This document shows positions 1 through 25,845 of a stretch of 25,845 bases of DNA, piece after piece (positions within the stretch are counted from its first letter, which is position 1; each line of letters begins with the position of its first letter). A program made the position numbers and the translations under genes. Under the pieces are notes generated by a model that saw nothing but the letters and a program-made list of their open reading frames with translations, searched no databases and was not told the origin of the DNA. The DNA lies in assembly GCA_016792845.1 (NCBI GenBank), contig JAEUKH010000043.1, forward strand, positions 1 through 25,845. Direction: 5' to 3'. This stretch comes from Myxococcales bacterium. Lineage in GTDB: Bacteria; Myxococcota_A; Polyangia; Polyangiales; Ga0077539.

Positions 1-209
1 GGTCTGTTCGAAATCGAGTACGGCGATTGATTGAGACGGTGCTAAGTCAGTTAACAGGACGCTTCCAACTGGCCAAAGTTCGGGCCCGAGATCTGCTCCA
101 CCTGACAAGCCGCATCGAACGAAAGCTCCTTGCGCATACAACTGCATACGCGATCAACCGAAGCCTTGGCAGGGAGCCGCTCGACTTCGACGGCCTGATC
201 GCCCAATAA
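1..209 (+). CDS. DDE transposase, IS982-family-like, C-terminal fragment (5' part lies outside the window)
   Basis: The frame that ends at TAA 207-209 is open back to position 3. Its translation is ...SVRNRVRRLIETVLSQLTGRFQLAKVRARDLLHLTSRIERKLLAHTTAYAINRS... The R-x-x-IETV(F/L)SQL block resembles the conserved catalytic-glutamate region near the C-terminus of IS982-family (DDE_Tnp_1_3) transposases. This is recalled from memory, not searched. Local GC (about 50-55%) is well below the window average. Confidence 0.45.
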   Translation, partial: SVRNRVRRLIETVLSQLTGRFQLAKVRARDLLHLTSRIERKLLAHTTAYAINRSLGREPLDFDGLIAQ

Positions 210-250
210 CCCGCACACGGGGTAATCGTTCTGCAAAATAGGCGCGCGGC
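1..250 (+). mobile_element. 3' portion of an insertion sequence (IS982-like); right terminal inverted repeat not resolvable from one end alone
   Basis: Transposase C-terminus plus about 40 bp of lower-GC sequence after its stop codon. The GC content rises sharply after about position 250. The partner end is outside the window, so the boundary is approximate. Confidence 0.35.
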
Positions 251-1023
251 CATCGGGGTGACAACGCGTCGAAAACCGAAGTCGCGTCGTCACACGGGCG
301 ACCGGCTTCGGCATAGCGGCAGTCGCGCACTGAAGCGTCGTCGTCGTCGGTCACGAAGATCATCAGCAGCGAGGCATCGGGGCGCAGGAAGCCGAAGTTC
401 GGGTCGCTCGCGTCACTGCGAAGCCTGGGTTCGTGCGCACGAAGGGCGCGGTGCGCTGCTTCGAGGTGCTGCTCAATGCCGCAACCAGCATGGCCGAGGA
501 ACGCCATGCACCGCACTTCGTCAGCAACGGTTGAGCGGAAACTCGTGTCTGTGAGGAAGGGCGGAAACTGGTATCGGTCATTGGTGCACAGCGAAGGGCG
601 AACGCCAGGGCGAAACGAATCCCACGGGAGATGCCTACGTGTCGCGTTGCCCTGACGGATCGGGTTGAGCAGGCCGTTGTCGCCATCGCCGAGGCCAGCA
701 CAGGTAGGAACTGAATAATCTCCAGAGCCGATGTCAGTTGAGATCACCCCCAGATGCAGGTTGGTGACAGGCGTACCTGGTGTGCCGTCGGCATGTGGCG
801 GTGGATTCTGAAGCGCATCGAAGAGCGACGGCAGCGCGTTGAGAAAATGCCGCTGCATCGCAGAGCCACTCGAGCTGTTGTCGATGACGAAGAGCACGTC
901 GAGGGCCGTGGTGTCGACACAGGGCGGTGGAGGCGGTGTGATCGCGGGTGAGAGGGTCGCTTCACCGCAGCTTGTGAGCATGGCGGCCAGGAGAAGGGTG
1001 CGGTCGAAGCGCCGTCTCTTCAT
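154..1023 (-). CDS. von Willebrand factor type A (VWA) domain lipoprotein
   Basis: Start ATG at 1023 (MKRRRFDRTLLLAAMLTSCGE..., lipoprotein-type signal with Cys). The alternative upstream start at 1173 adds a non-signal extension. VWA hallmarks are present: DVLFVIDNSSSGSAM (MIDAS D-x-S-x-S motif) and later LLMIFVTDDDD. Overall GC (about 58-60%) is lower than the rest of the window. The last ~30 codons lie inside the putative IS-derived sequence. Confidence 0.6.
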   Translation of the reverse strand: MKRRRFDRTLLLAAMLTSCGEATLSPAITPPPPPCVDTTALDVLFVIDNSSSGSAMQRHFLNALPSLFDALQNPPPHADGTPGTPVTNLHLGVISTDIGSGDYSVPTCAGLGDGDNGLLNPIRQGNATRRHLPWDSFRPGVRPSLCTNDRYQFPPFLTDTSFRSTVADEVRCMAFLGHAGCGIEQHLEAAHRALRAHEPRLRSDASDPNFGFLRPDASLLMIFVTDDDDASVRDCRYAEAGRPCDDATSVFDALSPRWPRAYFAERLPRVRVIGRSGRRSRAAPCQGFG

Positions 1024-1241
1024 ACAAGTCAAACCCCCGTCATGCGCGCCAGTCTTGCTGTGATGGCGGTGCCAGGCTCGGTGCACCACAGGGCCCTTCA
1101 GCATCCGCGGGCCGAGGGTAGCGAAGGGCGCTGCGAAGGGCAAAACCTCGCAGCACAATGCTACGCTTCGCACCCTACCGAGGCGCGCTGCAACGGGTGA
1201 GCGCAGCGGGCGCGCGTGAGGGCGAACCCGACCGGGGCGCG

Positions 1242-2399
1242 CTAGAGCAGCACCAGGTCGTCGGCGTGGATGGCCTCTTCGCCATGCAGATCGGTGAGGA
1301 GCTCGGCCAGCTCGCGGCTGTTTCGCCCCCGCACCATCGCGAGGTCTTCGGCGTCGTAGGCCGCGAGGCCGCGCGCGAACACCACGCCGTCGGGGCCCGT
1401 GACATCGACCGGGTCGCCCCGGCGAAAGCGCCCGCTCACCGCCACGACGCCCGAGGGCAAGAGGCTCCGCTTGCGCGCCAGGAGCGCCCGACGCGCCCCC
1501 TCGTCGACGCGCACCACGCCGCTCGGGCGCAGGGTGTGGGCGATCCAGTGGGCCCGCGACGACACCGGCGCCCGCTCTGCGAGGAACACCGTGCCGAGGT
1601 CGTCACCCGCGAAGAGCCGCGTGAGCACCGCGGGCTCGCGACCCGGCGCGATCACCGCCACGGCGCCCGCCACGTTGGCCGCCCGCGCCGCGCGGAGCTT
1701 GGTCACCATGCCGCCCTTGCCGCCCGACGAGGTCTCTGCGCGCACGAGCCCGTCGATGCTGCGATCGCCCGCCGCGACGACCCTCACCCGCGCGTCGTCG
1801 TGATCGAGGAGGCCCGGCGCCACCGAGAGCATCACCAGCGCGTCGGCGCCCACGAGGTTCGCCACCTGTGCGCTCAGCGAGTCGTTGTCACCGAACGCGA
1901 TCTCTTCGACGCTCACGGTGTCGTTCTCGTTGATCACCGGGATGGCCCCCCGCGACACGAGCGCTTCGAGGGCCCCGCGCGCGTTCAGGTACCGCTGCCG
2001 ATCGGCGAAATCGGCGTGGGTCAGGAGCACCTGGGCGGCCACCTTGCCGTGCGCCGCGAGGGCCTCGCTCCAGAGCCGAATGAGCACCCCCTGCCCCGCC
2101 GCGGCGCAGGCCTGGAGGTGATCCATTCGCTTGGGGCGGGCCCCGAAGCCCAGGGCCTCGCGGCCGAGCGCGATGGCGCCCGACGAGACCACGACGACCT
2201 TGCGCGACGCCGCCAGACCCGCGAGCTCGGCCGCGATGGCCCCGAGCACGGCGCGGTCGATGGCCCCACGACCGTCGGTGAGCACCCCGGTGCCGATCTT
2301 CACGACCAACACCCGAACGTCATCAAGGGCGGCAGAGGCCGCGCCTCGGAGCGATGCAAGATCGTCTAGAGAAGCCATGGCGATCGCGGTAGATACCAC
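1242..2399 (-). CDS. proB: glutamate 5-kinase (with C-terminal PUA domain)
   Basis: Strong family motifs: VVKIGTGVLT, VVVSSGAIALG, PVINENDTVSVEEIAFGDND and SGGKGGMVTKL, followed by a C-terminal PUA-like region. Start is ATG 2399 or the in-frame ATG 2378 (MASLDD...). Strong GC3 bias in this frame. Confidence 0.9.
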   Translation of the reverse strand: MVSTAIAMASLDDLASLRGAASAALDDVRVLVVKIGTGVLTDGRGAIDRAVLGAIAAELAGLAASRKVVVVSSGAIALGREALGFGARPKRMDHLQACAAAGQGVLIRLWSEALAAHGKVAAQVLLTHADFADRQRYLNARGALEALVSRGAIPVINENDTVSVEEIAFGDNDSLSAQVANLVGADALVMLSVAPGLLDHDDARVRVVAAGDRSIDGLVRAETSSGGKGGMVTKLRAARAANVAGAVAVIAPGREPAVLTRLFAGDDLGTVFLAERAPVSSRAHWIAHTLRPSGVVRVDEGARRALLARKRSLLPSGVVAVSGRFRRGDPVDVTGPDGVVFARGLAAYDAEDLAMVRGRNSRELAELLTDLHGEEAIHADDLVLL

Positions 2400-2691
2400 C
2401 GTTGCCGCGGCGATGCTCCAGCACTATCCGAAGATCCTCGCAGCGCTGATGGTGAGCCTGGCCCTGGCCGTGCCGACGCTGCTCTACCGGGCCTCGCACC
2501 CCCGCCACGCCGCGCCCCCGCTCCGTCGCGTCGCCACGGCGTCGCCGCACGCGCACCCCGCGGCCGTCTCGCTCACGCCGCCCCGGGTGTCGCGGCCCTT
2601 TCGCGCGGCGCAGGTCTTCGAGCGGGTCTTCGTGCTCGACGGCGACGCCCGCGGGTCTGAGTTCGACGCGCCCCGGAGACGCCGACGGTGA
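2377..2691 (+). CDS. hypothetical small membrane protein (possible)
   Basis: ORF from ATG 2377 (MAIAVDTTVAAAMLQHYPKILAALMVSLALAVPTLLYRAS...) in the proB-proC intergenic space. Third-position GC is about 90% in this frame, which is coding-like. It has one hydrophobic helix and ends 25 bp before proC. No family recognised. Confidence 0.3.
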   Translation: MAIAVDTTVAAAMLQHYPKILAALMVSLALAVPTLLYRASHPRHAAPPLRRVATASPHAHPAAVSLTPPRVSRPFRAAQVFERVFVLDGDARGSEFDAPRRRRR

Positions 2692-2716
2692 CTCACCCCG
2701 CCCGTGCAATCGGAGT

Positions 2717-3559
2717 ATGGTCGCGACCGCAATGCTTGAACACCGCAAGATCGCCTTTGTGGGCGCGGGCAACATGGCCGAGGCGCTCATCCGTGGGATG
2801 CTCGCCGCAGGCGCCGTTCGCCCTGAAAACGTAGTGATTTCGGGTCGTCGCCGCGACAAGATCGAGCGCACCGCAGAGCGCCTCGGGGTGCGCGCCGCGG
2901 CCGACAACGCAGACTGCGTGCGCGACGCCGACGTGGTGATGCTGTGCGTGAAGCCGCAGGTGATGCGGGGCGTGGTCGAAGGCATCGCCCGCGAGCTCCG
3001 GGCCGACGCGCTGGTGGTGAGCGTCGCCGCGGGCATCGCGACCCGGGCCATCGAGGCGCCCTTCGCGGCCACCCAGCGGGTGGTGCGGGCCATGCCCAAC
3101 ACGGCGGCGGTGGTGCGCCAGAGCGCCACGGCCATCGCCGCGGGGGCCCACGCCAGCGACGACGACCTCGCCATCGCCAAGACCATCTTCGACGCGGTGG
3201 GGCGCACCGTGATCGTCGACGAGTACCACCTCGACGCGGTCACGGGGCTCTCGGGCAGCGGCCCTGCGTATGTGTTTTTGATCATCGACGCCCTCGCCGA
3301 CGCGGGGGTCAAGGTGGGGCTCTCGCGCGACGTCGCGCTCGAGCTCGCCGCCCAGACGGTGATGGGCTCGGCGCAGATGCTTCTGCACACCGGCGAGCAC
3401 CCGGGGCGGCTCAAAGACCAGGTCACGAGCCCCGGGGGCACGGCCATCGCGGGGCTTCACACCCTCGAAGCGGGGGGCCTGCGCACGACGCTCATCAACG
3501 CCGTCGAGACCGCCACCCGACGCGCGCGGGAGCTCGGCGATGCCCACGCCGCCAAGTGA
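2717..3559 (+). CDS. proC: pyrroline-5-carboxylate reductase
   Basis: KIAFVGAGNMAEAL (Rossmann fold), MPNTAAVV, VTGLSGSGPAYVF and VTSPGGTAIAG are classic ProC blocks. The alternative start ATG 2732 (MLEHRKIAFVG...) matches the usual ProC N-terminus better. Confidence 0.9.
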   Translation: MVATAMLEHRKIAFVGAGNMAEALIRGMLAAGAVRPENVVISGRRRDKIERTAERLGVRAAADNADCVRDADVVMLCVKPQVMRGVVEGIARELRADALVVSVAAGIATRAIEAPFAATQRVVRAMPNTAAVVRQSATAIAAGAHASDDDLAIAKTIFDAVGRTVIVDEYHLDAVTGLSGSGPAYVFLIIDALADAGVKVGLSRDVALELAAQTVMGSAQMLLHTGEHPGRLKDQVTSPGGTAIAGLHTLEAGGLRTTLINAVETATRRARELGDAHAAK

Positions 3560-4730
3560 GCCGCCCGGGGTGACGGCCGACCGAGAGGGCGCCCCGGAGG
3601 CCTCGCAGGGGTCTGGCCTGGGGTCTGGCCTGGGGTCTGGCCTGGGGTCTGGCCTGGGGTCTGGCCGAGGGCTGGTCACGGCGGCCGGGGTCGCGCTGGT
3701 GCTCGGCGCCGCGGCGGTGTTCGGCGCGCTGTGGGTGCCGATGGTGTTCGCCCTGTGGACGGCCGCTCTCCTCACCCCCCTGCACCGCTGGCTCGAAGCG
3801 CGCCTCGGCGGTCGCACCGCGGCGGCCACGGTGCTCGAGCTCGTGGCGGTGATGTCGCTGCTCGTGCCCTTGGTCTTCCTGGTGCTCTTGGTGGGCACCG
3901 AGGCTGCGGGCTTCGCGCGTCGCATCGTGGCCTCGCCCGCGGCGCAGGTCGCCCTCGAAGCGATGGTCTCGGCCGACCCGACGCAGAGCCCGCCGGGGCC
4001 CGTGTCGGGCGCCATCGCGATGCTCCCGGCCGCGCTTCAGCGCTTGGGCGCGCCGGTGATCGAGCGGGTCGCGGCGCTCCTCTCAGAGCACGGCGCGACG
4101 GCGTGGAGTTGGGCCGCGAGCGCAGCGGGGGCAGGGGCGAGCCTCACCCTCGATTTCGTGATCTTCGCGGTGACGCTCTTCGCGGTGCGCACCGAGGGCG
4201 ACGCGGCGTGGGCTTGGGCGCGCGCGCACGTGCCGCTCGGGCCCGAGACCCTCGACCGGCTGGCCCGAGCCTTCACCGAGACGGGCCGCGGGATCTTCAT
4301 CGGCGCGGGCCTCACGAGCCTCGCCCAGAGCCTCTTGTCGATGCTCTTTTACGCCGCCCTCGGCGTGCCGCGGGTGGTCGTCTTGGGGCTCCTCACCTTT
4401 GTCGCGGCCTTTGTGCCTGCGGTGGGCACCGCCGTCGTGTGGGGCCCCGTCGCCCTCGGCCTCGCCCTCACCGGACACCCCGGCAAGGCCCTCGCCCTCG
4501 CCCTCCTCGGCGCCTTCGGCGTAGGCTCCATCGACAACCTCACCCGCCCGCTCTTCCAGCGCTGGGGCGGAAACCTCAAGCTCCCCGCCTCGGTGCTCCT
4601 CTTCGCGGCCTTCGGCGGCCTGAGCCTCTTCGGCGCCAAAGGCCTCTTGCTCGGCCCACTTCTCGTGCGCATGGCCCGCGAGGTGATCGAAATCGCGCGC
4701 CCCGCGCCGCCCTCAACGCCGCCAGGTTGA
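3540..4730 (+). CDS. AI-2E family transporter (PerM/YdiK-like, UPF0118) with a low-complexity N-terminal extension
   Basis: Multi-TM protein. The C-terminal half (AFVPAVGTAVVWGPVALGLALTG...GVGSIDNLTRPLFQ) is typical of AI-2E/UPF0118 transporters. The ATG at 3540 overlaps the proC 3' end by 20 nt, so the true start may be further downstream (for example an in-frame GTG). The N-terminus contains a (GSGL)n repeat. Confidence 0.7.
   Translation: MPTPPSEPPGVTADREGAPEASQGSGLGSGLGSGLGSGLGSGRGLVTAAGVALVLGAAAVFGALWVPMVFALWTAALLTPLHRWLEARLGGRTAAATVLELVAVMSLLVPLVFLVLLVGTEAAGFARRIVASPAAQVALEAMVSADPTQSPPGPVSGAIAMLPAALQRLGAPVIERVAALLSEHGATAWSWAASAAGAGASLTLDFVIFAVTLFAVRTEGDAAWAWARAHVPLGPETLDRLARAFTETGRGIFIGAGLTSLAQSLLSMLFYAALGVPRVVVLGLLTFVAAFVPAVGTAVVWGPVALGLALTGHPGKALALALLGAFGVGSIDNLTRPLFQRWGGNLKLPASVLLFAAFGGLSLFGAKGLLLGPLLVRMAREVIEIARPAPPSTPPG
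3608..3667 (+). repeat. 12-bp perfect tandem repeat (GGGTCTGGCCTG) x5 inside the transporter N-terminus
   Basis: Read directly: four perfect units plus one degenerate unit. It is in frame (a multiple of 3) and encodes GSGLGSGLGSGLGSGLGSGRG. Confidence 0.9.
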
Positions 4731-4982
4731 ACACCGTTCAACTCCGCGCAAGCCCTCTCCTCTCGCCCCCGCTGCGCCTTTGTTGAACACCGTTCAACAC
4801 GCACCGTCTCGGCCCCCGGTGCGCCCTTGTTGAACACTGTTCAACACGCACCGTCTCGGCCCCGCTGCGCCCTTGTTGAACACCGTTCAACACTCCGTCT
4901 CCGTCACCGCTTCGTCGGCGCGCAGCCCCGCGGTGAGGCCCACTCGCTCCGCGCACCCCGCGCCTGTTGAACACTGTTCAAC
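4726..4982. repeat. array of five copies of the 17-bp perfect palindrome GTTGAAC-AC(C/T)-GTTCAAC embedded in ~45-56 bp tandem units
   Basis: Palindromes at 4726-4742, 4782-4798, 4829-4845, 4875-4891 and 4966-4982. Units 2-4 share the flank gcgcccttGTTGAACACCGTTCAACacgcaccgtctcggcccc. The palindrome is only about 41% GC in a window of 70% or more. The TGA stop of the upstream transporter (4728-4730) lies inside the first copy. Confidence 0.9.
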
Positions 4983-5136
4983 TTCGGCCTGAGCCTGCAT
5001 CGATCGGCTCTCTCGGGCATCCCCTCGCCCGAAACAGAGACACAACGCCCCGACCGTGGCACACGCGCCACCTTGTGGTTCGGGGCCCTGGCGACAACAC
5101 TACCGGCCTTCTGCACGGCCCGAAAGGACGCTACCC

Positions 5137-5625
5137 ATGCCACCACCGCACCACGAACGGCCTCCGCCACCGAGGCATCATGCCCCGGGTGACGCCCTCG
5201 CCGACGACCCCCGTCTTGACGACGCGCTTCGGAGCCTCGTCGACGACCCGGGCGCCCGTCGCTTCGTGCTTCGTTGCCTCGTGGGAGAGGGCCCGCAGCA
5301 TCACCGCGCGTCGAATCAGGTGTTGGTGCTCCTCTTGGCCGAGCTCGTGGCGCGTCTCGACGGGGCGCGGCCGCTCGACGCTTCGGGCCCTCAGCTCGCG
5401 GTGGCGATGCGCCTGCCGCCGCACCTTCGGGGCGACCGCGACGACCAGCGCTACCCGATCTCGGTGCCCCGCGCGGTGCTCGAACGCCTCTCAGATGACC
5501 CCGCCGCCGTCGACGCGATGGCCAGGGCGGTGGTCGACGGGCCGCCCCAGCACGCCGTCGCCAACGTGGTGATGTTGGGGCTCCTCGCGCAGTGCCTCGC
5601 GGCGCTTGAGGGCCGCCCCGCGTGA
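5137..5625 (+). CDS. hypothetical protein (Pro/His-rich N-terminus), first gene of a coupled three-gene operon
   Basis: ATG 5137 is preceded by AAAGGA 9 nt upstream. There is strong GC3 bias through the second half. Its stop TGA overlaps the GTG start of the next gene (GTGA). No family recognised. Confidence 0.5.
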   Translation: MPPPHHERPPPPRHHAPGDALADDPRLDDALRSLVDDPGARRFVLRCLVGEGPQHHRASNQVLVLLLAELVARLDGARPLDASGPQLAVAMRLPPHLRGDRDDQRYPISVPRAVLERLSDDPAAVDAMARAVVDGPPQHAVANVVMLGLLAQCLAALEGRPA

Positions 5626-6251
5626 GCGACCCGTCGCTGGCCATGGCCTTCTCGGCGGCGGCCGGAGAGCTCGGCATGAGCGCGGCGTCCTGGCTCTTTC
5701 TGCGCACCCTCGCGGCGGTCGAGGCGGGGGCCGAGGAGGCCGCGATCGAGAGCCTGGGGGCGCAGTTTCCGGTGATGGCGGCGGTGGGCGCGGCGTGGCG
5801 CGAGGGGCACCGCGGGCCGCGGTGTGACCTTGAGGGTGTGCGGGCGCGGCTCGACGGCGTCACCCGGGCCGTGGTGCTCGGGGTCGAGAGCGCACACCTC
5901 GACGCGCTCGTCGCGGCCTCGCCGGGGCTCGAACTCGGGCTCGTCACGGAGTCTCCGCTTGAGGCCGATTTCGAGCGCATCTTGGCCAACTTCGGGGGCC
6001 GCGTGGCCGCCGTCTCGCTCGCCGAATTGCAGCGCTGGAGCGGCGCGACGAGCGCCCTGGTCACCTTCCTCTACGGGGTCGACTCGCACGCCACGCAGGT
6101 CAGCCCCATCTGGCTCCGGGCCGTCGGCGACGACACCCGCACCCAGTTTCGCACCCTCCTCGGGTGGAACGTCTTGCCCGCCCCGATGCCCGTCTACCCC
6201 CGCTGGCTCGTCGAGGTCGCCCTCGACGCCTTCACCGACGTGGTGCCCTGA
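5622..6251 (+). CDS. hypothetical protein, second gene of the coupled operon
   Basis: GTG start at 5622 overlaps the preceding stop. Very strong third-position GC bias. Its stop TGA 6249-6251 overlaps the ATG of the permease (TGATG). No family recognised. Confidence 0.55.
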   Translation: MSDPSLAMAFSAAAGELGMSAASWLFLRTLAAVEAGAEEAAIESLGAQFPVMAAVGAAWREGHRGPRCDLEGVRARLDGVTRAVVLGVESAHLDALVAASPGLELGLVTESPLEADFERILANFGGRVAAVSLAELQRWSGATSALVTFLYGVDSHATQVSPIWLRAVGDDTRTQFRTLLGWNVLPAPMPVYPRWLVEVALDAFTDVVP

Positions 6252-7576
6252 TGAGCCTCGCCTTCGCGGGCATCCTCCTCGCGGCGCTGATCGCCCAGGC
6301 CCTCTGGCCCGGCGCCCGCCTCAGGGTGGTCGTCTCGGGCGCGGCGCTGAGCTGCCTTCTGGCCTCGCTTCGCGGCGTGAGCACCACGGCCCGGCTCTTC
6401 GCGGCGGTCCCGTGGGACGTCTTGACGATCCTCGTGGGCCTCGGGGTGGTCACCGAGGTGCTCGTCGCCTCGCGGCTCTTCTCGCTCATGGCCGTTCGGG
6501 TGACCCGGGCCACCGGGGCCCGACCGTGGCGCTTCGCGCTCACCTTCGCGTTGGTGATGTACGTCGTGAGCGGCCTGGTCAACAACCTCACGGCGCTCCT
6601 CCTGGTCTTGCCCGTGATGCTGGTGGTGTTTCGCGTCCTCGGGGTCACGCAGCGCTTCTTGTCGCTCACATTGGGGCTCTTGCTGGTGGCTTGTAACCTC
6701 GGCGGCGCCGCCACGCCCATCGGAGACTTCCCCGCGATTTTGCTCCTCGGTCGTGGCGCGATGCGCTTCGGGGTCTACCTCACCGCGGCGGCCCCTCGCA
6801 CCGCGCTGGCCCTCGCCCTCGTGGTGGTCGCCCTCTCGTGGCGCCGTCAAGCGAGCCCCCGCGACGGCACCGAGGCGCTCAGGGCCGCGCTCACGGTGAA
6901 CACCCTCGAAGCCCTCCACCGCGGCATCCGCATCGACCGCAGGTACCTCTTGCCGGGCGCGGCGGCCCTCGCGGCGATGCTCCTCGGGTGGGTCTTGATC
7001 CCCGCCTCGACGGGCATCGGCCCCGAGCTCATCTGCTGGCTCGGCGCCGCCCTGAGCCTCCTCGGCGCCGGAAAGGTCGGCGAGACCATCGCCCGCCGCC
7101 GCGTCGACGTCGAGGCCGTGCTCTTCCTCCTCTCGCTCTTCGTGATGGTGGGCGCGGCCCGCGAGAGCCACCTCTTCACCGACATCGCCCGCTGGCTCAC
7201 GGCGCTGCCCCTCTCGCCCGCCGCGCAGGTGGTGGTCTTCCTCGTCGCCGCGGCGCTGCTCACGGGCGTCTTCAGCGCGGGGCCGAGCATGGCGGCGCTC
7301 CTCGACGTCGCCGACGCCCTCGCCCGGCAGCACCCCCGCGAGGCCCGCGACGCCCTCTACGTGGGCCTCGCGATGAGCGTCTGCGCGGGCAGCTCGCTCT
7401 TCCTCACCGCCGCCACCGCAGGGCCCCTCACCCAGAGCCTCATCGAACGCGCGGGCCTCCGTGGCCCCGACGGAGAGCCCCTCCGCTTCGGCTTCCGAGA
7501 GTACCTCCCGGTCGGCCTCGTGGCCTTCGCGCTCATCCTCTCGGTGGGCATCGCGAGCACCCTCGCCGCCCTCTGA
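6251..7576 (+). CDS. ArsB/NhaD-superfamily permease (anion/arsenite-type ion transporter family)
   Basis: Multi-TM protein. The blocks GLVNNLTALLLVLPVMLVVF and VDVEAVLFLLSLFVMVGAARESHLFTDIARWL align by eye with E. coli ArsB (FANDGAALILTPIVIAML and [32 protein letters not shown]). The ATG at 6251 is chosen over the upstream TTG at 6164 because of the start/stop coupling. Confidence 0.7.
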   Translation: MSLAFAGILLAALIAQALWPGARLRVVVSGAALSCLLASLRGVSTTARLFAAVPWDVLTILVGLGVVTEVLVASRLFSLMAVRVTRATGARPWRFALTFALVMYVVSGLVNNLTALLLVLPVMLVVFRVLGVTQRFLSLTLGLLLVACNLGGAATPIGDFPAILLLGRGAMRFGVYLTAAAPRTALALALVVVALSWRRQASPRDGTEALRAALTVNTLEALHRGIRIDRRYLLPGAAALAAMLLGWVLIPASTGIGPELICWLGAALSLLGAGKVGETIARRRVDVEAVLFLLSLFVMVGAARESHLFTDIARWLTALPLSPAAQVVVFLVAAALLTGVFSAGPSMAALLDVADALARQHPREARDALYVGLAMSVCAGSSLFLTAATAGPLTQSLIERAGLRGPDGEPLRFGFREYLPVGLVAFALILSVGIASTLAAL

Positions 7577-7597
7577 CGGCCCCTCGCCGACACCGCC

Positions 7598-7712
7598 CAC
7601 GCGCGGCGTGTTGAACACCGTTCAACTTCAGCGACCCGCCCACGCGCGGCGTGTTGAACACCGTTCAACTTCAGCGACCCACCCAGGCGCGGCGTGTTGA
7701 ACACCGTTCAAC
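7598..7712. repeat. three tandem 43-bp units, each containing the same 17-bp palindrome GTTGAACACCGTTCAAC
   Basis: Palindromes at 7610-7626, 7653-7669 and 7696-7712, with a period of exactly 43 bp. The unit is cacgcgcggcgtGTTGAACACCGTTCAACttcagcgacccgcc. The array begins 22 bp after the permease stop. The stop (TGA on the minus strand, 7708-7710) of the convergent gene lies inside the last copy. Confidence 0.9.
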
Positions 7713-8433
7713 TTGCGACGCCGAGGTCGATGACCCAGGCCTCGGGAGCCCACCGGCGCCAGGTCTCGGCCGGGAGGTTCACCCACGACGACGCGCGGTC
7801 GATCACCAGGCCGTCGGCGCTGGCCACGCAGCCGGCTCCGACGAGCGCCGTGTCGGCGTCGCGCACCATCTCGACCCGGGCCGCACACCCCTGCGCGCGG
7901 GCCCCCTCGCAGGCCGCCTCGCAGAGCGCCCGCACGCGGCCCGAGTTGCTCACCGGCGCGTCGATCCACAGGGTGATCGCGGCCGCCCGGGCTTCGAGCA
8001 GGCAGCGCACCAGCCAGTCGATCGCCGCGGCCGAGTCGTCGACGGTGCGGTAGCTCCCGCGGAGCCCGCAAAGGTCGCGGAGCGCGCCGTCGCGGCCCAC
8101 AAAGCTCGGAGCCCCGCCGCGCAACACCTCAAGGCTCACGAGCGTGTTGAAGAGGTCGACGTCGACCCGCTCACCGCCGAGCGACGCGAGCCCGCGACGG
8201 GTCTTCGCCCGCGAGACGCAGCCCGCGTCGTCGACGCTCATGCGCGACACCGCGAGGCGGGCCCGGGCGTGGAGCTGGTGATGGTCGCCCGCCGCCCGCA
8301 CCGCCGCCTCGCGGGGGTACCCCCGTGACAAGAGCCACGACACCTCTTCGACCGCCGCGCGCAACGCGGGCCGCGAGGCGGTCGAGAAGTGCGAGGCGTC
8401 GTCGGCGTCGGCGCCGCGTCGTCGGTCAGACAT
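7708..8433 (-). CDS. hypothetical protein (weak resemblance to DUF434/DUF5616-type proteins, not verified)
   Basis: Start ATG 8433 (MSDRRRGADADD...). The longer ORF back to 8532 adds an unlikely Arg/Pro-rich leader. Good GC3 bias. Contains SWLLSRGYPREAAV and ITLWIDAPVSNSGRVRAL blocks. Confidence 0.5.
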   Translation of the reverse strand: MSDRRRGADADDASHFSTASRPALRAAVEEVSWLLSRGYPREAAVRAAGDHHQLHARARLAVSRMSVDDAGCVSRAKTRRGLASLGGERVDVDLFNTLVSLEVLRGGAPSFVGRDGALRDLCGLRGSYRTVDDSAAAIDWLVRCLLEARAAAITLWIDAPVSNSGRVRALCEAACEGARAQGCAARVEMVRDADTALVGAGCVASADGLVIDRASSWVNLPAETWRRWAPEAWVIDLGVAS

Positions 8434-8543
8434 GGGGCTCGGAGGGTGGCAGAGGTGACCGGGCCGCGCACCCTGCAAAGCGGGCTCGAATTGTCGCGCG
8501 GCGCGCTTGCATGAGGGCCCGACGGCACGCACGCTCTCGGGCC

Positions 8544-9539
8544 ATGCGGCACGCAGACTTCATTCGCGCGGGGCACCTCGACGAGGCGATGCGGCAGGGT
8601 GTGTTGACCGCGGCGCAGCGCGAGGCCCTCGAAGCCATCGCCCGCTCAGCGCCCGATGCGTCGGCGCGGGGGGCCGACCTCGGGTGGGCCCGGTACGGCT
8701 TCGGGGCCCTCACCGCGGCGGGTCTCGGCGGCCTCGCGGTGGTGTTGCTCTCGCAGCTTCACAGCACGCCCGTGGGTGAGTTCGCGCTCACCGCAGGGCT
8801 CGCCATGGCGGCGCTCGTGGGCCTCGGGGCGCGGCTCCGCAGGCGGGCGCTCTTCGAACCGACCGCGGCGATCGCCTTCGCGGCCGCGGTGGGCCTGAGT
8901 TGGGCCGTCGCCGCGGCGCTCTTTCGGCTCCCCCTCGCCGACGACCCGGTGGGCCTCACCTCACCGCGCGGCTTCCTTCGATGGACGCTCCCGGCTGACG
9001 GCATCATGCTCATGACGGCCTTCGTTCTCGGGCGTCGCTTCGGCGCTCCGACGGTGGCGGTGCCCGCGGGCCTGGCGCTCGGGCACGGGCTCTACCGCGT
9101 CTTCGCCGTGACCGCCGCAGGCGTCTCGCCCCACACCCTGGGCACCACCGCGGTGGCCCTGGCCGGGGTCCTCTCGCTCGCCCTCGGGCTCGCCTTCGAC
9201 CGCGTGCCGGGGCGACGCGATTGGGGCCACTGGTGGCACGCCATGGCGGCGTTCTACCTCACGCTCTTGCCGACCCTGCCCGCGTCCTGGTCGACACCCT
9301 TGGGGCTCGGCGCGGCGCTCGGGCTCGGCGCGCTGACCTTCGGCACCCGGCGATTGAGCTACCTCGTAGGCCTCGCGGGGCTCGCCGCGTTGGTGAGCGT
9401 GCGGGCCCTCGACGGCGCGCCCTTGCTGCTCTCGGCGGCGGCCTGTCTGGGCGTGCTCTGCGGGCTCGGGGCGCTCACCTGGCGTTGGCTGCGGCGCGCG
9501 GCCCTTGCGACCGAAGCCGAGCGCAACCCGTGGTGCTGA
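8544..9539 (+). CDS. hypothetical integral membrane protein
   Basis: ATG 8544 (MRHADFIRAGHLDEAMRQGVLTAAQREALEAIARS...) is followed by 7-8 predicted hydrophobic helices. It is divergent from the 7708..8433 gene. The ORF-track start at 8325 adds an Arg-rich, non-protein-like leader. Confidence 0.55.
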   Translation: MRHADFIRAGHLDEAMRQGVLTAAQREALEAIARSAPDASARGADLGWARYGFGALTAAGLGGLAVVLLSQLHSTPVGEFALTAGLAMAALVGLGARLRRRALFEPTAAIAFAAAVGLSWAVAAALFRLPLADDPVGLTSPRGFLRWTLPADGIMLMTAFVLGRRFGAPTVAVPAGLALGHGLYRVFAVTAAGVSPHTLGTTAVALAGVLSLALGLAFDRVPGRRDWGHWWHAMAAFYLTLLPTLPASWSTPLGLGAALGLGALTFGTRRLSYLVGLAGLAALVSVRALDGAPLLLSAAACLGVLCGLGALTWRWLRRAALATEAERNPWC

Positions 9540-9547
9540 GGCGCTCA

Positions 9548-9563
9548 CCTACCGATCGGTAGG
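9548..9563. repeat. 16-bp perfect palindrome CCTACCGATCGGTAGG at a convergent gene junction
   Basis: Read directly. It sits 9 bp after the stop of the 8544..9539 gene. It contains the TAG stop and the last four codons (PTDR) of the minus-strand gene 9549..10256. Confidence 0.85.
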
Positions 9564-10256
9564 CGGCCTGAGGCGCCACACGCCCGGCACCTCCGCGCGA
9601 GCCTCGACGACCTCGCTGCCGTACCGCGGGTGGTAGAAGCGCAGCTGCGGGCGCTGCGCGTCGACGAGCTCGCCGAGCGCGACCCCCGAGAGCACGAATT
9701 GCCCCTCGCTGTCGGTCACCGCGAAGACCGATGGGCGCTGCCACCCCCAACGGCCGTACTGCCTCCGCTCGGCCTCGACCCGCACGCCCGCGACGGCCGC
9801 GCCGGTGACCGCGTCGCGCACCTGCCCTCGAAACGAGGCCCCCTCAGCGACATCGAGGCGGACCCCCGAGGCCCGCTCGCCCGGCCCGAGGCTGAGCGCG
9901 TCGTAGTTGCCCCCGAGGGTCGAGTGCTGAAACAGGCCCGCGGCGCCCGCGCGACCCGCGAGGCTGTAGTGCCGACGCGCGTCGAGGCGGAGCCCCGCGA
10001 TGCGAAAGCGCCCCCCCGCGAGGGTCACCCGCACCGGCATCGCGCCCTCGTCGGGCTGATCGAGGCGGCGCCAGCTGAGCGCGAAGGTGGCCGCCTCGCC
10101 GGGCCCCGTGCGCCCCGAGACCCAGCCCTCGATCGCGCAAGTGCCCGCGGGCTCGGCACCCGCCGCGATCTGAAACGGCGCCTCGCGGCGACACCCCAGA
10201 ATCGCCACGAGGCTCAGCCCGAGGCTCAGCCCGCCCGTCGTTCGCCCCCGATGCAT
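9549..10256 (-). CDS. lipoprotein with carboxypeptidase-regulatory-like (CarbopepD_reg-type) beta-sandwich domain
   Basis: Start ATG 10256 (MHRGRTTGGLSLGLSLVAILGCRREAPF..., lipobox LGC). The segment VTDSEGQFVLSGVALGE is typical of carboxypeptidase regulatory-like domains. C-terminus is ...RPPTDR-stop. Confidence 0.55.
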   Translation of the reverse strand: MHRGRTTGGLSLGLSLVAILGCRREAPFQIAAGAEPAGTCAIEGWVSGRTGPGEAATFALSWRRLDQPDEGAMPVRVTLAGGRFRIAGLRLDARRHYSLAGRAGAAGLFQHSTLGGNYDALSLGPGERASGVRLDVAEGASFRGQVRDAVTGAAVAGVRVEAERRQYGRWGWQRPSVFAVTDSEGQFVLSGVALGELVDAQRPQLRFYHPRYGSEVVEARAEVPGVWRLRPPTDR

Positions 10257-10320
10257 CACCGCAGACGGTACACCCTTCTCGCCGGGCGAACAGCACGGCA
10301 CACTCTCAAGTCAACGCACC

Positions 10321-11319
10321 ATGAGCGACTTTTACCGCGCGTCGTACCTCACCCCCAATCACGACGGCTGGGAGCTCATGCTGCGCCGGACCCGCCGCGC
10401 CGACCTGCCCGAGGGCCCCGCGTCGCCGGTCTTGATCGTGCCCGGATACGGCATGAACGCGTTCATCTTCGGCTTCCACCCGAGCGGTCGGAGCCTCAGC
10501 GAGCACCTCGCGTGGCGCGGCCTCGATGTGTTCACGGTCGACCTCCGGGCCCAGGGCGACAGCGTGGCGGTCTCGCGCGAGGCCAGGCGACACCCGACCC
10601 GCGGGTTCGGCCTCGCGGCGCTCTCGGGCGTCGACCTCACGGCGGCGCTCGACCAGATCCGCGATCTTACGGGGCGCCCGCGGGTGAGCGTGATCGGCGC
10701 CTCGCTCGGCGCGACCTTGGTCTTCGCGCACCTCGCCCTGGTCGGTCCGAGCCTCGTCGACCGGGTGGTCAGCCTCGGGGGCCCGCTGCGGTGGGAGTCG
10801 GTTCACCCCATGGTGGCCCTCGCGTTCTCGTCTCCGCGGCTCGCCGGGGCCCTTCATTTTCGCGGCACCCGTCGGCTCGCGGCGGCGGCCTTGCCCTTGC
10901 TCACCCGCGCGCCCTCGCTCCTGCGGCTCTACGTCAACGCCGAGGTGAGCGACCTCTCGCGGGCCCAGGAGATGGTCGCCACGGTGGCCGACCCCATCGC
11001 GCAGGTGAACCGCGAGATCGCCGAATGGATCGCAGCCCGCGACCTCGTCCTCGACGGGCGCAACGTCACCGAGGGCGTGCGCGCGAGCGAGCACCCTTTG
11101 CTGTGCGTGCTCGCCAACGCCGACGGCGTGGTGCCCCAGGCCACCGCACGGAGCCCCTTCGACCAGAGCGGCAGCCGCGACAAATCGCTGCTCGTGGTCG
11201 GCGACCCGGCGCACCCTTACGCCCACGCCGACCTCTTCATCGCCCGCGAGGCCGAGGCCAGGGTCTTCGAACCCATCGCGCGCTTCCTCGCGACGCCGAC
11301 GCGCCCTACCGATCGGTAG
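10321..11319 (+). CDS. alpha/beta-fold hydrolase
   Basis: Nucleophile elbow G-x-S-x-G (VIGASLGAT) in the expected context, with an upstream LIVPGYGMN oxyanion-region block. Strong GC3 bias. C-terminus is ...TRPTDR-stop, with the TAG inside the second palindrome copy. Confidence 0.7.
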   Translation: MSDFYRASYLTPNHDGWELMLRRTRRADLPEGPASPVLIVPGYGMNAFIFGFHPSGRSLSEHLAWRGLDVFTVDLRAQGDSVAVSREARRHPTRGFGLAALSGVDLTAALDQIRDLTGRPRVSVIGASLGATLVFAHLALVGPSLVDRVVSLGGPLRWESVHPMVALAFSSPRLAGALHFRGTRRLAAAALPLLTRAPSLLRLYVNAEVSDLSRAQEMVATVADPIAQVNREIAEWIAARDLVLDGRNVTEGVRASEHPLLCVLANADGVVPQATARSPFDQSGSRDKSLLVVGDPAHPYAHADLFIAREAEARVFEPIARFLATPTRPTDR

Positions 11320-11321
11320 GG
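11304..11321. repeat. 18-bp perfect palindrome CCCTACCGATCGGTAGGG (second copy of the CCTACCGATCGGTAGG element)
   Basis: Read directly. It contains the stop codon of 10321..11319 and lies 14 bp before the stop of the convergent gene 11335..11655. Confidence 0.85.
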
Positions 11322-11334
11322 CGACACCCGCGGT

Positions 11335-11655
11335 TCAGTGCCAGGCGCCGCGGATTCGGTCGTACACCGAGTGGGCCACCGCCTCGCTCGGCCCCGACAC
11401 GCTCAGGGTCGAGACCTGATCGACGCAGATGCTCACCACCACATACTCGCCCGCGTGCCCGGTGACGATGTGCGAGCCCTGGTTGATGCTCACCTGCGTG
11501 AGGTGCGACACCGCGTAGGCCGCGGCCGCGCCGCTCATGCACGCCTCGGCGTTGGCCTCGTGGCGCCACCACCCCGTCCACGTATTGGTCGCGTGTGCAA
11601 GAACCGGAACCGCCACCAGCGCACACAGCAACGAACCCAGCACAATCTTCTTCAT
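11335..11655 (-). CDS. small secreted hypothetical protein
   Basis: Clear Sec signal peptide: MKKIVLGSLLCALVAVPVLAHA. 106 aa. The codon third positions in the 5' part are noticeably less GC-rich than neighbouring genes. Confidence 0.5.
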   Translation of the reverse strand: MKKIVLGSLLCALVAVPVLAHATNTWTGWWRHEANAEACMSGAAAAYAVSHLTQVSINQGSHIVTGHAGEYVVVSICVDQVSTLSVSGPSEAVAHSVYDRIRGAWH

Positions 11656-11776
11656 ATCGCGGGCTCTACACCGCAGCCCTCCCCATCACAAGACCGCGCG
11701 CTTGATTTGCAGCCCCCGCCTTCGGTGCGGCGCGCCTTGCGTGAGGGCCCGCGGCGGGTCAGCGTTGGCCCCGACG

Positions 11777-12142
11777 ATGAAGATTCTGTTCGTGTGCAGC
11801 CGCAACCGACGGCGCAGCCTCACCGCCGAGCATCACTTCCGCGCGACCCCGGGGCTCGACGTGCGCTCGGCCGGCACCTCTGACGCGGCGCGGGTTCGGG
11901 TCACCGCCCCGATGCTCGCCTGGGCCGACCTCATCGCCGTGATGGAGAAGCGCCACCGCGCTCAACTCGACGCGCGCTTCGGCGACCTCGTCGACCCCTC
12001 GCGGGTGGCGGTGCTCTACATCACCGACGACTACGAGTACGGCGACCCGGCCCTCATCGCGCGGCTCGAAGCGACCCTCGCCCCGATCCTCGCCCGGGGC
12101 GAGCCCGAGGCGCCTCCTCTCGACCCGTCGGAGGGTGTATAG
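11777..12142 (+). CDS. low-molecular-weight protein-tyrosine-phosphatase-fold protein (COG4551-like predicted phosphatase)
   Basis: Start ATG 11777 (MKILFVCSRNRRRSLTAEHHF...) carries the C-x5-R P-loop (CSRNRRR) of the LMW-PTP/ArsC fold. It ends 11 bp before the CDF transporter gene. Confidence 0.55.
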   Translation: MKILFVCSRNRRRSLTAEHHFRATPGLDVRSAGTSDAARVRVTAPMLAWADLIAVMEKRHRAQLDARFGDLVDPSRVAVLYITDDYEYGDPALIARLEATLAPILARGEPEAPPLDPSEGV

Positions 12143-12153
12143 CGTCGCCCGCG

Positions 12154-13056
12154 ATGGCGCTCACCCCCGCAGAGAAGATGGCCCGGTACAGCCTCGCGAC
12201 GGGCGTGGCGGTGCTGGGGCTCAAGACCCTCGCCTGGCGGCTCACGGGCTCGGTGGCCCTGCTCTCAGACGCCCTCGAATCGATCGTCAACGTGGTGGCC
12301 TCGCTCGCGATGGCCGTGGCGGTCTCGATCTCGCAGGCGCCGCCCGACGACGACCACCCCTTCGGGCACGGCAAGGCCGAGTACCTCTCGGCGGTGCTCG
12401 AGGGCGTGCTCATCGTGGTGGCGGCGGGCATGAGCGTGTTCGCCGCGGCGGGGCGAATTCTGCACCCGCGGCCCCTTGAGGCGGTCACCGTCGGCGCGCT
12501 CGTCTCGGCGGCGGCGACGGGGCTCAACGGGCTCCTCGCGTGGCGGCTGATGGCAGTCGGGCGCCGCGTTCAGTCGCCCGCGTTGATGGCCGACGGCAAG
12601 CACATCGTGAGCGACGTGATCACCACCGCGGGCGTGCTCTTGGGCGTGCTGGTCGCGCGCTTGACCGGGCGCTGGGTGCTCGACCCGCTCCTCGCCATCG
12701 CAGTCGCGCTGAACATCGTCTCGATGGGCTGGCACCTCATCCGCGAATCGATCGGCGGCCTGATGGACGAGGTGCTCGACCCCGCCGTGGTCACCGCCCT
12801 CCGCGCCAAGGCCGAGGCGAGCGCGCGGGCCGCGGGCGCCACGGGCATCGAGGCCCTGCGCTGGCGACGCGCGGGGCCCTACACCTGGCTCGCCGCGGTG
12901 GTGCGGGTGCCGGGCGCGATGCGCGTCGACGCGGCCCACGCCATCTGCGACCAGATCGAAGCCGCCCTCGCGGCCGATGAGCCGAAGTTGCAGGTGATGC
13001 TCCACGTCGAGCCCGACCCCGTAGCGCCCCCTCAGGGCGGCGCAGGCGCGGCGTAG
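12154..13056 (+). CDS. cation diffusion facilitator (CDF) family divalent-metal efflux transporter
   Basis: ALLSDALESIVNVV (TM2 signature), HPFGHGKAEY and the C-terminal cytoplasmic domain are typical of CzcD/FieF-type CDF proteins. Confidence 0.85.
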   Translation: MALTPAEKMARYSLATGVAVLGLKTLAWRLTGSVALLSDALESIVNVVASLAMAVAVSISQAPPDDDHPFGHGKAEYLSAVLEGVLIVVAAGMSVFAAAGRILHPRPLEAVTVGALVSAAATGLNGLLAWRLMAVGRRVQSPALMADGKHIVSDVITTAGVLLGVLVARLTGRWVLDPLLAIAVALNIVSMGWHLIRESIGGLMDEVLDPAVVTALRAKAEASARAAGATGIEALRWRRAGPYTWLAAVVRVPGAMRVDAAHAICDQIEAALAADEPKLQVMLHVEPDPVAPPQGGAGAA

Positions 13057-13220
13057 GCGGGTCGCGGCGAGGCCGGGCTCACCACCACCGTCGTCGTGGT
13101 CGCGACGCCGCTGCGGGTCTCGACGGCCCGCCCCCGGCCCCTCCGCCCGCGCACCACACACGCTTCTGCACTTGTGAGCACGAGCGCTGCGATGAGGCCC
13201 GAAAATAGCTTCTGAAGCAT
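13032..13220 (-). CDS. possible small secreted peptide (speculative)
   Basis: ORF of 62 aa with a signal-like N-terminus (MLQKLFSGLIAALVLTSAEA) and a Thr/Val/Pro-rich tail. No homology recognised. It could be a non-coding 3' region. Confidence 0.2.
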   Translation of the reverse strand: MLQKLFSGLIAALVLTSAEACVVRGRRGRGRAVETRSGVATTTTVVVSPASPRPAYAAPAPP

Positions 13221-13284
13221 TGCGGCTGAGAGTTATCGCACACCCTTTCAAGCCGCGCGATGCTGTGGGATACATCGCGCCCCC

Positions 13285-14736
13285 ATGAGCGGCGACACGA
13301 GTGACAAGGTCGAGGGCTTCGCGGCCCTCTTCGAGCAATCAGCCAAGAGCACCCCGAAACAGCAGCGGGTGGCCGTTGGCGCGCGCATCGAGGCGAAGAT
13401 CGCCCGCATCTCGAAAGACGCGATCTTTGTAGACCTCGACGCGAAGCGCCAGGCATGGATCGACCCCATCGAGCTCCAAGGCCCCGACGGCGCGGTCACC
13501 GTTCAGGTGGGCGAGACGCTGGTGGCGCATGTGGTCGAGGTCGACGGCCGCTCGGGCACGGTGAAGCTCGGGCGCTCTCTCGGCAAGGCCACCGACGTGT
13601 CGTCGCTTCTCTTGGCGCGCGAGCAGGGCATCGCCATCGAGGGCAAGGTGGTGGGCGTCAACAAGGGCGGCATCGAGGTCGAGGTGGCGGGCATCAAGGC
13701 CTTCTGCCCCACCTCGCAGGTCGACCTGCGCCCGGTCACCGACGCGGCGAGCTTCATCGGGCAGACGCTGAAGTTTCGCGTGACCGAGGTGCGTGAGGGC
13801 GGCCGCAGCGTGGTGCTCTCGCGGCGCCAGGCCCTCGAAGCCGACGCGCGCGAGGCCTCAGAGCGGGTGCTCCGCAACCTCGCCCCGGGCCAGACGGTGC
13901 GCGGTCCGGTGACGGGCATCCGCGAGTTCGGCGCCTTCGTCGACCTCGGCGGCGTCGAGGGGCTCGTGCCCGCGAGCGAGCTCTCGCACGAGAGCCACCT
14001 TCGCCCTGCCGACGTGGTGAAGCTCGGCGACGTGGTCGAGGTTCAGGTCAAAGACATCAAGCCGACCGACAAGGGTCAGACCCGCATCACGCTCTCGCTC
14101 AAGGCCCTCTCGGCCGACCCGTGGGGCGCCCTCAGCACCCTCGCGCCTGTGGGCCGCGTGCTGGCCGGCACGGTCACCCGCACCACCGATTTTGGCGCCT
14201 TCGTGCGCATCGCCGCGGGGGTCGAGGGCCTCTTGCATGTGTCAGAGCTCGGGGCCCGCGAGAAGGCCGCGTCGCGCTTCAGCGGCGGCGAGCCGGTGCT
14301 CGTGGTGGTGAAGTCGGCCGACGCCAAGGCGCGCAAGGTCTCGCTCGCCCTCGCGCCCGAGGGTTCGGCCGTGGGCGGCGCCGTGGCGGCCTCGCGGGTC
14401 GTGCCGGGCGCCATCGTCAAGGCCGTGATCGAGAAGCACGAGGCCTTCGGGGCCTTCGCGCAGATCGAGGGCACCCAGGGCCGCGCGGGCCGCGGGCTCA
14501 TCCCCATTGCCGAGCTCGGGTTGCCGCGCAACGCCGACGTTCGCAAGCTCCTGCCCGAGGGCACGGCGGTCACCGCCAAGGTGCTCGAAGTGGGCGAAGG
14601 CCGCATGCGCTTCTCGGTGCGCGCGGTGCGCGAAGACGAAGAGCGCGCCAACTACGAAGGCTATCAGCGCGGCACCGCCACGGCGGGCAAGATGGGCACC
14701 CTCGGCGACCTCTTCGCCAAGAAGCTCAAGAAGTAA
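13285..14736 (+). CDS. multi-domain S1 RNA-binding protein (30S ribosomal protein S1-like)
   Basis: The N-terminus FAALFEQS... resembles the RpsA N-terminus. It is followed by five or six S1 (OB-fold) repeats, for example GPVTGIREFGAFVDLGGVEGLVPASELS, GTVTRTTDFGAFVRIAAGVEGLLHVSELG and AVIEKHEAFGAFAQIEG. At 483 aa it is shorter than canonical RpsA (about 560-570 aa), so a paralogue is possible. Confidence 0.8.
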   Translation: MSGDTSDKVEGFAALFEQSAKSTPKQQRVAVGARIEAKIARISKDAIFVDLDAKRQAWIDPIELQGPDGAVTVQVGETLVAHVVEVDGRSGTVKLGRSLGKATDVSSLLLAREQGIAIEGKVVGVNKGGIEVEVAGIKAFCPTSQVDLRPVTDAASFIGQTLKFRVTEVREGGRSVVLSRRQALEADAREASERVLRNLAPGQTVRGPVTGIREFGAFVDLGGVEGLVPASELSHESHLRPADVVKLGDVVEVQVKDIKPTDKGQTRITLSLKALSADPWGALSTLAPVGRVLAGTVTRTTDFGAFVRIAAGVEGLLHVSELGAREKAASRFSGGEPVLVVVKSADAKARKVSLALAPEGSAVGGAVAASRVVPGAIVKAVIEKHEAFGAFAQIEGTQGRAGRGLIPIAELGLPRNADVRKLLPEGTAVTAKVLEVGEGRMRFSVRAVREDEERANYEGYQRGTATAGKMGTLGDLFAKKLKK

Positions 14737-14887
14737 CACGCCCCGCAACGCCTCCTCCGGGGCCCGTCGAGGGCCGCCGGGGGGCGTCCTCCCCCCATTC
14801 TCCGGCCGATGACCGCGCAGCCCAAATGAGACGCGCCCCGGAGGTCGCCCGCGCGACCCGCCGAGGCGCACCGCGAGGCCGTGCCGC

Positions 14888-15544
14888 TCAGTCGACCGGA
14901 GGCGAGAAGGCCGCGCCGGCGTTGTAGAGCTGCGCGATCGCGCCGAGCCCGACCACGACGAGGAAGGCGAAGAACACCAGCGAGATCACCTGCATGCGCC
15001 GCGCGGCCTGGGGCGAGGCCGCGAGGCCGTTGATGAAGAACGAGGTGTAGACCCCGTTGGCGAGGTGATACGCCGTGCCGAGCACCCCGAGCACGTACAC
15101 CATGGTGGTGGGCGGGTGATGGCGCATGTGGGCCGCGAGGTCTTCGAAGGTCTCGTGGGTGCCGTTGAGGGCCGGCTTGATGCGCGCGAGGGTGATGTGC
15201 GCCGCGAGGAAGCCCAAGAGCCCCACCGCCGAGACCCGCTGCACGATGTACTTCAGGTTGCCGAAGTACGAATACTTGTTCACCGAGGCCATCTTGAGGC
15301 GCCGGAGGCCCCAAAGGGTGTGAATCACCAGCGGCGCGAAGACGACCAGGCTCGTGACGACAGAGCCCGCCGCGCTGCCTGAGAAGTACGTGTGCTGCCA
15401 CGCCTCGTCGCTGCGTGACGCCACGAGGTTTTGCCAGAGATGCCACGTCGTCCAAACGCCGAGGGGCGCCAGCGCGAGCACCGAGCCCAGCCGAGGAAAC
15501 AACACAGAACCCGTCGGATTTTCGTGCACAGCCGCTTCAGACAT
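14888..15544 (-). CDS. succinate dehydrogenase/fumarate reductase cytochrome b558-type membrane subunit family protein (orphan)
   Basis: Alignment by eye to B. subtilis SdhC: FPRLGSVLALAPLGVWTTWHL against YFRRLHSLLGVIPVGIFLIQHL; YSYFGNLKYIVQRVSAVGLLGFLAAHITLARI against YSYMRNWLFVLQRVTGIITLIFVSWHVWETRI; VYVLGVLGTAYHLANGVYTSF against FYIVGVLSTIFHFSNGLWSF. Five helices with the conserved His residues. No sdhA or sdhB gene is adjacent. Confidence 0.65.
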   Translation of the reverse strand: MSEAAVHENPTGSVLFPRLGSVLALAPLGVWTTWHLWQNLVASRSDEAWQHTYFSGSAAGSVVTSLVVFAPLVIHTLWGLRRLKMASVNKYSYFGNLKYIVQRVSAVGLLGFLAAHITLARIKPALNGTHETFEDLAAHMRHHPPTTMVYVLGVLGTAYHLANGVYTSFFINGLAASPQAARRMQVISLVFFAFLVVVGLGAIAQLYNAGAAFSPPVD

Positions 15545-15707
15545 TGCGTGACCTCTGAATCAATCGCCTGCCGCGCGCCCAGCGAGAGGGCGCCTCGGCC
15601 TCGTTTCGCCGCGCAACAAAGCACAACGGCCGCCGGGTCTGCAACCCAGCGACCGTTCGAGCGCAGTCGATTTCTCGTGATGGCTGGGCCGCCGAGGACC
15701 CCAGACC

Positions 15708-16601
15708 CTACATCACCCGCTGCGAGACCGCCCGCGACGCGGTGTTGCCCCGGGCCAGCGCGAAGCGCTCGGTGGCCCGCTCGGTGGCGCCGTTGCGTTC
15801 GACCGCGTAGCCGACATGCCAGGCGCTGCCCGCAAAGCGCAGCGCGTCGACCGAGCGCACCGACTCGCCCTCGGCCACCACCGCGCCGTCGCCGATGCGG
15901 GCGCCGCTCGGTGAGACCCGCGCGAAATACACCCCGCGCCAGAGGCCCACGGCCACCGCGAACTCGCGCCCATTCCACCCGAGGCGCACGCTCTCGGGCG
16001 CCTCAAGGCCCTCGTGCACGATGCTGGCCCGACCGACCGGGCGACCCTCGGCGTCGAGCCGCCGAAAGCGAACCCGGCCGTTGTCGCCGTCGACCCAGGC
16101 CACGCCGTACCCCCCGGGGATGGCCACCACCGACGGAGCTCCGACGAGTTCTTCGTCAGCGTCGACGACATGGTGCAGATTGACCCCGCGGCCCATCGCA
16201 TGACCCTGCCCATCGACCCGACCGAAGTAGAGGTCACCGTGGTGATGCCCCGTCCACGCGAGGGCGGTGCGGCCGCTCTCGGCCGACTGGGCGATCTCTT
16301 GGTGGTCGCGGTCTTCTCGAAAGCTCAAGCCCGACTGCGCGGGCTGCCCCTCGGGCACCGCCTCGGTCTCGTCTGCCGACTCGGCCACCGCGGGCGCCAC
16401 CGCGGGCTCAACGCGCGGTTCGGGTGTCACCGCCGACGCGCGCCGCGCCCCGCCCGCCAAAGCCCCCTGGGCCCCCGCCGCCACCGCCTGCTGGACCGCC
16501 GCCCCGTCGACGCCGCGCGGTGCCTCGCAGCCCGCCATCGCCCCCGCCAAAAGGGTGCCCAGCGAGAGCGTCATCGTCAGTGCGTGCCGTGCTTTGCGCA
16601 T
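15708..16601 (-). CDS. lipoprotein, function unknown
   Basis: Start ATG 16601 (MRKARHALTMTLSLGTLLAGAMAGCEAP..., lipobox AGC), with GAGG 8 nt upstream. Ala/Pro/Glu-rich linker, then a globular C-terminal domain. The 826-aa ORF in the track is this gene artificially extended antisense through the neighbouring gene. Confidence 0.6.
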   Translation of the reverse strand: MRKARHALTMTLSLGTLLAGAMAGCEAPRGVDGAAVQQAVAAGAQGALAGGARRASAVTPEPRVEPAVAPAVAESADETEAVPEGQPAQSGLSFREDRDHQEIAQSAESGRTALAWTGHHHGDLYFGRVDGQGHAMGRGVNLHHVVDADEELVGAPSVVAIPGGYGVAWVDGDNGRVRFRRLDAEGRPVGRASIVHEGLEAPESVRLGWNGREFAVAVGLWRGVYFARVSPSGARIGDGAVVAEGESVRSVDALRFAGSAWHVGYAVERNGATERATERFALARGNTASRAVSQRVM

Positions 16602-16793
16602 CAGAAACCTCGTCTTGTTTGGCGTTGCGAGGGCAGACACTAACCCTTCTTGCGACTCTCTGAGAAGGGCCCCCACGACATTTCGGCCATGTGAGGGTAT
16701 GTAGGTCTGCCCCCTCTCGCGGTGCGGGAGCGGGGCCCGTACGGTGTGAAGTGACGCGAGGATACGCTCGGCGGGTGGAATCGTATTCCCCCG

Positions 16794-19238
16794 GTGGTAG
16801 CGTCGCGGCCTTTCGCGATGTCGGAGCTTTCTAGACGGACGACGCTGGTGTTGCTGGCCCTTGTGGCGGGCTCGATCGTGACCATCGAGGTCTTGCTCAC
16901 GCGGGTCTTGTCGGTCTCGACCTGGTACGGCCTGGCCTTCGTGGTGTTGAGCGTGGCGATGCTGGGGCTGTCGTCGGGCGCGCTTTGGGCGGCCCGGGCG
17001 GCCGAAGCGGGCGAGGCCCTCGCGCCGTGGGTGGCCAGGCGGCTCGTGACCATGGCGGTGAGCCTCGGCGGCGCGACGGTGCTCTTGTGCGCGATGCCCG
17101 TCGCGTTTGCGCCCAACCTGACGTCGTTCTTGTCGCTGTTGGGGGTGGTGGGGGCGGTGGCCCTTCCGTTGGTGTGCGGCAGCGCGGTGGTGGCGCGGCT
17201 CATGGCCGAGGGTGACGTGCCCTTGCCCACGCTCTATGCGGTCGATCTTGGGAGCGCCGCGGCGGGGGCGCTCTTGCCGTTGGTGCTCCTCGGCCCGCTC
17301 TCGGGGCCTGGGGCGCTCCTGGCCATCGCGGGGCTCATGGCCGCGGCGGCCGCGGTGGTGGCCCCGGAGGCAGAGCGGAGCCTCGCGCGGGTGCTCGTGG
17401 CCACGGCGGCGACCCTGGTGTTTGTCACCGAGGCGATGCCCCGGGCGGGGCTCCATGTGCGCTACCCGAAGGGCATCTTGAGGCCCGACGACGAGGTGCC
17501 CCGCTTCGAAGCGTGGAACCCCCTCTCGCACGTCTACGTCACGGATTTTCGAGAGCTCCCGGCCCCGCCGCTCTGGAGCGCCTCGCCCCGCACCCCCGCG
17601 GTGCGCACCACGGCCGCGAACGCGCGCATCGACGGCGAGGCGGCAACGCCCATCTACCGCTTTCACCGCACGCAAGAGCTGAACGTCCTTCGCTTCGACG
17701 CCACCACCTCGGCCCACGCGCTGCGGCCCGAGGGCACCGCTTGCGTGATCGGCGTCGGCGGCGGCCGCGACCTCTTGACGGCGCTCAACTACGGCCACGA
17801 CCGTGTGTACGGCGCCGAGATCAACCCCGCGATGGTGGCGATGCTCGGGGCCGTTCAGAGCGAATCGCCGGTGCTGAGCGACCCGCGGGTCACCGTTCGG
17901 GTGGGCGACGGGCGGGCGCTCTATGCCGCCACGAACGTGCACTGCGAGGTACTGCAAGCCTCGCTGGTCGACACCTGGGCGGCCACCACGGCGGGGGCCT
18001 TCGCGCACACCGAGTCGACGCTCTACACCCGCGAGGCGTGGGCGGTGTTCTTGCGCCGCACGGCCCCGCGCGGTGTGGTGACCTTCTCGCGCTGGTACGA
18101 CCCGCGGCGCGCGAGCGAGACCTCGCGGCTCGTGTCGCTGGCGGTGGCCTCGCTTCTCGACCGCGGCGTGACCGCGCCCGAGGGGCACATCGCGCTCTTG
18201 GGCGCGGGGGTGGTGGCGACCATCCTGGTGAGCCCGGCGCCCTTCTCAGAGGCCGACCTCGCGGCCCTCGCCGAGCTCGAGACGCGCTTTCAGTTCAGGG
18301 TGCTTTTGGCCCCGGGGCGAGCGCCGGCTGACCCGCTCCTCGGGCGGTTGTGGCGCGCCCGGAGCCTCGGCGCCTTGGCCGACATCGGGCGCCCCGAGGG
18401 CCTCGACACGAGCGCTCCCACCGACGACCGGCCCTTCTTCTTTCAGCTCCTCGCGCCGTCTCAGTGGCTTCACCCGATGGCGGCGCTCGAGCGGGCGCGC
18501 AACAGCTCGGGCGTGCTCGCGGGCAATGCGACGGCCATGTTCGAGCTGCTGGTGACCTTCTCGGCCACGCTGCTCCTCGGCCTGGCGCTCTTGGGCCCGA
18601 CCCTGGCGGCGGCCTTTCGCGCGCGGCGTCCGGCGCTGCCAGGGCCTCGCGCGGCGGTGTATTTTGGCGCGCTCGGGGCGGGCTTCATGTTGGCCGAGAT
18701 CGCCCTCGTTCAGCGCATGCATGTGGTGCTCGGGCACCCGACCTATGCGCTCGTGGTGGTGCTCGCGGGGCTCCTCATCGCGACCGGGCTCGGGAGCTAT
18801 CTCTCGTCGCGCTGGGTGCGCTCGCGGGGGGCCGTGTCGCGGCTCGGCGCGCTCGTGGGGGTGGGCCTTGTGGCCTTGCCGCACCTCGTGATCGGGCCCC
18901 TCGCCCGCGCCACCCTCGACGGCAGCTTCGCCCTCCGCGCCCTCTGGACGGGCGGCGTCGCGGGCCTGGTCGGCCTCGGCCTGGGGATGTTCTTCCCCTC
19001 GGGGGTGCGCTTCACCGACCGCGCCCGGGGCGCCTCGGTGGCCCTCGCCGTCAACGGCGCGACGAGCGTGCTCGGCAGCGTGCTCGCCATCGTGCTGTCG
19101 GTCTGGTTCGGCATCGCGGCGAGCTTCGCCGCGGCGGGGCTCTTCTACCTCGTCGCCGCCTGGGCGGGCCCCTCGGGTTGGAGCCCGCTCGACGCGGAGC
19201 CCCCTGCCGAGGGTGAGGCCCCCGAGACGGCGCCCTGA
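16794..19238 (+). CDS. fused MFS-like membrane domain / spermidine synthase-like protein
   Basis: N-terminal and C-terminal multi-TM regions flank a spermidine/spermine synthase-type methyltransferase-fold core (ACVIGVGGGRDLLTALNYGHDRVYGAEINPAMV). This architecture is commonly annotated as fused MFS/spermidine synthase. An alternative start is ATG 16818 (MSELS...). Confidence 0.75.
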   Translation: MVASRPFAMSELSRRTTLVLLALVAGSIVTIEVLLTRVLSVSTWYGLAFVVLSVAMLGLSSGALWAARAAEAGEALAPWVARRLVTMAVSLGGATVLLCAMPVAFAPNLTSFLSLLGVVGAVALPLVCGSAVVARLMAEGDVPLPTLYAVDLGSAAAGALLPLVLLGPLSGPGALLAIAGLMAAAAAVVAPEAERSLARVLVATAATLVFVTEAMPRAGLHVRYPKGILRPDDEVPRFEAWNPLSHVYVTDFRELPAPPLWSASPRTPAVRTTAANARIDGEAATPIYRFHRTQELNVLRFDATTSAHALRPEGTACVIGVGGGRDLLTALNYGHDRVYGAEINPAMVAMLGAVQSESPVLSDPRVTVRVGDGRALYAATNVHCEVLQASLVDTWAATTAGAFAHTESTLYTREAWAVFLRRTAPRGVVTFSRWYDPRRASETSRLVSLAVASLLDRGVTAPEGHIALLGAGVVATILVSPAPFSEADLAALAELETRFQFRVLLAPGRAPADPLLGRLWRARSLGALADIGRPEGLDTSAPTDDRPFFFQLLAPSQWLHPMAALERARNSSGVLAGNATAMFELLVTFSATLLLGLALLGPTLAAAFRARRPALPGPRAAVYFGALGAGFMLAEIALVQRMHVVLGHPTYALVVVLAGLLIATGLGSYLSSRWVRSRGAVSRLGALVGVGLVALPHLVIGPLARATLDGSFALRALWTGGVAGLVGLGLGMFFPSGVRFTDRARGASVALAVNGATSVLGSVLAIVLSVWFGIAASFAAAGLFYLVAAWAGPSGWSPLDAEPPAEGEAPETAP

Positions 19239-20116
19239 GGGCCCGCCAGGGGCGTCTCGGGGCTCGCCTGGGGGGTCGGGGCGTGGGCGTGCCGTCGACG
19301 CCTTGAGAGGGGCATTCCGCGCGGCGCCTCGTGACCGAGGGGGCGGTAGAAGGCCCCGAGCCCGACCATGCGGTAGGGCGCCTCGCCGCGGGCGATGAGG
19401 GCGGCGTTGCGACGGTCGAGCTCGTTCAAGATCAGCGGCACGGCCGAGACGCTCCACGGGCGGGTGTCGTGTTGCAAGACCACGCCGCCGCGGGGGTGAC
19501 CGTCGAGGGCGGCGCGAAAGTTTCGCAGCACCGCGCGGGGGTCTCGCACCTCCCAGTCGTGGGTGTCGAGCATCCAGTAGGCGGGGGTGTAACCCCTTGA
19601 AAAGACAGCATCAATGGCGCGACGCGAGCCGAGGAGGCCGAAGGGCGCGCGGAAGAGCGCCGGGCGCCGCCCTAGGGTGGCGGTGATGAGCTGGTCGGTG
19701 CGGTCGAGCTCGAACGCGAGGCGCTCGGGCCTCAGGCCGTCGAGCACGATGTGCCGGTACCCGTGGGCGGCGATGGTGTGCCCTTGGCGCGACGCTTCGA
19801 CGAGGGTCTCGCGGTTGCGTCGGTGAAAGAGGTCGTCGCCGTCGAGGCGGTGGCCGACCGCGAAGAAGGTCACCCGGAGCCTGCGCTCGGCCAGGAGGCG
19901 CAGGAGCCGCGGAGTGGTGCGGTAGTCAGGGCCGTCGTCGAAGGTGAGGGCGATGCAGCGGGGGTACCGCGGGGGGCACTCGCCGTCGATGAGCTGCCCC
20001 CCGCCGAGGGGGCCGCGCGGGTGGCGCGAGACGGGGCCTCGGAGCGCGAGGGCGCTCGTGAGCGGTAGCGCCAAGAGCGCGGCGGCGAGGAGGATCGGGC
20101 GGGCTCCCAAAGACAT
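19145..20116 (-). CDS. polysaccharide deacetylase (NodB homology domain), secreted
   Basis: Signal peptide MSLGARPILLAAALLALPLTSALA. NodB motifs LTFDDGP, HGYRH and VVLQHD. The last ~31 codons overlap the convergent 16794..19238 gene. The low-complexity tail may not be real. Confidence 0.75.
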   Translation of the reverse strand: MSLGARPILLAAALLALPLTSALALRGPVSRHPRGPLGGGQLIDGECPPRYPRCIALTFDDGPDYRTTPRLLRLLAERRLRVTFFAVGHRLDGDDLFHRRNRETLVEASRQGHTIAAHGYRHIVLDGLRPERLAFELDRTDQLITATLGRRPALFRAPFGLLGSRRAIDAVFSRGYTPAYWMLDTHDWEVRDPRAVLRNFRAALDGHPRGGVVLQHDTRPWSVSAVPLILNELDRRNAALIARGEAPYRMVGLGAFYRPLGHEAPRGMPLSRRRRHAHAPTPQASPETPLAGPQGAVSGASPSAGGSASSGLQPEGPAQAATR

Positions 20117-20117
20117 C

Positions 20118-20140
20118 GGGCCTACCGATACGGCAGGCCC
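20118..20140. repeat. degenerate third copy of the CCTACCGAT...GGTAGG palindrome (GGGCCTACCGATACGGCAGGCCC)
   Basis: Near-palindrome sharing the CCTACCGAT core. It lies 2 nt upstream of the deacetylase start codon and 57 bp downstream of the stop of 20197..22038. Confidence 0.6.
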
Positions 20141-20196
20141 GCGCCCGATGCGGAATTTCGCGCAACCCCTCGCGCGCGGGGGCTACGCCGCGCCGC

Positions 20197-22038
20197 TCAG
20201 TTCGCCGCCGGGAAGAGGTCGACGGTGAGGGTGTACGCCGCGATGGGGGCGCCCTGGTACGAGCTCACGCACACCGCGTAGGTGCCCGCGGCGAGGCGGT
20301 TGAGGGCGCCGCCGGCGGTGCCGTCGAGGCGCGAGCAGAGGTTGCCCTGCGCGATGTCGTCGTTGGTGGCGATGGCCGTGGTCGAGCCCGCGCGGAAGAC
20401 CTCGACGATCGAGTCTTCGCCCTGCGCGAGGGCGCAGGTGCCGGTGGGCGTGGCGGTGGTCACGCGGAGCGACGCGTTCGCCGGCACGGTGACGTTGAAG
20501 CAGTCGACGTCGTCTTCGGGCGTCACGGCGCCGGTGAAGATGGTCGAGCGGGTCACGGTGGGGTTGGCCATCGCGGGGGTGTTGTTGGGCTCCATCTCGC
20601 GGGTCGGGGCGGTGCAGGTGCCCGCGGCCGAGCCGGGCATGTCGGCGCTGCAGGCGGTGCCCGTGGCGCACGCGGTGGTGTTGTAGCGGAGGTCGCACGC
20701 GCCGCCCATGGCGACCGGACGGCGGCAGACGCCCGAGGTCGTGGCCGAGCAGTCGAAGCCGGTGTCGCAGGGGGTGCTCACGCCACCGTCGGCCAAGGCG
20801 CCGCTGCGGCAGGCGGTGCCCGCGGCGGTGCCGTTGGCGACGCAGGTGAACATGCCGGCCATCGCGCCGGGCACGCAGGTCGAGCCCGAGGGGCAGAACG
20901 TGCGGACGTTCTGCGGGTCGCAGGCGCCGCCGGGGGTGGCCGGGGCGCGGCAGGTCGGGGCCGTGCCCGAGGCGCACTCAAGGCCCGCTTCGCAGCGCGG
21001 CGAGTCGGCGCGGCAGGCGCCGCCCTGGGTGCCGTTGGCGACGCAGGTGCGCACCGCGGGGTCGGCCGGGTTCGACGCCTGGCAGCTCGCGCCGGTGGCG
21101 CAGATGGTGCCGGCCTCGGCGCAGTTGCCGCCCACATCGACGGTGCGGAGGCAGGTGCCGCGCGCGGTCATCGTCGGCATCGCGGCCGAGCAGGTGAGGC
21201 CCATCTCGCAAGCCGCGCCGGTCAGGCGGCAGCGGCCGCGGAGGGTGCCGTCGGCGATGCAGGTGCCCATGGTGGTCGAGCCGGGGTTGGCGATGCAGAC
21301 CGCGGGGTCGGCGCAGACCGAAGCGCCGGTGCAGGGCATGCCCACCGGGGTCGGGGTGATCTCTTGAACGAGGAGCTCGTAGTCGCCCTGCGCGTCGGCG
21401 CCGTCGACGGTGGGGAAGTACGTGCCCACCACGATGAAGACCTCGGTGCCCATGGGGATGGGCGCCGTCGAGCGCGCGTTCGACTGGAGAATCTGCTGCG
21501 ACACGTCGTCGTTGCAGCCGAGGCTCATGCCCGTGGTGCTGCACGCCGAGGTGATGGCGACGACGGTGTCGAGGGTCTCGAGGGTCGCCTTCGACACGGT
21601 GGTCGCCTGGAGCACGGCGGTGCTGCGCATGCGGTAGCGGTGCACGACCTGGTGCGCGATGGTGGGCATGTTCTGCCCGCCGAGGCAGCCCGCGGGGGCC
21701 GCGATGCCGCCGGTCTCAGGCGCGCGGCTGTTGTTGCCGGCGTAGATCACCATGCCCATGGCGTCGGGCGTACGGGTGGTGAGGTCGATCTGCGCGTCGG
21801 CGGCGCAGGGGTTGGTCACCGCCGGGCCGCGGTCGGTGGTGGTGACCCGATCGGTGGTGGGGCCGCGGTCGGTGACCGGACCGGCGTCGCCCCGCCCGCC
21901 ATCCATGGCGGTGGCGTCGGTGGTGGCGCCTGAATCTGTGCCCCCGCCGTTACCGTTGCCGCCGCTGCTGCTACAGCCCATCAAGTACGCGCCGCCCACG
22001 AGCATCGCGCCCACAACCCAGCTTCCACGCAAACGCAT
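20197..22038 (-). CDS. secreted lipoprotein with Myxococcus-type cysteine-rich repeats and a C-terminal pre-peptidase (PPC) domain
   Basis: Start ATG 22038 (MRLRGSWVVGAMLVGGAYLMGCSSSGG...), with GGAGG 5 nt upstream. About nine tandem modules of the form C-x(6-9)-C-x(4-6)-C-x(5-8)-C (for example GACRADSPRCEAGLECASGTAPTCRAP). The C-terminal ~100 aa (EPNNTPAMANPTV...DDVDCFNVTV...GTYAVCVSSY) fits a PPC domain. Confidence 0.7.
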   Translation of the reverse strand: MRLRGSWVVGAMLVGGAYLMGCSSSGGNGNGGGTDSGATTDATAMDGGRGDAGPVTDRGPTTDRVTTTDRGPAVTNPCAADAQIDLTTRTPDAMGMVIYAGNNSRAPETGGIAAPAGCLGGQNMPTIAHQVVHRYRMRSTAVLQATTVSKATLETLDTVVAITSACSTTGMSLGCNDDVSQQILQSNARSTAPIPMGTEVFIVVGTYFPTVDGADAQGDYELLVQEITPTPVGMPCTGASVCADPAVCIANPGSTTMGTCIADGTLRGRCRLTGAACEMGLTCSAAMPTMTARGTCLRTVDVGGNCAEAGTICATGASCQASNPADPAVRTCVANGTQGGACRADSPRCEAGLECASGTAPTCRAPATPGGACDPQNVRTFCPSGSTCVPGAMAGMFTCVANGTAAGTACRSGALADGGVSTPCDTGFDCSATTSGVCRRPVAMGGACDLRYNTTACATGTACSADMPGSAAGTCTAPTREMEPNNTPAMANPTVTRSTIFTGAVTPEDDVDCFNVTVPANASLRVTTATPTGTCALAQGEDSIVEVFRAGSTTAIATNDDIAQGNLCSRLDGTAGGALNRLAAGTYAVCVSSYQGAPIAAYTLTVDLFPAAN

Positions 22039-22169
22039 TGTCGCCTCCGAAATCAAGTACAGCGGGTGCACGAACCACACGGCCGTCACCCAAGCGCGGC
22101 GAACCTTTCGCACGCCCTTTTCACGCGGTCAACCGCCACCCTGCCTTCACGGCCCTGCGGCGTGGCGCG

Positions 22170-23108
22170 TCACTCGACGGTCACCGGGGTCTCGCACGCG
22201 CTCGTGCCGCCGTGACCGTCGCGGAGAAACACCCAGAGCGTCTGCGGGCCCGCGGCGGCGCCGGTGCGCCAGGCGTTGTCGCGGGTGGGCGAGCGGGTGC
22301 TCTGCCGGGCCAGGTCGCCGCTGCTCGCATACCACGCGTAGAAGCCGCGCTCTTCGCGGGTGGCGAGGGTGCCCGTGGCGTTGAGGATGGTGTACCGCTG
22401 CTGCCAGGCGGTCTCGTCGCCGTCGGGCGCGAGGGCCACGCTGGCGTTGCGCGGCGCCGTGAGGGGGCGGCCGTCTTCGGCGACGCAGCGTCGGTCTGAG
22501 CCCGCCTCGCGGCCGACCCAGCGCCCGTCGAAGCGGAAGCGCGGGGCGGGCGGGTTCGTGTTGGCGTTCTCGCGGTTGGCCGAGACCACCACGCGCTTGT
22601 ATCCGCGCAAGACGCGGCCGTCGACCTCGACGGTGACCGCGAAGCCCAGCACGAGCCCGATGTCGCGGGCGAGGGCGGCGATGACCTCGGGCGACACTGG
22701 GAGGTTTTGCCCGCCCATGGCCGCGCGTCGCGCCGCTTCTTCGAGGGCTTCGAGGAGGTTCGCGGGCACCGGCAGGGTGGCGGTCGGCCCGGTGCCGAGG
22801 TTTGCGGCGGCGCCGCCGTCGGTGCCGAAGCACCCCGACTCTGAGCTGTTGGTGCCGAAATCGCTGACGTTGGTGGCGCCGCGCGAGATGGTGTTGGCCA
22901 CGCACCATTGCCAGCGATAGGTCGGCGCGGCGTTCTCTGAGAGCCCTGCGAGAAAGACCGAGAGGCTCACCGACTGGCCGGGGTTCACCTCGGGGCGATC
23001 GGCCACCATGTCGAGGATGCGGGGGCCGGTGACGAGCTCTTTCGAGTCGAGCGACTCGATGCAGCCCGTGGCCGCGAGGGCCATCGCGAGGAGCGCGGCG
23101 CGGGTCAT
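22170..23108 (-). CDS. lipoprotein, function unknown (translationally coupled to the upstream TonB-dependent receptor gene)
   Basis: MTRAALLAMALAATGCIESLD (lipobox ATGC). Its ATG lies 1 nt after the TGA of the receptor gene (TGAcATG). Confidence 0.55.
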   Translation of the reverse strand: MTRAALLAMALAATGCIESLDSKELVTGPRILDMVADRPEVNPGQSVSLSVFLAGLSENAAPTYRWQWCVANTISRGATNVSDFGTNSSESGCFGTDGGAAANLGTGPTATLPVPANLLEALEEAARRAAMGGQNLPVSPEVIAALARDIGLVLGFAVTVEVDGRVLRGYKRVVVSANRENANTNPPAPRFRFDGRWVGREAGSDRRCVAEDGRPLTAPRNASVALAPDGDETAWQQRYTILNATGTLATREERGFYAWYASSGDLARQSTRSPTRDNAWRTGAAAGPQTLWVFLRDGHGGTSACETPVTVE

Positions 23109-23109
23109 G

Positions 23110-25569
23110 TCAGTACTCTCCGGTGAGGCCGAGGGTGGGCAAGATGGGCAGCCCGGGGAAGGCCGTGCGGCGCGCGAAGTCGTACTGGTAGAGCCAGTTC
23201 TCGGTGTTCTGGGCGTAGTACGCGTTGATCACGTCGAGGTAGGCTGACATCTGCAAGGGGCCCCAGCGGAAGCGGTAATCGGCGCGCACGTCGAGCTGGT
23301 GGTAGGCCGGCAGCCGCTCGGTGTCGCTGCCGTCGGCGGCGCGGGGCGCGTAGAGCGGGCGGTGGCGGTCGACGTCGGCGTCGAAGAACGAGCCCGTCAC
23401 CCGCTGCCGAGGCGAGCCCGTGGCGAGCTGGAAGCGGGCGCCGAGGCGCCAGCGGGCGTTGATGTTCCACGAAGCGGCGATGTTCAGAATGTGGGTCTGG
23501 TCGAAGGGGAAGGCGACCACGGCCCCGCCCGGCACGAAGCGCTCGCTCCGCGACAGGGTGTACGAGACCCACCCGTAGACGCCCCGTTCGAGCCGCCGAC
23601 GGAGCTGAAATTCCAGCCCGTAGGCCCGCCCCTGCCCGTCGTCTGAGACCGTCTGCCGCTCGGGGCCATTGGGCCCCTGCACCACGTCGTTCGAGGTGCG
23701 CTGGAGGTTGTACATCCGGGTGTAGAACCCCGTGACCCGGGTCTCGAATCCGCCCGGCAGCGTGGCCTCGGCCCCCGCCGACGACTGCCACGAGCGCTGC
23801 GGCACGAGGTCGGGGTTTCGCAGCCCCGGCACGATCTGAAAGAAGGGCGGCGGCTGGTGAAAGAAGCCCGTCGCGGCCATCGCCGTCACGCGGCTCGTGA
23901 CCTTGACCCTGAGCACCGTACGGGGGTCGGCGATCCAGCCCTCGTAGGCCGCGTAGGTGAGCCGATCGAGGCGCATGCCCGCGGTGAGCTCGACGGGCCC
24001 GACCCGCAGCACCTCTTCGAGGTACGGCGCCACCGAGAGCTGCGTGATGCGCGGCCTGAGGGTGTACACGTCGGGGGTAAAATTCGGCTCGGGGATGCCG
24101 CCGATGTTGTTCGGCAGGGGCGCGCGGAGGTCAGCGTCGAAGCTGATGGTGAGCACGTCGAGCCCGAGCGTCGTGGTGAGATACCGCCCCGTGGGGATCT
24201 TGAGCTGCGCGCGCTCTCCCAAGATGAACCCGCGCCCGTAGGCCGAGAGGTCGGGCTCGCCGGGCTGGGTGTTGGTCAGCGTGGTGCGGTCGACGCCCAC
24301 CGAGCCCGAGAGCATGAGCTGCATGCGGTGCGGGAGCGCGTAATCCCACCGGCCGATGAGGCGCTGAAAATTGTAGTTGAGCCCCGACGACTGCTCGGCC
24401 GTGGTCTCGCCCACCCCGGTGGCCGCGGTGCGGTCGAAATTGTCGTGGCTCCCGAAGAAGAACAGCGAGGCCCGAGAGCGCGCGTTAAATCGGTAATCTG
24501 CGCGAATCTGGTAGTCGGTGTACGAGAGCGAGACCCCGTCGACAAAGAGCGGCGCGAGGAGGTCGTAGTAGCTCCGCCGGAAGGCCACCGCAACGCTGCC
24601 GCGGCCGTGGTCGAAGGGCACCACCGCCATCGCCCCGGCGCGCAGCACGTCGATCTGAAACTCTAGAAACGTGCGGTCGGTGGGCGGCGGCCGCGTGGTG
24701 AGCGAGATCACCCCGGCGCTGAAGCGCCCGTACTCGACGGGGTACCCGCCGGGGTAGAAATCGAGCTGGCCGACGAGCCGCGACGAGATCACCGCGGGGC
24801 CCGCCCCGAAGTGATAGAGCAAGGGCACGGGGTAGCCGTCGATGAAGAAGCCCGTGTTCTCGAAGCTCGCGCCGCGCACGACGAAGAGCCCGAGCCCGAA
24901 GGGCGTACGCGCCACACCGGGCATCGTCGCGACGACCCGCGTGGGCTCGCCGAGGGTGCCCGGCACCGTGGTGAGCTCCTCGGCCCTGAGGGTCATCACC
25001 GTCGAGGCGCCCGCCTGACGGCGCCCGCGCACCACCGCCTCGTTGAGCGCGTCGGGGGCCCGCAACGGAGGCACCTCGGGCGAGGCCACGCGCTGCCCGG
25101 GCGCAGGCTGCGGGGCCTCGGGCGCGCGGGTGTCGCCCCCTGCCCCGGTCGGCGTCGTCGGGCCTTGCGGGGGCGCCGTCGCTTCGCCGCTGGGGCTCGC
25201 CGCGGGGCTCGCGGGGGCGGTCACCTCGCGCGTTCGCAGTCGAAAGCGAAAGCGCATCCGGGCGGCCACGGGCTGGCCGTTACGCACGGCGGGCGCGAAG
25301 CGCATCGCGCGGGTCGCTTCGAGCACCTGGGCGTCGAGGTCAGGGCGAAGGCTCTCGACCACCACCGCGTCGGTGACGGCGCCCTCGACGGTGACCGTAA
25401 ATTCGAGCCGCACCGCGGCCCCTTCGGGCAGGCCCGCGTCGGGCGGCAGGTTCACCGTCGGCGCTTCGAGCAAGCGCGGCGCATTGTCAGCCCAAGCGCG
25501 GGTCGCCGTCAGGGTCAGCGCCAACGAGGCCGCGAGGGCGCGCCGAAGCACAGAAGAAGAGACCTTCAT
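23110..25569 (-). CDS. TonB-dependent receptor family outer-membrane protein with N-terminal TonB-C-like domain
   Basis: Signal peptide MKVSSSVLRRALAASLALTLTATRAWA. The first ~110 aa resemble a TonB C-terminal domain (VRLEFTVTVEGAVTDAVVVES...ATRAMRFAPA). After a Pro-rich linker comes a plug domain (TVMTLRAEELTTVPGTLGEPTRVVATMPGVA...FFIDGYPV) and a long beta-barrel with typical blocks (RAYGLEFQLRRRLERGVYGWVSYTLSRSER). Confidence 0.75.
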   Translation of the reverse strand: MKVSSSVLRRALAASLALTLTATRAWADNAPRLLEAPTVNLPPDAGLPEGAAVRLEFTVTVEGAVTDAVVVESLRPDLDAQVLEATRAMRFAPAVRNGQPVAARMRFRFRLRTREVTAPASPAASPSGEATAPPQGPTTPTGAGGDTRAPEAPQPAPGQRVASPEVPPLRAPDALNEAVVRGRRQAGASTVMTLRAEELTTVPGTLGEPTRVVATMPGVARTPFGLGLFVVRGASFENTGFFIDGYPVPLLYHFGAGPAVISSRLVGQLDFYPGGYPVEYGRFSAGVISLTTRPPPTDRTFLEFQIDVLRAGAMAVVPFDHGRGSVAVAFRRSYYDLLAPLFVDGVSLSYTDYQIRADYRFNARSRASLFFFGSHDNFDRTAATGVGETTAEQSSGLNYNFQRLIGRWDYALPHRMQLMLSGSVGVDRTTLTNTQPGEPDLSAYGRGFILGERAQLKIPTGRYLTTTLGLDVLTISFDADLRAPLPNNIGGIPEPNFTPDVYTLRPRITQLSVAPYLEEVLRVGPVELTAGMRLDRLTYAAYEGWIADPRTVLRVKVTSRVTAMAATGFFHQPPPFFQIVPGLRNPDLVPQRSWQSSAGAEATLPGGFETRVTGFYTRMYNLQRTSNDVVQGPNGPERQTVSDDGQGRAYGLEFQLRRRLERGVYGWVSYTLSRSERFVPGGAVVAFPFDQTHILNIAASWNINARWRLGARFQLATGSPRQRVTGSFFDADVDRHRPLYAPRAADGSDTERLPAYHQLDVRADYRFRWGPLQMSAYLDVINAYYAQNTENWLYQYDFARRTAFPGLPILPTLGLTGEY

Positions 25570-25608
25570 CGCGAGTGGCGCCGAGTGTTGTGCGGCGTCG
25601 TGCCGATG

Positions 25609-25845
25609 TCACTGCGATTCTGAGTCCGCATCGACCGAGGCCAGCTTGAGGGGCGCGAGCCTCGCGAGGCCCTCGGGGGCGATCATGCGGCCGAGGGCCT
25701 CGGCGTCGAGGCGCCCGTCGCCGTGCCACCGCACCCGAAAGAGCATGGCCGCGGCCTCGGCCGTATAAGCGAGCTGCACCAGCGTCTCGGCCTCGAAGAC
25801 GCTGCACCCGCGCTCGCAGCAGAAGAAGGTCTCGCGCACCCGGTA
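25609..25845 (-). CDS. hypothetical protein, 3' part only (gene continues beyond the window end)
   Basis: The frame is open to the window edge. Strong GC3 bias. It ends 39 bp upstream of the TonB-dependent receptor start on the same strand. Confidence 0.4.
   Translation of the reverse strand, partial: YRVRETFFCCERGCSVFEAETLVQLAYTAEAAAMLFRVRWHGDGRLDAEALGRMIAPEGLARLAPLKLASVDADSESQ

Follow-up and report, generated by a model that had tools for sequence, protein, structure and literature searches.

Two undescribed protein families encoded in a conserved, overlapping operon with a predicted MamN-like transporter

Introduction

Many conserved operons have no known function, and some of those that encode a transporter can be read against well described systems, in which a membrane protein works with a soluble partner borrowed from an enzyme or nucleotide-binding family. 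Ancillary proteins of this kind include KefF for KefC, TrkA for TrkH, SbtB for SbtA and ArsA/ArsD for ArsB. KefF, which is needed for KefC activity, is a small alpha/beta protein of an enzyme type, and its gene lies directly upstream of the transporter gene and overlaps it. TrkA and KtrA (RCK proteins) are regulatory subunits of TrkH and KtrB. A further point of reference is MamN, a magnetosome protein on which magnetite formation depends and whose presumed substrates are protons or iron (PMC3905215).

We analysed a 25,845-nucleotide stretch of DNA from a Myxococcales metagenome-assembled genome (MAG), hereafter called the window, in which two open reading frames without a family label, ORF1 and ORF2, precede a permease gene (Table 1). 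An initial annotation of this DNA had described the three genes as a translationally coupled operon that might serve as an accessory or regulatory module for an anion or metalloid transporter. Here we describe the conservation of the operon and the properties of its three products, and we weigh several explanations of its function.

Table 1. Features of the locus (positions are those of the window)
Feature	Position	Strand	Remarks
ORF1	5137..5625	+	162 aa
ORF2	5622..6251	+	209 aa
Permease gene	6251..7576	+	441 aa
GTGA overlap, ORF1 stop and ORF2 start	5622..5625	+	Read in the sequence; stop TGA 5623-5625, start GTG 5622-5624
TGATG overlap, ORF2 stop and permease start	6249..6253	+	Read in the sequence; stop 6249-6251, start ATG 6251-6253
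Upstream palindrome array, five copies of (G)TTGAACAC[CT]GTTCAA(C)	4727..4981		Intergenic, spaced 46-91 bp
Downstream palindrome array, three copies	7611..7711		43-bp tandem units (7593-7721), fills the convergent intergenic gap

Results

Overlapping stop and start codons are conserved

The two overlaps between consecutive genes are present exactly as first reported. ORF1 starts at an ATG, which gives it the N-terminus MPPPHHERPPPPRHH. ORF1 and ORF2 correspond, with 100% identity and coverage, to JNK72_22200 and JNK72_22205 (162 and 209 aa) in the NCBI annotation of the source MAG, and the same starts are found in that annotation and in the gene calls of three independent Logan assemblies (162/209/441 aa). 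A better-supported permease start would have removed the second overlap, and the one alternative considered, an upstream GTG at 6164, was rejected: homologues of the permease are 439-444 aa long, their alignments with the 441-aa form begin at its residues 2-20, and the segment 6164-6250 already codes for the conserved YPRW...FT C-terminus of ORF2.

Of 27 loci, 26 preserve the overlap between ORF1 and ORF2, which has the form NTGA. The first base is A in 12 of these overlaps, G in eight, T in six and C in none; the base falls at the third position of a codon and the genomes are GC-rich, yet C is absent. The junction between ORF2 and the permease gene has a spacing of -4 nt in 15 of 26 loci, -1 in four, 0 or +1 in four and +6 to +18 in three, so that it lies between -4 and +1 nt in 23 of the 26. 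The stop/start overlaps are conserved, with selection for the start codon, and the coupling goes well beyond chance expectation. The description of the locus as a translationally coupled three-gene operon is borne out.

The three genes are inherited together

The order ORF1-ORF2-permease is found in all 34 other loci examined (the set L001-L035), wherever the contig reaches. The bearers are soil and water bacteria of at least three phyla, namely Myxococcota, MAGs of Planctomycetota, and Burkholderiales, together with unassigned metagenome contigs of 57% GC. These last members are distant, ORF2 being recognized there by its profile only with E-values of 1e-31 to 1e-23, and they keep the synteny. 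Permease homologues are 51-60% identical across loci, and the pairwise identities of the three proteins correlate with each other (r 0.80-0.89, 27 loci). The neighbourhood of the trio differs in every lineage and its distribution across phyla is patchy; clustering of the flanks of all loci yielded no conserved fourth gene or regulator. The trio is inherited as one unit, which has apparently been swapped between phyla. Because the two upstream proteins are real, conserved and always beside the permease, neither of the objections foreseen in the initial annotation applies, namely that the upstream frames might lack conserved homologues or co-occurrence, or that the coupling might be an artefact of the permease start.

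One sequence, P0181, appears to be an in-frame fusion of ORF1 and ORF2, known as a fragment only; the other apparent fusions in the representative set were mostly frameshifted or garbled gene calls. Searches for additional elements were negative within their scope: tblastn of ORF2 and the permease against PLSDB gave no plasmid match, Rfam models detected no riboswitch or leader in the window and 16 loci (upstream of ORF1 matches were at chance level only), no conserved operator is visible upstream of ORF1 in 14 loci, and the PADLOC and PHROG models for anti-phage defence and phage genes gave no match at E < 0.01. We found no description of the ORF1-ORF2-permease module in the literature. Some carriers are myxobacteria that grow in culture and are open to genetic work: Corallococcus macrosporus (CP002830, CP022203) and Myxococcus vastator AM301.

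Palindrome arrays surround the operon in this genome

In the window the operon is flanked by eight copies of a palindrome, TTGAACANNGTTCAA, of which five lie upstream and three downstream; none occurs elsewhere in the window, and shuffled sequences are expected to contain zero copies. Both intergenic gaps are filled by tandem arrays of 43-56 bp units. The first upstream copy contains the stop codon of an AI-2E transporter gene and the last downstream copy that of a minus-strand DUF434/DUF5616 gene. The upstream array is reproduced in three independent assemblies; at the downstream array, which has an RNA fold z-score of -3.2, short-read assemblies break. Beyond the window, the sequence could be extended by 442 bases.

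This arrangement could mean that the arrays bound a mobile or recombining unit and that the three genes are what it carries, as all eight palindromes flank exactly these genes, the outermost copies supply the stop codons of both neighbours, and the neighbourhood and phylum distribution vary as described above. However, the palindrome is missing from the four homologous loci searched (L001-L004), a scan of JGI metagenomes detected no arrays, and the single 17-mer gave 68 scattered matches there (67 single, one contig with two), as by chance. There is also no transposase, integrase, target duplication or GC step at the locus, and tandem direct arrays whose flanks differ on the two sides resemble intergenic repeats of the REP/BIME type. 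We therefore consider mobility of the trio through these arrays improbable. The trio is indeed bracketed by palindromes as first noticed, but the idea of a mobile unit with these genes as its only cargo is not supported, and the arrays are a feature of the locus in this genome, outside the conserved module.

The permease is a probable MamN-like member of the IT superfamily

The permease is basic (pI 11) and has about 11-12 hydrophobic segments. It matches Pfam CitMHS (PF03600) with 103 bits (cut-off 31.9) and an E-value of 2.3e-29; the match pairs residues 31-362 with model positions 14-322 of 336. Taking Pfam CitMHS as equivalent to the CDD ArsB_NhaD_permease superfamily, the original superfamily assignment is correct. 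The best-scoring curated model is MamN (NF040989; 140.6 bits, E 6e-41), and the alignment is full-length (permease residues 19-433, model 20-428 of 437). The score is far under the equivalog cut-off of 500, as is that of the permease homologue at L033 (134 bits). No magnetosome-protein family was found among the neighbours listed or searched, which comprise ten ORFs of the window and the flanks of L001-L004 and L031-L035; the flanks of the remaining loci were clustered for shared genes. NhaD comes next in the ranking, and an identity with NhaD was also rejected, as TIGR00775 scores 34.2 bits (cut-off 577) and NF038006 28.1 bits (cut-off 80), in the first hairpin region only. The sole solved relative detected by sequence is the transport domain of PHO90 (E 4e-5). 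By its profile matches the permease is best classified as a secondary transporter of the IT superfamily (ArsB/NhaD/CitMHS), in a MamN-like subfamily.

The initial annotation had proposed that this transporter handles anions or metalloids, and a pump that expels arsenite, antimonite or another metalloid or anion, served by accessory proteins of a new kind, would agree with the superfamily that it shares with ArsB, and with the presence, after the module in Burkholderiales loci, of a second and more ArsB-like permease (68 bits). The permease of the trio itself is not an ArsB: ArsB models reach 21 bits against cut-offs of 415-760 (PRK15445, 21.4 bits for a partial match, cut-off 457), TIGR00935 (ArsB, cut-off 415) is absent among its matches up to E 1, and MamN, then NhaD, are better curated matches. 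Moreover, no arsR, arsC, arsA, arsD or arsH gene appears in the gene lists of the window, L001-L004 and L031-L035, or in the flank clustering of all loci. We regard a metalloid pump as hardly tenable, and this part of the first proposal is not upheld.

ORF1 carries a duplicated Cys/His motif

ORF1 is an all-alpha, cytoplasmic protein with neither membrane segments nor signal peptide, and its family has 747 detectable members. The Pro/His-rich N-terminus noticed at the outset is a tail of residues 1-18 that is rich in these residues across 148 family members (19% His, 26% Pro). The rest of the protein is an internal duplication, with repeats at about 32-76 and 116-159 and an MRLPPH motif between them. 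Each repeat contains a helix-flanked C-L-x-[ED]-G-P-(P)-x-H-x-x-A-N motif; of 156 members, 154 have C-[LIVM]-x-x-[ED]-G-P-x-H, 149 have C-[LIVM]-x-[ED]-G-P-P-x-H and 155 have LPPH. In all, three motifs with a His and two Cys residues are conserved in the family, and the conserved positions include C47, H55, H56, H96, C131 and H139. The second Cys, found in at least 90% of the family, is replaced by Ala in the ORF1 of the window, and a Cys2His2-type site is therefore not universal. No sequence or fold neighbour of ORF1 was detected in Pfam, NCBIfam, PADLOC, PHROGs, a PDB profile search or a fold search. A DinB/YfiT-like metal-binding four-helix bundle was considered and rejected, as only five of 54 members match, and weakly (E >= 0.054), and the fold search gives no confirmation.

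The duplicated motif, the LPPH motif and the His/Pro-rich tail suggest metal binding, and judging from these motifs a metal ion is the most likely ligand of ORF1, proton sensing being another possibility; the protein may represent a new fold in which a metal-binding motif is duplicated. These features also raise the possibility that the operon acts in metal homeostasis, ORF1 being a metallochaperone or sensor that trades Zn, Ni, Co, Fe or Cu with the permease and ORF2 an adaptor. The resemblance of the permease to MamN, implicated in iron biomineralisation (PMC3905215), points in the same direction, as does the CitMHS family, named for metal-citrate carriers. Against it, neither a gene for Fur, Zur, ArsR, MerR or CsoR nor any of the known metal boxes is conserved in the surroundings, ORF1 has no fold similarity to known metallochaperones, the second Cys is absent in the window, and His-rich tails are unspecific as a sign of metal handling. 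Metal homeostasis is a possibility that we take seriously while leaning against it. It amounts to a narrower version of the explanation that we prefer, in which both proteins are transporter subunits.

ORF2 has a predicted eIF2B/MtnA-like fold

ORF2 is cytoplasmic and acidic (pI 4.7), with neither membrane segments nor signal peptide, and its family comprises 97 clusters at 50% identity. Its predicted structure has two domains, one N-terminal and helical and one Rossmann-like, as in eIF2B, MtnA and ribose-1,5-bisphosphate isomerase. Sequence identity to the IF-2B family is 6-10%, ORF2 is 60-140 residues shorter, and the ORF2 family profile gave nothing significant against PDB sequences. D94, D171 and several Arg are invariant in the alignment; no Cys is. 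The invariant residues also include R119, N123, R166, Q175-R177 and P193-W195. Folds of the eIF2B/MtnA/isomerase type bind sugar phosphates and related phosphorylated ligands, and ORF2 is accordingly most likely a small-ligand-binding subunit. The fold is common to true isomerases, a point counted against a reading of ORF2 as a pure subunit.

ORF2 is not placed in the TrkA_N or TrkA_C families by their profiles, and profile HMM searches of Pfam and NCBIfam with ORF1 and ORF2 returned no family label, in agreement with the early remark that neither protein resembles ArsR, ArsC, ArsD or TrkA. Both families are hitherto undescribed, their members being called only 'hypothetical protein' in the sources searched.

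An isomerase-type fold would fit an uptake-plus-metabolism cassette, in which an organic anion or a phosphorylated compound enters through the permease and is converted by ORF2, as an isomerase-type enzyme, and ORF1, as a metal-dependent helper enzyme. At L035 two genes of the same strand lie immediately before the operon; they code for a putative thymidine/AMP phosphorylase of the TIGR02645 type and a ribose-phosphate diphosphokinase, enzymes that make or use ribose phosphates. At L003 the module lies within a phenol/catechol meta-cleavage cluster. However, each of these neighbourhoods is restricted to one lineage, and the module has no metabolic gene as a conserved neighbour. Isomerases of the eIF2B/MtnA family use a Cys/Asp pair in catalysis, and ORF2 lacks an invariant Cys; it has 209 aa, compared with 275-350 aa for the enzymes, and none of the 21 family members searched matches an IF-2B profile at E up to 1. 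In addition, such strict 1:1:1 coupling with a transporter is seen in subunits more often than in enzymes of a pathway. A metabolic cassette thus appears doubtful to us.

Discussion

The operon described here combines two protein families that have no Pfam, NCBIfam or DUF label and that are tied unusually strictly to one transporter subfamily. The explanation that we favour, with a probability of about one half, is by analogy with known transporters: ORF1 and ORF2 would serve a MamN-like transporter as its dedicated ancillary subunits in the cytoplasm. The synteny, the correlated identities, the fusion in P0181 and the acidic character of ORF2, set against the basic permease, all count for this reading. 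As the best reading of the locus it retains the accessory or regulatory module of the initial annotation, with a presumed regulatory rather than enzymatic role for the two proteins.

In this model the three genes would form a self-contained operon for a MamN-like secondary ion transporter and two dedicated cytoplasmic partners, produced in fixed proportion by termination-reinitiation at the overlapping stop and start codons. ORF1 and ORF2 would form a complex at the cytoplasmic face of the transporter, and this complex would either gate the transporter or pass substrate to it. Our guess for the substrate is a proton or a cation, the latter possibly of a transition metal.

A bolder and more tentative proposal, which we would not favour at present, is that the trio represents a hitherto undescribed, three-component type of transporter, with a MamN-like permease under the control of a heteromeric cytoplasmic module in which ORF1 is an internally duplicated Cys/His metal- or proton-binder of new fold and ORF2 a miniaturised ligand sensor of eIF2B fold. 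If this were true, it would be the first recruitment of the eIF2B/MtnA fold as a transporter subunit, it would link the flux of ions or metals to a phosphorylated metabolite, and Corallococcus and Myxococcus would offer a tractable handle on the transport chemistry of the MamN branch. Short of this, the preferred reading as ancillary subunits already gives both families a hypothesis that can be tested, and the same holds for the MamN-like branch of the ArsB/NhaD superfamily, which is poorly understood; ORF2 widens the range of the eIF2B/sugar-isomerase fold. Experiments are feasible because the module occurs in cultured, tractable myxobacteria.

Among known systems, MamN is closest to the permease, as both belong to the IT/ArsB-NhaD superfamily, are of similar size and align over their full length. 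The hosts differ, the module occurring here in Myxococcota, Planctomycetota and Burkholderiales, with no mam genes in the neighbours searched, and MamN is not known to have a partner of the ORF1 or ORF2 type. Nor is the IF-2B family known for transporter partnerships. The closest analogy for the working of the trio is provided by KefF-KefC and KefG-KefB. However, KefF is a flavodoxin-like quinone oxidoreductase, whereas the trio has two partners of unrelated folds, and KefC, which carries a KTN domain itself, is an antiporter of the CPA2 type, whereas the transporter of the trio belongs to the IT superfamily. ArsD/ArsA-ArsB and SbtB-SbtA also combine, as we propose here, a secondary transporter with an operon-encoded cytoplasmic chaperone or regulator, and ArsB belongs to the same superfamily as the permease of the trio, but ORF1 and ORF2 are related neither in sequence nor in fold to ArsD, ArsA or the PII-like SbtB.

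Structure and coupling of the operon

ORF boundaries re-read from the sequence agree exactly with the coordinates and overlaps given in the initial annotation, and the NCBI annotation has the same three starts, as do the genes called on short-read assemblies, three independent ones, from the window's organism. ORF1, which begins with MPPPHHERPPPPRHH, and ORF2 are 100% matches to JNK72_22200 and JNK72_22205, hypothetical proteins of a Myxococcales MAG. A longer permease frame from GTG 6164 was rejected as unsupported: homologues are 439–444 aa long and align from residues 2–20 of the 441-aa form, and the 29 added codons would overlap the conserved ORF2 C-terminus. The window has a GC content of 72%, with no compositional step across 4700–7700; a CDF-family cation efflux gene (Cation_efflux and ZT_dimer) lies at 12154–13056, 4.6 kb downstream of the operon, with no evident link to the module.

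Features of the operon and its flanks in the window
Feature	Position	Strand	Remarks
proB		-	upstream neighbour
proC			upstream neighbour
AI-2E-family transporter			upstream neighbour; stop TGA 4728-4730
Outermost upstream palindrome	4727-4741		holds AI-2E transporter stop
ORF1	ATG 5137 to stop TGA 5623-5625	+	162 aa
ORF1/ORF2 overlap	5622		GTGA spanning 5622-5625, at ORF2 start
ORF2	GTG 5622 to stop TGA 6249-6251	+	209 aa
ORF2/permease overlap	6251		TGATG spanning 6249-6253, at permease start
Permease	ATG 6251 to 7576	+	441 aa
Outermost downstream palindrome	7697-7711		holds DUF434/DUF5616 gene stop
DUF434/DUF5616 gene		-	downstream neighbour, convergent; stop 7708-7710

The translational coupling proposed from this one operon is borne out in the homologous loci. 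An NTGA overlap occurs at the ORF1/ORF2 junction in 26 of 27 loci, the sole exception being L024, a locus that retains an ATGA but appears frameshifted. A fills the N position in 12 loci, G in 8 and T in 6; C does not occur there, even though this is a third codon position and third positions in the host genomes are 84–95% G+C. Such a bias speaks strongly for selection of the overlapping triplet as a start codon. Between ORF2 and the permease the offset is -4 in 15 loci and -1 in 4; another 4 loci have 0 or +1, and the last 3 have +6 to +18. Because the junctions are kept across loci, coupling is a conserved property of the module and no accident of the window's genome.

In many loci (L007, L009, L010, L011, L015, L017, L026 and L031) the ORF1 ATG lacks a Shine-Dalgarno sequence and is preceded, at 6–9 nt, by a TAnnnT-like hexamer, a pattern that suggests leaderless transcripts; the window differs, with AAGGA 8 nt upstream of this ATG. 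In L024, an AT-rich stretch about 100–160 nt upstream of ORF1 contains CGACAGGTTAT twice in direct orientation and part of it once more inverted, as CTGTCGATAAC; these repeats, not seen in other loci, may serve this Polyangiaceae genome as an operator.

Eight copies of the palindrome TTGAACANNGTTCAA surround the operon, five upstream and three downstream, with no other copy in the 25.8 kb and none expected by chance. They are the cores of tandem 43–56 bp units, which fill both flanking intergenic gaps; outside the palindromes, the units on one side differ from those on the other. Since the outermost palindromes hold the neighbours' stop codons, the arrays abut or slightly invade the neighbours' 3' ends. 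The five upstream palindromes are intact in the three short-read assemblies (L105–L107), two of which are 98% identical to the window; all three end at window position 7622, within the first 43-bp unit of the downstream array (7593–7721). The idea that the operon is the cargo of a palindrome-bracketed unit is not supported: no transposase, target duplication or GC step was found at the palindromes, which are absent from the four homologous loci searched (L001–L004), and no such arrays were found in JGI metagenomes. We take the palindromes to be intergenic repeats of the REP/BIME kind, or else a local regulatory feature, belonging to the window's genome and lying outside the conserved module.

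Conservation of the module

Both upstream ORFs have conserved homologues. ORF2 relatives form 21 clusters at 90% identity, and 97 clusters at 50% identity when 1.84 billion representatives are searched exhaustively with a profile; ORF1 has 81 relatives in a single-sequence search and 747 in a profile search. None of these carries a Pfam domain or any name except 'hypothetical protein', and the profile searches suggested in the initial annotation, now run, recognise no family for either protein. The 35 loci came from a genome scan (22 loci), from look-ups of individual proteins, and from look-ups of remote ORF2 relatives on metagenomic contigs of 57% GC. In every locus with a long enough contig, ORF1, ORF2 and a CitMHS permease follow in this order on a single strand, so that the three genes do co-occur in other genomes. 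Many hosts are Myxococcota, with Myxococcus vastator AM301 and Corallococcus macrosporus as cultured examples, the latter represented by two complete genomes. Other hosts are Planctomycetota, as three MAGs, and Burkholderiales, as one MAG and Hylemonella. Clustering of all flanking ORFs across loci found no fourth conserved gene, and the window's neighbour genes are common to no other locus. Pairwise identities of the three proteins correlate (r 0.80–0.89, 27 loci), and the module has therefore been inherited as one unit.

Some loci show irregular genes. In one C. macrosporus genome (CP022203; L032, 9128–10446) the permease is called as two pieces, 298 and 158 aa, which points to a frameshift, a pseudogene or a sequencing error, whereas the CP002830 copy is unbroken at 439 aa. 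P0181, a 151-aa fragment from a short metagenomic contig, joins the ORF1 C-terminus in frame to the ORF2 N-terminus; frameshifted gene calls seem to account for the other candidate fusions (P0141, P0167, P0174, P0179). In the Burkholderiales MAG (L003, 1–12432) the module lies within a phenol/catechol meta-cleavage cluster, with phenol monooxygenase, ferredoxin, extradiol dioxygenase and aldehyde dehydrogenase genes upstream, and a hydrolase and an FAA-hydrolase-family gene downstream; its first permease looks disrupted relative to the otherwise identical L004.

The three proteins

The permease matches Pfam CitMHS (PF03600) at 103 bits (cut-off 31.9) and Na_sulph_symp more weakly. Its best NCBI curated model is MamN, with a full-length alignment (E 6e-41) whose 140.6 bits are far below the 500-bit equivalog cut-off, and matches to NhaD (34 and 28 bits) and ArsB (21 bits) are marginal. 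The yeast PHO90 transport domain is its only solved relative by sequence. The permease therefore belongs to a MamN-like branch of the ArsB/NhaD/IT superfamily and is neither an ArsB nor an NhaD orthologue. The superfamily first assigned stands; an arsenic or metalloid role has no support. Deletion of mamN gives empty magnetosomes, and the proposed role of MamN is proton extrusion or iron handling (PMC3905215). In Burkholderiales a second, distantly related CitMHS permease (422–425 aa) follows the module (L033, 3837–5105; L034, 3345–4613; L003, 8416–9693) and beats the first on ArsB models (68 bits).

For ORF2, 21 family members were compared with the profile libraries, and all went without a match. 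ORF2 is a miniaturised version (209 versus 275–350 aa) of the eIF2B/MtnA-type fold, members of which bind sugar phosphates, as enzymes or regulators. It is acidic and has no hydrophobic segments; its family alignment is rich in arginines, lacks an invariant cysteine, and has invariant residues including D94, R119, N123, Y151, W164, R166, D171, Q175-F176-R177 and P193-R194-W195.

ORF1 has no profile matches, with sub-threshold DinB matches in 5 of 54 members. Profile–profile comparison of its two halves detects an internal duplication (residues ~32–76 versus ~116–159; probability 94%, E 1.8e-7), each repeat consisting of a helix, C-L-x-[ED]-G-P-(P)-x-H-x-x-A-N and a hydrophobic helix, with an invariant M-R-L-P-P-H between the two. 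The three motifs, C-[LIVM]-x-x-[ED]-G-P-x-H, C-[LIVM]-x-[ED]-G-P-P-x-H and LPPH, are found in 154, 149 and 155 of 156 family members, respectively. The N-terminal tail, usually starting MPP, is variable in sequence yet consistently rich in His (19%) and Pro (26%), with at least three His in 95 of 148 members. These features are suggestive of a protein that binds metal or possibly senses protons. The second conserved Cys, present in at least 90% of the family, is Ala131 in the window (5527–5529; RAVVDGPPQH versus the consensus DCLTDGPPQH), so not every member can have a strict Cys2His2 site.

Discussion

The strict 1:1:1 synteny across phyla, the kept stop/start overlaps, the lack of any other conserved neighbour, and a pair of soluble partners, of which ORF2 has a fold that binds ligands and ORF1 looks like a metal binder, point to an obligate partnership rather than a pathway. 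We therefore favour, with a probability of about 0.5, a reading in which ORF1 and ORF2 would be ancillary subunits on the cytoplasmic side, gating the MamN-like transporter or feeding it. That this transporter has a metal-related substrate is a plausible but tentative refinement. The main rival, a cassette for uptake and conversion with ORF2 as a true isomerase, seems unlikely. It is encouraged by L035, where the operon follows genes for a putative thymidine/AMP phosphorylase and a ribose-phosphate diphosphokinase, but this neighbourhood is not conserved. These two L035 genes (5437–7955, same strand, immediately 5' of ORF1) are of the TIGR02645 ('putative thymidine phosphorylase') and PRK07199 types, the former product also scoring 450 bits on the AMP phosphorylase model; they are intriguing beside the ribose-1,5-bisphosphate-isomerase-like fold of ORF2, in one locus only.

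No description of the two partner families or of the three-gene module was found in the profile libraries, protein names and literature searched. The module is robust, widespread and experimentally accessible, but its function is so far inferred. Neither the transporter superfamily nor the concept of cytoplasmic ancillary subunits is new; what appears to be new is the specific partners, ORF1, with its duplicated Cys/His motif and no fold neighbour, and ORF2, an eIF2B-fold protein attached to a transporter. The closest working analogies for an ancillary subunit acting with a transporter are KefF–KefC, TrkA–TrkH, SbtB–SbtA and ArsD/ArsA–ArsB.

Follow-up and report, generated by a model that had tools for sequence, protein, structure and literature searches.

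The closest described relatives of the element reported here are operators of TetR-family regulators. AibR, a member of the TetR family, regulates the operon for alternative isovaleryl-CoA biosynthesis in Myxococcus xanthus (Bock et al., Nucleic Acids Res 2017, PMC5389471), with structures in the PDB 5K7F/5K7H/5K7Z family (PMC5389471). Its natural operator reads ACCTACCG-2N-CGGTAGGT, binding in M. xanthus needs isovaleryl-CoA, and the oligonucleotide co-crystallized with AibR and its ligand (IV-CoA) was the perfected palindrome 5'-CCTACCGATCGGTAGG (PMC5389471). In 18-mer numbering the critical bases are A5, G8, T10 and G12, together with T14, which is contacted by Tyr51 (PMC5389471). A second regulator, TTHB023 (PfmR) of Thermus thermophilus HB8, is akin to the TetR regulators of acyl-CoA and fatty-acid metabolism; its REPSA-derived consensus is (a/c)Y(g/t)A(A/C)YGryCR(g/t)T(c/a)R(g/t), and sites of this type frequently overlap core promoter elements or the +1 position (PMC7022988).

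Two other kinds of system resemble the locus in some respects. REP/BIME elements are imperfect palindromes of 20-40 nt that carry GTAG 5' of the stem; they number tens to hundreds in a genome, are confined to one species or genus, and go with a RAYT gene (an IS200/IS605-like Y1 transposase). Termination by protein roadblock is known for CodY, CcpA, LacI and PurR when these bind within genes or beyond their ends, and members of the TetR family also have sites away from promoters, namely the SBS of SlmA and the RBM of RefZ. To our knowledge, no TetR-family roadblock has been described at convergent 3' ends.

Palindrome copies and gene ends

We found two perfect copies and one degenerate copy of a short palindrome in the 25.8-kb window, that is, the whole stretch of DNA analyzed (Table 1). 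The exact 16-mer CCTACCGATCGGTAGG occurs twice, and the two copies bracket a pair of genes encoding a lipoprotein-like protein and an alpha/beta hydrolase. The initial annotation had reported this arrangement; its first position (9548-9563) was confirmed, and the second, given as 11304-11321, is refined to a 16-mer at 11305-11320 inside a full palindrome at 11302-11323. When the window was dinucleotide-shuffled 100 times, no shuffle (0/100) held two matches to the 16-mer, even with up to 3 mismatches allowed, which rules out a chance origin of two exact copies within 1.8 kb. Sequence likeness between copies 1 and 2 is confined to the palindrome and their flanks are unrelated, as would be expected if selection had maintained a specific binding sequence and not if an element had been copied.

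Table 1. Coordinates of the palindrome copies and adjoining genes in the window.
Feature	Position	Strand	Description
Copy 1	9548..9563	unstranded	Perfect 16-bp palindrome CCTACCGATCGGTAGG
Copy 1 outer stem	9540..9577	unstranded	Imperfect, GGCGCTCA ... TGAGGCGCC, 5-nt bulge
Copy 2	11302..11323	unstranded	Perfect 22-bp palindrome CGCCCTACCGATCGGTAGGGCG; 16-mer inside at 11305-11320
Degenerate third copy	20121..20137	unstranded	CCTACCG-ATA-CGGCAGG; 3-bp spacer, T>C at the position where Tyr51 of AibR contacts a thymine
Membrane-protein gene	8544..9539	+	Convergent on copy 1; stop ends 8 nt short of the palindrome
Orphan lipoprotein-like gene	9549..10256	-	Weak CarboxypepD_reg match; stop and last four codons (PTDR) within copy 1
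Alpha/beta hydrolase gene	10321..11319	+	Hydrolase_4 / Abhydrolase_1; stop and last four codons (PTDR) within copy 2
Small secreted-protein gene	11335..11655	-	Convergent on copy 2; stop begins 15 nt past the hydrolase stop

Both junctions are convergent, as had also been claimed, with stop-to-stop gaps of 9 nt (9540-9548) and 15 nt (11320-11334), and coding GC1/GC2/GC3 profiles were normal in all four genes flanking them. The lipoprotein-like open reading frame extends over 9549-10301 on the minus strand, and an independent assembly calls a protein of 235 aa that starts at 10256; the hydrolase has 332 aa. The two genes end in the same string, CCT ACC GAT CGG TAG, read on opposite strands, and both proteins finish in PTDR, so the earlier observation that the palindrome supplies a shared TAG and tail was borne out.

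Correspondence with known operators

The window 16-mer is identical to the AibR co-crystal duplex (compared with PMC5389471). With its flanks, copy 1 reads ACCTACCG-AT-CGGTAGGC and matches the AibR operator at 17/18 positions. The half-sites CCTACCG and CGGTAGG, 2 bp apart, are exact in copies 1 and 2, and A5, G8, T10, G12 and T14 are all present in both (read against PMC5389471). The operator and the window copies thus have identical half-sites and spacing, and both hosts are myxobacteria. The spacer is GT in the natural M. xanthus site, a near-perfect palindrome, and AT in the two window copies, which are perfect. In contrast to the AibR operator, which lies in the promoters of aibR and of mxan_3791, the window copies lie at the 3' ends of convergent genes, over their stop codons, and the window contains no aibR or AIB genes. 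The 16-mer also satisfies the TTHB023 consensus at 16/16 positions (PMC7022988). Both are 16-bp palindromes around ACCGATCGGT, but the TTHB023 optimum, CTGACCGATCGGTCAG, differs from the window 16-mer in the outer triplets, and known TTHB023 sites overlap promoters.

Because it is letter-for-letter the AibR site, the palindrome is most likely a regulator-binding site, unusually placed on the ends of two genes, and not a new mobile repeat. The REP-like reading offered by the initial annotation did not hold up. There is a likeness to REP/BIME elements, in that the palindrome is short, hairpin-capable, situated in convergent intergenic space and contains GTAG. However, it is a perfect, loop-less 16-bp palindrome with GTAG inside its 3' arm, it overlaps coding sequence and it spans many phyla. 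The looped, imperfect structure of about 20-40 nt, preceded on its 5' side by a GTAG-type head, was not found, and no RAYT or transposase domain was detected in the 20 window ORFs scanned with Pfam. Identity with the AibR duplex, together with at least 118 loci in many phyla, likewise argues against a REP-like family. An apparent new repeat family would instead be reclassified as instances of a known and structurally characterized operator.

Several observations count against reading the copies as operators. The promoter or 5' location expected of AibR/TTHB023-class operators, often in front of the regulator's own gene, is not seen here, both perfect copies lying between convergent stops, and such placing is atypical for TetR operators. 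A cognate regulator is usually encoded next to its operator, yet no TetR_N domain was matched in the 20 window ORFs scanned with Pfam.

The degenerate copy and hairpin potential

The third copy, CCTACCGATACGGCAGG, departs from the 16-mer through a single-base insertion and a T>C substitution, and its extended imperfect palindrome covers 20118-20140. Matches within 2 edits of the 16-mer are expected at 0.035 per shuffled window, so this copy is probably, though not certainly, related to the perfect ones. A degenerate copy at a gene boundary near the deacetylase start had been described earlier; it exists, inside the 80-nt spacer of two minus-strand genes, but it lies 4 nt and not 2 nt upstream of the ATG. 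Its 3-bp spacer takes it out of a search for CCTACCG and CGGTAGG at a gap of exactly 2 bp, and it has lost T14 and the G12 register (read against PMC5389471); for these reasons an AibR-like dimer is not expected to bind it. A strong hairpin is predicted for this copy on the transcribed (minus) strand (-32.8 kcal/mol, z -3.4), where the mismatch becomes a G-U pair. That hairpin potential is retained while operator geometry is lost counts against the operator reading.

Copies 1 and 2 also fold as predicted hairpins, with z of -1.4 to -2.5 against shuffles. With the outer stem included, the RNA of copy 1 from each strand is predicted to fold into a longer hairpin (MFE -31.6 and -31.4 kcal/mol, z -2.2 and -1.4). 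The stem common to both copies has only 6 bp, closed by a GAUC loop. No T run follows either palindrome on either strand, and a terminator scan was empty at both. A canonical intrinsic (Rho-independent) terminator was therefore rejected, although a stem-loop is possible. Of the earlier proposal of a bidirectional terminator or RNA-stabilizing hairpin, the capacity to fold stands, but the U tract is missing. Rfam and tRNA scans found nothing.

These results bear on a protein-independent explanation, in which the palindromes, shared by convergent genes and dispersed through the genome, act as small bidirectional terminators, REP-like or I-shaped, or as RNA-stabilizing stem-loops, and the operator match is incidental. 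In junctions of 9 and 15 nt, nothing but the perfect copies could serve for termination, and the 22-bp length of copy 2 and the outer stem of copy 1 accompany a stability above that of shuffles. The third copy keeps its minus-strand pairing through G-U where operator geometry is lost, and palindrome arrays of another family (family 1) occur in the same window, one of them at a convergent junction. Convergent occurrences of the 16-mer elsewhere, described below, have long stems, three of the four with A/T runs as in terminators. On the other hand, all 14 specified bases and the spacer T10 match a myxobacterial operator, which is very unlikely as an accident. The absent U tract and the 6-bp shared stem weigh against a hairpin, as do the lack of likeness outside the palindrome, of any RAYT or transposase in the scanned ORFs and of an Rfam match, and the spread of the 16-mer over many phyla rather than one lineage. 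Overall, we regard this explanation as rather unlikely.

The 16-mer in other genomes

A pattern scan of genome contigs for the exact 16-mer returned at least 118 loci in many phyla; the source MAG is absent from the loci listed. Among these 118 loci, a TetR-family ORF starts within 150 bp of the site and points away from it in 35, while TetR genes elsewhere in the roughly 8-kb block were found in only 10. A divergent HxlR regulator adjoins the site in 11 further loci. In the listed loci the 16-mer mostly lies just upstream of genes, very often those of TetR or HxlR regulators; 30 sites are divergent, 37 tandem and only 4 convergent. The TetR genes are often followed by acyl-CoA dehydrogenase genes, and an ETF subunit is also encoded among the neighbors. 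Around Myxococcota sites without an adjacent TetR we found CoA-transferase, MaoC, FadL-like and WS/DGAT genes. Fatty acid and acyl-CoA metabolism, the theme of the TTHB023 regulon, is also the theme of 16-mer neighbors in other phyla. No genome among the listed loci has more than 2 copies.

The expectation that the element would be enriched at gene ends fails across other genomes, with 4/118 listed loci convergent and none of the 13 Myxococcota loci in the sample. The four convergent cases are long-stem hairpins, and 3/4 are flanked by A/T runs. Stems extended by at least 3 bp were found at 2/35 TetR-adjacent sites versus 30/83 other sites. The 22-bp copy 2 and the outer stem of copy 1 count against the operator reading in this respect, long stems being rare beside TetR genes. 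So does the distance between AibR and the TetRs adjoining the site in other Myxococcota, which match it in the HTH region only (5k7f, E = 7e-7). When nine window proteins encoded near the three copies were compared by BLASTP with the ORFs of the first 118 listed loci, no matches were obtained.

The same promoter association, together with operator identity, would suit genuine TetR operators on unannotated promoters within the junctions, for antisense transcripts or 3'-end-derived small RNAs, the gene-end location then being misleading. TTHB023-type sites do often lie over core promoter elements or +1 (PMC7022988). Against this, no sigma-70-like promoter was found in 9000-12000, by a scan that covers myxobacterial promoters poorly, the surrounding DNA is clearly coding on the annotated strands, and no Rfam RNA was found. 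We consider such hidden promoters improbable.

Predicted roles at convergent 3' ends

With moderate confidence, we interpret the perfect palindromes as predicted operators of an acyl-CoA-responsive TetR of the AibR/TTHB023 class, lying over the stop codons of convergent genes. Identity with a crystallized operator, the positions and the association with TetR genes across genomes are observed; a cognate TetR in the host, its binding at the palindromes and any effect of that binding are inferred. A TetR homodimer would insert two recognition helices into the half-sites CCTACCG and CGGTAGG, 2 bp apart. At convergent 3' ends the bound protein would not control initiation of the flanking genes. Perfect operators in such a position, far from an obvious promoter, suggest a regulator-dependent roadblock or insulation, and a regulator acting off-promoter, as in protein roadblock systems, would explain operator-grade sites at gene ends.

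If a regulator does bind, three outcomes may be considered. A ligand-dependent roadblock or insulator against read-through into the antisense of the convergent partner is a tentative possibility, in which an RNA hairpin from the same palindrome may assist; should it hold, repressors of the TetR family would have gained a further function. That the sites control an antisense or internal promoter missing from the annotation is somewhat doubtful, and the absence of any regulatory effect at these positions has about the same standing. The fuller proposal, a metabolite-gated (acyl-CoA-dependent) TetR roadblock combined with the hairpin that terminates or insulates in both directions around the lipoprotein/hydrolase unit, is distinctly unlikely. 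If true, it would amount to a ligand-switchable bidirectional terminator made from a repressor operator.

Conservation, synteny and assemblies

The idea that orthologues would share the PTDR tail did not survive comparison: 0/119 other listed hydrolase homologues end in PTDR, and their C-termini are unrelated. The nearest hydrolase relatives, 59-61% identical, have neither the palindrome nor the tail. No 16-mer was found in 42 kb of syntenic relatives, and the lipoprotein-like protein had no detectable homologue. Since no other listed homologue ends in PTDR and the syntenic relatives lack the palindrome, the tails seem to be side effects of gene ends overlapped, at 72% genomic GC, by an operator that contains TAG. 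At each junction one gene would have come to use the operator TAG as its stop codon because the junctions are 9 and 15 nt wide and stops are scarce at 72% GC; the PTDR tails would have no protein-level function. Genes elsewhere also finish in PTDR on the exact 16-mer, for example a SpoU methylase in loci L036/L086. Where GC content is high, an operator with a TAG in it can thus turn into a shared stop codon and give unrelated genes identical peptide tails, which calls for caution in annotating conserved C-terminal motifs.

Synteny of proC, hydrolase and S1 in relatives L122/L124 indicates that the hydrolase is ancestral at its position. A stop-anchored alignment with L124 has CCGACGCG...CGGTAG in common around the site. 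An in-situ origin of the site is suggestive only, because MAFFT favors a different alignment with an indel. Compared with the syntenic relatives, the region has gained about 6.7 kb, with insertion boundaries that are not at the palindromes.

We also considered recombination sites, with the palindromes as borders of a two-gene cassette, inserted or invertible, or as the footprint of a mobile element. They bracket the 1.76-kb two-gene unit exactly, and inversion would leave both frames intact, since the palindrome is a direct and an inverted repeat at once; the gain of about 6.7 kb also points this way. The ancestral hydrolase and the insertion boundaries away from the palindromes speak against it, as does the lack of a recombinase or transposase among the scanned window ORFs. 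Both palindromes are covered by three independent assemblies, each built from a different sequencing run, and these are collinear, with 100% identity and no inverted variant, and recombination sites are accordingly very improbable. An invertible cassette was rejected on the collinearity of these assemblies.

The family-1 palindromes form tandem arrays in the window, including the one at a convergent junction. Metagenome contigs matched through the family-1 repeat came from unrelated organisms; none was window-like and none contained the 16-mer. Short Logan contigs show full identity with the window; they are interrupted at the arrays of the family-1 repeat and reach about 440 bp past the right end of the window.

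The palindrome at two convergent gene junctions

The 16-mer CCTACCGATCGGTAGG occurs exactly twice in the window, as copy 1 and copy 2. Chance was rejected for two exact 16-mers 1757 bp apart, since none of 100 dinucleotide-preserving shuffles contained two matches, even at 3 mismatches. Both copies lie where genes converge, with stop-to-stop gaps of 9 nt (copy 1) and 15 nt (copy 2), and all four flanking genes have the GC1/GC2/GC3 profile expected of genuine genes at the window's GC content of 72%. The initial annotation had noted that the palindromes end two opposite-strand genes in PTDR, and this was borne out with slightly corrected coordinates: an orphan CarboxypepD-like lipoprotein and an alpha/beta hydrolase both end in CCT ACC GAT CGG TAG. 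The degenerate third copy reported near the deacetylase start is likewise present, with its coordinates and distance corrected; the ATG follows it after 4 nt, and the 80-nt spacer that contains it has minus-strand genes on either side. Shuffling predicts 0.035 matches within two edits per window.

Coordinates of palindromes, genes and regions in the window
Feature	Position	Strand	Remarks
Copy 1, CCTACCGATCGGTAGG	9548-9563		exact match
Copy 2, CCTACCGATCGGTAGG	11305-11320		exact match
Full extent of copy 2	11302-11323		22-bp perfect palindrome
Third copy, CCTACCGATACGGCAGG	20121-20137		one inserted base, one T>C change
Lipoprotein ORF	9549-10301	-	weak CarboxypepD_reg match; 235 aa with start at 10256 in an independent assembly
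Hydrolase ORF	10321-11319	+	Hydrolase_4 and Abhydrolase_1 matches
Gene convergent on copy 1	8544-9539	+
Gene convergent on copy 2	11335-11655	-
CCGACCATGCGGTAGG	19362-19377		inside deacetylase gene
Five-copy array, other palindrome family	4726-4982
Three-copy array, other palindrome family	7610-7712
~810-aa ORF	16794-19238	+
Polysaccharide deacetylase gene	19145-20116	-
Overlap of the last two	19145-19238		94 nt, convergent
Extra genes, proC to hydrolase	3540-10320		~6.7 kb
Extra genes ahead of S1	11777-13056
ORF without Pfam match	154-1173	-	no exact record in assembly index

Match to TetR-family operators

AibR, the TetR-family protein that controls the operon for alternative isovaleryl-CoA biosynthesis in Myxococcus xanthus, targets the 18-nt inverted repeat ACCTACCG-2N-CGGTAGGT, and its DNA binding is conditional on bound isovaleryl-CoA (Bock et al., PMC5389471). 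The self-complementary primer of its co-crystal duplex, 5'-CCTACCGATCGGTAGG (PMC5389471), is identical to the window 16-mer. Of the operator bases, A5, G8, T10 and G12 proved critical when mutated singly, and T14 contacts Tyr51 (PMC5389471); all five are present in copies 1 and 2, and copy 1 with its flanks agrees with the 18-nt operator at 17/18 positions. For TTHB023, a Thermus thermophilus TetR regulator of fatty-acid genes with the optimum CTGACCGATCGGTCAG, the REPSA-derived consensus is satisfied by the 16-mer at 16/16 positions (PMC7022988). We lean towards reading copies 1 and 2 as operator-grade predicted binding sites for an AibR/TTHB023-class TetR dimer. A further sequence, CCGACCATGCGGTAGG, carries 12/14 half-site bases, with CGGTAGG intact, two mismatches, and the critical G8 and T10 absent; by a rough estimate, ~0.1 matches of this grade are expected by chance.

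The 16-mer in other genomes

With each species represented by one genome, a scan recovered the exact 16-mer in at least 118 loci from many phyla. All-vs-all BLASTP of the flanking ORFs gave one dominant cluster, which seeded a profile search and whose representatives matched NCBIfam TetR-family models in 8/8 cases tested. Among the 118 loci listed, a TetR-family ORF starts no more than 150 bp from the palindrome, oriented away from it, in 35, and a TetR gene lies elsewhere in the ~8-kb block in only 10. Neighbors of TetR-adjacent sites include acyl-CoA dehydrogenase genes and an ETF subunit gene; in Myxococcota loci lacking an adjacent TetR the site precedes CoA-transferase, MaoC-dehydratase, FadL-like/WS-DGAT or acyl-CoA dehydrogenase genes. 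By a crude gene tiling, the 118 sites were divergent (n = 30), tandem (n = 37), "inside" genes (n = 31, often owing to over-called starts), at block edges (n = 16) or convergent (n = 4), three of the last having 4-9 extra stem pairs with A/T runs beside them, as in terminator-like hairpins. Judged from its gene neighborhoods, the 16-mer outside the window is overwhelmingly a predicted 5'-region operator, especially of acyl-CoA-metabolism TetR regulators.

The same operator core appears to be used by a second regulator family, HxlR. At 11 actinobacterial loci among those listed (L003, L007, L011, L016, L027, L030, L033, L061, L072, L105, L111) the site separates a divergent HxlR regulator gene from an F420/NADP oxidoreductase gene; extra GGTAGG / CTACCG half-sites lie alongside, and the palindrome is often longer. 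Separately, a Bdellovibrionales MAG (L098) and a Myxococcota MAG (L106) have a common promoter segment (...CCATTGCGCA..GCG.CGAAT) directly downstream of the 16-mer, followed in L106 by a CoA-transferase gene that recalls aibA/aibB of the AIB operon.

The REP-like element proposed initially was not supported: the 16-mer is not lineage-specific, the sequence common to copies 1 and 2 is limited to the palindrome, and the core is loop-less, with GTAG within the arm. None of the 20 window ORFs scanned matched a transposase domain, and no Rfam match was found. In its place stands a known operator motif whose only novelty is its location.

Possible hairpin, roadblock or insulator roles

The main rival to a TetR operator is a hairpin role independent of protein, which we consider rather unlikely. 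Copies 1 and 2 occupy positions that call for a bidirectional terminator; copy 2 has three more complementary pairs per side and copy 1 an outer bulged stem, and their folding energies are modestly better than those of shuffles (z -1.4 to -2.5). Stem extensions of at least 3 bp occur at 2/35 TetR-adjacent sites versus 30/83 others among the 118 loci listed, and the third copy has lost operator geometry while keeping, via a G-U pair, a strong transcribed-strand hairpin (z -3.4). However, no U tract follows copy 1 or copy 2.

The identity of the two copies is limited precisely to the operator, which suggests selection for a defined binding sequence. The sequence identity with the operator, the locations and the link with TetR genes across genomes are observed; that a TetR dimer binds here in the source organism, and what this would do, we infer. 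With its sites at the 3' ends of convergent genes, a bound protein could not act as a repressor of initiation for the flanking genes. What would fit the anatomy best, at junctions without room for anything else, is a roadblock or insulator that depends on a metabolite, and an RNA hairpin might cooperate with it; we regard a roadblock-terminator built on TetR-type sites as unlikely. The sites might instead act on unannotated promoters or have no effect whatever.

PTDR tails as probable by-products

The initial annotation had held that unrelated orthologue C-termini would count against it, and unrelated they are: the query is the sole one of 120 hydrolase homologues listed to end in PTDR, and beyond the end of the conserved domain (...VFEPIARWL) the tail varies, at 3-15 residues. 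No lipoprotein homologues were detected. In the closest syntenic relatives (L122/L123 and L124) the palindrome is absent, within 3 edits, from the hydrolase end and upstream of the deacetylase. Real genes elsewhere likewise end in PTDR on the 16-mer; in two Phenylobacterium species, for example, the SpoU methylase does so, with the next gene ~40-60 nt downstream. Because relatives lack both tail and palindrome and other genes end in PTDR on the operator, we take the tails to be by-products. An AT-containing regulatory site is often what provides the first in-frame stop where a genome is GC-rich, and the palindrome supplies TAG in one frame per strand.

Synteny and other features of the window

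That the palindromes bound an invertible cassette or mark a recombination site is very unlikely. The hydrolase is ancestral at its position, the palindromes do not mark the ends of the DNA that relatives lack, and three assemblies of separate sequencing runs are collinear across both copies and 100% identical. The hydrolases of L122/L123 and L124 are 59-61% identical to that of the window, whose nearest relative found has ~61% protein identity, and their gene order is proB | proC-hydrolase-small gene-S1. From proC to the hydrolase the window holds genes that L122 and L124 lack there (AI-2E transporter, two small ORFs, CitMHS, DUF434/DUF5616, membrane protein, orphan lipoprotein), and an LMW-phosphatase-like gene and a CDF transporter are likewise extra ahead of S1; both stretches together are a region of lineage-specific gene gain.

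The first 1000 nt have a GC of only 0.61 versus 0.69-0.75 elsewhere in the window. The overlap of the ~810-aa ORF with the deacetylase gene is 14 nt in L122. A separate palindrome family, GTTGAACAC[C/T]GTTCAAC, forms two tandem arrays. The five-copy array (spacing mostly ~46-55 nt, but 92 nt before the last copy) follows the AI-2E transporter gene and precedes a plus-strand gene called at ~5101. The three-copy array (43-nt unit) occupies the convergent CitMHS/DUF434 junction and is the exact break point of independent assemblies of the strain. Two unrelated high-GC metagenome contigs (L202, L246) carry the 17-mer of this family with a near-identical partial copy beside it, immediately ahead of a start codon, in an operator-like position.
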